Below, piece by piece: positions 1 through 64,000 of a stretch of DNA of 64,000 nt (within the stretch, counting starts at the first letter, position 1; each line of letters begins with the position of its first letter). This DNA comes from Rhodoblastus sp. (GTDB lineage: Bacteria > Pseudomonadota > Alphaproteobacteria > Rhizobiales > Beijerinckiaceae). The DNA is taken from assembly GCA_020442275.1 (NCBI GenBank), contig JAGRKN010000015.1, positions 11,369 through 75,368 on the forward strand, given 5' to 3'. The notes under the pieces are model-generated. The model did not search any database, had not been told where the DNA came from, and saw only the letters and a list, made by a program, of their open reading frames with translations. A program made the translations under genes and the position numbers.

Positions 1-510
1 CGGACCGACGTCGGGGACGACAGCCTGCGCGCGGTGTTTTATTTGCATTGGATCGTGCTGGTCCGTCCGGTGATGATGTTGCTGTTCGCGGCGGCGGGCA
101 TGGCGATCGCATGGATCGTCGGCGCGATGCTTCTTGGTCCGGGCGGGACGGCAGGACTGTTGTTGCCGGCGTCGCTGGCGACCGCTGGTCTGCTCGTGAT
201 CCTGTCGGGACCGGCGTTGCAGGCGACGGTTCGGCGGGAAACGACGACGGTCGAAGTGTTCGACGATCACATCGTTCTGACGACCGGCTTGTTCCAGAAA
301 TTGCAGCGCTCGGTGCGGGCGTCGGAGATCGTCGGGGTCGATCTTTTTCAGGATTTCTCGCAGAGGCTTCTGGGCTGCGGAAATCTGCGGATCGACACGC
401 GCGGCGTCGACAGCATCGTTGTGGCTGATCTCGAGCAAGCCGAGACGGCGAAGCGCATTTGCCAGCAGGCGGTGGTCGATGCGCGGCCTGATCGATTTGC
501 GGGGCGCTGA
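1..510 (+). CDS. Membrane protein with bacterial PH (bPH_2/DUF304, YdbT-like) domain, probably 5'-truncated by the window edge
   Basis: The frame is open from base 1; the listed ORF starts at an internal GTG at 34. Two hydrophobic helices are followed by VEVFDDHIVLTTGLFQK..RASEIVGVDL..GNLRIDTRG, a pattern I associate with bacterial PH domains. Confidence 0.6.
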   Translation, partial: RTDVGDDSLRAVFYLHWIVLVRPVMMLLFAAAGMAIAWIVGAMLLGPGGTAGLLLPASLATAGLLVILSGPALQATVRRETTTVEVFDDHIVLTTGLFQKLQRSVRASEIVGVDLFQDFSQRLLGCGNLRIDTRGVDSIVVADLEQAETAKRICQQAVVDARPDRFAGR

Positions 511-512
511 AG

Positions 513-932
513 ATGGAATGGAAGGAAAAGGTCGGCCAGGTGGTCGCAGGATTTGTGCTGCTGTGCGTTGGCGCGGCGCTGGGACGCGTCGTGGTGCCGA
601 GCACCATCGACGACGCGCGGATGCGCGCGATCGCGGCTGCGGTCGTTGCGCCGGCCGCTGATCCGGTCGCGCAGGTGACGAGCGGCGATCCGACGGAATG
701 GCGCGCGCTGCGCGAGATGGACAAGGAATGGCCCGGCCATATCGACTGGGTGATCCGTTACAGCGATGAGGCGCGCACGCTGTTTGCGGCGAACGGTCAG
801 CAGAAATGTCCGGGGGCGGAGATCCTGCGCGGCGTGTCACGCTGCGTGTTCAACGCGCCGGCGCGGCCGTACACGATCCGTAAGGATCCGTCGTTGCCGC
901 CGGCGATCGCTGTTAACCGGGACCGCAAGTAG
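513..932 (+). CDS. Hypothetical membrane-anchored protein (139 aa)
   Basis: ATG lies 2 nt after the upstream stop. One N-terminal hydrophobic helix (VVAGFVLLCVGAALG). No recognisable domain. Confidence 0.5.
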   Translation: MEWKEKVGQVVAGFVLLCVGAALGRVVVPSTIDDARMRAIAAAVVAPAADPVAQVTSGDPTEWRALREMDKEWPGHIDWVIRYSDEARTLFAANGQQKCPGAEILRGVSRCVFNAPARPYTIRKDPSLPPAIAVNRDRK

Positions 933-970
933 GACTTGACGGAGCGATCGTCGGCGCTCACATCGGTAGA

Positions 971-2545
971 ATGGACGCATATCAGCGGCAGGCGGCGACT
1001 TCTTCGTGTGAGGCAACGCTCGTTCTGGCAGGGCCTGGCGCCGGCAAGACGACGATGCTTGCCGGCCGTGTCCGGTTTCTGCTCGAGAATGGCGAACAGC
1101 CGGAGCGCATTCTGTGCCTGACTTTCAGCCGCAAGGCGGCAGCCGCGATGCGCGCGAAGATCGCGACGCCGGGCGTTGTCGTTTCGACATTTCATGCCTT
1201 TTGCCTCGGCGTGCTGCGCGCGCGCCGCGACGTGTTCGGCGCGGTGGCCGACGGGCTCATCGATGATGCGGCCCGGGCCGCTTCGCTGGCGGAGCTGGTC
1301 GGCGATGGCGCATTGGAACGGTTGAACGAGGTCGACATTGCTCGCGAGCGTGGTTCGACGGGAGATCTGGCGCGCGAGTTCGACGCGGAGCTGGCGGCAT
1401 CGGGACGGATCGACTTCGCGGGCATGGCGCTGCGCGTCGTGGACGCCTGCCGGGCGGACGCGGAATTTGCGTCGTGGATCGGCGGCGGATTTTCGCAGGT
1501 GCTGGTCGACGAATACCAGGACGTGTCGCCGGTGCAGGAAGCACTGGTGCGCGTGTTCTTCGATCACGGCGCGACGATCTGGGCGGTCGGTGACGACGAC
1601 CAGTCGCTGTATGAATTTCGGGCAGCCGACGTGCGCCGCGTTCTTGATTTCACCAAAGCGTTTGCTGGCGCGGCGGTCATCTCGACCGCGGCAAATTATC
1701 GGTGTTCCGAGGCCGTGGTTGCGGCGGCGCGCAGCCTGATCGCGCATAACAAGGCGCGTGTCGGCAAGGCGGCGGAGGCGCGCTCGGGTGTCCAGGGGGT
1801 TGCTGTGACGCGCGGCTACGTCGATGATCGCGCGGAGGCGGCGGCGATCCGGCGCGCGGTGCAGCGCCTGCTTGCGGCCGAAGTGGAACCATCCGAGATC
1901 GCGATCCTCACGCGCAGCAATGCGCTGAGGGACTATATCGCGCGATTTGTCGGTCGAGCCGATGTCGTCGTGATGACGGCGCATGCGGCGAAAGGGCTGG
2001 AGTGGGACTACGTGTTCGTTGCCGGCTGTGAAGACGGCGTTTGGCCGTCGTCCGGCGCGCCGGTGGAGGAGGAGCGGCGGATTTTCTACGTGGCAGCGAC
2101 CCGCGCGCGGATCGGGGTGTCGTTTTCGTATGCGGTGAAGCGCTTTGAGCGCGAGGCGTTCCGGTCCGGGTTTCTCGACGAAGTCGGGGTCGAGGAGAGC
2201 GCAGGAGCGACGGCGACCCTCGATGACGGCGGCGCGGTGTCGGCGCCGGGTCGCCGGATGGCGAAATGGCTCGAGGTCGATCTCGACAAGTCGCGGTTCA
2301 GCGACACGGCGCGCGAGCTGCGAAACATGAAGCAGGGCCGGCCGGTGCGCAGCTGGACAAGCTGGTCGGATGCAGATGACGCGGGCCTGGAAGATCTCGT
2401 CGAGCGCAAGGTCGCGCCGGGCGAGATGGCGCGATTGCTGCAGCGGACGGTGCCGGAGGTGGTCGCGCGAGTCGGCTCGCGTGGGCTGATTTGCGGCGGC
2501 GACGTCGGGCGAATCCTGTTCGAGCGATCGCGGCGCGCGGGTTAA
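971..2545 (+). CDS. UvrD/Rep-family SF1 helicase, short form (524 aa), paralog 1 of 3
   Basis: Walker A LAGPGAGKTT, motif Ia CLTFSRKAA, motif II VLVDEYQDVSP, GDDDQSLYEFRAA, C-terminal FYVAATRAR. Shorter than canonical UvrD, with a non-helicase C-terminal tail. Confidence 0.85.
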   Translation: MDAYQRQAATSSCEATLVLAGPGAGKTTMLAGRVRFLLENGEQPERILCLTFSRKAAAAMRAKIATPGVVVSTFHAFCLGVLRARRDVFGAVADGLIDDAARAASLAELVGDGALERLNEVDIARERGSTGDLAREFDAELAASGRIDFAGMALRVVDACRADAEFASWIGGGFSQVLVDEYQDVSPVQEALVRVFFDHGATIWAVGDDDQSLYEFRAADVRRVLDFTKAFAGAAVISTAANYRCSEAVVAAARSLIAHNKARVGKAAEARSGVQGVAVTRGYVDDRAEAAAIRRAVQRLLAAEVEPSEIAILTRSNALRDYIARFVGRADVVVMTAHAAKGLEWDYVFVAGCEDGVWPSSGAPVEEERRIFYVAATRARIGVSFSYAVKRFEREAFRSGFLDEVGVEESAGATATLDDGGAVSAPGRRMAKWLEVDLDKSRFSDTARELRNMKQGRPVRSWTSWSDADDAGLEDLVERKVAPGEMARLLQRTVPEVVARVGSRGLICGGDVGRILFERSRRAG

Positions 2546-2557
2546 AAGATCCGGCAT

Positions 2558-2588
2558 AAAAAACGGCCCGCAGCAGAGCTGCGAGCCG
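2558..2588 (-). terminator. Rho-independent terminator candidate for the dnaN-containing minus-strand unit, between convergent genes
   Basis: Stem CGGCCCGCAG (2564-2573) pairs with CTGCGAGCCG (2579-2588): 10 bp, 1 mismatch, 5-nt loop. An A6 run at 2558-2563 on the plus strand gives a U-run after the stem on the minus strand. Confidence 0.5.
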
Positions 2589-2686
2589 TGGAGTCGAGGG
2601 AGGTATCGATCCGCGCTCTCACGGGAACGACGGAAGAATGATGCGAGACGCGGTGTGTGCGCGTCAAGGCTCAAACCGCCAGAGCC

Positions 2687-2989
2687 TTACCAGTCGAAGG
2701 CTTCGAGATGGGGGTGCTGGTCGGCGTCGCGGTCGATGAGTACCCAGGGGCAATCGATGGAACGCGCGAGTTCGTCGATCTTGGCCAGCGGGCCGGTCGC
2801 GGGAGTGTCCGGGGAGAGGTGGATCAGATAGCCGTAGGTCGCGTGCGGATAGATGATCGCATCCCATTTGAGGACAGATCGCTCGTCGGGACGGTCGGCG
2901 ATATCGGCGTCGAGTTCCTTGACGCTGTTATGCGTCAGGTGGGCGGTCGAGATGACGAGCATCTTCTCGATGAAGGAAGAACGTTTCAT
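2687..2989 (-). CDS. Small conserved-looking hypothetical protein (100 aa)
   Basis: Clean ORF directly downstream of dnaN. The ISTAHL motif is reminiscent of small DUF-type proteins seen on mobile elements. I cannot name the family with confidence. Confidence 0.6.
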   Translation of the reverse strand: MKRSSFIEKMLVISTAHLTHNSVKELDADIADRPDERSVLKWDAIIYPHATYGYLIHLSPDTPATGPLAKIDELARSIDCPWVLIDRDADQHPHLEAFDW

Positions 2990-3005
2990 TTGGGATTTTC
3001 CAGAG

Positions 3006-4124
3006 TCAGAGCCTCAAGGGCATCAAAATGTAGAGTGCGAAAGTGTTCGCGCGGTCCTGGATGATCGCGGGCGATCCGGCGTCGTTGAAGAGGATCAGGA
3101 GATCGTCGCCGTCGATGTTGTCGGCGATGTCGATGAGGTAGCGGGCATTGAAGCCGACATCGAGCGGCTCAGCGTCGTATTCGGCGTCCAATTGTTCCTT
3201 GGCGGTGCCGTGGTCCGGGCTCGTGACGGAAAAAGCGATATGATCGGTTGAAAGGTAGAGCGCGAGGGCCCGGCCGCGCTCGGTCGATATGGTGGAGACG
3301 CGGTCGACCGTGCGGCGGAACTCGTCGCGGGAGACGATGAGGCGCTTGTGATTGTCACGCGGGATGACCCGGGCGTAGTCCGGGAACGTGCCGTCAATGA
3401 GCTTCGAGGTCAGGATGACCGGGCCAATGGTGAGGCGGATCTTGGCCGAGGAAAGCTCGATCTGGACCTCGGCATTGTCGTCCTCGAGGAGCTTGAGCGT
3501 TTCGATCGCGGCTTTGCGAGGAAAGATCGAGGGCGACATGCCGGCGATGCCGGCGGGGCCAGGGACTTGGACCCGAGCAAGCCGGTGACCGTCGGTCGCG
3601 ACAGCGCGCAGGACGGACTGACCGTCATCTTCGGTAGGATGGAGGAAGATGCCGTTGAGATAGTAACGCGTCTCGTCGGACGCCATTGCGAACTGGGTCT
3701 TTTCGATGAGGGTCTTGAGGTGGCTGGCTGGCATCGAAAAGCGCGTCGGCATGTCGCCGGCCGCGATGTCCGGGAAGTCTGCGGCCGGCAGGCACTGAAG
3801 GGTGAAGCGCGAGCGTCCGGATTTGAGGGTCAGCGGCCCGTCCTTGGAGGTGGCGTCGAGCGAGACGAGCGCGCCGTCGGGCAGCTTCCGGACGATCTCG
3901 TGCAGCGTGTGGGCCGGAAGTGTGGTTGCGCCAGGCTGTGCGACATCGCAGGCGATCGTCTCGCTCATCTTTATGTCGAGGTCGGTTGCGCACATGCGCA
4001 ACGTCGCGCCGTCGGCCTCCAGCAGGACGTTGCTGAGAACCGGAATGGTATTGCGGCGCTCGACGACGCGATGCACGTGCATCAGGGCCTTGAGGAACAG
4101 GGCGCGTTCGACTGTGATTTTCAT
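3006..4124 (-). CDS. dnaN: DNA polymerase III beta subunit (sliding clamp)
   Basis: 372 aa. N-terminus MKITVERALFLKAL..VERRNTIPVLSNVLLEADG, then ETRYYLNGIF, ATDGHRLA, LIDGTFPDY, and the C-terminal MPLRL-type end typical of DnaN. Confidence 0.93.
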   Translation of the reverse strand: MKITVERALFLKALMHVHRVVERRNTIPVLSNVLLEADGATLRMCATDLDIKMSETIACDVAQPGATTLPAHTLHEIVRKLPDGALVSLDATSKDGPLTLKSGRSRFTLQCLPAADFPDIAAGDMPTRFSMPASHLKTLIEKTQFAMASDETRYYLNGIFLHPTEDDGQSVLRAVATDGHRLARVQVPGPAGIAGMSPSIFPRKAAIETLKLLEDDNAEVQIELSSAKIRLTIGPVILTSKLIDGTFPDYARVIPRDNHKRLIVSRDEFRRTVDRVSTISTERGRALALYLSTDHIAFSVTSPDHGTAKEQLDAEYDAEPLDVGFNARYLIDIADNIDGDDLLILFNDAGSPAIIQDRANTFALYILMPLRL

Positions 4125-4182
4125 GGGCTGTCCGGACGGATTGTTGAGAGGGAAGCGATTGACGGGAGTCTGCAGCTACGGG

Positions 4183-4524
4183 CTAGAAGACGCGCCTCCG
4201 GCGCGGTTGCGCAGGCCGATGTTTTTCGCGGATGAGATCGTGGGCTGATCTGAGCGCGAGGCGCTGGGCGTCGAACTCCTCGGCCAGCGCTTCGTGAGTG
4301 GTGCCGACCAGAGCTGCGAGTGCGTCGATGGCTTTGGACCGTTCGACGCCGCCGTATTCCGAGGCCATGGGGCAGCCGAAAAGATAGCGGGCGAGCATAC
4401 GCGCATCGTCAGTAAGGGCGCGGGCGGCCGGCGACGGAAAGCATTCGGGCGATACGCAGGGCCGGATGTAGCGGTCTGCTTTCCTGCGCGCTGCCTCGAT
4501 GTCGGCTGGGGTGATCTTTTTCAC
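4183..4524 (-). CDS. Hypothetical protein (113 aa)
   Basis: ORF upstream of dnaN on the same strand. No recognisable domain. Confidence 0.5.
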   Translation of the reverse strand: MKKITPADIEAARRKADRYIRPCVSPECFPSPAARALTDDARMLARYLFGCPMASEYGGVERSKAIDALAALVGTTHEALAEEFDAQRLALRSAHDLIREKHRPAQPRRRRVF

Positions 4525-4548
4525 GAGTGGCCTGTAATTGTGGGCTGT

Positions 4549-5661
4549 TCAGCTTCGCTTCCAGACGAAGAACGAGCTGAGGGTGAAGTTCCAGATCGAG
4601 CCCATGACGACGCCGGCGATGGCGGGGGCAAGCCATCGTCCGGTCATGTCGTAGAGGGATGTAGCAACGGAAACATTGGCGACGGCGCCGAGCGCGCAGA
4701 CGAGATGGAAGGCGAGCAGGGCGCGCAGAAGGTGCGGCGCGCCCTGGATGCGCGAGTCGCGGTAGGTCACGGCATTGTTGACGAAGAAATTCGTCGTCAT
4801 GGCGACGAAGGTCGCCGCCGCCTGAGACGCCGCGAAAACGTCGCGGTGATAGGAAAGCGGGGCGGTAAGGGCCAGGCGCGCGATTTGTAGCGCGACGAGG
4901 TGGACGAGGACGCCGCTCGCGCCGACGAGGGCGAAGGAAGCAAAGCGGACGGGGATTCGTCCGTTGCTGAGCTTGTTGATGAGGAGGCCGAGAAAATCGA
5001 GGACGATGCGTGCGTCGAATTTCGATTGGCCAGCGCGGCGGGGGCGGAACTCGAACCCGAATTCGGCGATGCGAAGAGGACGGCTGCTGGACGCGAGGAT
5101 ATCAGCGAGGATCTTGTAGCCGCTCTCGGCCAGTCTTGGCGCGAGCGGATCGAAAATGTCACGGCGCAGCATGAAAAATCCGCTCATCGGGTCGGTGCAT
5201 GTGATGCCGAGGATGCGCTTGGCAAGAGCCGTGCCGCACCGGCTGATGCGTGCGCGGAGACTGGAAAATCCGGTTGCGACGGCGTTTCCGGTCGAATATC
5301 GGCTGCCGACGGCGATGTCGGCGGCGCCAGAGCGCACCGAGCGATACATCGGCAGCAAGAGCGTTTCGTCATGCTGCAGATCGGCGTCCATGACGGCGAC
5401 AAACGGTGCGGAGGACGACAGGATGCCTTCGACGCAAGCGCCGGATAGGCCGCGGCGGTTGACGCGGCGGATGCAGCGGACGCGACCGTCGTGGCGTGCA
5501 ATCGCCTTTGCGACGTCGGCGGTGCCGTCGGGACTGTCGTCGTCGACGACGATCATTTCCCAAGAGAGGCCTTCAAGGGCGATTGAGACGCGTTCGATCA
5601 GCGCCTCTATGTTGGCGCTTTCGTTGAAGGTCGGAACGACAATGGAGAGGTCGGCGGTCAA
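4549..5661 (-). CDS. Family 2 glycosyltransferase (Dpm1-like polyprenol-phosphate glycosyltransferase) fused to a C-terminal GtrA-like membrane domain
   Basis: N-terminus LSIVVPTFNE..MIVVDDDSPDGT..VMDADLQHDE (GT2 DxD region). The C-terminal roughly 130 aa has four hydrophobic helices (GtrA-like). Confidence 0.85.
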   Translation of the reverse strand: MTADLSIVVPTFNESANIEALIERVSIALEGLSWEMIVVDDDSPDGTADVAKAIARHDGRVRCIRRVNRRGLSGACVEGILSSSAPFVAVMDADLQHDETLLLPMYRSVRSGAADIAVGSRYSTGNAVATGFSSLRARISRCGTALAKRILGITCTDPMSGFFMLRRDIFDPLAPRLAESGYKILADILASSSRPLRIAEFGFEFRPRRAGQSKFDARIVLDFLGLLINKLSNGRIPVRFASFALVGASGVLVHLVALQIARLALTAPLSYHRDVFAASQAAATFVAMTTNFFVNNAVTYRDSRIQGAPHLLRALLAFHLVCALGAVANVSVATSLYDMTGRWLAPAIAGVVMGSIWNFTLSSFFVWKRS

Positions 5662-5694
5662 TGACTATCGCGCTGTTCGTGGCGGAGGCTGCGG

Positions 5695-5937
5695 TCAGCC
5701 CATTCCGAGCGCGGAAAGATAGAGATCGAGGATCTCTTCCTCTTCCTTGCGCTTATGCGTGTCCTGCCGGCGCAGTGACACGATCTTGCGCATGACCTTG
5801 ACGTCGTAGCCGGTGCCTTTGGCCTCGGCGTAGACGTCTTTGATGTCTTCGGCGAGGGCCTTCTTTTCCTCCTCGAGGCGTTCGATCCGCTCGATGAAGG
5901 ACTTGAGGTGGCCAGAGTCGATGGAGTTGCTGCTCAC
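5695..5937 (-). CDS. gapR: DUF2312/UPF0335 family nucleoid-associated protein (GapR-like)
   Basis: 80 aa. LKSFIERIERLEEEKKALAEDIKDVYAEAKGTGYDVKVMRKIVSLRRQD...ILDLYLSALG closely follows the Caulobacter GapR pattern. GTG start preceded by AAGGA. Confidence 0.85.
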   Translation of the reverse strand: MSSNSIDSGHLKSFIERIERLEEEKKALAEDIKDVYAEAKGTGYDVKVMRKIVSLRRQDTHKRKEEEEILDLYLSALGMG

Positions 5938-6041
5938 GGAATAATCCTTGAAGACGTGAGGCGGAAGGCGTGCTGAGCGTTCTTCCGTCGTGTGGCGTCG
6001 AGTCTGCGGAACGAGAGACGCGAGTGCAAGCGCCCGGAGGC

Positions 6042-6242
6042 TCAGTAGGGCAGACCTTCTGTGCCCGGCAGGGTGCTGCGCGGGTATGGGCTGTATACGG
6101 ACGCGAGCGACGAGAGCGTCGAGATGAAGCTGATTGCGCCGAGCGTGGCGGTCGGATCGTAGACCGTTCCGTCGCCGAAGGTTGTCTTGTGAGGAAGGAG
6201 GCGAGGGGGTTGAGGCGGATGCTCGGGTGACGACTCAGTCAT
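6042..6242 (-). CDS. Possible small ORF (66 aa), uncertain
   Basis: ATG overlaps the stop of the upstream small membrane gene by 8 nt. Third codon positions are mostly G/C. No similarity recognised. Confidence 0.3.
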   Translation of the reverse strand: MTESSPEHPPQPPRLLPHKTTFGDGTVYDPTATLGAISFISTLSSLASVYSPYPRSTLPGTEGLPY

Positions 6243-6492
6243 GGGAATGGTCCGGCATGTCGGGTGGAGAGCGGATTTCTTCCGCTGCAGCGGAGTTGCG
6301 GCGCTGTCTCAGGCGCGATCGCAGTGTTCGTTGGAAAAGCCAGGCGGTGACGAACATCAGAAATGCGCCGCCGTAAGCCCATTCAATCGGGAAGTAGCTG
6401 GGCACTCCAAGTCGTGGAAAGGCGATGAGAAGCATGAGTGCGCCGACGACGAAGAAATAGAGTTCCATGAAGACCTCGAAAAATATGGACAT
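6235..6492 (-). CDS. Small membrane protein (85 aa, two predicted TM helices)
   Basis: Hydrophobic segments LYFFVVGALMLLIAF and GGAFLMFVTAWLF. Confidence 0.5.
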   Translation of the reverse strand: MSIFFEVFMELYFFVVGALMLLIAFPRLGVPSYFPIEWAYGGAFLMFVTAWLFQRTLRSRLRQRRNSAAAEEIRSPPDMPDHSHD

Positions 6493-6504
6493 TTTGGCGG
6501 ACCT

Positions 6505-6708
6505 TCAGTGGATCGTGGCAAACAGCGCGCCGAAGATGATCAGGAGAACGCCGAGGTAGCCTCCAAGATCGTCCTCCGGGCGCACGTGATATCGGAGGTG
6601 GTGAGAGAGACTTTGTGCGATCAGGAATATTCCGAGCGCGCAAAGGGATATGGCGATGATGCGGGCGCCTTTGGCGACCTTATGTGAAAACGACGGGTGT
6701 TCGTCCAT
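6505..6708 (-). CDS. Small membrane protein (67 aa, two predicted TM helices)
   Basis: Hydrophobic segments IIAISLCALGIFLIA and LGVLLIIFGALFA. Confidence 0.5.
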   Translation of the reverse strand: MDEHPSFSHKVAKGARIIAISLCALGIFLIAQSLSHHLRYHVRPEDDLGGYLGVLLIIFGALFATIH

Positions 6709-6760
6709 GGTTCGACAGTTGGGCTGCGGTGGATGTGTTTGAAGGGCGGTATTCGCGTGC

Positions 6761-8062
6761 TCAGCGGTCGCGCGAAACGGCGAGTGCGGCGACCATCGCG
6801 AGTAACATCGGAAGATCCTTGGTGTATGCGCCGAGGGGATCGAGCCATAGATGCGGCGACAGTAATGAGCCGAAGAGAAGATAGACGAGCGTGAGCGCGA
6901 TGCCGCTGATGAGCCCGGCTTGGCTCGTGCGCGCGACAGCGATGGCGCAACCCAGTGAGATGTCGAGCAGTGACGTCAGCGTCGCAAGCGCGCCGGCAGA
7001 GAGGCCGGCGGGCACGGCTTGCTGCATCAGGTCGACGGACTGTTCGCGTGCGGCCGTGAGCGCAATTAGACCGGTCGCGATCCAGAACAGCGCCAGCACG
7101 GCGACCGCCGTGCCCTTCCACAGATAGAGCCGCGCAAACCATCTGTCTTGCGGCGCTGCAGTCACGTCCAGCATCGCGTTGCGCAGGCTGCGCGGCGTCA
7201 GCCCGGAGTCGCGCATCCAGGTTTCGGGCTTGCCGCTTATGCCGCGGCGCAACTCCTCGACAGCGGTCGTACGCGTGGGCGGCCGCCAGCCGAGAAGGCC
7301 GGCAAAATCGCCCGCCAGCGCGCCTACAGAGACAGCGATGTGAGGCAGGCGAAGCCAGATCGGCGGGCCGGCGAGGCGCGCCCGAAATGCATCGAGTAGA
7401 TCATTGGCGCACAACGGTTCTGGTGACATGACGTCCCAATCGAATTGCATCCCGCGTTCACCCGCGCGCCAGCGGCGCGCGAGTGTGGCGACGGTCGCGG
7501 CTATATCGGCGACGGCCGTCGTCATGAGCGGTGCCGCGCCGAATGACGTCGGGAGGCCGAGCCCCGTCGCCGCGAGGGCGCGCATCAAAGCGCTGCCGCC
7601 ATAGGCCGTTTGCGCAACGACGAAGCCAGGCCTGAGGACCGCGCGATCGACATCCGACGCGGCTAGTGCCGCTTCGGCGGCGGCCTTGGTGCGGCTGAAG
7701 TCGGTTGTGCCTTGCGCCGGGTTTGGGATCGAGAGGTGAATCAGCAGGCGTCCGTGGCAGGCTTGCGAGAGGCGCGCCGCGAAACCAACATGCGCCTCGT
7801 AGCTGGCGGTGCCTTGGAGAACGCCGACGCAGTTCACGACGACGTCCGCTTCAGCGGCCGCTAGCAGGTTCGCAAGCGTCGTCACATCCATCCCGATGAA
7901 CGGGATTTCGTGGCGCGTGTGGCGAGATCCTGCCCCGCCGTGCGCGAACCGGCGCGCCACGGCGAGAATGTCGAACCCGTCCGCCGCGAGCCGCTCGGCG
8001 AGCTCGCCGCCGATCAACCCGGAGGCGCCGAAGATCGCGATCCGCGCCATACGCATTATCAC
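6761..8062 (-). CDS. NAD(P)-binding SDR/epimerase-like domain fused to a C-terminal DoxX-like membrane domain
   Basis: Rossmann motif IAIFGASGLIGGEL at the N-terminus. The C-terminal roughly 130 aa has four hydrophobic helices. Confidence 0.8.
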   Translation of the reverse strand: MIMRMARIAIFGASGLIGGELAERLAADGFDILAVARRFAHGGAGSRHTRHEIPFIGMDVTTLANLLAAAEADVVVNCVGVLQGTASYEAHVGFAARLSQACHGRLLIHLSIPNPAQGTTDFSRTKAAAEAALAASDVDRAVLRPGFVVAQTAYGGSALMRALAATGLGLPTSFGAAPLMTTAVADIAATVATLARRWRAGERGMQFDWDVMSPEPLCANDLLDAFRARLAGPPIWLRLPHIAVSVGALAGDFAGLLGWRPPTRTTAVEELRRGISGKPETWMRDSGLTPRSLRNAMLDVTAAPQDRWFARLYLWKGTAVAVLALFWIATGLIALTAAREQSVDLMQQAVPAGLSAGALATLTSLLDISLGCAIAVARTSQAGLISGIALTLVYLLFGSLLSPHLWLDPLGAYTKDLPMLLAMVAALAVSRDR

Positions 8063-8526
8063 TCGGGTTTGGCGATCATCAGCCAGATGATCGCCATGAC
8101 CGAGCCGAATCCGGGAAAGCCGAAGGCGAACCAGATGCGGAACAGGCGGGCGTAGGCGTCAGGAAGCGGCTTGCCATCGTGCATCGCGGCGCGCGCCAGG
8201 TCGCGCATCCGCATCTGGATCCATACGACAGGCAGCCAGAAGACGCCGGCGAGGAGATAGAGCGCGAGGCTCGCGGCGATCCAGGATTGCGTGAGCGGAA
8301 GTCCGAGTTCGCGCACGAGTAGGTATCCGGTCACCGGCTGCGCGACGACGGCTGTCGCCGTAAACAGGAAGTCAGCGAGCACGACAGTCTCGGCTGTGCG
8401 CGTGACGTGGGCAGCATCGCTAATTCGATGTGCGATCAACATGAAGAAAGCGATCGCGCTGCCGGCGCCGAGCAGGGCGGCGGCGCCGATCACGTGGAGA
8501 TACTTGAGAACGAAATAAGTGCTCAT
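8059..8526 (-). CDS. DUF2269-like integral membrane protein
   Basis: 155 aa with four TM helices. N-terminus FVLKYLHVIGAAALLGAG. ATGA overlap with the downstream SDR gene. Confidence 0.75.
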   Translation of the reverse strand: MSTYFVLKYLHVIGAAALLGAGSAIAFFMLIAHRISDAAHVTRTAETVVLADFLFTATAVVAQPVTGYLLVRELGLPLTQSWIAASLALYLLAGVFWLPVVWIQMRMRDLARAAMHDGKPLPDAYARLFRIWFAFGFPGFGSVMAIIWLMIAKPE

Positions 8527-8582
8527 TGGGCCGCCATGTTGCGTCCGCGCCGGTGGTGATACTCCTCCTCAGGCGTGAGCTT

Positions 8583-11500
8583 CTAACCGCAGCCGCCGGA
8601 CGAAGCATGGCAATCGGAGCACGTTTCGCACGTGCCGGTTCGGATCATTCGCGTCGAGCCGCATGCGGAGCAGATGCTGCCGCTGTAGGAGGCCTCTGGC
8701 TTCGGCGGCGGCGCCTTGCGAGGCGCGGCGGCCGGGGCTGGCGCGGGCAATGCGGGCTCGGGCTTGTTGGGAACGCCGAGCCCGGTATGGCCGTTGTCAT
8801 TCTCGTCCGGCTTGACGTTCGCGAGGTCGAAGCGATCGAGGTAATTGATCGCGAGATCGCGGAACACGAAGTCGAGGAGCGAGCGCGTCATCTTGATGTG
8901 ATCGTGATCGCGGACGAGGCCGGCCGGCTCGAAGCGGGTGTCGACGTATGCGTCGACGTATTCCTCGAGCGGCACGCCGTACTGCAGGCCGATCGAGATC
9001 GCCATCGCGAAATTGTTCATCAGCGAGCGGAAGGCGGAGCCTTCCTTGTGCATGTCGAGGAAGATCTCGCCGAGCGAGCCGTCGGCGTAATTGCCGGTGC
9101 GAAGATAGATCTTGTGGCCGCCGACATTTGCCTTCTGCGTGTAGCCGAGACGCTTGGCGGGCAGCTTGCGGCGTCCGTGCACGACGGCGTCGGCCATGAG
9201 GGCGGCGACCGTCTGGACGTCGACCTTGTCGGCGGCGACGCCGGCGGCGGCGAGCAGGGAGGCGGTCAGCGGTTGCGAGAGCTTGGAGCCGTCGCGATAC
9301 AGCGCGATCGCCTTCAGGCCGAGGCGCGCGCCGTACTCATAGGCGAGCTGGCAGTCGCGCACCGTGGCCTCGCGCGGCATGTTAATCGTCTTGGAGATCG
9401 CGCCCGACAGGAACGGCTGGCAGGCAGCCATCATCTGGAGGTGCGCCTGCCATTTGAGCGCGCGGCCGGTCGGTCCGACCGGATTCGCGCAATCGAAGAC
9501 GGTGCAGTGCTCGTCCTTGAGGTACGGCGCGTTTTCGACCGAGCCGGTGCCGCCGTAATAGACGTCGATCTGGGCGATGTCCTCGTCGGTGAGGCCGAGG
9601 TGAGTGGCGAGGCCAAGGCCGATTTCGCGAGTCGTGCCGACGGCCGACAGATCCTCGGTCGCGAAATCCTCGGCCGACAGGGCGCGCTTGAGGCCGAGGC
9701 CGGCCTTCATGCGGGAGGCGATGGTCGCGAGCATGGCGTCGGAGACGCCGCGGCTGTGGAGGTGCTCGATGGCGGAGGCCGGCAGGTCGCCGTGACCAAT
9801 GATGTGGGCGACGATTTCCGTCTTCTGCGCGTCGGGATAGCCGAGCGCGTCGAGGGCGGGCGCGATGGAGTCCGAGCAGATGCGCAGGAAGCCGCCGCCG
9901 GCGAGCGTCTTGTACTTGATGAGCGAATAATCGGGCTCGATGCCGGTGGTGTCGCAGTCCATTGCGAAGGAGATCGTGCCGGTCGGCGCGAGAACGGTCA
10001 CTTGCGCGTTGCGGAAGCCATAGGTCTCGCCGTCCGCGACGGCACGCGCCCAGTAGCGGTCGGACAGCGTGACGAGCTCGGTGTAGCTCGTCGGCATGGA
10101 GGCGCGGTCGAGCGGACGCGGCGCGTTCGTGATGCCGATGTACTTGCCTTGGAGCGCACCGGCGGCGATCGCGTGGTTGCGGATGACCTCGTTCATGCGG
10201 CCGTTCGGCATGTAGCCGGCAAACGCGCCCTTTTCGGCGGCCATTTCGGCCGAGGTCGCGTAGGCGACGGCGGTCATGAGGGACGTCAGCGCGCCGGCGA
10301 CCGCGCGCCCGGGCGCGGAATCGTAGCCGAAGCCCATGCGCATAAGCAGCGAGCCGAGGTTGGCGTAGCCGAGGCCCAGCGTCCGGTACATCCAGGAGAG
10401 TTCGGCGATCTTCGGCGATGGGAACTGCGCCATGACGACCGAGATCTCGAGGACGAGCGTCCAGAGGCGGCAGGCATGCGCGTAGCCCGTCGCGTCGAAA
10501 TGACCCTGGCCGTCGTAGAAGGCGACGAGGTTCAGCGACGCGAGATTGCAGGCGGTGTCGTCGATGAACATGTATTCCGAGCAGGGATTTGAGCCCCGGA
10601 TCGGCCCGGCATGCGGGCAGGTGTGCCAGTCGTTGATCGTCGTCTTGAGGTGGATGCCGGGGTCGGCGCACTGCCAGGCGCGATGCGCGACCGTGTTCCA
10701 GAGCGTGCGCGCATGAATGGTCTTGGCGATCTTGCCGTCGGTGCGGCGGATCAGGTTCCAGTCCTCGTCCTTGGCGACGGCGCGCAGGAAGGCGGCCGGG
10801 AGCGCGATGGTGTTGTTGGAATTCTGGCCGGAGACGGTGCGGTAGGCCTCCGAATCCCAGTTGGCGACGAAGGTCGGGAAGTCGATCGCGATGCCCTGCT
10901 GGGCTTCGCGGATCGCGCGATCGATGAGGCCGTCCGGGACGAGATCCTTGCGCGCAGCGCCGATTGCGCCCGCAAGCGTCGAATTGGTGGATGGGTCGGC
11001 GCCATTGGCGGCGGCGTCGGCGATGGCGCTGACATGGCGGAAGCACAGGTGCGAGCCGGCAATGAGCGCGGCGACCTTGTTTTCTTCCTGGGCCTTCCAG
11101 TCGACGAAGGCTTCGATGTCCGGATGGTCGGCGTCGACGATGACCATCTTGGCGGCGCGGCGGGTCGTGCCGCCGGACTTGATTGAGCCGGCGGCGGCGT
11201 CGCCGATCTTGAGGAAGGACATTAGGCCGGAGGACTTGCCGCCGCCGGAAAGCTTCTCGTTCTCGCCGCGCAGCGTCGAGAAATTGGTGCCGGTGCCCGA
11301 GCCGTACTTGAAGATGCGCGCTTCGCGCATCCACAGATCCATGATGCCGCCGTCGTTGACGAGGTCGTCGTCGATCGACTGGATGAAGCACGCGTGCGGC
11401 TGAGGTCTCTCGTAGGCCGAAGACGAGGGGATCGGCTCGCCGCTCTCCGGGTCGGGGTAGTAATGGCCCTGGGCCGGGCCGTTGATGCCGTAGGCCCAAT

Positions 11501-11945
11501 GGAGGCCGGTGTTGAACCACTGGGGCGAATTCGGAGCGGCCATCTGGCGCTCCAGCATCGCGATGATCTCGCGATGGAAGTTGCGGGCGTCGTCTTCGGC
11601 GTCGAAATAGCCGAATTTCCAGCCCCAGTAGGTCCAGCAGCCGGCCATGCGGCCGAGCGCCTGGGCGATCGAGGTCTCGCCACCGAAAGAGGCGTCGGGC
11701 GCGGGCTCGCGGCGCTGGATCCATTCGGGCACGCCGTCTTCGTGAATCGGCACCGTCTTGTCGGGAACGCCGGCGCGGCGCAGGTATTTCTGGGCGACGA
11801 TGTCGATCGCCGACTGCGACCAGGTGGCGGGCGCCTCGATGTTGCTGTGCTCGAAGATTACGGCGCCGTCGGCGGCGGTGATCTTGGAATGCGCGATGCA
11901 GTACGCCGGATTGTGGTCGATGGCGTAACGCTGCTCGATTTTCAT
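8583..11945 (-). CDS. nrdJ: Adenosylcobalamin-dependent (class II) ribonucleotide reductase with C-terminal Cys-rich tail
   Basis: 1120 aa. Contains [41 protein letters not shown]. The tail is [29 protein letters not shown] after a P/A-rich linker. Confidence 0.93.
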
Positions 11946-12217
11946 GCGAGGACTCCGGTTGGATTTTGTGTGTTATGACGGATAAATCTGGCGCGGACGG
12001 AAAATCCGTGCGGGAAAGGGATGGCGATCATCGTGGACCGCGTGTTCTGGTGCAAGTGGGCGGGCCGGATCGTAGGGAAAACCGGCGGGCGGCATTTGCG
12101 GGGTTCGGAAAGTGGGATGCCGAAATGCCGGTGGAAGAAGATGAAAAGGCTGTCGGTGGACGGAATGACGAGGGATCGGGTATTGTGGTGGGCCGCTCGA
12201 ACGGAAGAACGGAGCTC

Positions 12218-13159
12218 ATGACGGATCGACGGAATTTCTTGGGAGGTCTTGCGGCCGCCAGCTGTCTTGCGCTGGCGGGCTGCGGGACCGAGTACGTCGA
12301 CTTTTCCAATCCGCAGAGCATCGGAAGTTCGGCCGGGGCGATCGCGAAGCGGCTGGAGGCCGAGAAGGCGGGGCGCGGCGTGATGTTTGCGCGGGCGCTC
12401 TATCGAGCGGCGACGCCGGTCGGCTGGCGCGCGCCGGCCGACGACTTTGACCCGAAGGACGTCTTGCGGCTCGTGACGGACCGAGGCGCCGAGCCAGAAT
12501 TGCTGGGGCCGGATTTTTGTCAGGCGGTCATGGCTGGCGCCGCGCGGCTCGGCGGGGCTGACGTGAAGACGATTTCGTCGATCTATTGCGCAGACGATGG
12601 CGCAGCGCTCGGCCTGCAATGGGATTGGGCAAAAGGCTTCGGTGAACGCATCAAGCGGCGGATTGCGACGCTCGCGTTCGACGAGCAGCGGCGCAAGGGG
12701 ATCATCGAGCGCGTGACGCCGCGCAAGGCCGGGTATCGTTGGACGTCGGGCAGCCGGCGCGTGCCGGTGGTCGACGTCGAGATGTTCAATCCGATCGACC
12801 GGCCGCTGACCGGCATCGAATTCGCGGTCGATCTCATCGACCCGGGCGGCCAGGTCGTGGCGTCGGCGGTGATGCCGTTCAGTCCGACAGTCGCTTTGCA
12901 GCCGGGGGTGTTCGGGCAGTACGCGGTCGATGTGGGCCAATACAAAGGCTTCAACGATCCGGCCTATCGGGATCTGCGCGATCCCGTGCGCGTATCGATG
13001 AAGGTGCGCGACATATTCGTCGACGACCACCAGTCGGTGCTGCAGGCCAGGGACGATTCTCGCAACGACGACGCGCGACGCATTGCGATCGGGCGGCTCA
13101 TCTCGGAGATAGTGGATGCGAGGAACAATCTCGCCAAATATCGCGCTGCTTTTGGCTAG
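12218..13159 (+). CDS. Tat-signal lipoprotein, function unknown
   Basis: Internal ATG at 12218 gives MTDRRNFLGGLAAASCLALAGC (twin-arginine motif plus lipobox LAGC). The longer listed ORF (11966) has a junk-like N-terminus. Confidence 0.65.
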   Translation: MTDRRNFLGGLAAASCLALAGCGTEYVDFSNPQSIGSSAGAIAKRLEAEKAGRGVMFARALYRAATPVGWRAPADDFDPKDVLRLVTDRGAEPELLGPDFCQAVMAGAARLGGADVKTISSIYCADDGAALGLQWDWAKGFGERIKRRIATLAFDEQRRKGIIERVTPRKAGYRWTSGSRRVPVVDVEMFNPIDRPLTGIEFAVDLIDPGGQVVASAVMPFSPTVALQPGVFGQYAVDVGQYKGFNDPAYRDLRDPVRVSMKVRDIFVDDHQSVLQARDDSRNDDARRIAIGRLISEIVDARNNLAKYRAAFG

Positions 13160-13931
13160 TGTCGTCGTCGCTGGAGCCGCCGGCGCGGCCGATTACGGCG
13201 CGCCTGGCGTGTTCGACAAGGCGTGGTTCGAACAGCTGAACGAGGCGGCCGGGTCGCCGACTGACAAGCTCGTGAAGGCCTATGCCGCAATGAAGGGGCC
13301 GGGCGGCGGTAAGGTCGTGCAGGAGGACGGATGCGGCTGTGCCGTCGACGCGAGCGGCCGCATCGCCGATCCGATCAGCTGTGCCCCGGTGTTTCGCAGT
13401 GGGCGCGAGGAACTCGCGCGCGCGGTGGCGGTCGAGATTGTTCCGCCGTCGAGCTGGGCTTCGGGGCTTGCGTGTTATTCGGCGGGGGCGCCGTCGTGTC
13501 GCGGTGTGAAGGGTGCCCCGGTGGTCGGCGAATCGTGCTGCGAGATGGCCGACCGGAGCTATGCGAAAATCCGCAATGACGCGAATTTGTATGTGCTGAT
13601 CGCAGCGCCGCTCGCCGAGCAGCTCGGCGGATATTCCTTCGGAGTGACGCGGTCGGGCGAAAAGCTCAGCGCATCGTGTCGCATCGAGATCGACCGCGAG
13701 CGGCGTGTCTGGTCGTTGGGCGCGCGCTCGGAAGGGTTTGCGGCGCGCGCCTGGTTGTATGCCACCCGGCACTATGGCGCGCGTTCGCCGGAGCCGATTG
13801 GCGCATTGTTGCGGATGTCGGCCGATCAGCCGCCGGGGCCTGGCGAGGTCGCCCGCGCCAAGGCGATCGGGCTTGTACAGAACGGCCGCGGGCAGGATGT
13901 GACCATCGAAGCGGCGGAGGGAAGGAAGTGA
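13116..13931 (+). CDS. Secreted hypothetical protein (271 aa)
   Basis: N-terminal signal peptide IALLLASVVVAGAAGAAD. Several Cys residues. Overlaps the upstream gene by 44 nt. Confidence 0.55.
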   Translation: MRGTISPNIALLLASVVVAGAAGAADYGAPGVFDKAWFEQLNEAAGSPTDKLVKAYAAMKGPGGGKVVQEDGCGCAVDASGRIADPISCAPVFRSGREELARAVAVEIVPPSSWASGLACYSAGAPSCRGVKGAPVVGESCCEMADRSYAKIRNDANLYVLIAAPLAEQLGGYSFGVTRSGEKLSASCRIEIDRERRVWSLGARSEGFAARAWLYATRHYGARSPEPIGALLRMSADQPPGPGEVARAKAIGLVQNGRGQDVTIEAAEGRK

Positions 13932-14578
13932 TGACGGACGCAACGGGACCGCAAGAGACGCAAGTCGTAGCCGGATTGTCGGATGACGACGCCAGGGCGC
14001 GTCCGGCCGGTAATCGCCGGCCGAAGCCCGTAATCGTCGAGAAGGAAGAAGCGGCGGATGGGTTGGATGTGACCGCCGCTGAATATGAGGCGTCGGTTGG
14101 TGAAGGCGCGGCGGGCTCAGCGGAAGAGGGTGCAACCACGGAAGCGAATTCAGAGGCGGGCGAGGAAGGTGAGCCTGTCGGCGCCGATCCTGGCGTCGTC
14201 GATCAGCAAGAGATTGGGACGAACGAAACAGTGGAGGCGGTCGCGGAAGCGGAGGGCGTCGATTTTGAGGACGTTCGTACGGATTACTTCGATCCGGAAT
14301 TCACGACGCCGAAAGAAATATCGACAATGGCGTGCAATTTGGGAACGCAGATTTATCTGTCGCGATGGCAGAAGAAGCAGGACACGCCGATCCGGGCTGG
14401 TGTTGAGGATGCTGCGAAGATGATTACGTTTGCGTTCGACCATGAGCTGATCATGGAAACCTTCGACCGCGCGACGGAAGCGGCGAACGCCAATCGGAAT
14501 TTCCTCGAGACGTCGCGGCGCCGGATGAAGGCGCACATGGATGCAGCGGCGGAACAGCAGCAGGGTGGAGAGCAATGA
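13931..14578 (+). CDS. Acidic hypothetical protein (215 aa)
   Basis: ATG at 13931 shares one base with the upstream TGA (TGATG). The N-terminal half is E/D/A-rich. The longer listed ORF (13676) overlaps the previous gene. Confidence 0.5.
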   Translation: MTDATGPQETQVVAGLSDDDARARPAGNRRPKPVIVEKEEAADGLDVTAAEYEASVGEGAAGSAEEGATTEANSEAGEEGEPVGADPGVVDQQEIGTNETVEAVAEAEGVDFEDVRTDYFDPEFTTPKEISTMACNLGTQIYLSRWQKKQDTPIRAGVEDAAKMITFAFDHELIMETFDRATEAANANRNFLETSRRRMKAHMDAAAEQQQGGEQ

Positions 14579-15330
14579 AACGCATCGGAGTGATCGCAGC
14601 GGCGGTGTTGGCCGCCTTCATTGGTAGCGCCGCGGCGGCGGAGCCGCTGGCGACGAGGCCTGAAATGACGCCGCAGAGCGCGTCGGAAGAACGTCCGGCC
14701 GAGATTTTTGTCCGGGCGCTGCGGGCGATCGAGGCGCAGGAGGAGGCGTCGGTGCGCCTGCACGATGCGCTGCTCGAGTATTTTGCGATCCGGCTGACGG
14801 AAATGCCGCATGCGGTGTGGATCGGCGATACCAAGGCGGAGAGGACGGCGTTCGTCTTCGTCGATTACAGCGCGCCTTTTGCGTTCCGGTTTTTGCACGC
14901 GGTCGAGCAGTTCGCGGCGAAGGCGAAGGTGCGCTGCATCGTGCTGCCGGGGAGCATCGATACCGATCAGCAGCCGGTCGCCCGTTTCGTGGCCGGCGTG
15001 ACCGTGATCGGCGAGTTTCCGGCGCTGTTCGAGAAAGGCGTGTCGCTCGGCGACAAGTTCGATGGCGATGTCGTGAGGCTGGTTCCCGAGCAAAAGGGCA
15101 TGAAGGCGACCGAGGCCGGCGGAAAGGCCGAGGCGCTCGATCAGGCGGCGCTGGCCCGCCTGGTGCTTCTGGGTCTCGGCGCCAAGCATCCGACGCTATT
15201 GCGGCTGGACGGCAAGAGCTATGCGGGGTCGCTGGTCGATCCCGAGGAAATGGCCGCATTCTTCTCACAGCGTTCGTCCGCCGCCGATGCTTCGGTGAAG
15301 GCGTTCGAGGAGAAGATCGGCGGCCGCTAG
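14575..15330 (+). CDS. Secreted hypothetical protein (251 aa)
   Basis: ATGA overlap with the upstream gene. Signal peptide MKRIGVIAAAVLAAFIGSAAAAEP. Confidence 0.6.
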   Translation: MKRIGVIAAAVLAAFIGSAAAAEPLATRPEMTPQSASEERPAEIFVRALRAIEAQEEASVRLHDALLEYFAIRLTEMPHAVWIGDTKAERTAFVFVDYSAPFAFRFLHAVEQFAAKAKVRCIVLPGSIDTDQQPVARFVAGVTVIGEFPALFEKGVSLGDKFDGDVVRLVPEQKGMKATEAGGKAEALDQAALARLVLLGLGAKHPTLLRLDGKSYAGSLVDPEEMAAFFSQRSSAADASVKAFEEKIGGR

Positions 15331-15656
15331 ATCGCGATTTGCGTCACGCCGGGGATCTGGACGATCTCGTCGGTGAAAGTTTCGTCGGGCTGGAACTTTC
15401 GGAGGTTGAGGGCGATCTCGACCTCCGAGTTGTAGCTCGCCATTTCCAGCACGATGACGAGGCGGCGATTGTCGCCGATGCCGGACCGGCCGTAGGCGAG
15501 GTAGGCGGCGCGGATGGCGTCGAGCGCTGTGACGCCGGCAGCCTCCTGGACGTGGATGCGGACGGGGTGGCCGGGTGATGCCGGGACGACAACGGCTCGT
15601 TGCGCGAGGCGCGGCGCTTCGTCGACAAGGGCGAGATCGAAATCGAGATTGCTCAT
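15327..15656 (-). CDS. Hypothetical protein (109 aa) translationally coupled to dnaE
   Basis: ATG at 15656 (MSNLDFDLALV...) overlaps the dnaE stop as ATGA. Its stop overlaps the stop of the convergent plus-strand gene (CTAG). Confidence 0.55.
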   Translation of the reverse strand: MSNLDFDLALVDEAPRLAQRAVVVPASPGHPVRIHVQEAAGVTALDAIRAAYLAYGRSGIGDNRRLVIVLEMASYNSEVEIALNLRKFQPDETFTDEIVQIPGVTQIAI

Positions 15657-18600
15657 GCGACCTTCGCTTTCGCGCGCGCGAGCTTGCGCGCGCTGTAGGC
15701 GGCGGCCGGCGTCCATTCGAGAATGGTGCGCTGTGCGCCGATGCGCACGACGTAGACGCCTGGGCCGTCACGGGTGGGTGGAGGCGGCAGGAGGCCGCCT
15801 TTCATGACGGCGCGCAGGGTCGTTTGTCCGTCATCGAGGACGACGGCGATGCGCGAATCCTGCTCCTCGATCTGGGCGAAGACGGCGAGCGCTTCGGTCG
15901 AGACCGTCTTGGACGCCTTTCCGGCGGCGGCCAGCGTATGGACGCGGACGTTGTCGACCAGATGGGCGAATTGATCCGTCGGATGGCGCGTGAGCGAGAA
16001 GCCGTAGGCCGAGGCCTCCATCGCCGCCATTTCGGCGCGGGTAAGCGGCGTGATGCCGCGGACGTGCGGCGAGGCGGCGAAGAGCTGGGGCCCGGAAGGC
16101 GCGTCGCCGCTCTCCAGCTCGGTGAGATAGAGCTGGCGCGAGGTTTCTGGAGGGATGGTCGCATCGAGGGTGTCGAAAGCGCCGGCGCGGATGAGAAGCT
16201 CCATCGTGTGCTTCTTGACGACGGCCGACATCCGCTTGCGGAACTCGACGAAATCGAAAAAGGGGCCGTTGGCTTCGCGCTCGAGACGGATGGCGCGCGC
16301 GACGTCGTGACCGACGCCTTTGATACCGGAGAGCGCGTAGACGATGGAGTTGGCTTCGCCGTTGGTTTCGAGCGTGATGTCGAAGAGTTCGCCTGAAAGA
16401 TTGACGTCAGCCGGTGTGATCGGGACGCCGAGGCGACGGATTTCGGCGACGTCGATTTCGAGGCGGCCGGTGGAATTGGCGTCCTGGTCCATGCAGGCCG
16501 CCATGTAGGCCTGATAGTGATGGGCCTTGAGCCAGGCCGTGACCGAGGTGATGCGGGCATAGGCCGCCGCGTGCGAGCGGTTGAAGCCGTAACCGGCGAA
16601 TTTCGCGACCATGGCGAAGATGTCGCGCGCCTGTGCTTCCGTCATGCGCGGTTCGAGCGTAGCGTTGGCGACGCAGCCTTCGATGAAGGACTTTTCGAGC
16701 GCGGCCATTTCTTCCGGGATCTTTTTGCCCATGGCGCGGCGCAGGAGATCGGCTTCCGCCAGGCTGTAGCCGGCCAGGCGACGGGCCAGATCCATGATCT
16801 GTTCCTGGTAGATCGGAATCCCGTAGGTCGAATGGAGAACCGCGGCCAGCGCCGGATGCGGGTAAGCGATCGGCGCATAGCCTTTCTTGCGGGCGGCGTA
16901 GATGGGGATCTGGTCCATCGGGCCGGGGCGATAGAGCGAGATCAGCGCGACGATATCTTCGAAGCTCGAGATGCCGACGCGCGAGATCGCCCGCTTCATG
17001 CCGGTCGATTCCAGCTGGAAGACGTTGATGGTCCAGCCCTGGCGGAGCATGTCGAAGACGGTTGCGTCTTCGTAGGGCGTCTTCCACGGATCGAAGATTG
17101 CTCCGGTCTTGGCGGCCAGTTCGCGCGCACGGTCGATGATGGTCAGGGTCTTGAGGCCGAGGAGGTCGAACTTCAGCAGGCCCTGGTTGTCGATCGACTT
17201 CATGTCGAACTGGGTTGCCGGGATGCCGGCCGGCGCGCCTTCGTTGTCGGAGAGCGGCGTGATCGATTCCAGCGGATCGTCGGCGAGCACGACGCCGGCG
17301 GGATGGCGCGTCTTGTGAGCGACGACGCCTTCGATCTTGATGGCCGACTGCATTGCCTCGGCGCATTCGACGTCGGAGCCGAGCGCTTCGCGCAGCGCCG
17401 GGCTTTCGGTCAGCGCGGCCTCGAGCGAGTCGACCTTGTCCGGGATGAGGTCGGCGATGCGCTTTTGCTGTCCGGGCGTCAGGCCGAGCGCGCGGCCGGC
17501 GGTGCGCCAGGCGGCCTTCGGCTGCAGGGTTTGCCAGGCGCCGATCTGGGCTACGTGGTCGAGCCCGTAGCGATCGACGATATAGGCGACGACGCGGTCG
17601 CGGCGGCGCTCGCAGAAGTCGATGTCGAAGTCGGGCGGCGAGACGCGCGAGGGGTTGATGAAGCGCTCGAAGAAGAGGCCGAGCTCGATCGGATCGAGAT
17701 CGGTAATGCCGAGGCACCATGCGATGAGCGATCCCGCGCCGGAGCCGCGGCCAGGGCCGACCGGAATGCCGGAGGCTTTTGCAGCATTGACGAAGTCGGC
17801 GACGATCAGGAAGTAGCCGGCAAAGCCGAGCTTGATGATGATCTCGATTTCCATCGCGTAGCGCGCGTCATAGGCGGCGCGGTCGCTGATGCCGTGTTCG
17901 GAAAGACGCTTTTCGAGCCCTTGCGCCGAGACGGTCCGCAGGGTCGCCTTCTCGTCGACGCCCTTGAATGTCGGCATCGACGGCTTGTTCTGGGTGAGCG
18001 CAAAATTGCAGCGGGTGGCGAGCGCGATGGCGTTGTCGGTCGCTCCGGGCAGATCGGCGTAGAGCTCGCGGATTTCTCCGTCGGACAGGTAGTGGGCGAC
18101 CGGCCAGCGCGGCTTCTGGTCTTCGCCGAGAATGTTGATGATGTCGGTGTCGACGGATTCCGCGACGACCGGGATCGGCGCGGCGATCGAGGGGATCGAG
18201 AGCGATGCGGCCTTGCGCGCGACGGCGCGCCCCTGGAGGCCGCCGGCCGAGCGTGCGATGGCGAAGGCGAGCCGATCGGCGGGCAGCCCGGCGATGAGGG
18301 CGGCGATCGCTTCGTGATCGGTGGCAGCCCATGCGGTCGCGGCTGGGCAGCCGGCGTCGATCGAGATGAACAGGGGCGCCGCGGCAAGGGCGGCGATGAG
18401 CTGGGCAAGGTTGAATTGCTTCAGGCGCAGCTCGTTCGAGATGCGGCAGAGCGCCGGCCAGCCCGGGGCGTCCTCGATGTGGACCGCGATTTCGAGGTCG
18501 TCGAGGACGAGACGCGTCCCCAGAACGGCTTTGAGGCCCTTTTTCTTGGCCTCGAGCGATAGTTCGTAGGCGCCGGCGAGGGCCTGGTCGTCGCAGAGCG

Positions 18601-18706
18601 AGGCGACGCCCGACGTTTTGGCGAGCGCGACGATCTTCTTCGGGCTGAGCAGGGAGCGGCCGGTCGTGTAATGACTGGCGGCGTAGAGGAGCGGGATCGC
18701 GCTCAT
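15653..18706 (-). CDS. dnaE: C-family DNA polymerase (Pol III alpha-like), short form with degenerate PHP domain
   Basis: 1017 aa from ATG 18706 (MSAIPLLYAASHYTTG), overlapping the dnaQ stop as ATGA. Hallmarks: PPDFDIDF, GLLKFDLLGLKTLT, FNRSHAAAYA, HhH IKGVGHDVARAI, QLF clamp-binding-like motif at 16079-16087, and an OB fold at the C-terminus. There is no tau-binding tail. The listed 1351-aa ORF N-terminus is R/P-rich junk overlapping dnaQ. Confidence 0.9.
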   Translation of the reverse strand: MSAIPLLYAASHYTTGRSLLSPKKIVALAKTSGVASLCDDQALAGAYELSLEAKKKGLKAVLGTRLVLDDLEIAVHIEDAPGWPALCRISNELRLKQFNLAQLIAALAAAPLFISIDAGCPAATAWAATDHEAIAALIAGLPADRLAFAIARSAGGLQGRAVARKAASLSIPSIAAPIPVVAESVDTDIINILGEDQKPRWPVAHYLSDGEIRELYADLPGATDNAIALATRCNFALTQNKPSMPTFKGVDEKATLRTVSAQGLEKRLSEHGISDRAAYDARYAMEIEIIIKLGFAGYFLIVADFVNAAKASGIPVGPGRGSGAGSLIAWCLGITDLDPIELGLFFERFINPSRVSPPDFDIDFCERRRDRVVAYIVDRYGLDHVAQIGAWQTLQPKAAWRTAGRALGLTPGQQKRIADLIPDKVDSLEAALTESPALREALGSDVECAEAMQSAIKIEGVVAHKTRHPAGVVLADDPLESITPLSDNEGAPAGIPATQFDMKSIDNQGLLKFDLLGLKTLTIIDRARELAAKTGAIFDPWKTPYEDATVFDMLRQGWTINVFQLESTGMKRAISRVGISSFEDIVALISLYRPGPMDQIPIYAARKKGYAPIAYPHPALAAVLHSTYGIPIYQEQIMDLARRLAGYSLAEADLLRRAMGKKIPEEMAALEKSFIEGCVANATLEPRMTEAQARDIFAMVAKFAGYGFNRSHAAAYARITSVTAWLKAHHYQAYMAACMDQDANSTGRLEIDVAEIRRLGVPITPADVNLSGELFDITLETNGEANSIVYALSGIKGVGHDVARAIRLEREANGPFFDFVEFRKRMSAVVKKHTMELLIRAGAFDTLDATIPPETSRQLYLTELESGDAPSGPQLFAASPHVRGITPLTRAEMAAMEASAYGFSLTRHPTDQFAHLVDNVRVHTLAAAGKASKTVSTEALAVFAQIEEQDSRIAVVLDDGQTTLRAVMKGGLLPPPPTRDGPGVYVVRIGAQRTILEWTPAAAYSARKLARAKAKVA

Positions 18707-19350
18707 GGGGCGGGTTCCCTGTGCTGCGGCGCGAGGAGGGGAATCTGGATCGGGGTGCGGTCGGTTTCCTCGGTTTGCGCGAGGAGCGCATCGAGGAAAT
18801 CGCCCTGCGTGCGCGGCGTGTCGAGCATGACGCGCATGCGGCAATAGGCGGTGGCGAGCAACTCGCAGTCGACGAGAGCCTCGTGGTAGGTCGAGCGCGC
18901 GTCGGTCGAAATGTTGAGACGGCGGCATACGGCGTCGAGCGAGACGGGTTTGCCTGGCCATAGCCGCTTGGCGATGTTGATCGAATCCTCGACCGGAACG
19001 GCGAGCGTGATGTCGGGAAAGCCGACGCGCAGGCATTCGGCGGACAGGAAGCGCATGTCGAATGGCGCGTTGTGCGCGATGAGGCGGGAATCGCCGATGA
19101 ATTCGGCAATCGGAGGCCAAGCGTCCTGGAATAGGGGCGCGGTCGCGAGATCGTCGTCCTTGATGCCGTGGACGAGGAACGAGGACCATTGGACAGGGAC
19201 GCCCTCGGGATTGACGCGTCGTTTGATCGAACGGCCCGTCGGTCGCAGATCGATGATCTCGACGGCGGCTATCTCGATGACGCGATGGCCGGCGTCGGGA
19301 TCGAGGCCGGTCGTTTCGGTGTCGATGACGCAGGCGCGGGTTGGCGACAT
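18703..19350 (-). CDS. dnaQ: DnaQ-like 3'-5' proofreading exonuclease (Pol III epsilon family)
   Basis: Exo I VIDTETTGLD, Exo II LIAHNAPFDMRFL, Exo III YHEALVDCELL. ATG 19350 is preferred over the listed TTG 19377, which lies inside the terminator U-run. Confidence 0.88.
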   Translation of the reverse strand: MSPTRACVIDTETTGLDPDAGHRVIEIAAVEIIDLRPTGRSIKRRVNPEGVPVQWSSFLVHGIKDDDLATAPLFQDAWPPIAEFIGDSRLIAHNAPFDMRFLSAECLRVGFPDITLAVPVEDSINIAKRLWPGKPVSLDAVCRRLNISTDARSTYHEALVDCELLATAYCRMRVMLDTPRTQGDFLDALLAQTEETDRTPIQIPLLAPQHREPAP

Positions 19351-19375
19351 TGGTTTTCGGGTTGCCGGATGGTCC

Positions 19376-19418
19376 AAAAGACGGCGCCGGCGTCACTTCG
19401 GGAGAAGTCGCCGGCGCC
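19376..19418 (-). terminator. Strong hairpin (terminator or attenuator candidate) between the DUF736-like gene and dnaQ
   Basis: GGCGCCGGCG (19383-19392) pairs with CGCCGGCGCC (19409-19418), extended by ACTTC/GAAGT around a GGGA loop. On the minus strand it is followed 3 nt later by UUUU (19376-19379). Confidence 0.45.
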
Positions 19419-19439
19419 GAGGGTGCGAGGAACTGACGA

Positions 19440-19859
19440 TCAGTTCTTCTGGGACGGCTTGTCGTTGCCGAGCGAGTAGAAGGGGCTCTTGGCCGGCGAG
19501 CCGTCGGACTTCTTGTCCTTGTAGAAGCCGACGACATTGAAGGTGGCGCGTGCGCCGTTGTAGTCGTGCTCGAAGCTGAAGCGGATCGCGCCCTTGCCGA
19601 TCTGGCCGAAGAAGCGGGTCTTGAACATCGCGCCGCTGAACGCGGGCTCGGACGAGGTCTGGCCGTTTTCGCGGCGGGCGGCCGAGAAACGGTAGTACTC
19701 GGAATCATTCTTCGACTTCTGCGGCGTCGGATCGATCGTCATGGCGTATTCGACGTTGTCGATCTTGATCGTGCCGGAGATGGCGTTGTTGTCGCCGGTG
19801 AACAGGCTGCCGACGATCTTCGCGTCGAGGGCGACCGGCGGCTTGGCGTATTCTGTCAT
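19440..19859 (-). CDS. Hypothetical protein (139 aa), possibly DUF736-like
   Basis: SGTIKIDNVEYAMTIDPTPQKSKNDSEYYRFSA loosely resembles the DUF736 pattern (TGTI.TL....v.i.P........PD.R) common on alphaproteobacterial conjugative elements. The family call is tentative. Confidence 0.6.
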   Translation of the reverse strand: MTEYAKPPVALDAKIVGSLFTGDNNAISGTIKIDNVEYAMTIDPTPQKSKNDSEYYRFSAARRENGQTSSEPAFSGAMFKTRFFGQIGKGAIRFSFEHDYNGARATFNVVGFYKDKKSDGSPAKSPFYSLGNDKPSQKN

Positions 19860-19908
19860 GTTCAGTCCTTTTCTGGGGATGGTAGAGAGGGAAACGGTAA
19901 CGGATGAA

Positions 19909-22251
19909 TCAGGCGGCCCGTTTGGTCTGCTGCAGGACGTCGGAGACGATCTGCGTCAGAAGGATCGGGAGTTCTGACGTGTCACGGATATTTCTCCAGC
20001 CGGGAATCTTCATCGTCGGGGCGTTCGGACCAATGCCGATGCCGACGAGGTAGACGCCGGATCTGATTATTCCGTTGGCGGCGCTGAGCGTGCGTTTTCG
20101 ATCGCTGGCTTCTCCGTCCGTGATGAGGAAAAGGATTTTACGCTTCTCCGAGCGCAAGCGAAGCGCCTTTTGCGCTTCGAGCAAACCGAAATGGGTCGGG
20201 GTGCCGCCGTTTTCGCCGTCGGCCGGAATTGCGCCGATGGCGCTCTTGAGAGCGCTGGGGGCGTCGGTGAACCGCTTGATCCATTTGATCAGGTGGGAGG
20301 CTGGCGCGCTGGTGTAGGTCAGCGCCGCCGTGTGCACGTCGCGGTCGGTTCCGATCGCAGAAGCGAGCGCTGCTGTCGCTTCGGCGAGATGATCGAGGCG
20401 GGTTTTTCCGGAGCGATCTTTTTCGCGCATCGAGGCCGAGAGGTCGAGGCAGAAGACGACGGATGCCGCGCGATCCTTGCGGGCGTCGCGACGGGAATAG
20501 ATGTCGGACGACCCGGTCGAGATGCCGATCAGGTTGCTGAGATCGAGATCGCCATCCTCGAGCTGGAAGCGTTCGCGGCGGTAGGTTTCCGACGTGAGCA
20601 GCTTGCGCGCGGCCTGGGCGACGCGCGCGGCCGATGCGCCGCCCTTTTGGAGCAGGCGATGGTAATTGGGCATGTCGCGATCGTCGCTGATGCGGATCTC
20701 GATGCGCGACAGGTCGTGTTCGTCGGCGCCGGCGCCGGTCGCCTTGACGATGGCTGCGATCACGTCGCTGACGTCGAGCGCAGTTGTCGGAATGGCGTCG
20801 CTATCAGCAGTCGGCGAGAGCGGCGCGGCGCCGCCCGAACTGGCGCCTTGCTGCGACGGGCTGCCGGAACCGGCGGTCACGCCGCCGCCGGCCTGGCCGT
20901 GCGATGCCTGCTGCTGCGGCTGCTGGCCCTGTGGACCGGCGGATTGTGATGTGCCGCCGGGCGCCGCGCCGCTTTGCGGCGGCGAGCCCGAGCTGGAGGA
21001 ACCAGGCTGGGCGTCATGATCGGCGCCTTGAGCAAGTTTCGACGGATCGCCGGTATTGTCCTGCTGGGGCGCCGGCGCGTGCTGATCGGAAGCGCCGGCG
21101 CCTTGGCCGTCGGCCGTATTGTTGTTCTTCTGGTCGTTGGATTGGCCGCCGGAGCCGCCTTGAGGTTGGTTCTGGTCCGACGGAGAGGTTCCGTCAGCGC
21201 CGGTGGGCGGGTTGGCGTCGGATTTGGTGTCCTTGGGGTCGCCAGATGGGTCGGAGTTCGTGGCGTCGGGTTTGGTTTGGGGCTGAGCGCCCGACGAAGG
21301 GTCGGCCTGATCGTCCGTCTTGCTTGAATTGGAGTCGGATCGATCGGAGCCGTCGTTGCCCTTGCCAGCGCCGGGCTGCGACGAAGGCTGATTCTGCTGG
21401 GGTGAGTTCTGCGGCTGCTGTTGCTGCTGGGCCTGCTGCTGCGGAGGCGGCGGCGGGGGATCCTTCTTGAAATATTTGTTGGCGCATTCGACAGCGATGT
21501 CGAAAGCGAGCTCCATGACCTCTCGATGGGAGCCGAGCTGAAGAATGGCTGGCCAATAGGCGTCGAGCATCTGACGCCCGTCCGGGCAGAGCGCGCTGGC
21601 GCGGTCGAGATTGGCTTTGGCGATTGCGGCGCAGGGGTAGGCGTTGTCGATGCAGCCTGCCCAGGTGATCATGGCGCCGAGCGCGTTCGGCATGGGCATT
21701 TCGGTGACGCCGGCCAGCTCGGCGGCCTGGCGCTCATTCACGTGGAGGCGCGTTTTGGCGATGTTCAGGAACGAGCCGGGATAAGCGCGCTTGATCGCGC
21801 GCTCGATGCGCCAGTCCTCGATGGTGTTGTCGATGTACTGCGAAGTGCGCCAGATCCAGTATTCCTTTTCGTCGATGCCGAGCGCTGCACGCTGTTCGGG
21901 CGTGTCGATCTTTTCTCTGGAGTTCGGCGCGCCAAGGATCTTGCCGAGGACGGCGGAGAGTTTGCGCTTGGCGAACGTCCAGACGTAGGGGATCTCGCTG
22001 TAGAGGACGTGCGCGCATTCGTGGTTGGAGTAGCCACGCAGAACGAGCGCCTTGGATTCTGGATATTGCTCGGTCGAGGAAAGCTCGGGGATGCGGATCG
22101 TGGGTACAGCGGCCGGCGTCGTGTAGGCGACATAGGCCTGCGCGCCGGCGAATTCGACCGGAATCTTGGCGCCGGTGAGCGCGGAAATCGTGCTTTCGAT
22201 TTCTCCGCGCAGAATGTACCCCGGAATGGTTTTCTCGATGGGCGACGACAT
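19909..22251 (-). CDS. CobT-like VWA protein with N-terminal HExxH motif and long disordered linker
   Basis: 780 aa from ATG 22251 (MSSPIEKTIPG). HECAH at residues 77-81 (22009-22023). P/Q/S/G/D-rich low-complexity region at residues about 263-485. C-terminal VWA with MIDAS DLSAS (603-607) and LFLITDGEASD. The listed 994-aa ORF N-terminus overlaps the upstream gene and looks non-coding. Confidence 0.8.
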   Translation of the reverse strand: MSSPIEKTIPGYILRGEIESTISALTGAKIPVEFAGAQAYVAYTTPAAVPTIRIPELSSTEQYPESKALVLRGYSNHECAHVLYSEIPYVWTFAKRKLSAVLGKILGAPNSREKIDTPEQRAALGIDEKEYWIWRTSQYIDNTIEDWRIERAIKRAYPGSFLNIAKTRLHVNERQAAELAGVTEMPMPNALGAMITWAGCIDNAYPCAAIAKANLDRASALCPDGRQMLDAYWPAILQLGSHREVMELAFDIAVECANKYFKKDPPPPPPQQQAQQQQQPQNSPQQNQPSSQPGAGKGNDGSDRSDSNSSKTDDQADPSSGAQPQTKPDATNSDPSGDPKDTKSDANPPTGADGTSPSDQNQPQGGSGGQSNDQKNNNTADGQGAGASDQHAPAPQQDNTGDPSKLAQGADHDAQPGSSSSGSPPQSGAAPGGTSQSAGPQGQQPQQQASHGQAGGGVTAGSGSPSQQGASSGGAAPLSPTADSDAIPTTALDVSDVIAAIVKATGAGADEHDLSRIEIRISDDRDMPNYHRLLQKGGASAARVAQAARKLLTSETYRRERFQLEDGDLDLSNLIGISTGSSDIYSRRDARKDRAASVVFCLDLSASMREKDRSGKTRLDHLAEATAALASAIGTDRDVHTAALTYTSAPASHLIKWIKRFTDAPSALKSAIGAIPADGENGGTPTHFGLLEAQKALRLRSEKRKILFLITDGEASDRKRTLSAANGIIRSGVYLVGIGIGPNAPTMKIPGWRNIRDTSELPILLTQIVSDVLQQTKRAA
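21409..21459 (-). repeat. Trinucleotide (CCG)n-(CAG)n coding tract
   Basis: The plus strand reads ctgcggctgctgttgctgctgggcctgctgctgcggaggcggcggcggggg and encodes PPPPPPQQQAQQQQQPQ inside the CobT-like linker. Confidence 0.6.
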
Positions 22252-22280
22252 CGTCGCCGCCCCGGCGGTCGATGCGCGGG

Positions 22281-23897
22281 TCACTTCCAGTCGTCTCCGT
22301 AGATTTGCCTGCCGAATTCCTCCGCCGCGCTGACGTCGGAGGCGAGCGGGACGCGGTTGATGAGGATCGTGCGGATCGCTTCGACCTCCGCGGCCTTGCG
22401 TTCGAGCGGGTCGCGCGGATTGAGGCCTTCGATCCAGTTGGCGACCGCCGTGAGCTGACGATAGGAGCATGTGGTCGAAAGGCGGTTGGAGACGAAGGCG
22501 CTGCGCATCAGGTTGGCGTAGCTGATGCAGCGCTGGGCGCTGTCGCGCGGCAGGCCGGGGCAGTCGGCCAGGATGGTGGCGAGCTCCTGGTCCTCGGGCA
22601 TGTATTTGCAGTCGATCCAGAGCGGAAAGCGGTCGCGCGTGGCTTCCGACATTTCCTGCCGCAGGCCGTAGGGGTTCTCGCCGTCGTCGCGACCCTTGGT
22701 GTTTGCGGTCGCGAGAATCGCGTGATCGGGATGCGGCGCGATGAACCGGCCGCCGTCGTCGAGAATGGTGATGCCTTTGCGTTCGTAGGCCTGGTGGGCG
22801 ACGTACTGCAGGTCGGGGTCGGCGCGGTCGATTTCGTCCATGTCGATGATGGACGGCATCGAGATCGCCTTGGTGAGCAGGCCATCGAACCATTGCGTTT
22901 CCGAGCCGCGCTCGGTCGTGATCTGCTTGAAGCCGCCGATCATGTCGCGCTTGCGCATTTCGCCATGGACGGGGATGCGGAAGAAGGGGCGGCCGAGGTG
23001 CGCGGCCAGGGCTTCAGCCATGGTCGTCTTGCCGCAGCCGGTCGGCCCGACGAGAACGGAGTTCAGACCCTTGGCGATGCCCCATAGCGCCTGACGCAGC
23101 GAGACCGGATCGAAAGCGTAATTGGGGTTCGCGATCGGCACGTAGGGGTGGGGCGCATCCCAGGTGTAGACAGGGATGTCGAAGGTGAAGCGATGGGCGT
23201 GTTCCGGCGGGATTTTCGTCGCGAACACGGAAGCGGCCGGCAGCATGCGCATCGTGCCCGACGGCAGCGGCCCCTCGGCCGGAATGGGCGTGACCGCCTT
23301 GCGCGCGTGCATGCCGCCCTTGGCGAGAATCTTCTGGGCGTTGTCGAGGGATTCGATGATCTGGAAGACGCTGCGCACGGAGCCGTTGGTCGCCTGTGCG
23401 ACGATGCGATCGGCGGTCGACAGCAGGGAGCGGTCGATTTTCGGGATCGCGAGCGGCGTGTAGGTCGGCGTGGCTGTGTCGTCGGCCGCAGGCGCCGCCG
23501 CCGCGGATGCGTCGCCGCCAGCGGGCGCGACGGGCGGTTCGAGATCGCGCAGGAGGTCGCGCATCTCGGGATCCTTCAGCTTCGTCATTTCTTGGACGAA
23601 GCTGCGAAGGTCGGCATTGGTTGTGAGCTTCTGGATGCGCTCGTTCTGGGTGAGCGCCGGATCGGTGAAGTCGGGAACATACGGCGTGATCTCGGCGAGG
23701 GTCGCCGTCAGGGCTCCGGCGATCGCGTCGGTCCACAGGGCCGGATCCTGACTGGCGTCGGCCATCAGGCTCGTAAACAGCGCGCGGTGCGGATGATCGG
23801 CGGCTGTGACGTCGAAGCGCGATGCGCCGGCAGGCAGGAGCTTCTTGATGAGATAGAGCGCGATCATGCGGAGCGCGATCTGGCTGGATTTCGTCAT
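22281..23897 (-). CDS. CobS-like AAA+ ATPase (AAA_5/MoxR-related) with roughly 220-aa N-terminal extension
   Basis: 538 aa from ATG 23897 (MTKSSQIALRM). The CobS-like pre-ATPase segment is FDIPVYTWDAPHPYVPIANPNYAFDPVSL. Walker A VGPTGCGKTT, Walker B IIDMDEIDRADPD, then PHPDHAILATANTKGRDDGENPYGLRQEMSEATRDRF. Confidence 0.85.
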   Translation of the reverse strand: MTKSSQIALRMIALYLIKKLLPAGASRFDVTAADHPHRALFTSLMADASQDPALWTDAIAGALTATLAEITPYVPDFTDPALTQNERIQKLTTNADLRSFVQEMTKLKDPEMRDLLRDLEPPVAPAGGDASAAAAPAADDTATPTYTPLAIPKIDRSLLSTADRIVAQATNGSVRSVFQIIESLDNAQKILAKGGMHARKAVTPIPAEGPLPSGTMRMLPAASVFATKIPPEHAHRFTFDIPVYTWDAPHPYVPIANPNYAFDPVSLRQALWGIAKGLNSVLVGPTGCGKTTMAEALAAHLGRPFFRIPVHGEMRKRDMIGGFKQITTERGSETQWFDGLLTKAISMPSIIDMDEIDRADPDLQYVAHQAYERKGITILDDGGRFIAPHPDHAILATANTKGRDDGENPYGLRQEMSEATRDRFPLWIDCKYMPEDQELATILADCPGLPRDSAQRCISYANLMRSAFVSNRLSTTCSYRQLTAVANWIEGLNPRDPLERKAAEVEAIRTILINRVPLASDVSAAEEFGRQIYGDDWK

Positions 23898-24000
23898 TTT
23901 CGGGGGCTCATCGGAGGAAGGAATGCGGAAGGATGGAAGCAATGGGAAGGCGGGGCGGGCGCGGTCGCGACCACCGAACAACGTCGGAACTCCGTGGAGA

Positions 24001-25587
24001 TCAGCGGGAAAGGCTGGCGCGCTCGCGCGGTTGGGAAATCGCCTGTTCGCCGGAGAATATCTTCAGCATGTTCTGCGACTCCGCGAAGCTGCGCTTCACG
24101 ATCTCGTGGTGATCGGAACCCTTCGGTCGCGATTCGAGCGTCGTGAATACGTCGAAGCGCTTGGCGACGGCTTGACGGCCGTATTCGATGATTTCGTCCG
24201 GCGTGAAGGTCTTCGGCGATATCGGCTTGACGAGGCGCGTTGTGGCTTTGTTGCGGCCAAAGCAGATTTCATTCTTCTGCAGCAGGAGAAAGCGTTTCGA
24301 GTTGCGCGGGCGCACGGCGAAGACGGTGCGCAGCCCATCGTGCAGGCCGTAGATCTTGATGTTGTGAGGCTGGCCTGCGGAGAGGTCTTTCCAGGGGCGA
24401 TATTTGGTCGTCGGAGTTTCCGGACCCTTGGCGATGAAATTCTCGATCTTGCGGTACTTGTCCATGCTGCCGTGCATGTAGGTCGATGCGCCCATATCGA
24501 TCACGGTGTAGGCCTGCTTGTCGAAGCCGGCTTCGGTGTGGGCGCGCGCGCCGCGGCCGTTGATCTGGATCCACTCGGAACGTGAAGTCGTTTCTTTCAG
24601 GCAAAGTAGACTTTGCGTGCGCGTCACATCGACGCCCTCCGTCAACATGTTGACGCTGCTCAGCACCTGGACGCGTCCGGCGCGATAGTCGGCGAAAGCC
24701 TTTTCGCGGAGGGCCGGCGAGAGGTCGGAATGGACGACTGCGGCCTTGATGCCGGCCTCTTGGAAGGCCGCGCACAAGAGATCGGCGTCCTTGATCGTGT
24801 TGGTGTAGGCGAAGGTTGGAACGGGCGTGCCGTTGTTCGCTTTCAGCCAGGCGCGGATCGAGGTGTCGAAGAAATCGTGGGGACGACTTGTGGCGAGCGC
24901 CTTCTGGATGCCGACCGCTGGTACGGACGGGTCGTTGGGATCGAGGATCTCGTCGACGGTTTCGGCGACGGTCTTGCCGTTCGAAAGCCGGTATTCGGGG
25001 CAGGTCACTTTTGGGGGCACGATTGCGCCGCAGCCGGCAGCCTCTTCGTAAGTGACATGAAAACGCTCGCCGTTGCAGAGCGCTGGATGGAGTTTGGCCT
25101 TGTCGGAGCGCTCGAGCGTCGCGCTCGTGCCCATGACGACGGCATTGGGATTGATCTTGAGGACGGCGTTGATGATTGCTGAATGCTGTGCCTCTTCGTC
25201 GGCCGTCGCGTGGTGGCATTCGTCGATCCATACGGCGTCGCGGTGGCCGATCGCATGACGATTGGCGTACAACGTCTTGGTTATTCCGTAAGCGGCCTGG
25301 CCGGACGGGTCGAATTCTCCGTTGATCGAGAGACTGGCGTCTTTGACGCCAAGTGAATTGGCCCTGGCTATGTTCTGCGCGCCGATTGCCTGGCGATCCT
25401 GGACGACGAGGACACGGAAATCGGGTCTTTCGGCGATGAGACGCTGAAAGACGTCGATGGCCATGTTGGTTTTCCCGAAGCCGGTTGGCGCGGAAATGAC
25501 GATGTTTTTGCCGGAAAGGAGGGCGGCGGCGGCAGCCGTCGTCACCTGTTCCTGCAGTTCAGTGCGGCGGGCTAAATCGACAGCCAT
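24001..25587 (-). CDS. SF2 helicase (ResIII/DEAD-like N-lobe plus Helicase_C)
   Basis: Motif I SAPTGFGKT, motif II VWIDECHH, motif III-like GTSATL, and C-lobe VLSSVNMLTEGVDV...INGRGAR. Confidence 0.85.
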   Translation of the reverse strand: MAVDLARRTELQEQVTTAAAAALLSGKNIVISAPTGFGKTNMAIDVFQRLIAERPDFRVLVVQDRQAIGAQNIARANSLGVKDASLSINGEFDPSGQAAYGITKTLYANRHAIGHRDAVWIDECHHATADEEAQHSAIINAVLKINPNAVVMGTSATLERSDKAKLHPALCNGERFHVTYEEAAGCGAIVPPKVTCPEYRLSNGKTVAETVDEILDPNDPSVPAVGIQKALATSRPHDFFDTSIRAWLKANNGTPVPTFAYTNTIKDADLLCAAFQEAGIKAAVVHSDLSPALREKAFADYRAGRVQVLSSVNMLTEGVDVTRTQSLLCLKETTSRSEWIQINGRGARAHTEAGFDKQAYTVIDMGASTYMHGSMDKYRKIENFIAKGPETPTTKYRPWKDLSAGQPHNIKIYGLHDGLRTVFAVRPRNSKRFLLLQKNEICFGRNKATTRLVKPISPKTFTPDEIIEYGRQAVAKRFDVFTTLESRPKGSDHHEIVKRSFAESQNMLKIFSGEQAISQPRERASLSR

Positions 25588-25673
25588 GACGGAATTTCCT
25601 GCGACGCGGATATTTTAACGAAGTCGCGGCCGGTCTACAATGACGGACGAAAATCATTGCAACGGAGAAATCC
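25588..25673. promoter_or_regulatory. AT-rich divergent control region (SF2-helicase operon leftward, orf554 rightward)
   Basis: Minus-strand GTTAAAAT (hexamer 25612-25617) lies 25 nt upstream of the helicase ATG. Three ACGGA copies (25589-93, 25643-47, 25662-66). SD GGAG lies before ATG 25674. Confidence 0.4.
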
Positions 25674-27338
25674 ATGGCGGCGCTGTCGAGCTTTCTGACA
25701 CGATCCGGGCGTGTTGCCGGACGTGGCGCGAAAGAAGCGGAGAAGATCGAGGAGCATGCGCCGGCTGGGTTTTTGAGCCGGGCCCGGCGATCGGCGGAAA
25801 GCGCCGTCGGCGTCGGCGGCGACGTTGCGTCAGGCCTTCTCGGGGGCGGCGCGGGCCTTGGGCGTCTCGGGAGGATCGGAGTTGGGATCGGCGCTTTGGG
25901 CGTCGCTGCAGCCGAGATGGAAGAGATCATCCGGCTCGTGAAGTTTGTCGGGGAGTTCGTGCACGATCCGAAGGGCGCGCTGACGCATCTTTTCGGCGGG
26001 CAGACGGAGGGCGACAAGCAGCATGCGATTCAGGCCGCGAAGGCTGCAACCGGTGGAGCGCCGAACAAGGCCGCTGCGATGCTTTCGTCGTTGGCGCCGG
26101 GCGGGGGCGCGAAGGTGGACATGCCGTCGTTCGACGCGACGCGCGTTGCGATTCATGAGCCAGGTCGGGCGAAGGAGCATGGCGCGCGGGCGGCCATGCA
26201 GATGGGGCCGCATGGCGGGCCGCGCACGATCGAGGAAGCCTATTTGCGGTCGGTGGAGATGGCGGAGAAGAATGGCCAGCCGATCAAGCCGGGCTCGATC
26301 GTCGAAATGGAATTCGTTCAGAATGGCAGGAAGAGCCATGTCAACGTCGAAGCGGTCGACGGCAAGAGCTTTCTGCCGATCGCCGGCGAGAACGGCCGGT
26401 CGCAGCTGATCCTGCCGCGTGGCTTCGAGACGGCGGATTACGCGAAGGAAGCGGGCAAGCGGCTGGAAGCGGCGAGCGGCATCGCGATCGATGCGCGCGC
26501 CGGCGTTCCGGGACGCGAGGGCGGCTTCGCGACGATCGGGCCGGCGCTGATGGCGTCGGGACGTGCGGACGGGCAGAGCGCGGAAGCGATCAAGCTCGCC
26601 GGCATGGGCATGGGTATCGGCGGTATCGGCGCGACGCAGGAGGTCGCCGGGCGGCGGATTGGCGCGCCTGACGATTCCGTCGCGATGTTCGCAAGCCGTG
26701 GGACCGCCGATGGCGGCCGGGCGTTGCGGTACGAGGGCGCGCTGATCGATGGCGGCCGCGCATCGCTGGTTCTGTCGACCAGCGGCCAGGGCGAGGCGCA
26801 GAAGACGGTGATGTCCGCGAAATCCGAGCGTCCCGGGCTCAACCGGATGGCGGTGGTGACCGGCTCGAGCACGGGGCTCGGCGGCGTTGGCGCCGACGGC
26901 AAGATCGCATTGTCGCGTGAAGGCCGTGAGTCCGTTCATGCGCTCGGCGAGGCCGCGGGGCGCAAGATCGACGTGCTGCTGGCCGGCACGGAGAAAATGG
27001 GCGCGAAGCGGGACTCGGCGGTCGTGATCGATCGCGACTCTGGTCGTGCGGTCGAAAGCGTGTGGAGCGGCAATCGCATGGTGACCGTCAGCGACGGCCG
27101 CATCGATCTTGTGACCAAAGGCGCGGACGGCAAGCTGAGCGTGAAGTCGATCGAGGACCGTGAGGTGTCGGTCAATGCGAAGACTGGCACGACGCGCCTG
27201 TCGACGGCGGCGCTGACCGCTGTGTCGGAGTTTTCGCGCGCGCCGGCGTCGGGCGGCGCGGCGATCGAGGCCAAGGATTTCATGGCGAGCCTGCCGGTGC
27301 GCGCGCCGCGCAGCGGCGGCGTCGGCGTCGGCGACTGA
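25674..27338 (+). CDS. Hypothetical protein (554 aa), G/A-rich
   Basis: Long ORF with a good SD (ACGGAGAAATCCATG). One hydrophobic G/A-rich segment near residue 45-75. No recognised domain. Confidence 0.6.
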   Translation: MAALSSFLTRSGRVAGRGAKEAEKIEEHAPAGFLSRARRSAESAVGVGGDVASGLLGGGAGLGRLGRIGVGIGALGVAAAEMEEIIRLVKFVGEFVHDPKGALTHLFGGQTEGDKQHAIQAAKAATGGAPNKAAAMLSSLAPGGGAKVDMPSFDATRVAIHEPGRAKEHGARAAMQMGPHGGPRTIEEAYLRSVEMAEKNGQPIKPGSIVEMEFVQNGRKSHVNVEAVDGKSFLPIAGENGRSQLILPRGFETADYAKEAGKRLEAASGIAIDARAGVPGREGGFATIGPALMASGRADGQSAEAIKLAGMGMGIGGIGATQEVAGRRIGAPDDSVAMFASRGTADGGRALRYEGALIDGGRASLVLSTSGQGEAQKTVMSAKSERPGLNRMAVVTGSSTGLGGVGADGKIALSREGRESVHALGEAAGRKIDVLLAGTEKMGAKRDSAVVIDRDSGRAVESVWSGNRMVTVSDGRIDLVTKGADGKLSVKSIEDREVSVNAKTGTTRLSTAALTAVSEFSRAPASGGAAIEAKDFMASLPVRAPRSGGVGVGD

Positions 27339-27349
27339 GGAGAGTTGAA

Positions 27350-27619
27350 ATGAACGGAATAAAGTCTGGCGCGGCTCTCGTCGCCGCATTGATTTTCGTG
27401 GGTCCGGCGGCGGCGGCGACCCTGACGATACAGGATACGTTCAACCAAGGCTCGAACGGATCCCCGATGACGGATCCGAGCAATTCGTGGGCGAACATTC
27501 ACGGCAGCCCGTTGAATGCGACGCCAACGGGGCCGACGACCCAGGCGACGACGACGCCGGGGAATGGTTCAGGAGCGACCTCGCCGACGACGTCGGGCGG
27601 AGGATCGACGCCGAAGTGA
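27350..27619 (+). CDS. Small secreted protein (89 aa) with T/S/G/P-rich tail
   Basis: Signal peptide AALVAALIFVGPAAAATL. C-terminus TGPTTQATTTPGNGSGATSPTTSGGGSTPK. SD GGAGAG lies upstream. Confidence 0.55.
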   Translation: MNGIKSGAALVAALIFVGPAAAATLTIQDTFNQGSNGSPMTDPSNSWANIHGSPLNATPTGPTTQATTTPGNGSGATSPTTSGGGSTPK

Positions 27620-27627
27620 TCGGGTGA

Positions 27628-28374
27628 TCAGAGCTCGTCGTCCAGCGCCTTGGCGGCAGCGATCGATTTTGCTTCGATGGTTGCCCGGAGCTCGATGAGA
27701 GTTTGTTTCAAGGCAAGCAGGTTGGCGGCACGCGCGGCGAGAAGGCGTTCGTTTTCCGCCGCCAGAATGGCGTCGTCGTTGGCGTCGAGTTCAGGTTGTG
27801 GTTGGCCGCGGTAGTAAGTTTCGCATTTGCGGACCCATTTGGTCAGCCTGCTGTGTGTCTTTTCACCGATTCCCTCAAGGTCGGTCGGGAGGCCTCTCTG
27901 ATATATGTCGGCGGCGGTCTTGTAGCCGTGATTGTGAAGCGTTTGTTTGACCGAGCGCCGCAGCGTGAAACTGTGGATTATCGTTGGATTGGTTTCTTCG
28001 ATGGGCTGACGCTTCAATCGCTCGATGAGCCAGGCCTTGCGCTTCGCGTCAAGGTAAGCCGTCCGGCGGGAAGCTGCGCCGACGGTCGAATCGTGCCGGT
28101 AAGCGGCGAGTTCGACGGCGATCGTCGCCTTGCATTTGTCGAAAGCGGTGATGTCGCGGCTTTCTATGTAGCCGTGTTCGACGACTTTAATCCGCTCGCG
28201 AGAGGACGGCTGCTCTCCGAAAAAGAGGCGCAAGAGACGCGAGAGGAGGCCGCGCGGCTTGGGTATGGGCGAGCGCTCGGCGATGTAATCGCGCGTGTGC
28301 TGATCGATGGGCGCAGGCGGATAGTGGATTGCGGCGATTTCGCCTTCGAATGTGTCGATATTGAAAGGGGGCAT
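27628..28374 (-). CDS. Hypothetical protein (248 aa) with helix-hairpin-helix-like motif
   Basis: GYKTAADIYQRGLPTDLEGIGEKTHSRL resembles an HhH DNA-binding motif. Coiled-coil-like C-terminus. Confidence 0.55.
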   Translation of the reverse strand: MPPFNIDTFEGEIAAIHYPPAPIDQHTRDYIAERSPIPKPRGLLSRLLRLFFGEQPSSRERIKVVEHGYIESRDITAFDKCKATIAVELAAYRHDSTVGAASRRTAYLDAKRKAWLIERLKRQPIEETNPTIIHSFTLRRSVKQTLHNHGYKTAADIYQRGLPTDLEGIGEKTHSRLTKWVRKCETYYRGQPQPELDANDDAILAAENERLLAARAANLLALKQTLIELRATIEAKSIAAAKALDDEL

Positions 28375-28537
28375 GATGCGGGGCGGCTCGGGAGAATGGA
28401 ATGGCGATGAGTTTGGCGAAGTCTGCGGGCCGGTAAAGGCAAACCAGCGGGTGCAAAGAGACTATTTGGGGATCAATGATCGAGTAGGGATGTGCGAGCC
28501 GATGGGCATCGGCTCGCGTCGGGATATTGACGCTTGG

Positions 28538-31500
28538 TCAGGCTGCGAGCAACGACCAGTCCGGCGCGTCATCGATGCGCGCGACGGAGAAACGCGTCGT
28601 CAGAATGGCGAGCGCCTTGTTGCGCTTGCCGGGTTCCTTCGGAAGGAAGAACCGCGGTCCGGCGGCGCCTGGCACTGCGAGCTGGATCAGGCCGATGTCG
28701 CGAGCGACGCCGGCAGCGAGCTTGGTGTCGCGCAGCGTCGGGAAGATCTCGGTCTTCGTTTCGGCGAGAACCAGCTGATTGGCGATCATCCAGTTGTTCG
28801 ACAGGACGAGGGTCTTGTTGGCGTCCAGGCTGGTGTTCAGCGACGACATGTCGAGGCGGCCGGTCGTCGGGTTGTAGCGGGGATCGCTCTTGACCGCCGC
28901 GATGAGCGTGTCGCCTTCGTCTGCTCCCATTATGAGGCCCATGACGCGGCGGCCGTCGGTCGTATCGGCGACGACGGCATGCTGGCGCGAATGGGCCTTC
29001 AGCGTCTCCTGGATGGTCGGAAGCGCGCCGGAAAGGATGACGGTCGGACGCGACATCATCTCGGTGATCTTGGCGACGCGATCCTGCCAGATGGCGCGCG
29101 CCTGCTCGTCGGTCTTGAACGTCGGGATGCGCTCGGCGGTGTAGATCAGCTGCGAGTTGTAGTCGATGATCGTCGACCGGTTCGGCTCGATGATCCGCAC
29201 GCGCGTAGGCTCGGCCAGGATATTCTTGGAGCGCTCGGCGACGATCTGGATCCAGATCTGGTTGGTGACGGGCGACCACCAGACAGTGGGCGGCTGAGCG
29301 TCCGAATTGAAGAGCTCGGCCTCCATCATGGCCGAGTCGTAGTCCTTCATGTCCGGCGGCTTGGCGCCGGAGACGCGGAAGGCGCGGACTTCCGCGCCGG
29401 TCGAGGTGTCCTTGTGGATGACCTCCTCGGACTCGATCTTGAGCTGCTGCTCGATCGGCTCGGGGCCGGAATCGTAGCTGCGGTCGACCAGCGAGTTTTC
29501 GATGGCGATTTCGAGCTCCCGGTCGACGTGGGTGAAGACGCGCGTCTGGAAATTGATCGGCGTACGCGCGATGCGCTTCATGATGCGGCGGATCGTGTGC
29601 TCGTCGCTGGTGAACGTCGGCTTCTTGTCTTCGCCGAGCAGGCGGAAGGACGTCATCTGCTCGAAGTCGGTGCGCACGACGTCGGGATATTTGTCGCCGA
29701 TGACGCCCTGCAGGAAGCGTATGAACGCCATGCGGGCATAGCTGTTCTCATAAGAATGGCGCATCGCGAACGGGCCGGTGACGGCGTCGCGGTGGCCCTG
29801 GCCCGACGCGCCGAGGCGGCGAATGCGGGCGAGCGTCTGGGACAGGTAGGCGCGTTCGGCCGGCAGGTCGGTCGAGACGAGCACGACTTCCGGCGCGTGG
29901 CGCTGGTTCGAGCGGTGCGTGCGGCCGATGCCCTGAACGGCCTGGTCGGCGCGCTGGCCGGGCTGAAGCACGTAGTGGCGGCGCGGCTTCTGGTTCCGCG
30001 CGTCGAGGGCGGCGTGATAATCCATGCTGGCTCCGCCGGCGCCGACGCTGAACGCCAGGATCGACTTGCGCGCGCCCATGAAGGCGGCGAGATCGGCGCG
30101 CACGTCCTGCTCGGTGCGCTTTTCGAGGGTTGGAGCGCCCGTTTTCGGATCGGGAATGTAGCGCTGCGACCGGCCGGTGATTTCGGCGACCTGTTCGGCG
30201 CCGAAGGCGGCGAAGATCTGGTCGAGCGGCGTCGGATGCTCCGGGATGAGGGTGAGGCGCTGGAGGAGGTCGTCCTTGAGCGCCTGGTTGCCGGCAAGCG
30301 GCACGACGGCGCCGGCCTTGTCGCGCGCGGGCTTGTAGCTCGTCATGTAGCGCGTCGAGCTGCCCTTGATGAGCGTCATGCGGACGGTGGGGATGAAATC
30401 TTCGATGAGGCGACGCAGGTTGCGCGCGGCCGTGGCGTCGGCAGCGCCGGCGTCCGCTTCGTAGGTGTTCATGAGCTGGACGACCGGCGCCTTGCCCTCG
30501 GCGAGGGCCTGGCGCATGTCCTCGATCATCGTCGGGGTCTTGAGCGAGACCAGCATCATTTCGGAGATGCGGCGGGCGGCCGCCTCGAAGTGCGAGAACA
30601 TTTCCTTCGGGATCGTGCTGTTGGCCGGCAAAGCTGCTTTCCAGGCCTGTTCGAGGGCCTCGCGGACCTCGAGCACGATTTTCATCGTGTCATCCCAGGC
30701 GCGGCGTTCGCTGGCATTGAGCGTATGGAAGAGCGAAGCGGCGGTGACGCCTTCGAGCGACAGCGTGCGGGTGATCATCAGGCCGGATGCGACGAGATGG
30801 GCCGAGATGATCTCGAGACCGGTCAGGCCGAGCTGCTCGATCGCGCCGAGGCAGTCCTTGCGGCTGGCATAGGGGCAGCCGTCGCCCCACAGGCCGAGGC
30901 GCGACATGTAGGCAAGGTTGTTGAAGTTCGAAATGCCGGTCGCCGTGGCATAGACGATGCGGGCGCGCGGGAGCTTTTCCTGGATGATGAGCCCGGCAAG
31001 GCCCTGGCGGGACGACGCCATCGTGCCGAAGAAACCCTCTTCGCCGACGGCGTTGCGCAGGTTGTGGGCCTCGTCGAAGATGATGACGCCTTCGAAATCG
31101 GCGCCGAGATGCTCGACGAGCTGTTCGATGCGCGGGAAATGGTGGGGATCATCGCCCTCGCGCAGGGTCGCATAGGTCATGAACAGCAGGTGGTTGCGCG
31201 CCGGCAGGGGATCGTCGGCCCGGTAGGCGGCGACGTCGGTGAGGTCGGAGCGCGGGCAGCCGAGCATCATGAGCGCCTTTTCGACGTTGTCACGGTGACG
31301 GGATTTTTCCGTCACGTAGACGGCGCGGCCGCGGCCTTCGGCGCGGTTGGCGAGGACGAGCGCGATCTGCTCGTTCGTCTTGCCGACGCCAGTGCCGTCG
31401 GCGAGCACCACGCCGTAGCGTTCGCCGGTCGGCATGATCTTTTCGTGTGCGCTCATCATGGCGACGACGGCTTCGAACTGCGCGTCGGAGATCGCGCCCT

Positions 31501-32344
31501 TGGCGAGCAGATCGGGATTGAGGCGGGGCTTGGCGGTGTAGAGCGGCGGCTCGATCGAATCGAGCGTCTTGGGCACGATCAAGCGGGTCGGATGGGCCAT
31601 GGCGATGTCGCTGACGGCAAGCCGCGGCTTGTAGGCGTCGTAGATCGCAGTGACCGTTTCGCGTTCGCCGGTTGGCGCGCGCGTATAGCCGATCGGCTCG
31701 AAAACGACTGGCCCTTTCGGCGGTGCCTTGGAGACGGCGCCGGTGCGACGCGGGATCGCGTCGATGGCGGCGACGCTGGCCGGCGTCGCGATATCGACGA
31801 CAATGTCGGCGATCGGCTCGATTTCCGCCTGAAACAGGTCGACGCAGAAGAAGCGGCCGACGGCGATGGTGCAGAAGCGCGGCAGGCCGGCAAGCGCCTC
31901 GGTCCGGCTGGCGTCGGCGGCGCGGATCAGCGCCAGACGGCATTCGTCCGTCGGGGCGAGGCCGGCAAGCGCATCGGCCGACGTGATGATTGCGGTCGAG
32001 ACGGTCGCGCCGGTCTCGATCTCGCCGCCGAGGGCGGCGGCGAATTCTTTCGGCTGAACGGCGTCGGTGACAAGGGCCTCTCCGGGACGGGGAAAGGCGG
32101 CGCGGGCGGCGATCCACCAGGTTTCGGCGACGGCGGGGGTCTCGATGCAGCAGCGTTTGCGCAGCATGCCGGCGTTGAGGAAAGCCATCGGGGCGGCGTC
32201 GAGCAGGGGGCTGACGAAGTTCGCCATGGCCTTGAGGCCGGCAAGGAACACGGCGAGGCGCTCGTCCTCGGGCAGTTCGAGGGCGTTGCCGGACTGGATG
32301 GCCGAGATGTGGCGGGCGATGTCGTGCGGATCGAGCGGCGTCAT
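28538..32344 (-). CDS. Strawberry-notch (Sbno)-like SF2 helicase/NTPase, very large (1268 aa)
   Basis: VLADGTGVGKTNEQIA, IIFDEAHNLRN, RIVYATATGISNFNNLAYMSRLGLWG, GGASMDYHA, QAVQGIGRTHRSNQ. ATG 32344 is preferred because the listed TTG 32365 lies at the terminator U-run. Confidence 0.88.
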   Translation of the reverse strand: MTPLDPHDIARHISAIQSGNALELPEDERLAVFLAGLKAMANFVSPLLDAAPMAFLNAGMLRKRCCIETPAVAETWWIAARAAFPRPGEALVTDAVQPKEFAAALGGEIETGATVSTAIITSADALAGLAPTDECRLALIRAADASRTEALAGLPRFCTIAVGRFFCVDLFQAEIEPIADIVVDIATPASVAAIDAIPRRTGAVSKAPPKGPVVFEPIGYTRAPTGERETVTAIYDAYKPRLAVSDIAMAHPTRLIVPKTLDSIEPPLYTAKPRLNPDLLAKGAISDAQFEAVVAMMSAHEKIMPTGERYGVVLADGTGVGKTNEQIALVLANRAEGRGRAVYVTEKSRHRDNVEKALMMLGCPRSDLTDVAAYRADDPLPARNHLLFMTYATLREGDDPHHFPRIEQLVEHLGADFEGVIIFDEAHNLRNAVGEEGFFGTMASSRQGLAGLIIQEKLPRARIVYATATGISNFNNLAYMSRLGLWGDGCPYASRKDCLGAIEQLGLTGLEIISAHLVASGLMITRTLSLEGVTAASLFHTLNASERRAWDDTMKIVLEVREALEQAWKAALPANSTIPKEMFSHFEAAARRISEMMLVSLKTPTMIEDMRQALAEGKAPVVQLMNTYEADAGAADATAARNLRRLIEDFIPTVRMTLIKGSSTRYMTSYKPARDKAGAVVPLAGNQALKDDLLQRLTLIPEHPTPLDQIFAAFGAEQVAEITGRSQRYIPDPKTGAPTLEKRTEQDVRADLAAFMGARKSILAFSVGAGGASMDYHAALDARNQKPRRHYVLQPGQRADQAVQGIGRTHRSNQRHAPEVVLVSTDLPAERAYLSQTLARIRRLGASGQGHRDAVTGPFAMRHSYENSYARMAFIRFLQGVIGDKYPDVVRTDFEQMTSFRLLGEDKKPTFTSDEHTIRRIMKRIARTPINFQTRVFTHVDRELEIAIENSLVDRSYDSGPEPIEQQLKIESEEVIHKDTSTGAEVRAFRVSGAKPPDMKDYDSAMMEAELFNSDAQPPTVWWSPVTNQIWIQIVAERSKNILAEPTRVRIIEPNRSTIIDYNSQLIYTAERIPTFKTDEQARAIWQDRVAKITEMMSRPTVILSGALPTIQETLKAHSRQHAVVADTTDGRRVMGLIMGADEGDTLIAAVKSDPRYNPTTGRLDMSSLNTSLDANKTLVLSNNWMIANQLVLAETKTEIFPTLRDTKLAAGVARDIGLIQLAVPGAAGPRFFLPKEPGKRNKALAILTTRFSVARIDDAPDWSLLAA

Positions 32345-32366
32345 GATGGTCCTGTCCGTGCGCAAG

Positions 32367-32394
32367 AAAAAAGCCCGACGCGGGTGCGCCGGGC
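32367..32394 (-). terminator. Rho-independent terminator between the ParB-like gene and the Sbno-like gene
   Basis: The minus strand reads GCCCGGCGCACCCGCGUCGGGC followed by UUUUUU. On the plus strand the hairpin is at 32373-32394 and the A6 run at 32367-32372. Confidence 0.65.
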
Positions 32395-32421
32395 GTCAGG
32401 TATCGGAGCGGGGAAGCCGGT

Positions 32422-34173
32422 TTAGAGGTAGGCCGGCCACCAAGCGTTGAGGCGGAAGGCGATCTCGTGGTGAAGGTTCGGATCGCCGTTGGCGGCCTCG
32501 CGGAAGCGGTCGGAGATCAGCGTGACGATGTCATTCTTCGGCGCGCTCTCGGCGTATTTGGCGTCGGCTTCGCTCAGAAGCTCGGCGGTGAGGTTGCGCA
32601 GCTCTTCGATATTCATGAGCTTGAAGAACGCTTCGTTCGGCAGGTAATCGCCGCGGCCGCCGTTCGGCACATTGGCGCGCAGAATGTCGCGCACGAGCGC
32701 ATCCTCGGGAAAGAGGATTTCCGGGCCGCGCTGGTTTTCGAGGCGCATCGCGACCGCGATGGCGTTGAGGGTGCGGACTTCGGCGATCGGCAGCGACAGC
32801 GCGCAATCGAGTGGCCTGGCGGCATTCGCCTTGGCCGTCTGCGCGAACAGGGTGAACTGGTCGGTGATCAGCCCGGTCGCGTCGCAAAGCGGATCGGCGT
32901 CGATCTGGGGGCGTTCCGGCGTCGCGCGCAGGCGGTCGTCGCCGAGAAACGAAGCGAGCAGCAGGCGCTCGGCGTATTCGGAATTCTGGATCACGCAGAG
33001 CGCGGCGCGGTCGACGCGCATGCGTGCGAGAGCAGCCTTGGCCGCCTTGGCGGACGGGGGATGGTTGGTGATCGTGCGAACCGGTTCGGGCGCAGCAGGC
33101 GCAACTGCCGCAACGTCCGGATCGGTGGCAAAGCCCATGTTCTGGGCGGTGGCGTGATCCTCGCTGTCGTGCGCGATCTGGACGCCGTCGGGTTCGGAGG
33201 CCGGCAACAGCTTGTCGTGGACGGTGATCGCGCCGTCGTCGGCTACGACGATGAACGCATTGGCGTTGCGCGGCGAGTCGGTCGAGCGCCAGAGCTGTGC
33301 GAGGAAGGGCTTGGAACGCAGCACTTCGACCTTCTGGCCGGTGCGCTCGAGTTCGACGACGCGTTCCTGGATGGCGAGGTTCTGGCGGTCCCAGAACGCC
33401 TGACGGTCCTCGAACCAGTCGTGGTCGGGGTCCATCATGTCGCTGACGGTCGCGAGACCGGAGGAGGCGACGTCGAAGATCGCGTTGCGGACCGGGATCT
33501 TGTCCTGGCGAGCGAGGTCGTTGAGGTCGCGCACGGTGCGGTACATGCCGGGATTGCGGTCGATTTCGGCATGAACGCGATGCTGGTCGCTTTTCGACAG
33601 CAGCGAAAAGCGACCGACCCAGGCGATCGTGCGGTCGCCGTTGGCGACGTAGAGGCGGATCTTCTCGTCGGCGCGCGTGACGGCGATGCGGTCGTTGATC
33701 TCGCCGGGCTTGAGGCCGGTTTCGCGCGACAGCTCGCGGATCGAGACGCCGTTGGCGAGCGCATCGGCGACGGCGGCGCACTCCTGCAGCGGCGGCATGT
33801 CGCGACGCACGACGTTCTCGGCGATGGCCATGATGTAGGCCTCGCGGTCGTCGACCTCGTAGATCATGATGTCGGCTTCGTGGTCGAGCGTGATCTTGCC
33901 CGTCTTGACCATGGCGTTGAAGCCGGCGAGGCGCGTATGGCCGATGAAGACCTCGAAGACGTCTGGGGTCGAGGTCGGGCGCGCAGCCATCGGCTGGAGC
34001 TGTACGGTGTCGGTCATCTGCTCGCCGATGGTGATGACGAAGTCTTCGTCCATCGTCTTGCGCGGATTGATCTTCGAGGGAACAAGATTGCCGATGCGGA
34101 CGCGGGCGTGGACGCCTTTGCGTTCGGTGGCGGCGGCAGGCGAAGCAGGGACGCGTTTTTTGGCGGCGGCCAT
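32422..34173 (-). CDS. ParB/Srx-fold N-terminal nuclease-domain protein (583 aa)
   Basis: The N-terminus has VRIGNLVPSKINPRK ... VFIGHTRLAGF (ParB N-domain GxxR-type box). Long non-conserved C-terminal region. This protein type is typical of conjugative elements. Confidence 0.85.
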   Translation of the reverse strand: MAAAKKRVPASPAAATERKGVHARVRIGNLVPSKINPRKTMDEDFVITIGEQMTDTVQLQPMAARPTSTPDVFEVFIGHTRLAGFNAMVKTGKITLDHEADIMIYEVDDREAYIMAIAENVVRRDMPPLQECAAVADALANGVSIRELSRETGLKPGEINDRIAVTRADEKIRLYVANGDRTIAWVGRFSLLSKSDQHRVHAEIDRNPGMYRTVRDLNDLARQDKIPVRNAIFDVASSGLATVSDMMDPDHDWFEDRQAFWDRQNLAIQERVVELERTGQKVEVLRSKPFLAQLWRSTDSPRNANAFIVVADDGAITVHDKLLPASEPDGVQIAHDSEDHATAQNMGFATDPDVAAVAPAAPEPVRTITNHPPSAKAAKAALARMRVDRAALCVIQNSEYAERLLLASFLGDDRLRATPERPQIDADPLCDATGLITDQFTLFAQTAKANAARPLDCALSLPIAEVRTLNAIAVAMRLENQRGPEILFPEDALVRDILRANVPNGGRGDYLPNEAFFKLMNIEELRNLTAELLSEADAKYAESAPKNDIVTLISDRFREAANGDPNLHHEIAFRLNAWWPAYL

Positions 34174-34242
34174 TTGGGTCTCCGTTGGAAAGAAAACAGG
34201 CGGGGGCGTTTTTGGGATTCGGAAAATCGGGGGCCGAAAACG

Positions 34243-34854
34243 TCAGGCGGAAAATGCGATGCGGAGGTCGTCCTCGATCTGCTTCACGATGGCGTCGTCG
34301 TTGCGATGGAGGGCGAAGGCTGTGTGGAACGTCGGAAAAACCGGAGCGGCCGACAGGGAAGTCGACAGGATCTTCCCGCGGTTCTGCTTGATCCGGTCCT
34401 GGCCGGTGAGAGCCCAGAGCGCGATCGAGCCCATGGCGACGATGCGCTTGGGCGCGGTCGATTTCACGAGGTCACGGAAAAACGCGATGTCGGCGGCGTG
34501 CGAGGTATGGAGCGAGCGGCCGTGATAGGGCGAGACGCCTTGGGCCGCCTGCGACGGGTCGTCGGTGAAGAAGGTCGAGATGTCGTTGGAGCGGCGCTTG
34601 CCGTCTGCTGTTGCGGTCCAGGTCGGCTGGAAGCGGAAGACATTGGCGATGAGCGTGGCGTCGCGCTCGACGTTGAGCGTGCGGAGCGCCTGCGTCAGCA
34701 GAAGGCCTGCAGGTCCGACGAAGGGCTTGCCGAGGATCGCCTCGGTCGCGCCAGGCGCCTCGCCAACGATAAGGAATCCATTGAACGGAAGTTTCGGGCG
34801 CGCCGGCTCGACCGGGCCGGCGATTGCGCCCTGGGGCAAAGCGGAAGTGGTCAT
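34243..34854 (-). CDS. Uracil-DNA glycosylase superfamily protein (family 4-like, no Cys cluster)
   Basis: Motif A FLIVGEAPGATEAILGKPFVGPAG, then ANVFRFQP and a late His (FPTFHTAF). The 203-aa protein has no cysteine at all, so it cannot carry the 4Fe-4S cluster of classical family 4. Confidence 0.8.
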   Translation of the reverse strand: MTTSALPQGAIAGPVEPARPKLPFNGFLIVGEAPGATEAILGKPFVGPAGLLLTQALRTLNVERDATLIANVFRFQPTWTATADGKRRSNDISTFFTDDPSQAAQGVSPYHGRSLHTSHAADIAFFRDLVKSTAPKRIVAMGSIALWALTGQDRIKQNRGKILSTSLSAAPVFPTFHTAFALHRNDDAIVKQIEDDLRIAFSA

Positions 34855-35306
34855 CTCTTGGTCCGGGATTTCTTGGGCTGCGGGGCGCGAGCGAAGGTGA
34901 CGAGGATTTTCGCGTGCGGCATCATGATTGCGAGGACGGCGCGCTTGAGCTGGCTCAGTTTTGTATCCGTGCCCTTCCAGTCTTCAACGCAATAGATGCC
35001 GGTTTCGACGTCGTCGTAGGTGTAATCGGCGATATAGGTCGCATGCGTTTTGCGGCCGAGCGCGCTCTCGATCATGAGAGGCTGTTCGCCGCAATAGAGC
35101 GGAAATCGCGTTTGGCGTTGGAGGTTGCGGATCGCGCCGGCCGTCTGAAGCATCGAGAGGGCGGCGAAACGGTTGTGCTCGCCCCTGGAATCGAAAGTGC
35201 CGAGCGCGCTGGTCGTGCGGACCGCGCCGAATTTGTTGCGCGGATTTTTCTTCCTGGCGGTGAGATCGCGGAATTCGGCGGCGCTCATGCGCTCCTGTGT
35301 GGTCAT
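34851..35306 (-). CDS. DUF1064-like protein (phage-type putative nuclease/resolvase), 151 aa
   Basis: ATG 35306 (MTTQERMSAAEF) overlaps the upstream stop as ATGA. The pattern NKFGAVRT..FDSRGEHNRF..L....GAIRNLQRQ..F.L...........YIADY matches my memory of DUF1064. The listed 430-aa ORF N-terminus is junk overlapping two genes. Confidence 0.7.
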   Translation of the reverse strand: MTTQERMSAAEFRDLTARKKNPRNKFGAVRTTSALGTFDSRGEHNRFAALSMLQTAGAIRNLQRQTRFPLYCGEQPLMIESALGRKTHATYIADYTYDDVETGIYCVEDWKGTDTKLSQLKRAVLAIMMPHAKILVTFARAPQPKKSRTKR

Positions 35307-35923
35307 CGCGCGTCGCGTTCCTTGAACAGCTTGCGACGATAGGCGCGCATGAGTTCTTCGGCGCGGTCGGCGGCAAGCGTGTCGTGCAGGATGTCGGAAC
35401 GCGAATTCGCGCGGATGTGGCGCAAGATGACTTCGATTGCCGCGAATTCGACGTCCTTCGGGTCGGCCCGTTCGCATTCGTCGATCAGCGCGCCGTCTTC
35501 GAGCGTGCGCAGATGGTCGATGAAGACGGGATCGCGGGTCAGCACGACCATGCGGCGCAGGACCTTCATCCGTTCTTCCGGGGTGACCGGAACGGTGGCG
35601 GTCGCGGAGTAGGGCGCAGGCTCGATGTCGATCGAGAAGGTTTCGCCATTCTTGGCGTAGGCGATCTCGTTGGGCAGGTCGCCCGGATTGATGAGAAGCT
35701 GGAGACCGATCTTTCCGGTGCCTCGGTCGAGGATCAGCATGCGCGTTGCGCGCAGCACGGCCGGTGGGCGGGAAGCGGTTTCGTGGACCGTGATGACGAA
35801 AGGCGTCTTGATCGGGCTCTTGATGAATTCTTCGGGCGGATCGGCTGGGTCGCATTCCCAGAGGAGTTGCTGGACGCCAGCGCCGATATCTTTGGTCTGA
35901 CGCTTGGTGACGGAGAAAGGCAT
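35303..35923 (-). CDS. Hypothetical protein (206 aa)
   Basis: Clean ORF, coupled on both sides (TAATG upstream, ATGA downstream). No recognised domain. Confidence 0.6.
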   Translation of the reverse strand: MPFSVTKRQTKDIGAGVQQLLWECDPADPPEEFIKSPIKTPFVITVHETASRPPAVLRATRMLILDRGTGKIGLQLLINPGDLPNEIAYAKNGETFSIDIEPAPYSATATVPVTPEERMKVLRRMVVLTRDPVFIDHLRTLEDGALIDECERADPKDVEFAAIEVILRHIRANSRSDILHDTLAADRAEELMRAYRRKLFKERDAR

Positions 35924-36426
35924 TACGTGAGCCTTCGGCGTAGGAAGGGAGGCAGCTCTTTTGGGGGCTGATGTGCAGGAGCAGGCTCAGAGGTCGGATA
36001 GAAAACAGATTGCGTGAAGATCGCGAGGTCCGGGTCGAAGGCCATCTCGGCAGGCTGAAGGGCGTCGGTGAGGTAGACGGTGGGACGCGTGATCCGGCAA
36101 TGTAGGACGGGGCGGCAGCCGTCGAGTTCCTCGACATCGGCATTCCACAGAAAGACGAAATCGGCTGGGCTCATCGGACCGAAGAAATCGCCTTTCGAAG
36201 ACGGGCGCCGCCACAGGCAAGCCCAGGTGGAATAATCGGGAAGAGCCGGCGCTGCGTGCGGGTTGGGATTTTCGAAAAGCAGAAGCTCCAGCTCGCTGGC
36301 GACTGGTTCGTCGTCGATCACGGCGCGCAAGGGGCCACAGAAGGCAAGATCGCGAATGGTCGAAACGCCACAGAGAAGACGCGCTTCGGGTATGCGACGA
36401 AACGAGAGTGGGATGTCGATGTTCAT
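35923..36426 (-). CDS. Hypothetical protein (167 aa)
   Basis: Coupled ORF (ATGA with the upstream gene). No recognised domain. Confidence 0.55.
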   Translation of the reverse strand: MNIDIPLSFRRIPEARLLCGVSTIRDLAFCGPLRAVIDDEPVASELELLLFENPNPHAAPALPDYSTWACLWRRPSSKGDFFGPMSPADFVFLWNADVEELDGCRPVLHCRITRPTVYLTDALQPAEMAFDPDLAIFTQSVFYPTSEPAPAHQPPKELPPFLRRRLT

Positions 36427-37157
36427 GTCAGCTCAATTCCGTTTGAGGCGGCGCGCGGCGAAGCAGGTCTGACATCCCGCGAATTTTGGATGGCCAGAGC
36501 GCCGAGGATGTCGAGCTGGCTCGGGCTTTGGCTACCGCTGATGAGCGAGGCGAGACGCATCTGTGAGGCGTTGGCGCGCTCTGGAGTAATCGCGCCTTCG
36601 ACTTGGTCGACGCGTGCGCTGGCCTCGGCAAGCGAGAGGGTGGGGCCGTCGACCGCGGGAGCGGCGATCTTTTTCGCGTCTGTGGGGGAGAGCGGCCTGA
36701 CGTCGGTCGACGGCAGGTCGCGGTCGGCGACCGGCTGGGTTTTCGTCTTAGCGAGAGACGGCGTGGCGTCGCGGTTCGGGCCGGCTGCGGGCGAAGCGTT
36801 TTCGCCCATGACGAAGTAGCGGGCGTCGTTGGATACGAAGGCGGCTGCCTTGTTCATGCCGGCGAAGGAAAGGACTGCCGAGACGCCCGTGAAAGCGGCG
36901 TTGGCGGTCTTGGCGGCGACGCTGTCGACGGCGTCGGTGTATTTGGTGGCGACGCCGCCAATGCGGGTGTCCGCGAATTTCTCGCCGGTGACGGTTTCGT
37001 AGACCGAGCCGCCGAGCGAGATGCCGTCGTAGGCAAGGAGTGCCCAGCCGGCGCCCGGTACAAGGCGCGACGCGATGCGGGTTCCCCAATGCGTTGCGAG
37101 CTGAGCGGCGCCGGCCTGCGCGGCGGCGCCGACGAGTTCCTGAGAGACGGTCGACAT
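36423..37157 (-). CDS. Hypothetical A/G/S-rich protein (244 aa)
   Basis: ORF in the same chain. Low-complexity composition with no domain recognised. Confidence 0.5.
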   Translation of the reverse strand: MSTVSQELVGAAAQAGAAQLATHWGTRIASRLVPGAGWALLAYDGISLGGSVYETVTGEKFADTRIGGVATKYTDAVDSVAAKTANAAFTGVSAVLSFAGMNKAAAFVSNDARYFVMGENASPAAGPNRDATPSLAKTKTQPVADRDLPSTDVRPLSPTDAKKIAAPAVDGPTLSLAEASARVDQVEGAITPERANASQMRLASLISGSQSPSQLDILGALAIQNSRDVRPASPRAASNGIELT

Positions 37158-37163
37158 TGGAGA

Positions 37164-37844
37164 TCAGCCTCGCTCGACGCCGGTGTCGCGTTTCAAGGGG
37201 ACGGAGGGAACGGCGCTGCGGGCGGCGTTCTGGACGTCGGACGCGGTCTTGCCGAGCTGGTCACGCGCCGTGGTTTCGGCATGCGCGGCCGGCGTGGCGC
37301 CGCCGAAGATCGGCTTCCTGGCGGCGCCTCCTGGCGCGCCGCCGGTCGGCGCGGGATGCGGCGAGCCGTGGCCGGAAGCGGGGGCGTTTGGATGCGGGCC
37401 GTGCGATGCGGCAGGCGAGGCGCCGGAACGGGCGGATCCCTTGCGGGAGAAGCCGTGATTGACGGCTCCGGCGAGGGCGTCGCCAACGTGGGTCTTCGCC
37501 ATATTGCCGACGGTTCTCGCGGCGCCAACCGTTTCGGAGGCGACCGAAGCGACGCTATAGGGATCTTGATTGTGCAGTCCGCCGGCGGCGAGCGCCTGGG
37601 AGCCTTTTGTGAGGCCGCCCATTGCTTCGCGCGCCGCATTGCCGATCCCGCTGTTGGCGAGCGGCCTTCTCGTGCGCTGGGCGGCCCAGTTTTCGACAAC
37701 GTCGGAGGCATTTTCGAGCGCGCGCTTGCCGTAGCTAGGCTTGGCAGGTGCGCCGGCAGGCGCGTGCGGGTCTGGGTGAGCGCCAGCGGCTCCCGAATGA
37801 GGAGCCTGTTGAGGGGGATGCGACGGATGAACGGGACGCGCCAT
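37164..37844 (-). CDS. Hypothetical H/P/A/G-rich protein (226 aa)
   Basis: ORF in the same chain. Strongly low-complexity, so coding status is less certain. Confidence 0.45.
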   Translation of the reverse strand: MARPVHPSHPPQQAPHSGAAGAHPDPHAPAGAPAKPSYGKRALENASDVVENWAAQRTRRPLANSGIGNAAREAMGGLTKGSQALAAGGLHNQDPYSVASVASETVGAARTVGNMAKTHVGDALAGAVNHGFSRKGSARSGASPAASHGPHPNAPASGHGSPHPAPTGGAPGGAARKPIFGGATPAAHAETTARDQLGKTASDVQNAARSAVPSVPLKRDTGVERG

Positions 37845-37897
37845 GGAAGCCTCCGTGGAAGAACGGAATTATATAGGAGGCCGAGGGGATTTCGTAG

Positions 37898-39658
37898 CTA
37901 GGGAAGCGGACTTTCGCCGCGCAGGAGGCGAGGCAGGAGCGTGTGGCGCGGCGAGGTCCGGTATCTGGTCAGCGCGCGGGCGAGCTGATTGGTTTGGTCG
38001 ATCAGCGTGCAATGGGTTTTGGCGCGCGTGATGCCGACGTTGACGAGGCTTCTCGTCAGCATGCGCTTGCCGGACGGGTGCAGGACGTTGATGACATACG
38101 GGTACTCGAGGCCCTGCGCTTTGTGAGCGGTGATGCAATAGGCCTTAGAAAGGGTCGAGGGCTGGAGCGAGGAATATTCGACGGTAGATCCGGCGTCGGT
38201 GACGACGGTCAGGCCGGAGGCGCCGATTTCGACGACGCGCCCGAGTTCGCCGTTCATGTAGTCGGAGACGCGGTCGTTGCGCATCTGCATGACGCGATCG
38301 CCGACGGCGTAGTCCGGGCGGCCGGTGATGGCGTCGTTGATCGCTTTGGCGCCGCCGGGCCCTTTGTGGGTGGCGGTGAGCACCTGGACATTGTCCGAAC
38401 CAACGAGCGAGACCGCCTTGCGCCAGGTCTCGAGCACGGCGCGCAGGGTTTCAGGCGTCGTCGTCGTCGGGACGTGGCTGAGATCTGAGCCGAAGATCGG
38501 CATTAGTCCGTCGAGGGCGCGACGTCCGGAGAGCGGAATGGTGCTGCCCGGGCCAGAGCGGTGGTTCGTCGCGAGGTGCGCGCGCGGGAAGGCGTCGGCG
38601 TCGAGCAGGCTGTGGATCGGCATGCCGCGGCCGATCGGCTCGAGTTGGCCGGGATCGCCGATTATGACGAGGCGGGTGGTTTGCGGCAGCGCCTCCAGGA
38701 GGGCGTGGAACAGCATGTTGTCGATCATGAAGGCTTCCTCGAGAAAGACGAGGTCGGCTTCGAAGGGATTGCTGGCGTCGTGGGTAAAGACGCCGTCGCG
38801 CCAGTCGAGAAACTTGTGGATCGTGTCGGCGGCGAGACCCGTTCGCGCATTGATGGCGCGTGCGATGCGGGCGGCGAGCGAGATGCAGACGACGTTCGCC
38901 TGATCGTTTGCGTCGAGGGTGAGAGAGGCAATGGCGGACAGGATAGAGGTTTTGCCGGAACCGGGGCCCCCGGTGACCAACGATGTCGGATTGGAAATAG
39001 CGGTGCGGACTGCTGCGATCTGGGAGGGATCGGGTGTGGTGCAGCCGGCGCGCGCGAGGGCAGCGATGATTTCGGCGTCCGAGGCGGTCAGCGGCGGAAT
39101 TATCGTCGAACGGCGGCGCGCGACAAGATCGGCGATACGCTGTTCTTCGCGCGCATGACGGCCAAGCGTGAGGCGCGGGATCGAGTCGACGGTGAATTCG
39201 ATGATGTCCTGCTGTGACAGCATGGTGCGGCAGGCAGCCTCGACGAGATCGAGGGGCAAGGTGGAGATCGCCCGGGCGCGGTGCACGGCGAGTCTTCGCT
39301 CGCAATAGAGGCTGCCGGAACGCGCTTCATCCTGAAGCACCTTGAGCAGCGCGGCCGACGCAAGGGTCGAGCGGTCTTTTTGTTGGCAGCGACGGAATAA
39401 AAAGACAGCTTGGTCGAAGGTGACGAGGTTCGTGTCCAGATAGAGCTTGAACGGATTGGTGGTCAAAATCCGGTTCAGGCTCGTTGGATATTCTTCCGTC
39501 AGGCGGGCGTGCGCGGCGGAGCCGAGGCCGGCGGCGAATAGCAGGATCGGGCGAACGTTTTCCGCAATCCAGGCGTCGGAGGGCCGCGTCCTGACGATGC
39601 CTCCGTGGGCATGGCGCCAATAAGCGTCGATGTCGCGGGGATCGAGACGGACGGTCAT
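37898..39658 (-). CDS. RecD/TraA-like SF1 helicase (AAA_30 plus UvrD_C_2-type C-terminus)
   Basis: Walker A TGGPGSGKTS, FLEEAFMIDN, RLVIIGDPGQLEPIG, ATNHRS, AYCITAHKAQGLEYPYV, VGITRAK. Confidence 0.85.
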   Translation of the reverse strand: MTVRLDPRDIDAYWRHAHGGIVRTRPSDAWIAENVRPILLFAAGLGSAAHARLTEEYPTSLNRILTTNPFKLYLDTNLVTFDQAVFLFRRCQQKDRSTLASAALLKVLQDEARSGSLYCERRLAVHRARAISTLPLDLVEAACRTMLSQQDIIEFTVDSIPRLTLGRHAREEQRIADLVARRRSTIIPPLTASDAEIIAALARAGCTTPDPSQIAAVRTAISNPTSLVTGGPGSGKTSILSAIASLTLDANDQANVVCISLAARIARAINARTGLAADTIHKFLDWRDGVFTHDASNPFEADLVFLEEAFMIDNMLFHALLEALPQTTRLVIIGDPGQLEPIGRGMPIHSLLDADAFPRAHLATNHRSGPGSTIPLSGRRALDGLMPIFGSDLSHVPTTTTPETLRAVLETWRKAVSLVGSDNVQVLTATHKGPGGAKAINDAITGRPDYAVGDRVMQMRNDRVSDYMNGELGRVVEIGASGLTVVTDAGSTVEYSSLQPSTLSKAYCITAHKAQGLEYPYVINVLHPSGKRMLTRSLVNVGITRAKTHCTLIDQTNQLARALTRYRTSPRHTLLPRLLRGESPLP

Positions 39659-39732
39659 GACGGAAATTCTATTCCTTTTGTCGGGGTGTGCCGTATCATC
39701 ATCCGATCAACGGAAGAAATGGGACCTCCCCA

Positions 39733-40014
39733 ATGACGGAGAAATCCGTGGACGAATACGTGGACATTGCGATCCGCTTTCAGCGGGATCAGGACTTCAG
39801 GCTGTACATCGTGCACATGAAGGCGAAGAAGAGCGAGATCGGCACGGAAAAGATGTTCGATCTGGTGCTGGCCGCGCTGGGCGCGTTCGAGAATTACGAG
39901 CAGCTGAGCAACGTCGACACGCAGCTCGATCGGCCGACGATCCTGGTCACGGGCGAGATGCTGCGGAATTTCGTTTTTCGTACATTGCATCCCGAGCTCG
40001 TGGGGGCCGCGTGA
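39733..40014 (+). CDS. Hypothetical protein (about 93 aa; start uncertain: 39688, 39733 or GTG 39745)
   Basis: Protein-like sequence begins at MTEKSVDEYVDIAIRF. The SD-like GGAG context is ACGGAGAAATCCGTG. Confidence 0.5.
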   Translation: MTEKSVDEYVDIAIRFQRDQDFRLYIVHMKAKKSEIGTEKMFDLVLAALGAFENYEQLSNVDTQLDRPTILVTGEMLRNFVFRTLHPELVGAA

Positions 40015-40328
40015 GCGGGCGCGGCAAGATAGGCGAGATCGCGCGGACGCTTCTGCCGGGTTCGCTGACGGACAAGCGTCAGTTCAAGGACGCGGTCGCG
40101 TTGGCGGTCGTCGCCGGCGTCGCGTTCGTTGCGTTTGAGGTGACGCGGTGGATCGGCATACGCGTCATGTTCTGGATCTGTGTTGTCGGCGTCGTGCTGA
40201 TCGGGTTGGGGCTTGCTGGCGCCCTGTTCGTTCAGATGGCGAATCCGGAGGCGCGCGAAGGGTTTGCGGCGTCCTGGCGAGCCTATAGGCGGGCGCGTCG
40301 TGGCGAGACGTCGTCCGACGACGTTTGA
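40011..40328 (+). CDS. Possible small membrane protein (105 aa, GTG start)
   Basis: GTGA overlap with the upstream gene. Two hydrophobic helices (AVALAVVAGVAFVAF, VMFWICVVGVVLIGLGLAGALFV). The listed 232-aa ORF (39630) has a junk-like N-terminus. Confidence 0.4.
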   Translation: MSGRGKIGEIARTLLPGSLTDKRQFKDAVALAVVAGVAFVAFEVTRWIGIRVMFWICVVGVVLIGLGLAGALFVQMANPEAREGFAASWRAYRRARRGETSSDDV

Positions 40329-40342
40329 GGGGTCATTGACCG

Positions 40343-40382
40343 AAAAAGAAAGAGCCCCGCTGCAGGGATGCGGCGGGGCTCT
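40343..40382. terminator. Bidirectional terminator hairpin between convergent genes
   Basis: AGAGCCCCGCTGCA (40351-40364) pairs with TGCGGCGGGGCTCT (40369-40382): 14 bp, 1 mismatch, GGGA loop. GAAAAAGAA precedes it on the plus strand, giving a U-rich tract for the minus-strand transcript. Confidence 0.6.
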
Positions 40383-40404
40383 CGTTGTTCGTGACGCTGT
40401 GCGT

Positions 40405-40791
40405 CTAGGTCGCCGGCTTGGCGGCGCGGCGACGGAACAGCGTGAAGAGAATGCCGGAAGCAGCGGCGATCGCGAGGCCGGCATGGGCGTTCCAGTGTCC
40501 CGTATTCCAGTGCTGGGGGACGGCGCCGGAGGCGAGGATGTAGCCGGCGAGCGTGATCAGGAAAGTGGTCGTGAAGGTCGCGATGCTGCCCGGGCACATG
40601 AAGCGCGGATTGGGAAGCGCGTTCAGGAGGTAGTACGTCGCCGCGGATGCCGCGATCGCCAGAAGCAGCGCCATCCAGTGGCGCTCGACGAAGTCGTAGC
40701 TGCCATAGAGGGCAAGCGCCGCGAAGGCGACGCCGACCAGTGCGGCGAAGGGATTGAAGATGAGGAGAAGCAAGAAACGCATAGGAGACAC
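40405..40791 (-). CDS. Integral membrane protein (128 aa, about 4 TM helices)
   Basis: Hydrophobic throughout. Lies downstream of the VirB6-like gene. Confidence 0.5.
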   Translation of the reverse strand: MSPMRFLLLLIFNPFAALVGVAFAALALYGSYDFVERHWMALLLAIAASAATYYLLNALPNPRFMCPGSIATFTTTFLITLAGYILASGAVPQHWNTGHWNAHAGLAIAAASGILFTLFRRRAAKPAT

Positions 40792-40798
40792 CGGTTGG

Positions 40799-41062
40799 TC
40801 AGGCGTGCGTCGCGAGCGCGAGCACGATCAGGGGGACGACGACGATGGCGATCTTCTTGAAGCGGTCCCAGGAAGCGCCAGGGGCGTTGATCGCGATGTA
40901 GGCGATGGCGGCGACGGCGAAGACCGAGAAGGGCGAGAAGGCGCCGGGATCGGCGAGGAGGTTGGCGAGCGTGTGAGGCAGGCCGGTGACGGTCGCGAGG
41001 ATCCAGCCGGGGAGGAGCTTGAGGGAGATCCAGGTGAGGAAAGCGTAGGCGATGATGTTCAT
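40799..41062 (-). CDS. Small integral membrane protein (87 aa, about 3 TM helices)
   Basis: Hydrophobic throughout. Preceded by an AT-richer 166-bp spacer. Confidence 0.5.
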   Translation of the reverse strand: MNIIAYAFLTWISLKLLPGWILATVTGLPHTLANLLADPGAFSPFSVFAVAAIAYIAINAPGASWDRFKKIAIVVVPLIVLALATHA

Positions 41063-41228
41063 GGTACCGACCCTTAGCAGGTTCTTCTTATCATTAGCCT
41101 AGCGTCGGCGAAGCGATGCTGGCTTGGCTTTGTTCTTGGCGCGGAGCGCTGATTTTTGCCGATCTTTTGGGAATCGACAGGCCAAAGGCCTAACGAAAAG
41201 TAAAGAAGACAGAATACGGAAAGGGGCG

Positions 41229-42242
41229 TCAGTGCGGCGACGGAGGCGACGCGTGATCGCCGTTTGAAGAGGCAGGGGAAGAAATTGGAGAATCCGGAGG
41301 TGTAGGCTTGAGCGCCTGCTTGATGAGGCCGGCGGCGCCGATCCACATGCCGACATTCGCGACGCTTGCGGCGCCGGGGATTTTGCTGAGAGGCGTGTTC
41401 TTCCAAAGGTTGTTGGTGCCGCGGAAGGCGGCGATGCCGCCACGCAGGACGGCGGGCGCGGCGAGAGCGCCGACCATCGCTGTCGCGATGACGGTACGGG
41501 TGAAGGTGGCGAGCGACGTCATGCCGCCGGCGGCGACGCCGAGGTTGGCGTAGGCGTAAGCCGAGAGTTCGGCGGCCGCGGTCGAGGCGGCGGTCATGAT
41601 GCGGCCGATCATCATGCCGGTGACGAAGGCGATGCCGGCGTAGGAGATCGCTTGAGCGACGCTTTCGGAGGAGACGGCGGTGGACATGCCGTCGATCGTG
41701 TTGGCGAGGCTGCCGACGGCGTCGGTGCAGAGCTTGGCGATCATCAGTCCTGCGGCGAGGAATGCGCCGAGCAGGGTGAATTTGATCGTCGCGTAGATGT
41801 AGCCCTTGATCGCGTTGTCGAAGATATGGCGGGTGTTCGGATAGACCGCACAATAGATGATGAAGGGGGCGAGCGCCGTGTAGATCGCCAGTCGAACGAT
41901 GACTTCGAAGACCTGCATGGCGACGACGATCATCGCGTAGGAAAAGACGAGAAGCGCGATCCAGGCGATGATTTTGACGGCGTAGGACACGGTGTAGGAG
42001 CGGGTCTCGTTGCCGCCGGCCTTCGTGTCGCCGATCTTCTTGAGTTTGGCGACCATCACGTAAATTTGGGTGTGGACCTTGCAGATCATCTGCACGACCT
42101 GCTGCTCGCCTTGTTGGACAAGCCCCGTCGCGCCGGTGATCGGCACGTTGCATTGCGAGGATGCCTGCGCGGCAGCGCTGGTCGTGGCGAGGAACGTCAG
42201 TCCGAAGACGAGCGCGATGATGACGGCGAGACGGTGCAGCAT
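41229..42242 (-). CDS. VirB6/TrbL-like T4SS inner-membrane protein
   Basis: Signal peptide, then multiple TM helices. The segment LAPFIIYCAVYPNTRHIFDNAIKGYIYATIK resembles the conserved VirB6/TrbL core (LaP.F......F..T...F..W). G/A-rich C-terminus. Confidence 0.6.
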   Translation of the reverse strand: MLHRLAVIIALVFGLTFLATTSAAAQASSQCNVPITGATGLVQQGEQQVVQMICKVHTQIYVMVAKLKKIGDTKAGGNETRSYTVSYAVKIIAWIALLVFSYAMIVVAMQVFEVIVRLAIYTALAPFIIYCAVYPNTRHIFDNAIKGYIYATIKFTLLGAFLAAGLMIAKLCTDAVGSLANTIDGMSTAVSSESVAQAISYAGIAFVTGMMIGRIMTAASTAAAELSAYAYANLGVAAGGMTSLATFTRTVIATAMVGALAAPAVLRGGIAAFRGTNNLWKNTPLSKIPGAASVANVGMWIGAAGLIKQALKPTPPDSPISSPASSNGDHASPPSPH

Positions 42243-42310
42243 GACGCGATGGTAGGAGCGCCGCGTCGATCGGTCTAGCTGCTACGGAGGAATAGCTGAC
42301 GGAAAATCCG

Positions 42311-43321
42311 TCAGCTGACGCCGAAGGCGCTCATCGCGATGGTCATGATCTGGTTGCCGAGATAGCCGCCGAGGCCGAGGGCCGGTCCGAGGGCATATTC
42401 CTGAATGATCGTCGTGTAGAGCGAACCGATCGATATGACCGACATGGCGATCGCGAAGCGAACCCACAGGGAGACGATCTGCTGCAGGCCGCCGTGCTGG
42501 GGAAGGAACAGCATGTGCTTGGTGGTCTGGATCGCCATGACGACCGCGAAGATTGCGGCGAACAGGCCGGCGACCTTGGTCGCGAGCTGGTCGGGGATGG
42601 CTGTGAACAGGCCGTTGATGAGCGAGAAGCCCTGTCCGACGGCGGTGCAGGCCCAGCACAGGTCGCCGATGTCGGGCTGGTCCATCGTGGTCTGGCCGGA
42701 GGCGCCGGCATTGGGGTTGGACGGATTGTTGGTTGGATTGTTGGTCTTCTGGCCTTCCTTGGTCTGGCTGCCGTTGCGAATTTTGTTGGCCATGTCGCAG
42801 ATCGACGTGCCATTGGAATCCTGGAAGCCCGAGCAGGAGCCGGAATTCAGCATCTTTTGGCAATTTCCGGTGCCGAGCTGGATGCAGGCTTCGATCATGG
42901 CGGAGTCGACGGGCTGGCCGTCGAATTTCTGGCCGCTCGCCTGCATTTGCTCGAGCTGCTTGACGGAGCCTGCGCCAGCGGCGCTGTTCGTGACGTTGAC
43001 CCAGACTTGAGCCTGCTCGTCGAGGCTCATGTTGGCATACTGGGAGGGCGTGAGCCCGTAGGACGCCAGATTGCTCTTGTTGATCTGAAATATCCCGGTG
43101 CAACAAGTGTCGTTGTAGATGCCGGAATTGCCTGAGCTCTCGAACATGCCGAGATTGCCGGCCTGGCTCATGATCGAGCCATTGTAGCCATTGGCGCGCT
43201 CGACTGCGGCCTGGATCTGGTCGGCGGTGTAGTTGGTGCGTGGCCCGAGCTGGCTCGCAAAGGCGGCCGGCGCGGAAAGCAGCGCCAGCAGGACGAAGAC
43301 GAATGCAAAAATGCGGCGCAC
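42311..43321 (-). CDS. Lytic transglycosylase (SLT/VirB1-like) domain fused to a C-terminal multi-TM domain
   Basis: Signal peptide, catalytic-Glu context MFESSGNSG, then CCTGIFQINKSNL and SQY. The central linker is N/P/T-rich and the last roughly 120 aa are hydrophobic. GTG start with a GGAG SD. Confidence 0.7.
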   Translation of the reverse strand: MRRIFAFVFVLLALLSAPAAFASQLGPRTNYTADQIQAAVERANGYNGSIMSQAGNLGMFESSGNSGIYNDTCCTGIFQINKSNLASYGLTPSQYANMSLDEQAQVWVNVTNSAAGAGSVKQLEQMQASGQKFDGQPVDSAMIEACIQLGTGNCQKMLNSGSCSGFQDSNGTSICDMANKIRNGSQTKEGQKTNNPTNNPSNPNAGASGQTTMDQPDIGDLCWACTAVGQGFSLINGLFTAIPDQLATKVAGLFAAIFAVVMAIQTTKHMLFLPQHGGLQQIVSLWVRFAIAMSVISIGSLYTTIIQEYALGPALGLGGYLGNQIMTIAMSAFGVS

Positions 43322-43367
43322 GGAAATCTCCGCGATAACGGAAGAACCGCGGGGTGGCGCGGAAGCG

Positions 43368-43937
43368 CTATCGTGGAATCGGAACCGCGACGGTGCAATC
43401 CTTTACGCCGGAAAAATCGCCGGCGAGCGGAACATTGTCTTTGGCGCCGGCGATGAAGACCTGGCGGCGATCGGAAGAGAGAACCGCGACGGTCTGGTAG
43501 GCGGGATCGCGGTCGTGCATGAGCGACGAGATGCAGACCTTCGGGATGTCGGCGACGGCGACGATGGTCTGGTCGCGAAACAGCGCGATCTTGCCGGGGC
43601 AGACGACCGGCTGTTCGATCGCGTTCTTGCCGTTCGGGCCCATGTCGCAGCCGACGCCGTTCGAAAAGAGCGCGGAAACGCCGACCATGGTGCGGTCGTC
43701 GATCTGAAGGGCGGCGTTGAAGGTGATCGCATTGACGGCCGGCGCTTGATCCCAGACGGATTTTGTCGGGCCGGCCGGACGGCGGATCTTGGCGAAAGTC
43801 TCGGCCCAGATTTGTTCGAGGGTCGGATTGGACGGCGTGAGACCGACGGGATGCGCTGAGAGCGGCGTCTGCGCCTGCGCGAGCGACGAAATTGCGATGA
43901 ATGCGGCTGCAAGGAGCGGCGTACGAAAAATGGTCAT
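43368..43937 (-). CDS. Secreted hypothetical protein (189 aa)
   Basis: Signal peptide LLAAAFIAISSLAQAQ. Four Cys residues. ATGA overlap with the upstream UvrD-like gene. Confidence 0.6.
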   Translation of the reverse strand: MTIFRTPLLAAAFIAISSLAQAQTPLSAHPVGLTPSNPTLEQIWAETFAKIRRPAGPTKSVWDQAPAVNAITFNAALQIDDRTMVGVSALFSNGVGCDMGPNGKNAIEQPVVCPGKIALFRDQTIVAVADIPKVCISSLMHDRDPAYQTVAVLSSDRRQVFIAGAKDNVPLAGDFSGVKDCTVAVPIPR

Positions 43938-46033
43938 GCGGCGCGGTTTCCTTCGGCCTGGCTTTCGTCGAGCAGCTCGTCGATGAATTCGGACCGGTTA
44001 TACCGGGATTCCTTGACGAACGGGAGCGGCTCTTTGCGACGATCGCGGCGCTGCTGGATGTGCATACGGGGCTTCAGCGCGTGGCTGATGGTGACGGAGC
44101 GGCGCGCGCGGGTGATCGAGACATAGGCAAGGCGCCGTTCTTCCTCGATGTGTGCTTTCTGCTGCTCGTTCGACATTGCCGGGTATTCATTCGGGATCGA
44201 GGGAAAGAGTTCGGGCTCCCACGCCGGCAGGAAGACGTGGTCGAACTCGAGCCCCTTGGCGCCGTGGATCGTTCCGAGCCAGAGAGATTCGTCGGAATTC
44301 TCGTCGAAATCGTTCAGCGTCATCGCGTCGAGGAATTCGGCGAAGTCCTGTTGGTCTTGGGCTGCGGCATAGAAGTCGTCGAGGCGCTGGCGGATGGCCT
44401 TGGCCTTTTTCTCGAGCGTCCTGCGCTCGTGGGCGTCCTTGGTGAGAGCGGCCTTGTCGAGGATCGCCTGGATTTTGTCGCTCATGCCGATATCGTCTTC
44501 GATCATCTGCGTGATCGTCTTCACGGTGGCGCCGAGATCCCAGGCGTCGGTGAGCTGGGCGATGAAGCCGACGAAGGCGCGGATCTGGGTTTCCTTGTCG
44601 CCTTTGAACTTGCCGTCGTCGAGCCAACCCTCGAGGAGCGAGGTGTAAGGAAGTCCGGCAGCTTTGGCCGCCTCCATCATCTTGTCCTGGCTCGCCTTAC
44701 CGAACTTGCGGTTCTTGGCGTTGAGCGCGGTGATGAAGGCCTGGTCGTCCTGCGGGTTCATCATCAGGCGCAGGTGGGCGACGATCTGGCGGATTTCGTT
44801 GGTATCCGTGAACTTGCGGCCTGCGGTGACCGTGAACGGAATGCCGGCGGTGGCGAGCTTGTACTGGAATTTCTGGAGCGTGAGCGCGGTGCGGGAGATC
44901 ACGGCGATCTCGGCCGGCGGCACGCCTTTGGCGATGAGCTTCTGGATCTTGCCGACGATCGCGCCGCATTCCGCTTCGTCGTCGATTGGGGCGTGCGGCG
45001 TCGTAACGATCTGGACGCAGGAATCCTCGCGGCGCGTCGTAAACAGCGTCTTACCGTGGCGCGCGACGTTGTTGGCGATGATCCGGTTTGCGTGGTCGAG
45101 GATGTCCGACGAGGAGCGGAAATTCTGCTCGAGACGGATGATCGTGGCGGCCGGGCGCTTCTGGCCGAAATTCAGGATGTTCTCGACGTTGGCGGATCGG
45201 AAGGCGTAGATCGATTGATCGTCGTCGCCGACGCAGGTGATGTCGCAGCCGGCGTCTGGTGGCGACAGAAGGTCGAGCCAAGCCTCTTGCAGGGGGTTTG
45301 TGTCCTGATACTCGTCGACGAGGAGCGCGGGCCATGTGCGCTGGTGCCAGGCTGCGACGGGCGGCGCGTCGCGGAAGAGGCGCACCGTCATGGTGATGAT
45401 GTCGGTGTAATCGAGCGCGTTGGCGCGCTGGCAAGCCGCGATGTAAGCGTCGGCGATCTGGATGAAGGCGTCGTCGTACTTACCGATGATGTTCCAGGGG
45501 CCGTCGGCGAGGCATACGTCGGTCTTGTAGCGCTCGATGTCGCGAAGGATGTCGTTGGAGGCGTACTCGTTGTCGCCGATGATTTCCTTCAGGCAGTGCT
45601 TCTGGTCGTCGGCGTCGAAGACGGTGAAATGCGGATCGAGCGCCGCGAAATCGGCGTGCTGGCGGAGGATGCGCGCGCAGGTCGCGTGGAATGTGCCGAT
45701 ATCCATCGCCTGCGCGGTCGGGCCGATCATCTGCGCGAGGCGGCGCTTCATCTGGGAGGCGGCCTTGCGCGTGAAGGTCATGGCGAGGATCTGGCTCGGC
45801 AGTCGCTCGCCGGTGGCGATCTTGTAGGCGATGCGCGAGACGAGGCACTTTGTCTTTCCGGTTCCGGCGCCGGCGAGGATGAGGAGCGGCGCGGGGGGCG
45901 CGACGACAGCGGAACGCTGAACATCAGTCAGGCCCTCGAGCGCGAGGTCGAGGGCCTTATCGGGATTGAAACCGACCGCGTCCTTTTCGGATTCGAGGTC
46001 TGTCGAGGTCGTCTTTGAGAAATCGACCTTCAT
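43934..46033 (-). CDS. UvrD/Rep-family SF1 helicase, paralog 2 (699 aa)
   Basis: LILAGAGTGKTK, ILAMTFTRKAA, LLVDEYQDTNP, VGDDDQSIYAFRSA, QNFRSS, TIHGAKGLEFDHVFL, AYVSITRAR. Confidence 0.9.
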   Translation of the reverse strand: MKVDFSKTTSTDLESEKDAVGFNPDKALDLALEGLTDVQRSAVVAPPAPLLILAGAGTGKTKCLVSRIAYKIATGERLPSQILAMTFTRKAASQMKRRLAQMIGPTAQAMDIGTFHATCARILRQHADFAALDPHFTVFDADDQKHCLKEIIGDNEYASNDILRDIERYKTDVCLADGPWNIIGKYDDAFIQIADAYIAACQRANALDYTDIITMTVRLFRDAPPVAAWHQRTWPALLVDEYQDTNPLQEAWLDLLSPPDAGCDITCVGDDDQSIYAFRSANVENILNFGQKRPAATIIRLEQNFRSSSDILDHANRIIANNVARHGKTLFTTRREDSCVQIVTTPHAPIDDEAECGAIVGKIQKLIAKGVPPAEIAVISRTALTLQKFQYKLATAGIPFTVTAGRKFTDTNEIRQIVAHLRLMMNPQDDQAFITALNAKNRKFGKASQDKMMEAAKAAGLPYTSLLEGWLDDGKFKGDKETQIRAFVGFIAQLTDAWDLGATVKTITQMIEDDIGMSDKIQAILDKAALTKDAHERRTLEKKAKAIRQRLDDFYAAAQDQQDFAEFLDAMTLNDFDENSDESLWLGTIHGAKGLEFDHVFLPAWEPELFPSIPNEYPAMSNEQQKAHIEEERRLAYVSITRARRSVTISHALKPRMHIQQRRDRRKEPLPFVKESRYNRSEFIDELLDESQAEGNRAA

Positions 46034-46284
46034 GGGCCTGTCTTTTCTTGGGGGTGGAGGAGGAGGAATGGTCCTTTCTCGGTGATCCGTCCGTCTTGCA
46101 GGCGAGGGTCGTCGGCGAGCGTGAAATGGGTCCGCTCGATGTGGACGTAATGTCGGCCGTGATCGTCAATCTTGAGCATGCCGATCAGAGAGTCGGAACG
46201 ACGCCCATGGGTCATTGCATGAACGTCGTTCGTCTCGGGGTCGATATGGGCGATCAGGCCGCGCAGGCGGGCTGTCGAAGACAT
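46030..46284 (-). CDS. Hypothetical protein (84 aa)
   Basis: Coupled ORF (ATGA with uvrD paralog 2 downstream, one-base overlap upstream). Confidence 0.5.
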   Translation of the reverse strand: MSSTARLRGLIAHIDPETNDVHAMTHGRRSDSLIGMLKIDDHGRHYVHIERTHFTLADDPRLQDGRITEKGPFLLLHPQEKTGP

Positions 46285-46649
46285 CAGAGGTTAATCTGGC
46301 CTTTCTGGTAGCACGACACGAGCTGTGGCGAGAGGCGGGTGAGCGCCATCGGGTGGGCTTCGATCGTGATGGTGCAGACGATGGTCTGACGGTCGTAGAA
46401 GGTGATGCGGACGCTGCCTTCGTCCTTGCCGGGATGGACGAGCGCGTTGCGGAGATCGAGAGGCCGCATTCCAGTTTCGTCGAAGGTGATGATCGGCGCG
46501 TCGTCGCTCTCCGGCGCAAGCGCGACGCCCTTGAAGACGAGGCCGTCGGGAGTCTCGTGCTTGATGAGCAGCGCGGCGTCGGCCGGCGAGTCGGCGTTGA
46601 TCGAGCCTTCGCGCTCGAACTGGGCGGAATATGAGAAGGGCTGGGGCAT
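46284..46649 (-). CDS. Hypothetical protein (121 aa)
   Basis: Coupled ORF 2 nt downstream of ssb. No recognised domain. Confidence 0.55.
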   Translation of the reverse strand: MPQPFSYSAQFEREGSINADSPADAALLIKHETPDGLVFKGVALAPESDDAPIITFDETGMRPLDLRNALVHPGKDEGSVRITFYDRQTIVCTITIEAHPMALTRLSPQLVSCYQKGQINL

Positions 46650-46651
46650 TT

Positions 46652-47104
46652 TCAGGCGATGTCCTTGGCGGGGGCGGCGGAAGCCGAGTCCGGAATGGAA
46701 GCGTCGGCGGTCGTGTCGGCCTGCGGTTCTTCCGTCTGAAGGCGCTTCTTGGCGGCGTAGACGTTCAGAAGGTCGGAGGCAGAGACGGCGATGGAAGCCT
46801 TTTGGGATTTCCGGTCGGCGGCGTCACCATAGTATTCGATATGCCCCGTCAGGTGGACGAGATCGCCCTTGGCGATGCCCAGGTTCGTGAAACGCTGCAT
46901 CTGGCGCTCGGTGTAGACCGAGACGTTGTGCCAGCTCGTGTGGACTTCGGATTTTCCGTCGCGGCCGCGGACGTAGGAACGGGTGGCGAGGCGGAATTCG
47001 ATTTTCCGTCCAGCAGTGCTGTCGGAATTATCGTGGAACTCGATCAGTTCAGGCTGCGTAATGCGGCCGACGAGCTCCACGCGGTTGAGGCTGTGGTTGG
47101 GCAT
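46652..47104 (-). CDS. ssb: Single-stranded DNA-binding protein (OB fold), atypical C-terminal tip
   Basis: 150 aa from ATG 47104 (MPNHSLNRVELVGRITQPE...TSWHNVSVY...KGDLVHLTGHIEY). SD GGAGG lies 6 nt upstream. The C-terminus ends ...AAPAKDIA rather than the DDDIPF type. Confidence 0.85.
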   Translation of the reverse strand: MPNHSLNRVELVGRITQPELIEFHDNSDSTAGRKIEFRLATRSYVRGRDGKSEVHTSWHNVSVYTERQMQRFTNLGIAKGDLVHLTGHIEYYGDAADRKSQKASIAVSASDLLNVYAAKKRLQTEEPQADTTADASIPDSASAAPAKDIA

Positions 47105-47110
47105 GAAATT

Positions 47111-47150
47111 CCTCCGGGGCGGATTATTCCGTGAGAAGACGCCCCGGAGG
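47111..47150 (-). promoter_or_regulatory. RNA hairpin sequestering the ssb Shine-Dalgarno sequence
   Basis: Perfect 11-bp stem: CCTCCGGGGCG (47111-47121) with CGCCCCGGAGG (47140-47150), and an 18-nt loop. On the minus-strand mRNA the 3' arm contains the GGAGG SD located 6 nt before the ssb ATG. Confidence 0.5.
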
Positions 47151-47168
47151 ATACCTGCGGCCGGCCTT

Positions 47169-50100
47169 TTACGCAAAGGCCTCTCGGCCAGCGCCACGGG
47201 TGGTGACGCGAAAGTGTTTCGACAGGGCCTGGTGGATGGTGCTGGCCCGTTCAATGAGGGTCGGCGGTTCGTTGGATTCGAGAGCCGCGAACTTCTTCTC
47301 GTTCTCGGTCGGATGACGGACCGCGCCGGTCAGGAACGCGACGTCGGCGGCCGTCATGCCCTGACGGAATTTTCCGTGCATGGGTTCGGCCTTGCCCTCA
47401 GCGACGGCGGCGAGGAACGCCGTCGCCTGCTTGGCGTCGGCGATCGGCTTGGCCGGATTGACCCAGGAGGCGACCGCGCGGGACTGCATGCCGAAGAATT
47501 CCTGACCGCGTTCGCGGCCGGAACGGTCGGTCTCGCCGGTCTTGGAATCGACGAAACGGACGCCGACGGAGGCGTTCGTCATGATTGTCGAGTGGCCGGT
47601 GTCGATCATGACCGAGCGGTTCGGCTTGAGCAGCTCGGCGCCGCCTTGTTGGTCCGAGCGCAGCATGCGGGTGGGCGAGGCGGCGATGACGGCGACCGGC
47701 TTGCCGCCGATCGGCTCGATGCGCTTGTCCTGGCCGGCGCGGGCAGCGACGAACAGAGCCGGATCGTTGGCGCGCGCGGCGGCGACCGCCACCGCCTTCG
47801 CGGGGGCCACGGCGGTTTCGAGCGCACGGATGCGGCTCTGCGTCGCGGTGGCGGCGAAGCGCGCGTTCAGCGCGTTCCAGCGGTTCACGAGCTCGCCGTC
47901 GCGTTCCGCGCCGCGCTGGCCGAGGTCGACCATTGGGGGCAGCGAAGGCGCGACCTCGATCGCGCGGCCCTGAGAGATCATCTCGGTGAGGGCGGCGCGG
48001 CTCTCGGGCGAGAGCCCTGTCTTGGCGCTGGGATCGACGACGACCATGACCTTCGCGCCGCTGTTGCGGGCGGCGTTGATGACGACCTCGCCGGTCGGAT
48101 CGTTGGTGGTCGAGATCGTCTGGCCTTTTTCGCCGGCCGTCTGAACCAGGTCGGCGATGACCTTGGCCATCTTGTCGTCGGGCGTCGAGGTGGACGAACC
48201 GATGATTGCGACGTCGGGGCGGCCGAGCTTCTCGATGAGGTCGGGATGGCCCTGGATCGCGAGCGGCTGGTTGGCGGCCTCGACAAGCGGTCCGGTGATG
48301 GCGATCGTCGAATTCTCGCCGAGATAGGCGGGATTGGCCTTGTTCGTGCCGCCGACCGAAATGGTCGGGCTCATCTGGAGGACCGAGTCGATCGCGAACT
48401 GCATGCCGAAGCCGACCTTTTTCGCCGACTGGAAGGCGGCGCGGTCGCTGCCGATCGCGGCGACCAGATCCTTCATCACCGCGGCCTTCTGGGGGTCGAG
48501 CGCGCGGTACTTGTCGCCGGTGAGCGTCGCAGCGTCGACGAGGTCGCGGATCGAAATCGGAGTTTCGAGGCCGTGCTTGACGCGCAGCGCCTTGGCGGCG
48601 CCGGCGATGCGTTCGGCGTCCTTTGTGCTCGTCAGGAAGGCGAGGGCGAGGCGGCCGAGCTGGCTGGCGGCCGGCTTGGTCATCTGCTGTTCGACATCGC
48701 GGCCGAGGTAGATAGAGCGAGCCGATCCCTGGACGACGCTGTCGCGTGCCTTCGGAGCGCCGATACGCGCAAGCGCGTAGGCGCGGTCGGCGGCCATCGG
48801 CTTGCCGTCCTCGTCGTACACGGTGGTCTTCTTGTCGAAGTCCATCGAGCGGCGGGCCGCTTGGCAGGCGTTGAAGTCCTTGTCGGTGAGGCCGAAGACG
48901 GTCGTCTGGGTCGTCAGCGACTGGAGCGCCTGCCAGCTGATAGTGCGCTTCATGCGATCATATTGATCGGTGAGGCGCTGCTTCTGATCGGGGCTCTTGG
49001 CGGCCTCGATCTTGTTGAGGAGCGAGGACGGCGGCTTCGGATCGATGAGGAGCAGGCTGCCGGCCTTGTTCTGCTGCGCGAGGTATTTCGCGCGCGAGGA
49101 GTAGAGCGGGATCTTTTCGCCGTTCTCGGCGACGATGTTGTAGGCGAGCCAGCCGCGGTTGCTCTTGTCGTCGACGAGCGCGCCGCCGGCATTGAGACGC
49201 AGCATGTCCTTCGGATCGAGCGAAGCCTCGACGCGTAGGACCGACATGCCGGCGGCCTGGGCGGCGGCCAGGATGGCGGCCGCCGAGCGCGAGTGATCGT
49301 TCTTGTTGCCGGCGTTGGGATCGGCGATCGCGATCAGCGGCGTGCGATCCGAGGTCTTGACCTTGGCGTTCTGCGCCGCGACGTCCTTGACGGTGCTCGT
49401 GATGACGTCGGGGTGCTTGAAGTATTTCGCGCCCTCGAGGCCGATCGCGTCCATCTGGAGACGGGAAGCGTTCGGACCGAGGAAGGCGTGCGCGGTCACG
49501 GCGAGATAGCCCAGCGTCGGCGGCGCTTCGCGCAGGGAGACGCCGTTCTGGTCGCGCGGCGTCTGGCCGAAGGCGTTGAGGGCCTTGTCGGCGCGGTTCT
49601 TGCCGGCGCGGAAGGCCTCCCAGTAGGGGTGGATGCGGTCGGCGGTCTTGCCGTTCGGGCCTTCGGTGATGATGTAGCGCGGCGTCTCGAGCAGCGTGCG
49701 GGTCGGCATGCGCATGGTCTGGCTGTGCGACAGGGAAGTCTGCACGCCTTCGAGCAGGGCGCCGACGGTTTCGCGCGAAGGGACCTGATCGCCGCGGTTG
49801 ATCGCGACGAAATCGAGCAGGCGGGCGATGACGGTGGCCTCGGCGACCGAGCTGGCGACGATGTCGAGCTGGTCGAGGCCACGGATGCGGGTCGCATTGC
49901 CGCCGGAGAGCGCCTGGGCGATCTGGTCGGCGCGCTCGCGCGCCGTGGCGCCAGTGATCATGGCGCCGGCGACCGCCTTGTAGCGGGCGAATTCCGGCGA
50001 TTGGATGATCGCGTCGGCTTGATCCATCACGGAAGCGAAGCGCTTCGTGCGGTTGCGGTCGGCCTCGGACATTTCGACCGGGTGGCCGCTGGCGGCCGCG

Positions 50101-51074
50101 TCGATCTGGATCTGGATGATGCGGCGTTCGGCGGGCGTGAACTCGTAGTCGTTGATGAGCGCTGCGGTCGCCGCGCGCGTGACGACGAACTCGACGTCGC
50201 GGTCGCTGGAGGCGCGCTGAGGCGCATATTCGATCTGGGTGCCCGAGCGCAGGATCTGCATGGTGAGGCGGGCGCGCTCGGCCTCGGTGAGCTGCTCGGA
50301 ATCGAGCGCTTCGAGCTCGGCTTCGGCGGTTTCGAGGCGCTTGCGCTCGGCGTCGTTGAGGAGCGTAGGATCGGCGGCCGAAAGGCGGTTGAGTTCGGCG
50401 GCGACCGCTTCGCGACCGGCGGCCGCGTAGGAGAAGGCGAGGACGTCGGTGACCTTCGCCGTCTCGTTGTAGATGACGCGGACCGACTGGTCGTAGAGCG
50501 CCTGCAGCTCTTCGGCGCTGCGGTCGAAGAACGGCGTCGTGTCGCCGCCGGCGCGCTCGACGAGCGAGGCGATGGTGGCGCGGCGCTCGCCGCCGAGGCC
50601 GGTGGCCTGGTCGAGGGACTGCGTGCGCAGGTTTTCCAGCATCGCGTCGGGATTGATGGCGTTGTTGGAACGGGCAGCGTCGTTGAGGTACGAGCTGACC
50701 ATCGACTCGACGTGCGAGAAGGCGATGAGCGCGTCGGTCTGATTGTCCGTCATCGGATTGACGGAAGCGGCGCTGCGCGATTCCGTGCGCAGCGCGCCGC
50801 GAACGTCGGCGATGCGGTCCTGGCGGCGGATCGCGGCGGCGCCCTTCTCGACGATCTCATTGAGCGCGCTCCAGTAGAGAGCGCGGGCCTCGTTGTTCGG
50901 CGAGCCCAGCATGACTCCGGCGTCCCTCAGGTGGTCCTTCGCCAGATCCTTGGGTTCGCCGTGGCGCGGGCGGTCCGGATTGTGCAGGATGGAGTCATTG
51001 CCGATGAAGACAGGTACGCGGTCGGCGGCAGTGGTGAGATCGAGATAATCGAAATCGTAAGCGCGAGCTGGCAT
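47169..51074 (-). CDS. Very large multidomain (polyvalent-type) protein, 1301 aa, with a DprA/SLOG-like Rossmannoid segment
   Basis: Uninterrupted ORF with SD GGAGA. The segment VAIIGSSTSTPDDKMAKVIADLVQTAGEKGQTISTTNDPTGEVVINAARNSGAKVMVVVDPS resembles the DprA/SLOG nucleotide-binding fold. The rest is unrecognised, with coiled-coil-like stretches. Confidence 0.75.
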   Translation of the reverse strand: MPARAYDFDYLDLTTAADRVPVFIGNDSILHNPDRPRHGEPKDLAKDHLRDAGVMLGSPNNEARALYWSALNEIVEKGAAAIRRQDRIADVRGALRTESRSAASVNPMTDNQTDALIAFSHVESMVSSYLNDAARSNNAINPDAMLENLRTQSLDQATGLGGERRATIASLVERAGGDTTPFFDRSAEELQALYDQSVRVIYNETAKVTDVLAFSYAAAGREAVAAELNRLSAADPTLLNDAERKRLETAEAELEALDSEQLTEAERARLTMQILRSGTQIEYAPQRASSDRDVEFVVTRAATAALINDYEFTPAERRIIQIQIDAAASGHPVEMSEADRNRTKRFASVMDQADAIIQSPEFARYKAVAGAMITGATARERADQIAQALSGGNATRIRGLDQLDIVASSVAEATVIARLLDFVAINRGDQVPSRETVGALLEGVQTSLSHSQTMRMPTRTLLETPRYIITEGPNGKTADRIHPYWEAFRAGKNRADKALNAFGQTPRDQNGVSLREAPPTLGYLAVTAHAFLGPNASRLQMDAIGLEGAKYFKHPDVITSTVKDVAAQNAKVKTSDRTPLIAIADPNAGNKNDHSRSAAAILAAAQAAGMSVLRVEASLDPKDMLRLNAGGALVDDKSNRGWLAYNIVAENGEKIPLYSSRAKYLAQQNKAGSLLLIDPKPPSSLLNKIEAAKSPDQKQRLTDQYDRMKRTISWQALQSLTTQTTVFGLTDKDFNACQAARRSMDFDKKTTVYDEDGKPMAADRAYALARIGAPKARDSVVQGSARSIYLGRDVEQQMTKPAASQLGRLALAFLTSTKDAERIAGAAKALRVKHGLETPISIRDLVDAATLTGDKYRALDPQKAAVMKDLVAAIGSDRAAFQSAKKVGFGMQFAIDSVLQMSPTISVGGTNKANPAYLGENSTIAITGPLVEAANQPLAIQGHPDLIEKLGRPDVAIIGSSTSTPDDKMAKVIADLVQTAGEKGQTISTTNDPTGEVVINAARNSGAKVMVVVDPSAKTGLSPESRAALTEMISQGRAIEVAPSLPPMVDLGQRGAERDGELVNRWNALNARFAATATQSRIRALETAVAPAKAVAVAAARANDPALFVAARAGQDKRIEPIGGKPVAVIAASPTRMLRSDQQGGAELLKPNRSVMIDTGHSTIMTNASVGVRFVDSKTGETDRSGRERGQEFFGMQSRAVASWVNPAKPIADAKQATAFLAAVAEGKAEPMHGKFRQGMTAADVAFLTGAVRHPTENEKKFAALESNEPPTLIERASTIHQALSKHFRVTTRGAGREAFA

Positions 51075-51156
51075 TGGTCCGTCTCCTTTCGGGGTCCGAG
51101 AATTTTAACACGGACATTGTTCCGTGAAGAAACGGATTATTTTAAGTGGTCCTATT
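51075..51156 (-). promoter_or_regulatory. AT-rich promoter/operator candidate for the polyvalent-protein gene
   Basis: Minus-strand TGTTAAAAT (extended -10 type; hexamer at plus 51102-51107) lies 27 nt upstream of the ATG. Three ACGGA/TCCGT half-sites at 51110-14, 51121-25 and 51132-36 have 11-bp centre spacing. A second TTAAAAT lies at 51137-51145. Confidence 0.45.
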
Positions 51157-52122
51157 CTACCGTAGCTTGACGAGAGCGTGGCTCTGTGAGTCGAGAACGG
51201 TAGCGATGAACTGCGCCGGCGTGACGCCGCGTTCGTCGAGATTGCAGAGATCGTCGCCGAGTTGCGGAGAAAACGCGGAAGGGATGCGGAGCACCTCGAC
51301 GCTGGTTGCGGGTGAATAATCCGCGATGGAGGAGGCGTAGGCGAGGCCCGGGCCGTCCATGTCGGTGGCCACGACGACGCGGCGGCCGAGCAGCGGCGAG
51401 AGGTCGCTGCGCAAGACGGAGCTCCAAGCGCCGGTGGTCGTGCACCAGAAGCCGCGACCGAACCATTTCTTGGCGGTTTCGACGCTCTTTTCGCCCTCGA
51501 GCATCAGGATGTCGGGGGCGATGTCTTGCAGATGGAGATCGTAGAGAATCCGGGGAGTGGCGACAGCCTTCTGTTCCCAGGACTTTTTGCCATTCTCTTC
51601 CCAGACGCTCATCGGGATGAAGGTTTTTTCCGTCGGATCGTCGAGGCTGTCGAAACGGATGTTCCACATGAGGATTTCACCGGAGGCCGAGCGCCAGGCC
51701 CAGCGACCGGCTTCCTTCCAGCGTCCTGGGGGCGGACGGATCTGCCAGGCCTGTGGTGGATGCGGGAGACCGCAGCCGGCCCAGGTCATGCGGGGAGCTT
51801 CCGGCTCGTGGCGAGCGGACGAGGCGCTCGCGGCGGCAGACGATTTGGACGAGAGTCGCGATGCGTCCGACGAAACGTCGAAGCGTTTTGGCGTGGCGTC
51901 GTATTTGTTCTTGAGGGCGTCGATGACCTGCGTCTGGGAGCAGGCGGCATAGCAGTGAAAGACGACGGTCTTGTACCCATCCGCCACGAGCAGCGACGGA
52001 TTGTTCTTGTCGTCGTGGGCCGGGCAGAAGGTTTTGAACGTCGGCGTGGCGCGGCCGTGGATTTGGCATTGGCGGCCGCGCCCGAGCAGGCGGGCAAGGC
52101 CCGCCGCGTCGTAATCAGTCAT
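51157..52122 (-). CDS. Primase-like protein: CHC2-type zinc-binding N-terminus plus Toprim domain
   Basis: FCPAHDDKNNPSLLV...FHCYAACS (Zn-binding pattern). The C-terminal Toprim has LMLEGEKS ... VVVATDMDGPG. Confidence 0.7.
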   Translation of the reverse strand: MTDYDAAGLARLLGRGRQCQIHGRATPTFKTFCPAHDDKNNPSLLVADGYKTVVFHCYAACSQTQVIDALKNKYDATPKRFDVSSDASRLSSKSSAAASASSARHEPEAPRMTWAGCGLPHPPQAWQIRPPPGRWKEAGRWAWRSASGEILMWNIRFDSLDDPTEKTFIPMSVWEENGKKSWEQKAVATPRILYDLHLQDIAPDILMLEGEKSVETAKKWFGRGFWCTTTGAWSSVLRSDLSPLLGRRVVVATDMDGPGLAYASSIADYSPATSVEVLRIPSAFSPQLGDDLCNLDERGVTPAQFIATVLDSQSHALVKLR

Positions 52123-52125
52123 GGA

Positions 52126-53358
52126 TCAGTCCTGCGGCAGGCCGAAACCGGCGCGGCGGCGCTGCAGGCGCGCGATGACCGAGGCGTGGAAGGTCTGGAC
52201 CTCGGGGACGACCTTGGCGATGCCGAGCTTTTGGACGTGTTCGTCGGTCAAGGCGATGGCCTTGGCGATCGCGTCGATGTCCTTGGGTTCGGCGCAGCCG
52301 ATGGCGGAGGCGATGGTCGAGTAGAGCTCGTGCCACTGCTTGGCGGTGAAGGCCTCGGGCTTCGTCTCCATGATCTTGAATTCGGCGCGCAGGTCGTCGA
52401 GCGTCTTCTTGGCCTGGACGCCATGGCCGTTCGTCGCCGGCGGCGTGGCGGCCGGCGCGGCGCCGTTGCCGATCTTGCCGCCCGGCGCGAATTTCGCCGG
52501 TTGCGGGTTGGCTGGCGCAGACTTGGCGGGCTGGGGAGCAGGCTGGGCCTGCATAGGCGCAGCGGGCGGCGCGACGGGAGCAGCGGAGGTGGCCGGCGGC
52601 GGCGGCGCGACGGGAGCAGAGGAAGCCGGCGTTGCTGCGGGTGCAGCCGCCGGCGCTGCTGTGGCCTTCTGTTCCGCGACCGGCGGCGCCGGCAGCGGCA
52701 GGGCCGCGCGCGGGGCAGCGGGGCGGCCTTCGGAAGCGGCTGCATTGACGATGCCGCCATCGGCGGCTTCGATCTGGCGGGTCATGGTGTAGGCGTCGGC
52801 TTCTTCGAAGATGGCGTCAGAATAGTCGGGATTGAACAGCTGCGAGCCGTTGGTCTCGAGGCCGCGCCCGAAGATATTGCCGATCTGCGCCGCACAGCGT
52901 TTGTAGCCGTCGGTGACCGCGCCCTTGACCGCGATCATGTAGGCGGCGGGCTTGTCCTTCAGATCGACTTCGCGGACGTTTGTGCCGACGTCCTCGTAGA
53001 TCGCGGTGTGTCCGGCGTAGCGGATGGTGATGCGGCAGCGCGCGCGGGCGATGAGGCAATGGGGGTCGTAGTCGACCCATTCGTCCTTCTTGGTCGTCCA
53101 GTCTGTCACCTTCTTGCGCTTCGAGGCGCCGGTGAATTCGGCGACGATCGATTCCTCGAGGACTTCGCGGTCCCAGTTCATGGGGCCGTAGACTTCGTCG
53201 AGCTTGGTGAGGATGTAGTCGTCGGTGACGTACTTGATCTTGGTGTTTTTCGGGCCGTCGCGTTCCTTGAGCTTGGCTGCTGGAACGCGTTCCGCGAGTT
53301 TCTCGCGCAGGCGGCGCATGAGCTCTTCGTTCGGATGGGGACGGAGAATGCGGTTCAT
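52126..53358 (-). CDS. Rad52/22-family single-strand annealing protein with P/A-rich linker and extra C-terminal domain
   Basis: 410 aa from ATG 53358 (MNRILRPHP; SD GGAGG upstream). IKYVTDDYILTKLDEVYGPMNWDREV and KGAVTDGYKRCAAQIGNIFGRGL match the Rad52/Sak-type core. The listed 692-aa ORF N-terminus overlaps the YqaJ-like gene. Confidence 0.75.
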   Translation of the reverse strand: MNRILRPHPNEELMRRLREKLAERVPAAKLKERDGPKNTKIKYVTDDYILTKLDEVYGPMNWDREVLEESIVAEFTGASKRKKVTDWTTKKDEWVDYDPHCLIARARCRITIRYAGHTAIYEDVGTNVREVDLKDKPAAYMIAVKGAVTDGYKRCAAQIGNIFGRGLETNGSQLFNPDYSDAIFEEADAYTMTRQIEAADGGIVNAAASEGRPAAPRAALPLPAPPVAEQKATAAPAAAPAATPASSAPVAPPPPATSAAPVAPPAAPMQAQPAPQPAKSAPANPQPAKFAPGGKIGNGAAPAATPPATNGHGVQAKKTLDDLRAEFKIMETKPEAFTAKQWHELYSTIASAIGCAEPKDIDAIAKAIALTDEHVQKLGIAKVVPEVQTFHASVIARLQRRRAGFGLPQD

Positions 53359-53369
53359 GGCGTTGCCTC

Positions 53370-54278
53370 CTAGTTGAGCTGGCCGCCGGCCGGCTGGATA
53401 TCGATGCGCTGGTAGCTGCTGGGCGGCCGGCGCTGTTCCTTGACGTTGATCTGCTTGAAGGCGACCGACGAACCGTCGGACAGGATCGCGCTCGCGTGGT
53501 TGCCGAGGACGGATTTGAGCTGGGCCTTGCGCTCTTCGACCTCGGCGTCGATTTCCTTGCCGACACGCGAATGGGCCGACTTGCGGGAGACCGCGGTCGT
53601 GTAGTTGTCCTTGATCGCGGTGATCTCGGGGCGGTCGCGCAGATCGAGCGGCGGTGCGGCTATCGTCGGCAGATAGCGCGCTTCGAGCGCTTTCCAGTCG
53701 ACCTTGAAGTCGGGCGACGGCTCGTTGTTGTCGAGGATCGACTGGCGGAAGGCGTTGACGCGATCCGCGATGTCGGCGGCGAAGACCGGGTCGTAGGAGA
53801 GTTCGACCAGGCCTTCGTTTTCGCCGCCGCCGGCGAGAACGAAGATGGCGATCGCCTTGAGATTGTAGGCCTGCATGTAGAGCTGCGCCTTGGCGATATC
53901 GGCGAGCGGCGCCTCGATGCCGGCGGGGCGTTTCCAGACGGCATTGAAGACGTCGCCCGAAACCTGCTTGAGCAGGAGAGCGTCGCAGCGGCCGACGAGC
54001 GGCAGATCGCCTTGCGACGTGATCGTGAGGAGATCGTAGAGGCGGACGCAGGAGGCCGGCGGATCGACGGCCTCGGTCTTGGTCAGGGTGCAGCGATAGC
54101 GGCTCTGGATGCCTGCGACGGCTGCATCCTTCAGCATGCGCCGCCAGTCGGAGGCGGCGGAGAAACGCGGCGGTTCTTCGATATGGCCGGCGCAGATATT
54201 CCACAGTTCCCAGGGGGACGGATTGTTCGAGGAGCCGAGGATGGTCGGGACGTCGGACAAACGGATGTCACGGATCAT
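53370..54278 (-). CDS. YqaJ-like (lambda-exonuclease fold) viral recombinase exonuclease
   Basis: The N-terminus LSDVPTILGSSNNPSPWELW matches the YqaJ signature (GSD...ilG.SpW.tp..Lw). The size and its position next to an annealase fit. Confidence 0.75.
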   Translation of the reverse strand: MIRDIRLSDVPTILGSSNNPSPWELWNICAGHIEEPPRFSAASDWRRMLKDAAVAGIQSRYRCTLTKTEAVDPPASCVRLYDLLTITSQGDLPLVGRCDALLLKQVSGDVFNAVWKRPAGIEAPLADIAKAQLYMQAYNLKAIAIFVLAGGGENEGLVELSYDPVFAADIADRVNAFRQSILDNNEPSPDFKVDWKALEARYLPTIAAPPLDLRDRPEITAIKDNYTTAVSRKSAHSRVGKEIDAEVEERKAQLKSVLGNHASAILSDGSSVAFKQINVKEQRRPPSSYQRIDIQPAGGQLN

Positions 54279-54363
54279 GGCGGGTAGCTCTTTAGGGGTT
54301 TGACGGTGGAAGAACTTTCAATGGTCGGCGATAACCCCGGAAGAACATATAGCGAACGTGGGT

Positions 54364-56553
54364 TCAGGTGAACCCCTTCGCTCGGAACGGAGAAAGATCG
54401 GCGTTGGACGGAGCATACCATGTCTTGGCGTCGCTATCCCATTTTGCGCCGAGCGCCTTGGCCTCGTCCTTGCGGTCGAACGGAACTTTGAGCGCGGTGC
54501 CGAGGCGGGTCGTGGCAGAGGCAGCGGCTGGCCGCGGCGGCGCGGATGGCCGAGAGGGCGATGATGAAGGGGTTGGCCCTCGTGCTGCAGGAGCAGCAGG
54601 CTTGTGGGCTGGTCGCGCAGCAAGGCCGGGCTTTGGCGGTTTCGGGATGCGGGGAGCGAGCGAAGGCTTCGCGACCTGGCCAGGAAGCGAGGCGGCTTTC
54701 GGCCGCGCCGTCTTCGCATTGGCGATTTTCATCGTCTGGCCGGCCTTTTGAAGGGGCGGAATGAGCGCGCCGGCGGCTGTCGCGATTTCCGCGATGACTT
54801 GGTCGGCTGTCGCGCGGCCGAACATAACTTCGTCGAGGCGTTGCTCCATGCGCGCGGTGGCGCCGGGATCGACGAGGATCGGAGCGGCCTTGAGTAGAGT
54901 GTTGTAGAGCGAGAGGCCGGCCTCCGTGGGCACGATCAATTTTCCGTCGGAGGTGGGAGTCAGAAGATTCTGGCGCTTGAGGCCGTCGATCACGGTGTCG
55001 CGGGTCGCCGGCGTGCCGATGCCTTTGGCTTCCTTCAAGCGGTCGCGCTCGGCGGGATCGTCGAGGAACTTCCAGGCGTTCTGCATCGCGTCGATCAGGC
55101 TGCCTTCGCTGTAGCGCGGCGGCGGCTTGGTTTTTCGGGCTTCGACGGCCGCATCGGTCGCGCGGACGATCTCGCCGTTCTTGAGCGGCGGGACGGCGCC
55201 ATCCGGATCGTCGTCGTCATCGACGCCGGACAGGATCTGGGTGAAGCCGGGCGATAGCGTGACGGAGCCGGTCGTCTTGAAAAGGCACGGCGATGGCGCC
55301 GGCGTCGCGACGGTCGCGGAAATCGTCGTGTGGTCGTAGATCCGGTCCTCGCCGATGGCGGCGAGGAAACTGCGAGCGATCAGGTCGAACAGCTTCTTTT
55401 CATCGGCCGAGAGCTTCGGGACGACGGAGGCGAAGCCGCCTGGACAGTTGATGTTCGGGATGATCGCGTGATGGCTGATGCCCTCGAGCGCCTTGTCGCT
55501 CCAGACGCCCGACTTGCCGGTGCGGATTTCGGGCTTGGCGAGGCTGTAGGGCCGGTAATCCGGGAGTTGCTTGAGGAGGCCGAGCAGCGGGCCTGCGTCC
55601 GGGATCATGTTTTCGGGCAGGTAACGGGATTCGGCGCGCGGATAGGTGATGATCTTGTGGGTCGCGTAGAGTTCCTGCGCCGTATCGAGGGTCCGTTTCG
55701 CGGTCCAGCCAAACTTGGCGGCGCGTTTTTGTAGCGTCGGAAGATCCATTGGACGCGGAGGCGATTGTTTCTTGCGTTTGGTCTCGACGACGACGGGGCC
55801 GGTGAAGGCGCGCGCGGCGGCGACGATTGCCTCGGCGCGTTTGCGGTCAAGAATGCGGGCGTCTTCGGCCGGGGCGTGCAGGAGCTTGGCCTTGCCTGCG
55901 GCGCCCTGAACGACCATCGAGACCTCGAAATAATCCGTCTCCTTGAAGTTGCGGATTTCGAGCTCGCGCTTGCAGACGATGCCGAGGGTCGGCGTCTTGA
56001 CCCGGCCGATGCCGATGACGGGGTCGCCGAACTGCTTGCGCAGGTTGTTCGTGGCGACACGGGTGAGCGTCAGATTGTAGATCTGGTCGGCCTGGCTGCG
56101 CGCGACGGCCGCCTGGTAGAGGTTTTCGTACTTGGAATTGTCCTCGAGCTTGGCGAAGGCGGCCTGGAGGGACGTCGGATCCTGCGCGGTGAACATGGCG
56201 CGCTTGATGCGGCCCCTGAAGCCGAAGAAAAGCAACGCTGATTGGCCGATCGCCTGGCCCTCGCGATCGCAGTCGGTCGCAATCACGGCCTCGGTGGCGG
56301 TGCGGAGCGCATTCTTGATCGCATCGAGCCGTGGGCCTTTGCCGGAGCTCCGGTCGGGCACGAGCGCGTAGCGGCCGGACGGCGGCATGAGGAGATCGTC
56401 ATTCCATTTGGCCCATTCGGGCTTGATGGCGTCCGGTTCCTCGAGTGCGAGGAGATGACCCTGGGCGGCTAGGACAACTCCATAGGAGTTGCCGACGGCG
56501 GCAATGATGTCGCGCGCCTGCGACGGTTTTTCCGCGATGACGATGGCTGTCAT
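54364..56553 (-). CDS. topB: Type IA DNA topoisomerase (Topo III-like) with P/A-rich linker and small C-terminal DUF5710-like module
   Basis: Toprim AIVIAEKPSQARDI and IATDCDREGQAIG. Active-site context ITYPRAESRYL. The C-terminal module is LKVPFDRKDEAKALGAKWDSDAKTWYAP. Confidence 0.92.
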   Translation of the reverse strand: MTAIVIAEKPSQARDIIAAVGNSYGVVLAAQGHLLALEEPDAIKPEWAKWNDDLLMPPSGRYALVPDRSSGKGPRLDAIKNALRTATEAVIATDCDREGQAIGQSALLFFGFRGRIKRAMFTAQDPTSLQAAFAKLEDNSKYENLYQAAVARSQADQIYNLTLTRVATNNLRKQFGDPVIGIGRVKTPTLGIVCKRELEIRNFKETDYFEVSMVVQGAAGKAKLLHAPAEDARILDRKRAEAIVAAARAFTGPVVVETKRKKQSPPRPMDLPTLQKRAAKFGWTAKRTLDTAQELYATHKIITYPRAESRYLPENMIPDAGPLLGLLKQLPDYRPYSLAKPEIRTGKSGVWSDKALEGISHHAIIPNINCPGGFASVVPKLSADEKKLFDLIARSFLAAIGEDRIYDHTTISATVATPAPSPCLFKTTGSVTLSPGFTQILSGVDDDDDPDGAVPPLKNGEIVRATDAAVEARKTKPPPRYSEGSLIDAMQNAWKFLDDPAERDRLKEAKGIGTPATRDTVIDGLKRQNLLTPTSDGKLIVPTEAGLSLYNTLLKAAPILVDPGATARMEQRLDEVMFGRATADQVIAEIATAAGALIPPLQKAGQTMKIANAKTARPKAASLPGQVAKPSLAPRIPKPPKPGLAARPAHKPAAPAARGPTPSSSPSRPSAPPRPAAASATTRLGTALKVPFDRKDEAKALGAKWDSDAKTWYAPSNADLSPFRAKGFT

Positions 56554-56659
56554 GAATAATCCGTTTGTTGAAACGGATTTTCTTGAAAGTCCGTGGCCAT
56601 TGCAAGCGGTGTCGTGATAAAATCGCTGCGGTCAGGATCAAAGCACGGAGATCGTCAAA
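56554..56659. promoter_or_regulatory. Divergent control region (topB leftward, orf348 rightward) with perfect palindrome and extended -10 box
   Basis: AATCCGTTT-GTTG-AAACGGATT at 56558-56579 ends 4 nt from the topB ATG. The plus strand has TGATAAAAT (hexamer 56618-56623) 37 nt before ATG 56660. SD GGAG at 56647-50. Confidence 0.45.
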
Positions 56660-57706
56660 ATGGGCAAGGCAGCGCGCAAAGTGGCGTCGGCGGGTCAGTC
56701 GTTTCTCGGGGCGACGGTGTCGTTCTACGCGCCGAATGCGAAGGTCGATCAGATGCTGGCGCAGCTCGAGAAGGCCGGGGTCCGCGCGAAGTTCAATGCG
56801 AGGACGCGTGGCTGGGAAGCCCAAGCCTCGATGCTCAATTTCAAGGACAAGGCGGTGAATGACGCGATCGCCGAATATGGCGCGTTTTCCGAGAATTTCC
56901 GTGCGGCGCGCCAGGAGAAGGCGAGCGGCGCCGCCGATCTGAAGGCGGCCGTCGAGGCGGGGCCGAAGCTCGCGAAGACGAGCTTCACGATCAGTGTCGT
57001 CGAGAACGGCAAGGAGCGGCCGATCCGCAGCGGCGATCTCGAGACGGCGCCGCGTCGGTCGGTTCCGATGGCCGAGTCCGACGTTACGACCTATGCGGGG
57101 CGCCAGGCATGGGCGAAGGAGCAGGGACGCGAGTTCCTGGCCGCATATGTGCTCTACGGCATGTCGCTTGCCGGCGAGCGCGCGCCGGAGCGCCGTGCGC
57201 AGCAGATGGCGCAGCTGAAGGCGGCGCCGACAGAAGACATTCGCGAGGTCGCCAACCGCAATTCGCAGCGCTATGGCGAGCTCGCCGCGAAAGAGGATCG
57301 GGTGCGGTTCGAATACGTCGTGGCGCACGACGCTTTCTGGAAAGAGAAGGCCGAAGGCAAGAAGGATCCGGAAGGCCGCGAGGAGGTCTTCCAGGAGTTT
57401 GCGCGCCTCGATCACCACGAGAAGCGCGAGCTGGCGACGGTGGGCCGCAAGACGCCGATCGGGCTTTCGGAGGCCGACCGCGGTCTGATGGTGTCGCTGT
57501 CGAACGGCTGGCGGGCGATGCAGCAGGAATATTTCGATCGCACGAACGAGCGGTTTGCGCAGGGGATCGTCACGGCGGCGACACGTCGCAATTCGGTGAT
57601 CGACGCATCGGCCGGCTCGTTGCGCTCCGTCGTTGCAGAGACGAGCTCGATCGAGGGCAAGAAGGCGGCAGAACGTATTCGTGATGCCGTCGACCGCGAG
57701 CAGTGA
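56660..57706 (+). CDS. Hypothetical protein (348 aa)
   Basis: ORF with SD and its own terminator. K/E/A-rich. No recognised domain. Confidence 0.6.
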   Translation: MGKAARKVASAGQSFLGATVSFYAPNAKVDQMLAQLEKAGVRAKFNARTRGWEAQASMLNFKDKAVNDAIAEYGAFSENFRAARQEKASGAADLKAAVEAGPKLAKTSFTISVVENGKERPIRSGDLETAPRRSVPMAESDVTTYAGRQAWAKEQGREFLAAYVLYGMSLAGERAPERRAQQMAQLKAAPTEDIREVANRNSQRYGELAAKEDRVRFEYVVAHDAFWKEKAEGKKDPEGREEVFQEFARLDHHEKRELATVGRKTPIGLSEADRGLMVSLSNGWRAMQQEYFDRTNERFAQGIVTAATRRNSVIDASAGSLRSVVAETSSIEGKKAAERIRDAVDREQ

Positions 57707-57730
57707 GTGGTTGGACGATCGGGAAGAAAT

Positions 57731-57760
57731 AAGGCCGGGCCCTTTCGGGCTCGGCCTTTT
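57731..57760 (+). terminator. Rho-independent terminator after orf348 (likely bidirectional)
   Basis: AAGGCCGGGCCC (57731-42) pairs with GGGCTCGGCCTT (57747-58): 12 bp, 1 mismatch, TTTC loop. It runs into TTTT (57757-60). GAAGAAAT precedes it, giving a U-rich tract for the opposite strand. Confidence 0.7.
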
Positions 57761-57780
57761 GCTTGATGGCGGCGGGTCGC

Positions 57781-57984
57781 CTAATGAACCGTGAGATGGT
57801 CCCGCCAGAGGCTTTCGACGATCTGTTCGACGGCGCCCTCTGCGGTGACCGGAAGGCTGAAATCGGAGAGGGCGTTGAGAATGTGCTCGCTGCTCACGGT
57901 TTCGGCGAGAGGGTTGTCGGCGAACTGCAGGTTATAGGCCGCCTTGACGGCGGCCGCGATGCGGTCTGGATTGAAGAGCGTCAT
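57781..57984 (-). CDS. Hypothetical small protein (67 aa)
   Basis: ORF 18 nt downstream of UvrD paralog 3. No recognised domain. Confidence 0.45.
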   Translation of the reverse strand: MTLFNPDRIAAAVKAAYNLQFADNPLAETVSSEHILNALSDFSLPVTAEGAVEQIVESLWRDHLTVH

Positions 57985-58002
57985 GGAAATCGCTATTTGG
58001 TT

Positions 58003-59880
58003 TCAGGCGGCCGAGGAGATCGGCGCGCCGTCGGCCTGGACGAGGTTGAGTTCGGTGAGGAAGGGCGAAGGACCGTAGCTGCGATCGTAGAGCAGCCAGG
58101 CGTCGCCCGCCGCGCGTGTGATCGTGACAAAGGCGATCTTGCGTTCTTCCTCGAAATCGGCGGGCGAGACATTGCGGCCGGTGCGCGGGAACTTGCCTTT
58201 GTCCCAGCCCGGGCTGATCACGATTGGCGCCTGCAGTCCCTTCATTCCGTGCATGGTCGAGATCAGAACCGCGTCCGGCAGGTTGTCGGGATCGATCAGA
58301 TCGTTCTGGGCCATTTCGAGGACGACCTTGAGGTCGGGCTGCTGGCGGGCATGAAGGACGAGCGACTGGTAGAGGCGCCAGAACTTGGTTTTCGGCGCAG
58401 ACGGCAGGTTGTTGACCTGCTTCTCGATGTTCGTCTTGTCGATGACCATCTGGATGATTTCATCCGGCGCGAGGATTTTGGCCTCGGTGGTGATCGCGTC
58501 GACCATCGCGACGAACGCCTTGAGGTCGGGCGTCGCGTCGGGATAGCGCTGAACGTTGCGGATGGCGGTCGTCAGCATGGGCAGGTTCTGCATGCGTGCC
58601 TGCAGGTAGAGCGAGTTGACGACGTCGGTGCCCAGCATCCGGTCGGCGATGGTGATGAAGGCCGCGTCATCCCATGAATTGACGATCATGCGGATCCAGG
58701 CGACGAGGCGCTGGATGTATTCCGACGAATTGGCGTCGGGCATGAAAATGTGGACGGGGATGCTGGCGGCCGCGAGGTCGGCGGCGATCCGGTTGCACTC
58801 CTCGTTGGTGCGACCGAGGATCGCGACGGAATTCCAGGGCAGCTCGATGTCGCGAGAATAGATGATCTGCTCCATGGCGCGGCGCATGCCGATGGCGGCG
58901 TCGTAACCGACCGCGTGGAGCGCGCCGATCTTGTTGTTGACCGAGCGCAGGATCTTCTTGTGGCGGTTCTGGTTGTGCTCGATCATCCCAGCGGCGCGGT
59001 TGAGGACGTCCGCCGGGCAACGATAGTTTTCCTTGAGCGTGACGATCTCGGCGTTCGGCCAGGCGGTGCCGAAGGTGAGGATCGCTTCGACGCGTGCGCC
59101 ACGGAACGCATAAATCGACTGATCGTCGTCACCGACGCAGGTGAGCTGGCAGTTGGGGCCGACCATGAGTCGGATCCATTCCTGCTGCGCGCGATCGGTG
59201 TCCTGATATTCGTCGACCGTGATCAGGCGGAATTGGTCGCGGTACTTGGCGAGGACGTCGGGCTGCGTGCGCAGCATGTGGATGGTCTCGCAGATGAGGT
59301 CGCCATAGTCGTAGCAGTTCATGGCGGCGAGATCGCGCATGTAGGCGCGGATCAGCGCGAGATCGGAGGCCATCGGGCGAATGGCCGCGCGCGGCCAGTT
59401 GGCCGGGTCGTCGCTGATGAGCGCGCCGGAACCCTTGATCTGATCGATCGTGCGCAGGATCTGGCTGACGCGGCGGTCGTCGGGCGCGACGCGCTCGAGG
59501 CGCGCGATGACGCTCGACATCACGCGGCGGGCCTCTTCGGTCTGGATGACGGTGAATGTGTCGCGCAGCGCGTGATAGGAGGGGTTCTCGCGCAGAATAC
59601 GCGAGCAGATGGCGTGGAAGGTGCCGATCCAGAGCTTCGAGGGGTCGAGATCGGGACGCGCAAGCGCGGTCGAGATGCGCTGGCGCAGTTCGTTGGCGGC
59701 CTTGCGCGTGAAGGTGACGGAGAGCAACGCGTCGGGCTTGTAGCCAAGCGTGTCGCAGGCATAGACGGCCTTCGCCGTCAGGACGTGCGTTTTGCCGGTC
59801 CCGGCGGTCGAGAGGACCAGGACGGGACGGTCCATTGTCGTGACAGCTGTGAGTTGTTCGGGATTGAGGCTGTCGAGCAT
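58003..59880 (-). CDS. UvrD/Rep-family SF1 helicase, paralog 3 (625 aa)
   Basis: ATG 59880 (MLDSLNPEQLTAV). LVLSTAGTGKTH, LSVTFTRKAA, ITVDEYQDTDR, VGDDDQSIYAFRGA, ENYRC, TMHGMKGLQ, AFVTITRAA. Confidence 0.9.
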   Translation of the reverse strand: MLDSLNPEQLTAVTTMDRPVLVLSTAGTGKTHVLTAKAVYACDTLGYKPDALLSVTFTRKAANELRQRISTALARPDLDPSKLWIGTFHAICSRILRENPSYHALRDTFTVIQTEEARRVMSSVIARLERVAPDDRRVSQILRTIDQIKGSGALISDDPANWPRAAIRPMASDLALIRAYMRDLAAMNCYDYGDLICETIHMLRTQPDVLAKYRDQFRLITVDEYQDTDRAQQEWIRLMVGPNCQLTCVGDDDQSIYAFRGARVEAILTFGTAWPNAEIVTLKENYRCPADVLNRAAGMIEHNQNRHKKILRSVNNKIGALHAVGYDAAIGMRRAMEQIIYSRDIELPWNSVAILGRTNEECNRIAADLAAASIPVHIFMPDANSSEYIQRLVAWIRMIVNSWDDAAFITIADRMLGTDVVNSLYLQARMQNLPMLTTAIRNVQRYPDATPDLKAFVAMVDAITTEAKILAPDEIIQMVIDKTNIEKQVNNLPSAPKTKFWRLYQSLVLHARQQPDLKVVLEMAQNDLIDPDNLPDAVLISTMHGMKGLQAPIVISPGWDKGKFPRTGRNVSPADFEEERKIAFVTITRAAGDAWLLYDRSYGPSPFLTELNLVQADGAPISSAA

Positions 59881-59936
59881 GGGGCAAGCCTTTAGGGGTT
59901 GGCGACAGGAAGAAAAGCAAACTGGGTGGAAGGCTG

Positions 59937-59964
59937 AAAATGGAATGCGGCCGGAAGGCCGCAT
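59937..59964 (-). terminator. Weak terminator or hairpin after virD4
   Basis: Perfect 8-bp stem ATGCGGCC (59945-52) with GGCCGCAT (59957-64), GGAA loop. On the minus strand it is followed by UCCAUUUU. Confidence 0.4.
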
Positions 59965-59972
59965 TTATGGGG

Positions 59973-62900
59973 TCATGCATCTTCGAATTCGACCGCGGGC
60001 TCCTCGGTGACGATCTCGTAGGCCTGCTGGGGCGTTGGGTCGTGAACCGCGTCAGCGGCAGTGGCTTGGGCTCGTCGAGCCTCGGTTTGGGAAATATTGA
60101 ATTTGATTTCGTCGACTCGGCCCATGCGCTGGTGATCCGGGATGGTCTGACGCGCGACAGGGCCCTTGCCGCGCGAGCGCACGAGCGGTGCGATGAGCGG
60201 ATCGTTGAAGAAGAATGGCGCAAGCAGCTTCATCGGGCGGTTGAGGAAGCCCTGCACGAGCACGATGACCTGACCGGGCGGCAGCGCGGCGATGTCTTCG
60301 TGGCGGAGCATCTTCACTGCTTCGAGGTTTTCGGAGGAGCTCCACGCGAGCGGATTGGCGGCCTTCGAGAAGCCTTCTTGCGTCGATTTGGAATGACGCA
60401 TGATGGTCGTTTCGCCGACCATTTCGATGATTTGCTTCGTGGTGTCTGCATTGTTCTGCTGCAGAATGATCTTCACAGCCGTCGTGCTGTTGATCACGCT
60501 GACGTCGGCCTTCGAGTAGATGAGTTCGAGCTGCCCGTAGTCCTGCGCGTAAAAGGCGTAGGAGGTCTGCTTCGACCGGCCGAGGTCGGGGCCTCTGAGA
60601 ACCGATTCCGACTTTGGGAGCTTGGCGAACTCGTCGAGGACGAAGAGAACAGGGAAGGGACCGAGAATGCGGTCGGTCTTCTCGTTGTGTTCGTAAGGGC
60701 CGAACGAAATCAGAGAGTTCGAGAGGACTTCGTAGAGCAGCGCTGTGATGGTGGCGAATGCCGCCGCCTCGGCCTGGTTGACGCAGACGTAGAGCGTCAG
60801 CGGCAACCAGCTGTTGGGCTCGTAGAAAAGGCGCTCGAATTCTTCGGACGCCCATTTGAAATGCTCGAGGCCCTTGTCGTCGACGTAGCGCGTGCGTCCG
60901 GGATTGAGATAGTTCTGGTCGTTCGGGGGCAGGCGCGTGCGCGCGAGGATTTCCTGCTTGAGGACGCCACGCATGTCGTCGGGGGTGAAATCGGTTGCCG
61001 ACGTGCGCTGCTTGACGGCCTCGTTCTTGAAGGGCAGGAGCGCTTGGTCCATCGTGCCGAGCACGCCGGACCGTTCCTTGTCCGCCATGTTGACGAGGGA
61101 CGAAAGTTCGAGGAAGGCGCGCGGCGAGGCGAGCCTCTTGTTGTCTTCGCCGGGCTTGATGATTTCGCAGAGCTTGCGAATCCAGTCGCCGAGCCGGTCG
61201 GTCGAGGGCGGTGGTCCGCCGTAGGACTCCTGCTCTTGCTCGACGGGTTTAGTGTTTTCGAGCTGGGCGTAGGCGATCCAGTCCGACAGCATCGGCAGCG
61301 ACGGCTCTTTGCCGCGCCAGTCTTCGGGCAGTTCTTCCTGGAACTTCGTGTTGTCGGCGTTGTCGCCGAAGACGGTGATGAGGTAGTGGCAGAAGCCCGT
61401 AAAGGCGGCGCGGCCCTTATTGACGAAGTACGTGTCGCCGCCGCCCTTCGGGTCGGGGATCATCACCTTGGCGATCGAGTCGATGTAGGTGTCGCGATTG
61501 GGGCCCCGCGGAGGGACGAGGAGCGGCGACAGGAAGTTGAAGCGTGGATAAAATACAGAGCGCTCCGGATTTTGCTCATCGATAGTATCGACTTTTGACC
61601 AGTCAAGCATATATACAGATGAAACGGTCTCGCGGTGCGCGCCCGTGGCTGCTCTGATTTCAGGCTTGGGATCGTTGACTATAAGTGAGACGCGATCAGC
61701 AGTAATAATTGTCGGAATAACAAAAGCAGCGGTATTATGTGTTACCGTAAAATCATCGAGCAAGTACTGATGATCGCCGTCTATTATGATGCCGAAATAT
61801 GGGCCGTCGCCGATCGGCTCGATTTCGAAGCCGACGTTGGTGACGTCTTTATTGATCCGTCGCGACTCTGCGTGACGGCGGAAGAGTTTGACAGGTATGC
61901 GGTCGACGTCGCCGCTGATGAAAAGGCGCCAGTAGACCGTGTTCTTGATGATACGAGGGGTTGGGTAGGCGGCAAGGCCAAGGGACCGCGCGACGAACGC
62001 GATGTCATTGGCGAGCGTTTCGGAGGCCGTGCAGAAGTCGTATCCGCGACCTGCGGGGTCGTATGAGCCATCGGTGTCGATCAGGCCAGCCAAGAGGGCT
62101 AGGCGGTCATCGGCGCTGGCGGTCTTGTAATCATGCGGGATGAACTTTTGGCAGCAGGGCACGTCGAGGCCGTAATCGCGTAGCTCGGCTAGCAGACTGT
62201 TGGCGCGCCAACGCTCTCCGGGGGTCGCGTTGCCTGCGGTGACGAAATACGAGCCGGAGCGATTGCCTTCTTGATGTTCTTCGCGGATCTGGAGGCCGCG
62301 CGCCTCGGCCTCGGCGTAGATTTCGGCGACAAGTTCGTTGTCCGCGGTATGCAGACCGGCTTTTTTGTTAGTCGTTCCGTCGCCGAGCAGTAGGCCAAGG
62401 CGATAAGGATCGATCTTGAGGCAAGCGTTCGACTGGAAGTCGACGGCAGCGCGCCATTGCTTGTAGAGCGACTTCTGGGTTGGCGACCACGCGAGGTAGT
62501 CCTCGACGGAGGTGAATTTGATGTGACCGCGAAGTGGATTGCGAGCGCGTCGGCGCGGCTCTTTGGAATTGCGCAGCGAAAGGATGTGATAGCCGTTGCA
62601 AATCCAGGAGCGGCCCTTGTTGGGCGTTACGCGATAGAGGGGGCCGTAGCCAGTGCTGGTCGAGAGGATGCGGCGCGGCTTGCTGTCGGGGCCCATCAGA
62701 AGGTCGCCGACAACGAGAGCGCCGGTGCGCTTGGTCGTGCCGTCGAACATCAGGACGGGTTCGTCCGGATGGAGGCATTTTCCTGTGCCTGGTGGCGCGA
62801 GACACAAAGAAGAAAGCGTCTCGATCATCTGTACCATCTGGCCTTTACGCTCGCGACCCTGCCAGCGGCCAAGTGTCATCAAGCGTCCGCCAGCAATTCC

Positions 62901-63359
62901 GACTTGCTTTCTGGCCTCCATTTGCTTGAGCGCGTCGTCATCGCACCAGTCGGCATAGCCGGCCTTCAGGATGATCTTCTTGTGCTTGTTGAAGAACTGC
63001 GGCGTAAAACCGAGAAATGAGCCGAAAAGCAACCAACCCATCAGCTTGGTTATCGGCGTGACGTCGAAATTTCCATTCGCGAAGCCGGCGAAATAGCCGG
63101 ACGCGATGAACATGTCGTGGAAATTGAGCGTGACGACGTCCGTGTTGTAGCGGACGAGCAGAGCCCAGGCGCTCGACAGCGAGAAGCGGTGCGTGACGAT
63201 GCGATGGAAGAGCGCTTCGTTGAGCGGGGCGTACAGCGGAAAAAGAATGGCGAGGAGGAGCGCGAGCGACAGCGACAGGTACAGGATCCGGTAGTGCCGG
63301 TCCCGTTCCTCCGTCATATGGCTGGGCAGCGTCTCTCGCGAGAAGGCATTGAACGTCAT
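59973..63359 (-). CDS. virD4: Type IV coupling protein (VirD4/TraG family) interrupted in-frame by an intein
   Basis: Two N-terminal TM helices. The Walker A is split: LAPPGTGK | intein | TAAFVIPTII. Then SLIVNDPKPE, Walker B VLFVLDEFAKL, and AQDYGQLELIYSKADVSVINSTTAVKIILQQNNADTTKQIIEMVGETT. Confidence 0.9.
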   Translation of the reverse strand: MTFNAFSRETLPSHMTEERDRHYRILYLSLSLALLLAILFPLYAPLNEALFHRIVTHRFSLSSAWALLVRYNTDVVTLNFHDMFIASGYFAGFANGNFDVTPITKLMGWLLFGSFLGFTPQFFNKHKKIILKAGYADWCDDDALKQMEARKQVGIAGGRLMTLGRWQGRERKGQMVQMIETLSSLCLAPPGTGKCLHPDEPVLMFDGTTKRTGALVVGDLLMGPDSKPRRILSTSTGYGPLYRVTPNKGRSWICNGYHILSLRNSKEPRRRARNPLRGHIKFTSVEDYLAWSPTQKSLYKQWRAAVDFQSNACLKIDPYRLGLLLGDGTTNKKAGLHTADNELVAEIYAEAEARGLQIREEHQEGNRSGSYFVTAGNATPGERWRANSLLAELRDYGLDVPCCQKFIPHDYKTASADDRLALLAGLIDTDGSYDPAGRGYDFCTASETLANDIAFVARSLGLAAYPTPRIIKNTVYWRLFISGDVDRIPVKLFRRHAESRRINKDVTNVGFEIEPIGDGPYFGIIIDGDHQYLLDDFTVTHNTAAFVIPTIITADRVSLIVNDPKPEIRAATGAHRETVSSVYMLDWSKVDTIDEQNPERSVFYPRFNFLSPLLVPPRGPNRDTYIDSIAKVMIPDPKGGGDTYFVNKGRAAFTGFCHYLITVFGDNADNTKFQEELPEDWRGKEPSLPMLSDWIAYAQLENTKPVEQEQESYGGPPPSTDRLGDWIRKLCEIIKPGEDNKRLASPRAFLELSSLVNMADKERSGVLGTMDQALLPFKNEAVKQRTSATDFTPDDMRGVLKQEILARTRLPPNDQNYLNPGRTRYVDDKGLEHFKWASEEFERLFYEPNSWLPLTLYVCVNQAEAAAFATITALLYEVLSNSLISFGPYEHNEKTDRILGPFPVLFVLDEFAKLPKSESVLRGPDLGRSKQTSYAFYAQDYGQLELIYSKADVSVINSTTAVKIILQQNNADTTKQIIEMVGETTIMRHSKSTQEGFSKAANPLAWSSSENLEAVKMLRHEDIAALPPGQVIVLVQGFLNRPMKLLAPFFFNDPLIAPLVRSRGKGPVARQTIPDHQRMGRVDEIKFNISQTEARRAQATAADAVHDPTPQQAYEIVTEEPAVEFEDA
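61734..62777 (-). mobile_element. Class-1 intein (348 aa) with LAGLIDADG homing-endonuclease domain, inserted in the T4CP P-loop
   Basis: Residues 195-542 of the ORF. It starts CLHPDEPVLMFDG (Cys1). Block B-like ICNGYHIL. LAGLIDADG motifs LGLLLGDGTT and LLAGLIDTDGS. C-terminal YFGIIIDGDHQYLLDDFTVTHN is followed by Thr (+1). Confidence 0.85.
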
Positions 63360-63379
63360 GGGCGCCCTGCGTTTTTCCG

Positions 63380-64000
63380 TCAGAGGATTTCAGAGATGTA
63401 GCGGCCGCGGTCGTCCCGCTTGACCTGGATGACGCGAAGTTTCGCGAGCATCTGGGCGCGCAGCGCCTCGGGATCGACGTGCGAATTGATGCCGGCGTGG
63501 GCGTTGGCCATCTCGATGAGGCGGATGAAGGTGCCGATGGCCTCGTCGCCGCTTTCGGCGTGCACGGTGGTCATGAACGAGCCGTGGCCGCTGTTCATGA
63601 GATCCCAGACGATCGCGGCGTTTTGCGTGGAAAGCTCGCCGGCGAGCACGACGTCGGGCGTCATGCGCGTGATCATCTGGCGGACACCGGGGTAATCGAG
63701 CGCGTTACCTTGGTCCGTGCGGCTGAGAACGATGTGCACGCGGTTCGGGGCAGGAACGATCAGCTCGCGTGTGTCTTCCACTGTGACGAAGCGCTTGTGA
63801 TGGCTGATCGATTTGATCAGACGATTGATGAGCGTCGTCTTGCCGCTGCCGGTCGATCCGGAAACGAGGATGTGGTCGCCGCGCGTCAGCGAATTGGCGA
63901 CGCGCGCATAGGCGTCGTTCGGATCGGTTTCCTTCGTGAAAAGGCTCTGTAGCGGCGAGCGTAGCGCGACGCCGCGCTTGACGTCGTAGTCGGAGAGTTC
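63380..64000 (-). CDS. virB11: VirB11/TrbB-family T4SS ATPase, 5' end beyond the window
   Basis: The frame is open to base 64000; the listed ORF starts at an internal GTG 63781. My translation of 63782-64000 gives ...LTRGDHILVSGSTGSGKTTLINRLI..RFVTVEDTRELIV. Downstream are RMTPDVVLAGELS and NSGHGSFMTTVHA. Confidence 0.85.
   Translation of the reverse strand, partial: ELSDYDVKRGVALRSPLQSLFTKETDPNDAYARVANSLTRGDHILVSGSTGSGKTTLINRLIKSISHHKRFVTVEDTRELIVPAPNRVHIVLSRTDQGNALDYPGVRQMITRMTPDVVLAGELSTQNAAIVWDLMNSGHGSFMTTVHAESGDEAIGTFIRLIEMANAHAGINSHVDPEALRAQMLAKLRVIQVKRDDRGRYISEIL

Follow-up and report, generated by a model that had tools for sequence, protein, structure and literature searches.

According to textbooks, the protein that handles incoming ssDNA in natural transformation is DprA. 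To our knowledge, it is much less clear which protein plays this role for conjugatively transferred DNA. This question is raised by a locus of Rhodoblastus sp., at which a gene encoding a protein of 1301 residues (hereafter referred to as P0001) lies among replication and recombination genes. What kind of protein is it, and what might it do there? The features around the gene are as follows; positions refer to the window, the whole 64-kb stretch of DNA that was analysed.

53370-54278, minus strand: RecE/YqaJ-like exonuclease (PHROG RecE-like exonuclease, E 7e-11)
52126-53361, minus strand: Rad52-family annealase (Pfam Rad52_Rad22, E 3e-17)
51157..52122, minus strand: stand-alone DnaG-type primase with a CHC2 zinc ribbon, 321 aa, the upstream neighbour (PHROG DNA primase phrog_6088, E 3e-15; the Pfam Zn_ribbon_DnaG match is weak)
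51075..51156, minus strand: upstream spacer, 82 bp, with an AGGAGA Shine-Dalgarno sequence and an extended -10-like box, TGTTAAAAT, as read from the sequence
47169..51074, minus strand: the whole P0001 gene, 1301 aa, from the ORF list and translation, TAA stop included
47105..47168, minus strand: spacer before ssb, 64 nt, with a GC-rich hairpin, CCTCCGGGGCG ... CGCCCCGGAGG, as read from the sequence
46652..47104, minus strand: SSB, 150 aa, the downstream neighbour (Pfam SSB, E 8.5e-10; start read as ATG)

The initial annotation of this DNA had described a single uninterrupted ORF at 47169-51074, and the ORF list and the translation bear this out: 1301 codons run unbroken on the minus strand, from an ATG at 51074, preceded by AGGAGA, to a TAA. 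Translation of the plus strand over the same interval also gives many long open stretches, solely because of the 65% G+C content. Two metagenomic relatives share 89% and 60% identity with P0001, and comparison with them gave dN/dS values of 0.19 and 0.40, respectively; the gene is real and is under purifying selection. It had also been credited with its own promoter-like region. The -10-like box in the 82-bp spacer is in keeping with this, but a sigma-70 two-hexamer scan of the spacer found no promoter, so a separate promoter is no more than possible. At the other end of the gene, the ribosome-binding site of ssb sits in the 3′ arm of the hairpin.

The position of the gene is conserved. We examined seven loci, from Microvirga, Erythrobacter and Sphingosinicella plasmids, a further genome and metagenomes. 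The P0001-type gene lies directly 3′ of the CHC2 primase gene in all seven, which span five diverged lineages, and is directly followed by ssb in five; the contig of another (G129) ends before the ssb position, and no ssb was seen beside the gene on the Sphingosinicella plasmid. At these loci the P0001-type gene lies inside a TopoIII/UvrD block, with genes for a Rad52-type annealase and a RecE-like exonuclease alongside. In the window we recognised genes for DnaE, DnaN, primase, SSB and RNR, and none for an initiator, a replicative helicase or a loader. The block is flanked by genes for a VirD4-type T4CP and a TrbL-like protein, and relatives have VirB10/VirB11. The neighbouring annotations thus agree with the placement originally proposed: the P0001 gene lies within the replication/recombination block of a T4SS conjugative element. 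The P0001 family is very rare and unannotated, and is carried by alphaproteobacterial T4SS conjugative elements and megaplasmids with their own DNA-metabolism toolkit. There were 10 matches among 1.84 billion representative proteins and none in a sample of 400 genomes from its class, and a tblastn search of 72,556 plasmids returned the Microvirga homologue only.

Family alignments, profile comparisons and an AlphaFold model, which is weak over the whole chain (mean pLDDT 54.5), divide P0001 into five segments.

49485..51074, minus strand: residues 1-530, N-terminal half, predicted all-alpha and family-specific (family alignments, AlphaFold)
48750..49454, minus strand: residues 541-775, Rossmann-fold domain 1, an internal, degenerate copy of the DprA-like domain (hhalign, AlphaFold)
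48264..48749, minus strand: residues 776-937, helical linker (helices in the AlphaFold model, pLDDT 50-80)
47595..48263, minus strand: residues 938-1160, Rossmann-fold domain 2, DprA-like (hhalign, Foldseek)
47172..47594, minus strand: residues 1161-1301, C-terminal region (family alignments; AlphaFold pLDDT <50)

Domain 2 contains the segment VAIIGSSTSTPDD...VVVDPS (residues 955-1016; window 48027-48212), in which a DprA/SLOG-like module had been proposed on the strength of its pattern. The initial annotation had suggested profile and structure searches, and both hhalign and Foldseek, the latter on the AlphaFold model, give the DprA/SLOG fold. When a 13-sequence profile of the P0001 family was aligned with 28 DprA domains, family residues 925-1165 matched the DprA Rossmann domain with a probability of 93.5% (E 2.3e-7) over 176 colinear columns. 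The alignment includes the lead-in strand (P.L.v.G...p.vAIIG in the family, PPLL.vkG...p.vAIVG in DprA), and at the default setting it spans the Rossmann fold and this short lead-in; the SAM-like N-terminal and winged-helix C-terminal flanks of DprA align only at a permissive setting. The score was 52.9, as against at most 21.3 for 20 column shuffles, which were run against an earlier, smaller profile; overall, reversed and shuffled controls scored 10-21 and real pairs 35-53. In a Foldseek search of the PDB, the DprA structures 3uqz, 3maj, 5mll and 4ljk were top matches (E 9e-5 to 2e-2, probability 1.00), although the output does not report which of domains 1 and 2 gave these matches; 3uqz was the best (E 9e-5), with 3maj behind it, and next came ShosA (8zva), a DprA-like antitoxin that binds RecA and ssDNA, in fourth place (E 1.8e-3), and H. 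pylori DprA. A structure search of a viral library likewise returned DprA-like, YspA and LOG proteins. These results show that domain 2 carries a DprA-type Rossmann fold of the SLOG superfamily.

A second Rossmann-like stretch had been pointed out at TPLIAIADPNAG... (residues 578-615; window 49230-49343), and it falls within domain 1. Alignment of domain 1 with domain 2 gave a probability of 80-82% (E 1e-5) over 150-155 columns, with controls scoring at most 20; by this comparison, domain 1 is the more degenerate internal duplicate. It also holds the best-conserved motifs of the family (DLYSS.GQ, IGWQA.QSL and VFGL..DYN.CQ..RR), has the lowest dN/dS in the gene (0.107) and is modelled with pLDDT 70-91, while pLDDT falls below 50 in the second half of domain 2. 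The linker between the two might correspond to the SAM/HhH-like domain of DprA; its alignment with the N-terminal domain of DprA depends on the greedy hhalign setting, and it also has a weak CbbQ_C Pfam match, under the cut-off. The C-terminal 60% of P0001 contains two tandem, strongly diverged DprA-type Rossmann folds, which follow a helical region of about 530 residues.

That the remainder of the chain resembles nothing recognisable, as first noted, was confirmed with Pfam, PHROGs, NCBIfam, PADLOC and PDB sequences; indeed, none of the models of the former four libraries matches P0001. Residues 1-530 contain nothing but helices in the AlphaFold model (mean pLDDT 41.8) and have neither a Foldseek nor an HMM match; a conserved motif, M.AR.Y...RVPVFIG..L.NPDRP...D.A...YW..L..I., lies within the first ~75 of them. 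Because this half has no assignable fold, the main activity of P0001 could reside in it. The C-terminal region has conserved ASW..PA, G(M/L)TAA and R.PT..E motifs, and the family tail is basic ([FI]R[VI]-x(8-12), net charge +1 to +4 in nine members). The label "polyvalent-type" that had been attached to the protein is not supported: the four HMM libraries, the PDB sequence search and Foldseek revealed no second kind of domain, whether methylase, ArdC-N, peptidase, nuclease, ART or helicase.

How much of DprA is retained in this fold? DNA-binding DprA domains have two ssDNA-binding signatures, G-S/T/A-R and F/L/Y-x-x-R-N/D, and Arg52 in the former is the switch of the ssDNA pocket in HpDprA (PMC3950713). 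In the family alignments only the glycine of the first signature is kept; P0001 has G-S-S, and other members have GAA, GAV, GSA, GHN, GGR, GGK, GGD or GQN, the arginine being present in one member. At the second signature P0001 has T-A-T-Q-S-R. The sole retained part is R1081, one position past the signature, which is nearly invariant in the family; R-N-R remains in one member (P0014) and an aromatic residue in two. For P0001 and all of 11 family members, a search with PF02481 (DNA_processg_A) gave no match even at E<=1. A DprA orthologue was rejected because the signature motifs are not conserved and PF02481 does not match. The P0001 family is a new, highly diverged clade of the DprA/SLOG fold, and a genuine loss of the ssDNA motifs would make it a case of the DprA fold turned to another use.

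In our reading, P0001 most probably acts as an ssDNA-directed component or a recombination mediator. Because its gene sits between the primase and SSB genes of the element, it probably handles transferred ssDNA rather than serving as a multi-tool anti-defence protein; the Rad52-type annealase, RecE-like exonuclease, TopoIII and UvrD neighbours point the same way, and the anti-defence role suggested at the outset found no PADLOC match. We infer, with slightly less than even confidence, that P0001 is a core protein of the element, whose DprA-like pair binds element ssDNA and passes it to a partner. Domains 1 and 2 in one chain would be the equivalent of a DprA dimer, which in DprA itself binds incoming ssDNA and loads RecA (PMC3950713). 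The DNA bound by P0001 would be either the transferred strand, once inside the recipient, or rolling-circle intermediates; P0001 would cooperate with the element's SSB and help pass this DNA on. Candidate partners are the neighbouring primase, which would synthesise the complementary strand, the Rad52-type annealase of the element, and host RecA, which would act in recircularisation or recombination; P0001 might itself pass through the T4SS. An effect of DprA on conjugation has a precedent: PMC12386762 describes an increase in E. coli Hfr conjugation frequency by B. subtilis DprA.

The host has a canonical dprA of its own on another contig, the sole PF02481 match when the genome was searched in six frames. 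We counted this redundancy against ssDNA handling, as we did the unconserved signature motifs, the missing PF02481 match and the weak AlphaFold model.

Instead of DNA, the two Rossmann domains might bind a free nucleotide or a signal derived from one (e.g. NAD/ADPR derivatives or cyclic nucleotides), in which case P0001 would sense the state of the recipient or absorb immune signals, close to the anti-defence idea. The later Foldseek ranks include other SLOG folds, namely LOG, MoCo carrier protein and TT1887 (SLOG matches with probability >=0.96: 1weh, 1wek, 5its, 2iz7, 6y01, 1rcu and 5zbk), and weak, sub-threshold Pfam matches occur in 4 of 11 family members (YAcAr in three, LDcluster4 in one). 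Moreover, G959, G995-E996, D1104 and G1114 are conserved at strand-end loops, the place of the ligand in Rossmannoid folds, and the loss of the ssDNA motifs fits as well. Over the full domain, however, the nearest family is DprA (93.5%), ahead of LOG (48%) and YAcAr (40%), whose matches to domain 2 are restricted to the first beta-alpha-beta-alpha-beta unit (64-66 columns; 66 for LOG). The LOG motif PGGxGTxxE is absent from P0001, PADLOC and anti-defence signals are lacking apart from a chance-level ZorF match in one member, and the conserved neighbours are all replication or recombination genes. We regard a sensor or sponge of this kind as unlikely.

A functional analogue of PsiB, whose DprA-like domains would bind RecA and curb filament formation or the SOS response on the entering strand, seems doubtful. 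The gene adjoins ssb, as psiB does in many plasmid leading regions, and the lost ssDNA-pocket motifs would suit a protein-binding role. The DprA-like antitoxin ShosA, which contacts RecA directly (PMC12961424), is among the top structural matches. Nevertheless, the RecA-contact residues are not mappable onto P0001, no similarity to PsiB was seen, and the element's own annealase and exonuclease argue for promoting recombination, not suppressing it.

It is equally improbable that the Rossmann domains are degenerate and ligand-free and that the helical half does the work as a replisome or relaxosome scaffold, e.g. an initiator, helicase loader or organiser. The window, with its DnaE, DnaN, primase, SSB and RNR genes, indeed lacks a recognised initiator, replicative helicase and loader; half of P0001 is helical with no fold match, and the DprA signatures are lost. 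Against this, the most constrained part of the gene is the more degenerate copy, domain 1, loop residues of the kind found at ligand sites are conserved, and no initiator-type wHTH or AAA+ domain was detected.

A conjugation-specific mediator, which would meet or travel with the strand, displace the element's SSB through its DprA-like pair and load the Rad52-type annealase or the primase, not RecA, is a narrower and quite unlikely proposal; if it were true, establishment of the element would be self-contained and RecA-independent, a conjugative counterpart of the DprA step in transformation. Finally, a polyvalent anti-defence effector delivered by the T4SS is very unlikely: conjugative elements commonly encode such proteins (PMC5512222), and the size of P0001 and its conserved basic tail, compatible with a VirB/D4-type signal, would suit one, but ArdC-N, MPTase, methylase, SNF2, ParB-nuclease, ART and similar modules turned up in none of the libraries or the fold search, the one recognisable domain type is duplicated, and gene order is kept within a DNA-metabolism block.

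P0001 adds a tandem architecture and a diverged clade, missed by current Pfam, NCBIfam and PHROG models, to the DprA/SLOG fold. Among known proteins of this fold, LOG (PF03641), YAcAr (PF10686) and MoCo carrier protein share the Rossmannoid core with P0001 and match it weakly in sequence and fold; P0001 is without the LOG catalytic motif. Polyvalent proteins (Iyer et al. 2017, PMC5512222) are likewise large, borne on conjugative elements and possibly early-acting after DNA entry, whereas P0001 is without their combination of distinct conflict domains. ShosA of the ShosTA defence system (8ZVA; PMC12961424) resembles P0001 in having a DprA-like fold that was recruited to a mobile-element or defence setting and not to natural transformation, but is a small homodimer paired with a PRTase toxin. 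For P0001, unlike ShosA, we found no PRTase partner and no PADLOC match.

Sog of ColIb-P9 and TraC1 of RP4 are ssDNA-binding plasmid primase proteins that enter the recipient with the transferred strand. The likeness is that, on a conjugative element, primase function is tied to a very large polypeptide; in the case of P0001, the primase (321 aa) is encoded separately, by the gene immediately upstream. DprA/Smf (PF02481; 3UQZ, 3MAJ, 4LJK) is both the best structural and the best profile match, with the Rossmann topology and the lead-in strand in common. P0001 differs from it by about 1000 extra residues, the tandem duplication and the loss of most of the signature motifs. DprA is a dimer of Rossmann domains, and P0001 has two such domains in one chain; DprA processes incoming ssDNA, and the P0001 gene lies beside primase and SSB genes on a conjugative element whose host keeps its own dprA. 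The P0001 family could be an element-encoded counterpart of DprA, carried by elements equipped with a replisome of their own (DnaE, DnaN, RNR).

The window belongs to a T4SS conjugative element equipped with DNA-metabolism genes of its own. All of its plausible genes appear to lie on the minus strand, a one-strand layout that is unusually strict for a conjugative element; the G+C content is ~65% over the whole 64 kb, and the GC skew is strong and constantly positive across it, at about +0.16 on the plus strand. In the order of transcription, the genes are as follows.

Gene 1, 59973-63359, minus: T4 coupling protein (VirD4/TraG-type), split by an intein
Genes 2 and 3, minus: UvrD, then TopoIII
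Genes 4 and 5, minus: RecE/YqaJ-like exonuclease, then Rad52-family annealase
Genes 6 to 8, minus: DnaG-type primase (321 aa), the 1301-codon gene (47169-51074; ORF list and translation), SSB
Genes 9 and 10, minus: two small ORFs, then UvrD
Gene 11, minus: TrbL-like and other T4SS pieces
Genes 12 to 14, minus: RecD-like helicase, ParB-like protein, Strawberry-notch-type helicase (28538-32365)
Entry 15, minus: further DEAD-box helicase, VWA protein (19909-22893), DnaE (15653-19708), class II ribonucleotide reductase (RNR; 8583-11945), DnaN clamp (3006-4124)

The intein of the coupling protein has Hint and LAGLIDADG homing-endonuclease domains (Pfam). DnaE (1351 aa) has a long additional stretch, either N-terminal or inserted, since its Pfam polymerase core begins only at residue 589. 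In the RNR, the barrel match is split and a TSCPD domain is present. Related plasmids have genes for RNR, LigA, RNase HII and dTMP kinase. The same co-oriented block also encodes the VWA protein (994 aa, with the VWA domain at its C-terminus) and the 1275-aa Strawberry-notch-type helicase (AAA_34 and Helicase_C_4). The window showed no recognisable relaxase, initiator or replicative helicase.

The single long ORF described in the initial annotation is present, with 1301 codons, on the minus strand; a plus-strand gene at 47169-51074 was rejected because its translation contains a stop. The gene starts with an ATG at 51074, just preceded by AGGAGA, and ends with TAA. The 82-bp spacer upstream contains TGTTAAAAT, and a two-hexamer promoter scan found none in it. 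Between the stop codon and the ssb start at 47104 lies a 64-nt spacer (47105-47168) with a perfect GC-rich hairpin (arms CCTCCGGGGCG ... CGCCCCGGAGG), whose 3′ arm includes the ssb ribosome-binding site; the hairpin might serve in coupling or attenuation of ssb translation. Metagenomic counterparts of the encoded protein, P0001, comprise a 100% copy and relatives of 89% (P0003) and 60% (P0004) identity. Codon-level comparison gave dN/dS values of 0.19 against P0003 and 0.40 against P0004, the lowest value against P0003 (0.107) falling on residues 531-780. This is a real gene. The coupling proteins encoded on the P0003 and P0004 contigs are ~780 aa long, without an intein.

The surroundings of the gene are conserved as well. 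The P0003 and P0004 contigs repeat the core order of primase, big gene and ssb, surrounded by Rad52, TopoIII and UvrD. The same core order is found in Microvirga pMVF16-3, in an Erythrobacter plasmid and in G129, a genome with another family member whose contig ends too early to tell whether ssb follows; a Sphingosinicella plasmid retains TopoIII and primase along with the big gene. In all seven loci, the immediate upstream neighbour is the primase gene.

Direct searches with the whole of P0001 gave no significant match in Pfam, PHROGs, NCBIfam or PADLOC, and phmmer against PDB sequences gave no usable one. The sole Pfam match, CbbQ_C (E 0.006, below the cut-off), sits in a helical linker and was rejected as spurious. 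In the 11 family members compared with Pfam, sub-threshold signals recurred only for CbbQ_C and for two SLOG families: YAcAr, seen three times (best E 0.066), and LDcluster4, seen once; the only YAcAr match with a reported position, in a Microvirga member, falls on the segment that the initial annotation had read as DprA/SLOG-like. Both peptide segments quoted there were located in P0001, at residues 955-1016 and 578-615. A LOG-type enzyme was rejected, as the LOG motif is absent, and so was a fused primase, the primase being a separate gene.

In the family alignment, a block at P0001 residues 938-1160 (domain 2) shows a motif order that mirrors the Rossmann domain of DprA. An 8-sequence profile of this block retrieved only designed Rossmann proteins and eIF2B from PDB sequences, and no DprA; plain HMM-to-sequence search is too weak for domain 2, and profile-profile comparison was therefore needed. 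Against a DprA alignment built from 28 proteobacterial genomes, a 10-sequence family profile scored 35.5 (P 1.4e-4, 173 colinear columns), and a 13-sequence profile that takes in the Sphingomonadales and G129 members scored 52.9 (hhalign; probability 93.5%, E 2.3e-7, 176 columns). The controls scored lower, at 12-14 for reversed alignments and 10-21 for 20 column-shuffled ones, which were run against the earlier, smaller family profile. The match to DprA spans the whole Rossmann domain. LOG and YAcAr alignments built in the same way matched only the first 64-66 columns of the block (48% and 40%); DprA and LOG, which are known to share a superfamily, matched each other at 86%. Thus, the SLOG family nearest to the domain-2 block is DprA.

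The second 'Rossmann-like stretch' of the initial annotation falls within residues 541-775 (domain 1). This domain matched the DprA-like block with a probability of 80-82% (E 1e-5, 150-155 columns; controls ≤20) and did not match DprA directly (hhalign, 0.2%), so that its tie to DprA runs solely via domain 2. The segment R.IGWQA.QSL....VFGL...DYN.CQ..RR...GK..V.D of domain 1 aligns with RNRIISGLS..VVVVEA...SGSLITAR.A.EQGREVFAVPG of DprA. As judged from these profiles, domain 1 is a more degenerate internal duplicate of the DprA-like domain, and the stretch belongs to a tandem DprA-like pair.

AlphaFold modelled residues 525-1301 with a mean pLDDT of 54.5 (a confident 70-91 in domain 1 and a fair 60-84 in the first half of domain 2), a modest result because the input alignment contained only two diverged clades. 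The first Foldseek match of this model in the PDB was S. pneumoniae DprA (3uqz; E 9e-5, prob 1.0), a match to a query holding both domains that is not assignable to one of them, since the output reports no aligned region. The next ranks were R. palustris DprA (3maj), ShosA (8zva) and H. pylori DprA, with LOG, MoCo-carrier and TT1887-type SLOG proteins further down; the viral library returned DprA-like, YspA and LOG proteins. The DprA/SLOG module claimed from the sequence is thus borne out by both the profile-profile match over 176 columns and the top structural rank. Residues 1-560 were modelled poorly, as helices only (pLDDT 41.8), and the Foldseek matches of this model are coiled-coil noise.

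The family is very rare. An exhaustive HMMER scan with residues 102-1301 over 1.84 billion representative proteins retrieved only 10 proteins, with no known DprA/SLOG protein among them. Pattern scans found it in only five Microvirga genomes among genomes from 185,579 species, and as one 96% fragment in metagenomes. Profile searches added one copy from 200 genomes in the taxonomic family to which the window belongs, and none from 400 genomes sampled across the class. Word-indexed searches with the protein or the alignment returned only close relatives, and megablast of 24 kb against plasmids gave no match. Synteny exposed yet more distant members, which sequence searches started with P0001 had not picked up: a 1413-aa protein (WP_129392724.1) on plasmid p1 of Sphingosinicella sp. 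BN140058, which matched the family by hhalign (99.2%, E 1.6e-19), and its 47% relative of 1398 aa (WP_115418080.1) on a plasmid of Erythrobacter aureus YH-07, both from cultivable strains. Every family member is annotated as 'hypothetical protein'.

We tentatively propose, as the reading with the best support, that P0001 may be directed at ssDNA and serve the element's single strand, during transfer or replication, as a mediator or organiser. This proposal draws on the nearest fold, which is that of the receiver of incoming ssDNA in transformation; on the action of DprA as a Rossmann-domain dimer, P0001 holding two such domains in one chain; and on the fixed position of the gene between primase and SSB, beside the exonuclease/annealase pair. 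DprA is reported to increase Hfr conjugation frequency (PMC12386762), and the DprA-like ShosA is described as binding both ssDNA and RecA (PMC12961424). It is unlikely that P0001 is instead a modulator of RecA and the SOS response; a nucleotide sensor or sponge seems improbable too, and we likewise doubt that it is a scaffold or initiator with its activity in the half without an assigned fold. The polyvalent anti-defence effector of the initial annotation found only partial support: the module stands, but only one domain type is recognisable in P0001, which makes a polyvalent protein very improbable. The conserved basic C-terminal tail of the family is compatible with T4SS recognition but proves nothing.

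The signatures of the ssDNA-binding DprA domain are G-S/T/A-R and F/L/Y-x-x-R-N/D (Wang et al., PMC3950713). Of the first, the family keeps only the Gly (GSS in P0001); at the second, where P0001 has TATQSR, only an Arg just past the motif (R1081) is nearly invariant. With these signatures mostly lost, ssDNA binding via the canonical pocket cannot be assumed. A canonical dprA is also present in the host genome. From its alignments, we place the P0001 family as a new, diverged DprA-like clade of the SLOG superfamily rather than a DprA orthologue: an unannotated, very rare family that brings a novel tandem DprA-like architecture to a conserved conjugative ssDNA-processing block.

What the first reader, a model, noticed from the sequence alone, without database searches (positions are those of the whole stretch)
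61734..62777. Full-length LAGLIDADG intein splitting the Walker A P-loop of the VirD4/TraG coupling protein
**Seen.** The 1128-aa T4CP ORF reads ...LCLAPPGTGK | CLHPDEPVLMFDG ... LGLLLGDGTT ... LLAGLIDTDGS ... YFGIIIDGDHQYLLDDFTVTHN | TAAFVIPTII. Deleting residues 195-542 (348 aa) joins GTGK to T. That regenerates a canonical GxxGxGKT Walker A, followed by the VIPT segment typical of VirD4/TraG.

**Established.** Class-1 inteins start with Cys/Ser, end in His-Asn and are followed by Cys/Ser/Thr. They often carry a two-motif LAGLIDADG endonuclease, and they favour P-loops of essential ATPases.

**Inference.** The conjugative ATPase of this element can only work after protein splicing. An intein inside a gene that is itself moved by conjugation is repeatedly brought next to intein-free alleles, which is an ideal homing route. 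I do not recall a described intein at this T4CP site. That needs a database check.
Basis: partly seen in the sequence, partly recalled or inferred. Interest (0 to 1): 0.85.

Follow-up and report, generated by a model that had tools for sequence, protein, structure and literature searches.

The report
Intein splitting a conjugation coupling ATPase
A self-splicing, potentially mobile protein insert (an intein carrying a LAGLIDADG homing endonuclease) sits exactly inside the ATP-binding loop of the coupling ATPase of a conjugative element; this is a textbook kind of intein at a textbook kind of site, in a host protein where I found no published description of one.

Summary
ORF 59973..63359 (-) encodes an 1128-aa VirD4/TraG-type coupling protein (T4CP). 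Residues 195-542 (window 61734..62777) are a 348-aa insert between Lys and Thr of the Walker A motif (GTGK|T).

The insert matches Pfam Hint and LAGLIDADG models above their cut-offs. Its model (pLDDT 95) superposes on PI-SceI (Foldseek E 1e-22). It keeps Cys1, the block-B His, His-Asn, Thr+1, both LAGLIDADG Asp residues and the Lys that aligns with PI-SceI K301.

Intein-free homologues (73% identical, in fully syntenic elements) align without a gap across the junction. Eleven other members of this T4CP family carry an intein at the same site, three with a decayed endonuclease. Presence or absence differs between alleles 91% identical.

The kind is well known. K|T is the "classic" P-loop intein site, and the intein belongs to a large clade found in Walker A loops of many ATPases. 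Inteins in the secretion ATPases VirB4 and VirB11 are published; I found none for T4CPs. Splicing and homing remain inferred.

In passing, different inteins occupy the same site in TraD of IncC resistance plasmids and in an actinobacterial plasmid T4CP.

Verdict: new member of a known kind, moderate interest.

The parts
59973..63359 (-). Whole precursor gene: VirD4/TraG-type type IV coupling protein (T4CP), 1128 aa plus stop
   Evidence: ORF. Pfam T4SS-DNA_transf E 1.1e-34, TraG-D_C 8.8e-19, TrwB_AAD_bind 2.3e-14; the gene lies directly downstream of VirB8, VirB9/CagX, VirB10/TrbI and VirB11 genes.
62778..63359 (-). N-extein, residues 1-194. Includes the hydrophobic N-terminal region and ends in the first half of Walker A (APPGTGK, 62778..62798)
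   Evidence: A188-K194 are invariant or nearly invariant across 18 family members.
61734..62777 (-). Intein, 348 aa, class 1, PI-SceI-like, with a nested LAGLIDADG endonuclease
   Evidence: Absent from P0002, P0003, P0005, P0008, P0031 and P0081.
62445..62777 (-). N-terminal splicing (HINT) region, approximate boundary. Holds Cys1 (62775..62777) and block B N-G-Y-H64 (62586..62597)
   Evidence: translation. H64 is conserved in at least 90% of the 47-sequence alignment A2. Beta-rich secondary structure in the model.
61878..62444 (-). LAGLIDADG homing-endonuclease domain, approximate boundaries. Motif 1 PYRLGLLLGDG at 62376..62408 (Asp133); motif 2 RLALLAGLIDTDG at 62067..62105 (Asp236); Lys211 at 62145..62147
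   Evidence: LAGLIDADG_3, Hom_end. D236 invariant, D133 and K211 at least 90% conserved; alignment to PI-SceI residues 206-454, with K211 opposite PI-SceI K301; fold matches to PI-SceI, PI-PfuI and I-DmoI.
61734..61877 (-). C-terminal splicing region. Block F YFGIIIDGDHQYLL and block G TVTHN; His347-Asn348 at 61734..61739
   Evidence: N348 is conserved in at least 90% of A2.
59976..61733 (-). C-extein, residues 543-1128. Starts with Thr+1 (61731..61733), which is both the splice nucleophile and the Walker A Thr. Walker B LFVLDEFAKL at 60618..60647
   Evidence: T543, D909, E910, F911, A912 and K913 are invariant in alignment A1.
63380..64000 (-). Context: 3' part of the upstream VirB11-type ATPase gene (runs off the window). 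Its own Walker A GSTGSGKT is uninterrupted
   Evidence: translation. (372-aa T2SSE gene on the source contig).

Best explanation
The gene encodes a type IV coupling protein (T4CP) precursor whose ATP-binding P-loop is interrupted, between the Walker A Lys194 and Thr543, by a 348-aa class 1 intein of the PI-SceI type.

**Proposed mechanism (inferred from the established class 1 pathway).**
1. After translation, Cys195 undergoes an N-S acyl shift.
2. The hydroxyl of Thr543 attacks the thioester and forms a branched intermediate.
3. Asn542, helped by His541, cyclises and releases the intein.
4. An O-N shift joins Lys194 to Thr543. This yields a 780-aa T4CP with an intact GPPGTGKT loop.

Only the spliced product can bind and hydrolyse ATP, so transfer by this element should depend on splicing.

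**The free intein.** It is a two-motif LAGLIDADG endonuclease. It is expected to cut intein-less T4CP alleles at the DNA spanning the GK|T codons. Repair from the intein-bearing copy would then convert them (homing).

**Origin.** The intein belongs to a very large clade that occupies Walker A loops of many unrelated ATPases. It has spread patchily through one alphaproteobacterial T4CP family.

**Shown versus inferred.** Shown: anatomy, fold, catalytic residues, colinearity of intein-free alleles, recurrence at the same site, and presence/absence polymorphism. Inferred: actual splicing, endonuclease activity and current mobility.
For: **Identity of the insert.**
- Pfam Hint, LAGLIDADG_3 and Hom_end all score above their gathering cut-offs.
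- PI-SceI is the best solved relative by sequence and by fold (E 1e-22, TM 0.78-0.82). The model has pLDDT 95.4.
- Catalytic residues present: Cys1, block-B His64, block-F Asp/His, His347-Asn348 and Thr+1. The endonuclease keeps Asp133, Asp236 and Lys211.

**Precise insertion.**
- Six intein-free family members read APPGTGK|TAxF with no gap.
- The closest ones (73% amino-acid, 75% nucleotide identity) sit in elements with the same gene order: VirB4, VirB8, VirB9, VirB10, VirB11, T4CP, UvrD, TopA, Rad52.

**Recurrence and mobility signature.**
- Eleven further family members carry an intein at the identical site.
- P0012 (intein-plus) has an extein 91% identical to the intein-free Microvirga protein P0008.
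- Copies with an intact endonuclease are 51-62% identical to this intein, while their exteins are 42-54% identical.
- Three copies (P0034, P0036, P0078) have lost the endonuclease motifs, as expected late in a homing cycle.

**Not an artefact.** The identical 1128-aa protein (P0226) is recorded on 52 contigs and under three NCBI accessions.

**Host gene intact.** Walker B and all family-invariant residues are present in the extein.

**Clade.** The nearest non-T4CP relatives (35-55% identity) lie in the Walker A of AAA, DnaB, RecA, ResIII helicase, PhoH, thymidylate kinase, thymidine kinase, PilT-like and FtsK proteins.
Against: - No experiment shows splicing or DNA cleavage.
- Retention of catalytic residues does not guarantee endonuclease activity.
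- No intein copy more than 62% identical to this one was found in a different T4CP allele, so there is no trace of a recent homing event involving this copy.
- Intein GC and GC3 (0.60 and 0.73) equal those of the extein (0.57-0.60 and 0.76-0.78). This indicates long residence rather than recent arrival.
- No relaxase or oriT was identified in the window, so 'conjugative' rests on the T4SS/T4CP gene set alone.
Confidence: 0.88

Rival explanations
1. The intein still splices, but its endonuclease is no longer active or no longer finds targets. It would be a fixed, vertically inherited passenger of this element, not a currently homing one.
For: The closest intein in another T4CP allele is only 62% identical. 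Composition is fully ameliorated to the host gene. Three family members show that endonuclease decay does happen at this site. The syntenic sister elements are intein-free, although one was recovered in the same study (L005).
Against: Both LAGLIDADG Asp residues and the Lys aligning with PI-SceI K301 are kept. The endonuclease domain folds confidently. In pairs with an intact endonuclease the intein is about as conserved as the extein (P0011/P0012: 86% against 81%). The decayed pair P0034/P0036 shows 51% against 81%. This argues for purifying selection on intact copies.
Confidence: 0.3
2. The intein works as a conditional post-translational switch. Splicing, and therefore T4CP activity and conjugation, would respond to a signal such as redox state, temperature, metals or substrate DNA.
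For: Only by analogy. Conditional splicing is documented for P-loop or ATPase inteins in RadA (PMC4513877) and mycobacterial DnaB (PMC6195587), both listed. The precursor has Cys1 plus further cysteines (intein Cys60, 118, 207, 208, 248 and extein Cys at -9; read directly) that could form regulatory disulfides.
Against: Nothing in the sequence data tests this. Closely related elements manage without the intein, and alleles 91% identical differ in its presence. The element therefore does not need the intein.
Confidence: 0.1
3. The insert is a dead, non-splicing remnant and the T4CP gene is inactivated (a pseudogene in frame), or the insert is an assembly or annotation artefact.
For: Splicing is untested. 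Most sequences come from metagenome assemblies.
Against: The 3387-nt frame is open. All splicing residues and all family-invariant extein residues are intact. The identical protein occurs on 52 contigs from several sources. Eleven diverged homologues from independent data sets have the same architecture.
Confidence: 0.03

Closest known systems
PI-SceI, the Saccharomyces cerevisiae VMA1 intein (PDB 1vde, 1lws, 1ef0)
   Same: Best match by sequence (E 1.2e-10) and by fold (E 1e-22, TM about 0.8). Same bipartite HINT plus two-motif LAGLIDADG architecture. Same Pfam family Hom_end_hint. The endonuclease and C-terminal half aligns: LLGDG, AGLIDxDG, the Lys opposite PI-SceI K301, DHQ(F/Y)LL and (V/T)HN. 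Both sit in an ATPase.
   Different: 348 aa against 454 aa, so the extra DNA-recognition region of PI-SceI domain I must be much reduced. About 20% identity. Bacterial mobile-element host. The +1 residue is Thr rather than Cys (the PI-SceI +1 residue is from my own knowledge). The insertion site is the Walker A K|T.
'Classic' P-loop inteins: TerL1-a of mycobacteriophage terminases, DnaB-b, MCM-a, RFC-a
   Same: Insertion between the invariant Walker A Lys and the nucleophilic Thr/Ser is called the classic P-loop intein insertion (PMC5050341). PMC4760082 describes P-loop inteins in many ATPases. The nearest non-T4CP relatives of this intein sit at the same position in AAA, DnaB, ResIII, thymidylate kinase and other P-loop proteins. 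Transfer between P-loops of unrelated proteins has been proposed (PMC10710043).
   Different: The host protein is a T4CP (VirD4/TraG/TraD). It is not in the tables in the main text of PMC4760082, nor in any paper my searches found.
Inteins in other type IV secretion ATPases: bacterial VirB4 (5) and archaeal VirB11 (21), Table 3 of PMC4760082
   Same: Inteins in ATPases of the same secretion or conjugation machinery. The authors discuss them as possible routes of horizontal intein transfer.
   Different: A different ATPase of the system. In this window the neighbouring VirB11 Walker A is uninterrupted.
Group II intron Ll.LtrB in the relaxase gene ltrB of the conjugative plasmid pRS01 (PMC7293003)
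   Same: A self-splicing mobile element interrupts a gene essential for conjugation. Splicing is needed to make the transfer protein, and the relaxase in turn initiates transfer of the plasmid that carries the intron (abstract).
   Different: Splicing is at the RNA level, mobility is by retrohoming, and the host gene is the relaxase rather than the coupling ATPase.

Membership tests
Class 1 intein (HINT splicing domain) | N-terminal nucleophile Cys or Ser at position 1 | tested here: met
   Cys195 of the precursor, 62775..62777. Ten of the 11 other family inteins start with Cys and one (P0041) with Ser.
Class 1 intein (HINT splicing domain) | Block B histidine (TxxH-type motif) | tested here: met
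   N61-G-Y-H64 at 62586..62597. H64 is conserved in at least 90% of 47 aligned inteins.
Class 1 intein (HINT splicing domain) | C-terminal His-Asn followed by Cys, Ser or Thr at +1 | tested here: met
   TVTHN|T: H541-N542 and T543. All 12 T4CP inteins end in HN|T.
Class 1 intein (HINT splicing domain) | HINT fold, and profile match above the curated threshold | tested here: met
   PF05203 scores 52.7 bits against a cut-off of 32.1, spanning residues 5-347. Model pLDDT 95.4. Foldseek matches PI-SceI, the TliVMA intein and Prp8 inteins.
Class 1 intein (HINT splicing domain) | In-frame insert in a conserved host motif, absent from orthologues whose exteins are colinear | tested here: met
   Alignment A1: six intein-free members read APPGTGK|TAxF with no gap. 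The elements are syntenic.
Class 1 intein (HINT splicing domain) | Autocatalytic protein splicing | not testable with these tools
   Requires expression and detection of ligated exteins.
Class 3 intein (WCT type), considered and rejected for the window intein | No Cys/Ser at position 1; Trp two residues after the block-B His; Cys in block F; Thr before the His-Asn | tested here: not met
   The window intein has Cys1, Leu (not Trp) two residues after the block-B His (NGYHIL), and Asp (not Cys) in block F (IIIDGDH). In contrast, the IncC TraD and Brachybacterium inteins start with Ala and show HLW/HIW, a block-F Cys and THN.
LAGLIDADG homing endonuclease (intein-borne, PI-SceI-like) | Two LAGLIDADG motifs, each ending in the catalytic acidic residue | tested here: met
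   LGLLLGD133G and LAGLIDTD236G. D236 is invariant and D133 at least 90% conserved in A2. Aligned to the two PI-SceI motifs.
LAGLIDADG homing endonuclease (intein-borne, PI-SceI-like) | Profile matches above threshold, and the alpha-beta-beta-alpha-beta-beta-alpha fold | tested here: met
   LAGLIDADG_3 scores 32.1 bits against 22.5; Hom_end scores 26.6 against 21.1. Foldseek hits to PI-SceI, PI-PfuI, I-DmoI and I-Tsp061I.
LAGLIDADG homing endonuclease (intein-borne, PI-SceI-like) | Evolutionary signature of mobility (patchy distribution; intein and extein histories differ) | tested here: inconclusive
   For: presence or absence differs between exteins 91% identical. Intein identity exceeds extein identity for copies with an intact endonuclease, and decayed copies exist. 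Against: no near-identical intein was found in diverged alleles, and no tree reconciliation was done.
LAGLIDADG homing endonuclease (intein-borne, PI-SceI-like) | Site-specific cleavage of the intein-less allele | not testable with these tools
   Needs purified protein and target DNA. Candidate target sequences from L004, L005 and L006 are printed.
Type IV coupling protein (VirD4/TraG/TraD) | T4CP domain profiles | tested here: met
   PF02534 E 1.1e-34, PF12696 E 8.8e-19, PF10412 E 2.3e-14. NCBIfam VirD4-like models hit, but below their equivalog cut-offs.
Type IV coupling protein (VirD4/TraG/TraD) | Walker A and Walker B motifs | tested here: met
   Walker A is restored only after in-silico splicing: GPPGTGK+T. 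Walker B is LFVLDEFAKL, with D909 and E910 invariant.
Type IV coupling protein (VirD4/TraG/TraD) | Encoded with a type IV secretion gene set | tested here: met
   VirB4, VirB8, CagX/VirB9, TrbI/VirB10 and VirB11 genes lie immediately upstream on the source contig.
Type IV coupling protein (VirD4/TraG/TraD) | Partner relaxase and oriT (conjugative DNA transfer rather than effector secretion) | not tested
   No relaxase family was seen among the 20 large ORFs scanned. Several large ORFs have no Pfam hit.

The most novel reading that the evidence does not exclude
T4CP inteins may be more than passengers. Splicing in the P-loop could act as a conditional post-translational gate on conjugation. Conjugation would in turn be the vehicle that brings the intein to intein-less alleles, making a self-reinforcing mobile element nested in a mobile element. 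Because unrelated inteins occupy the same K|T site in the TraD of IncC multidrug-resistance plasmids carried by cultured Enterobacterales, this could be tested directly. Splicing inhibitors could then block transfer of those plasmids.
Probability: 0.1. Interest if true: 0.7.

Novelty: new member of a known kind. Interest (0 to 1): 0.38.

Why it matters
**A new host protein for a known element.** The finding adds the coupling ATPase of conjugation to the list of intein hosts. The site is used repeatedly: at least 12 clusters in one alphaproteobacterial T4CP family, plus different inteins at the same K|T position in IncC TraD and in an actinobacterial plasmid T4CP.

**Splicing may be an obligatory step in transfer.** If splicing is required for transfer, it is an unrecognised step in the spread of some mobile elements, including clinically relevant IncC plasmids. 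That would make it a possible control point or drug target.

**Annotation.** These proteins are filed in public databases as plain T4CPs, or receive no listed gene at all. Size- or domain-based T4CP typing may therefore misread them.

**Evolution.** It is a clean natural system for studying a mobile element nested in a mobile element. It parallels the Ll.LtrB intron in a relaxase gene.

Tried and rejected
**Second intein in the window.**
- tblastn of the intein against all 64 kb gave only the self-hit.
- Pfam scans of 20 other large ORFs gave no Hint or intein family at E <= 0.001. These included the classic intein hosts DnaE, ribonucleotide reductase, UvrD-type and other helicases.

**Foreign composition.** A GC dip to 0.50-0.52 at 61450-61900 looked like a foreign segment. 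Over the whole intein, however, GC and GC3 (0.601 and 0.733) equal those of the exteins. I therefore make no compositional claim.

**Incomplete word-index search.** The word-indexed homologue search with the intein alone did not return the T4CP copies at all. It is incomplete for long proteins. The exhaustive representative search did return them (P0033, P0259, P0260).

**Literature.** Searches for an intein in VirD4, TraG, TraD, T4CP or a coupling protein found only engineered-intein papers and the survey PMC4760082. Its supplementary tables are not held. A low-count VirD4 entry there cannot be excluded.

**GTDB representative genomes.** Only one intein-bearing member turned up (a Phreatobacter MAG). 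The Microvirga, Camelimonas, Sphingomonas and other loci are intein-free.

**Class 3 intein.** Considered for the window copy and rejected on motifs.
Full report
**1. The observation**

ORF 59973..63359 on the minus strand encodes 1128 aa. Residues 195-542 map exactly to window 61734..62777. They read CLHPDEPVLMFDG...DDFTVTHN and are followed by TAAFVIPT. Removing them in silico leaves a 780-aa protein reading LAPPGTGKTAAFVIPT, a canonical Walker A motif.

**2. Is it an intein?**

- The excised 348 aa match Pfam Hom_end_hint over residues 5-347 (E 7.7e-14; 52.7 bits against a cut-off of 32.1).
- They also match LAGLIDADG_3 (32.1 bits against 22.5) and Hom_end (26.6 against 21.1).
- The flanks match T4SS-DNA_transf, TraG-D_C and TrwB_AAD_bind.
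- The best solved relative by sequence is PI-SceI, at E 1.2e-10. The alignment covers both LAGLIDADG motifs, a Lys opposite PI-SceI K301, and the block F/G string DHQ(F/Y)LL...(V/T)HN.
- An AlphaFold2 model built on a 47-sequence alignment has pLDDT 95.4 and pTM 0.93.
- Foldseek places the model on PI-SceI (E 9.8e-23, TM 0.78-0.82). Next come the TliVMA intein, PI-PfuI, Prp8 mini-inteins and the free-standing LAGLIDADG enzymes I-DmoI and I-Tsp061I.

The splicing residues are all present: Cys1, block B N-G-Y-His64, block F Asp/His, His347-Asn348 and Thr+1. The endonuclease keeps Asp133 and Asp236 at the ends of the two LAGLIDADG motifs, plus Lys211. All of these are invariant or at least 90% conserved in the alignment. 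By motifs it is a class 1 intein, not class 3.

**3. Is the insertion precise, and is the host gene real?**

- In an 18-member alignment of the T4CP family, six intein-free proteins read APPGTGK|TAxF(V/I)(I/V)P with no gap at the junction.
- The closest intein-free proteins are P0002 and P0003 (779 aa, 73% identical; the spliced gene is 75% identical at the DNA level).
- They lie in elements with the same gene order as the window's contig: VirB4, VirB8, CagX/VirB9, TrbI/VirB10, VirB11, T4CP, UvrD helicase, topoisomerase, Rad52-like, and a roughly 1300-aa ORF.
- One such intein-free contig (L005) comes from the same study as a contig 99.99% identical to the window.
- The extein keeps Walker B (LFVLDEFAKL) and every family-invariant residue.
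- The window protein is identical to P0226. That protein is recorded on 52 contigs and under NCBI accessions HRY01654.1, MCB1533376.1 and MCC2106097.1, as a plain 'type IV secretory system conjugative DNA transfer family protein [Rhodoblastus sp.]'.

An assembly artefact or a decaying pseudogene is therefore very unlikely. The host is probably an alphaproteobacterium of the Hyphomicrobiales.

**4. Recurrence and signs of mobility**

- Eleven more clusters of this T4CP family carry an intein at exactly GK|T. Ten start with Cys, one with Ser, and all end HN|T.
- Eight of them have a full endonuclease (352-355 aa).
- Three (P0034, P0036, P0078; 282-298 aa) have lost the LAGLIDADG motifs.
- Presence is patchy. 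The window's nearest relatives lack the intein. P0012 (intein-plus) has an extein 91% identical to the intein-free Microvirga protein P0008.
- Copies with an intact endonuclease are 51-62% identical to the window intein, although their exteins are only 42-54% identical.
- Within close pairs, intact inteins are about as conserved as the exteins (P0011/P0012: 86% against 81%). The decayed pair shows 51% against 81%.

This is the pattern expected from a homing cycle: invasion, fixation, endonuclease decay. There are limits. No near-identical copy in a diverged allele was found. The intein's GC and GC3 equal those of its host gene. So this copy is an old resident, and current mobility is unproven.

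**5. Where the intein comes from**

- An exhaustive search of 1.84 billion representative proteins finds 3252 clusters at E <= 1e-30 and 9262 at E <= 1e-10.
- The best non-self hits include further T4CPs (P0259, P0260, P0033).
- They also include AAA ATPases (one with two such inteins), DnaB and ResIII/SNF2 helicases.
- Reading the sequences shows these relatives inside Walker A loops. Examples are GVGK|C...HN|T in P0106 (host family not identified; its first 14 intein residues are identical to the window's), TGGGK|C...HN|T in a ResIII helicase, GTAK|C...HN|T in an AAA_5 protein, GSGK|C...HN|S in a thymidylate kinase and GEGK|C...HN|T in DnaB.
- The same is true for RecA, PhoH, thymidine kinase, PilT-like and FtsK proteins, though in some of these the insertion lies a few residues earlier in the loop.

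The window intein is therefore one member of a large, promiscuous clade of P-loop inteins.

**6. Comparison with what is known**

- Novikova et al. document the bias of inteins for P-loop ATPases. They list inteins in bacterial VirB4 (5) and archaeal VirB11 (21), noting secretion systems as possible transfer routes (PMC4760082).
- Transfer between P-loops of unrelated proteins has been proposed from Anaeramoeba (PMC10710043).
- The logic 'a self-splicing element in a conjugation gene, spread by the conjugation it permits' is established at the RNA level for the Ll.LtrB group II intron in the pRS01 relaxase gene (PMC7293003).
- I found no paper describing an intein in a T4CP. The supplementary tables of PMC4760082 and InBase could not be consulted.

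Verdict on novelty: a new member (a new host protein) of a thoroughly known kind.

**7. Mechanism**

The precursor should splice by the standard class 1 route:
1. Cys195 undergoes an N-S shift.
2. Thr543 carries out trans-esterification.
3. Asn542 cyclises.
4. An O-N shift joins the exteins.

This restores the GKT loop. The Walker A Lys of coupling proteins is essential for conjugation (established knowledge for TrwB-type T4CPs; from memory, not tested here). A loop split by 348 residues cannot form the phosphate-binding turn, so transfer by this element should depend on splicing. The released intein is a PI-SceI-like endonuclease expected to target intein-less alleles at the K|T codons. The intein-less alleles L004-L006 share 22-24 of the central 30 nucleotides with the window's extein flanks. 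These steps are inferred, not shown.

**8. Side observations**

- The same K|T site is occupied by different inteins in two other T4CP lineages. Both start with Ala and show H(L/I)W in block B, a block-F Cys and THN, which is the class 3 pattern as I read the motifs.
- One is the 990-aa TraD of the IncC plasmid pKAZ5. The identical 1107-bp intein is in five more Enterobacterales plasmids, disrupted in one of them. In the five RefSeq records of the six, the PLSDB gene table lists no gene there.
- The other is an unannotated 1009-aa T4CP ORF on Brachybacterium plasmid pCBA3105-1.
- The window element also encodes its own DnaE, DnaN, class II ribonucleotide reductase, several helicases, a topoisomerase and a Rad52-like protein.

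**9. Score**

The finding is real and correctly interpreted, and T4CP appears to be an unrecorded host. However, the kind of element, its site preference and even its presence in type IV secretion ATPases are established. Interest is moderate (0.38). It would rise if splicing proved to gate conjugation, which the IncC plasmids make testable.

Noticed in passing
L002 3034-4140 (KR827394.1 plasmid pKAZ5, traD 27934-30906); also NZ_AP019688.1, NZ_AP019818.1, NZ_AP028316.1, NZ_AP028319.1 at 40669-41775, and a partial copy in NZ_AP028311.1: The TraD coupling protein of IncC multidrug-resistance plasmids from Klebsiella, Enterobacter, Citrobacter and E. coli carries a 369-aa LAGLIDADG intein at the same Walker A site (GSGK|AQPL...VVTHN|T). 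It starts with Ala and shows HLW, a block-F Cys and THN, which looks class 3. The DNA is 100% identical in all six records and is interrupted in the E. coli one. In the five RefSeq records the PLSDB table lists no gene there. The intein-free TraD is 624 aa.
   Followed up: partly
L003 1925-4954 (NZ_CP086255.1, Brachybacterium halotolerans pCBA3105-1); intein about 2516-3682: An unannotated 1009-aa T4CP ORF (TraG-D_C E 5e-32) holds a 389-aa Ala1 LAGLIDADG intein, again at GK|T (RTGK|AVESS...IVTHN|TTS). The coupling-protein P-loop is thus an intein site in Actinomycetota too.
   Followed up: partly
window 3006-4124, 8583-11945, 15653-19708, 24001-25587, 28538-32365, 37898-39658, 43934-46033, 58003-59964 (all minus strand): The element next to the type IV secretion genes encodes its own DnaN clamp, class II ribonucleotide reductase and DnaE polymerase. 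It also encodes a Strawberry-notch-like AAA_34 helicase, RecD-like, ResIII/DEAD and two UvrD helicases, plus a topoisomerase and a Rad52-like protein on the contig. This is an unusually replication-rich conjugative element. None of these classic intein hosts carries an intein.
   Followed up: partly
window 47169-51074 (-): A 1301-aa ORF with no Pfam hit at E <= 0.001 is conserved in position in the syntenic intein-free elements (1273-1275 aa in L004 and L006). It could be the missing relaxase or primase, or something new.
   Followed up: no
window 15653-19708 (-): The DnaE-like protein (1351 aa) has about 590 residues ahead of the Pol III alpha NTPase domain, with no PHP or other Pfam hit at E <= 0.001. 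This is about 300 aa more than I would expect for DnaE (from memory).
   Followed up: no
window 61450-61900 and 62800-63250: Local GC dips (0.50-0.52 and 0.54-0.56, against about 0.60-0.64 around them) lie at the intein C-terminus/C-extein junction and in the N-extein. Whole-intein GC is not deviant. The cause could be amino-acid composition or an old co-conversion tract; I did not resolve it.
   Followed up: partly
P0258 (1718 aa, from the representative library): An AAA-family ATPase with two stretches matching this intein (50% identity), so apparently two inteins of the same clade in one protein.
   Followed up: no
window 63380-64000 (-): the ORF listing reports a 133-aa ORF at 63380..63781, but the frame is open to the window end. 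It is the 3' part of a 372-aa VirB11-type ATPase with an intact GSTGSGKT loop.
   Followed up: yes
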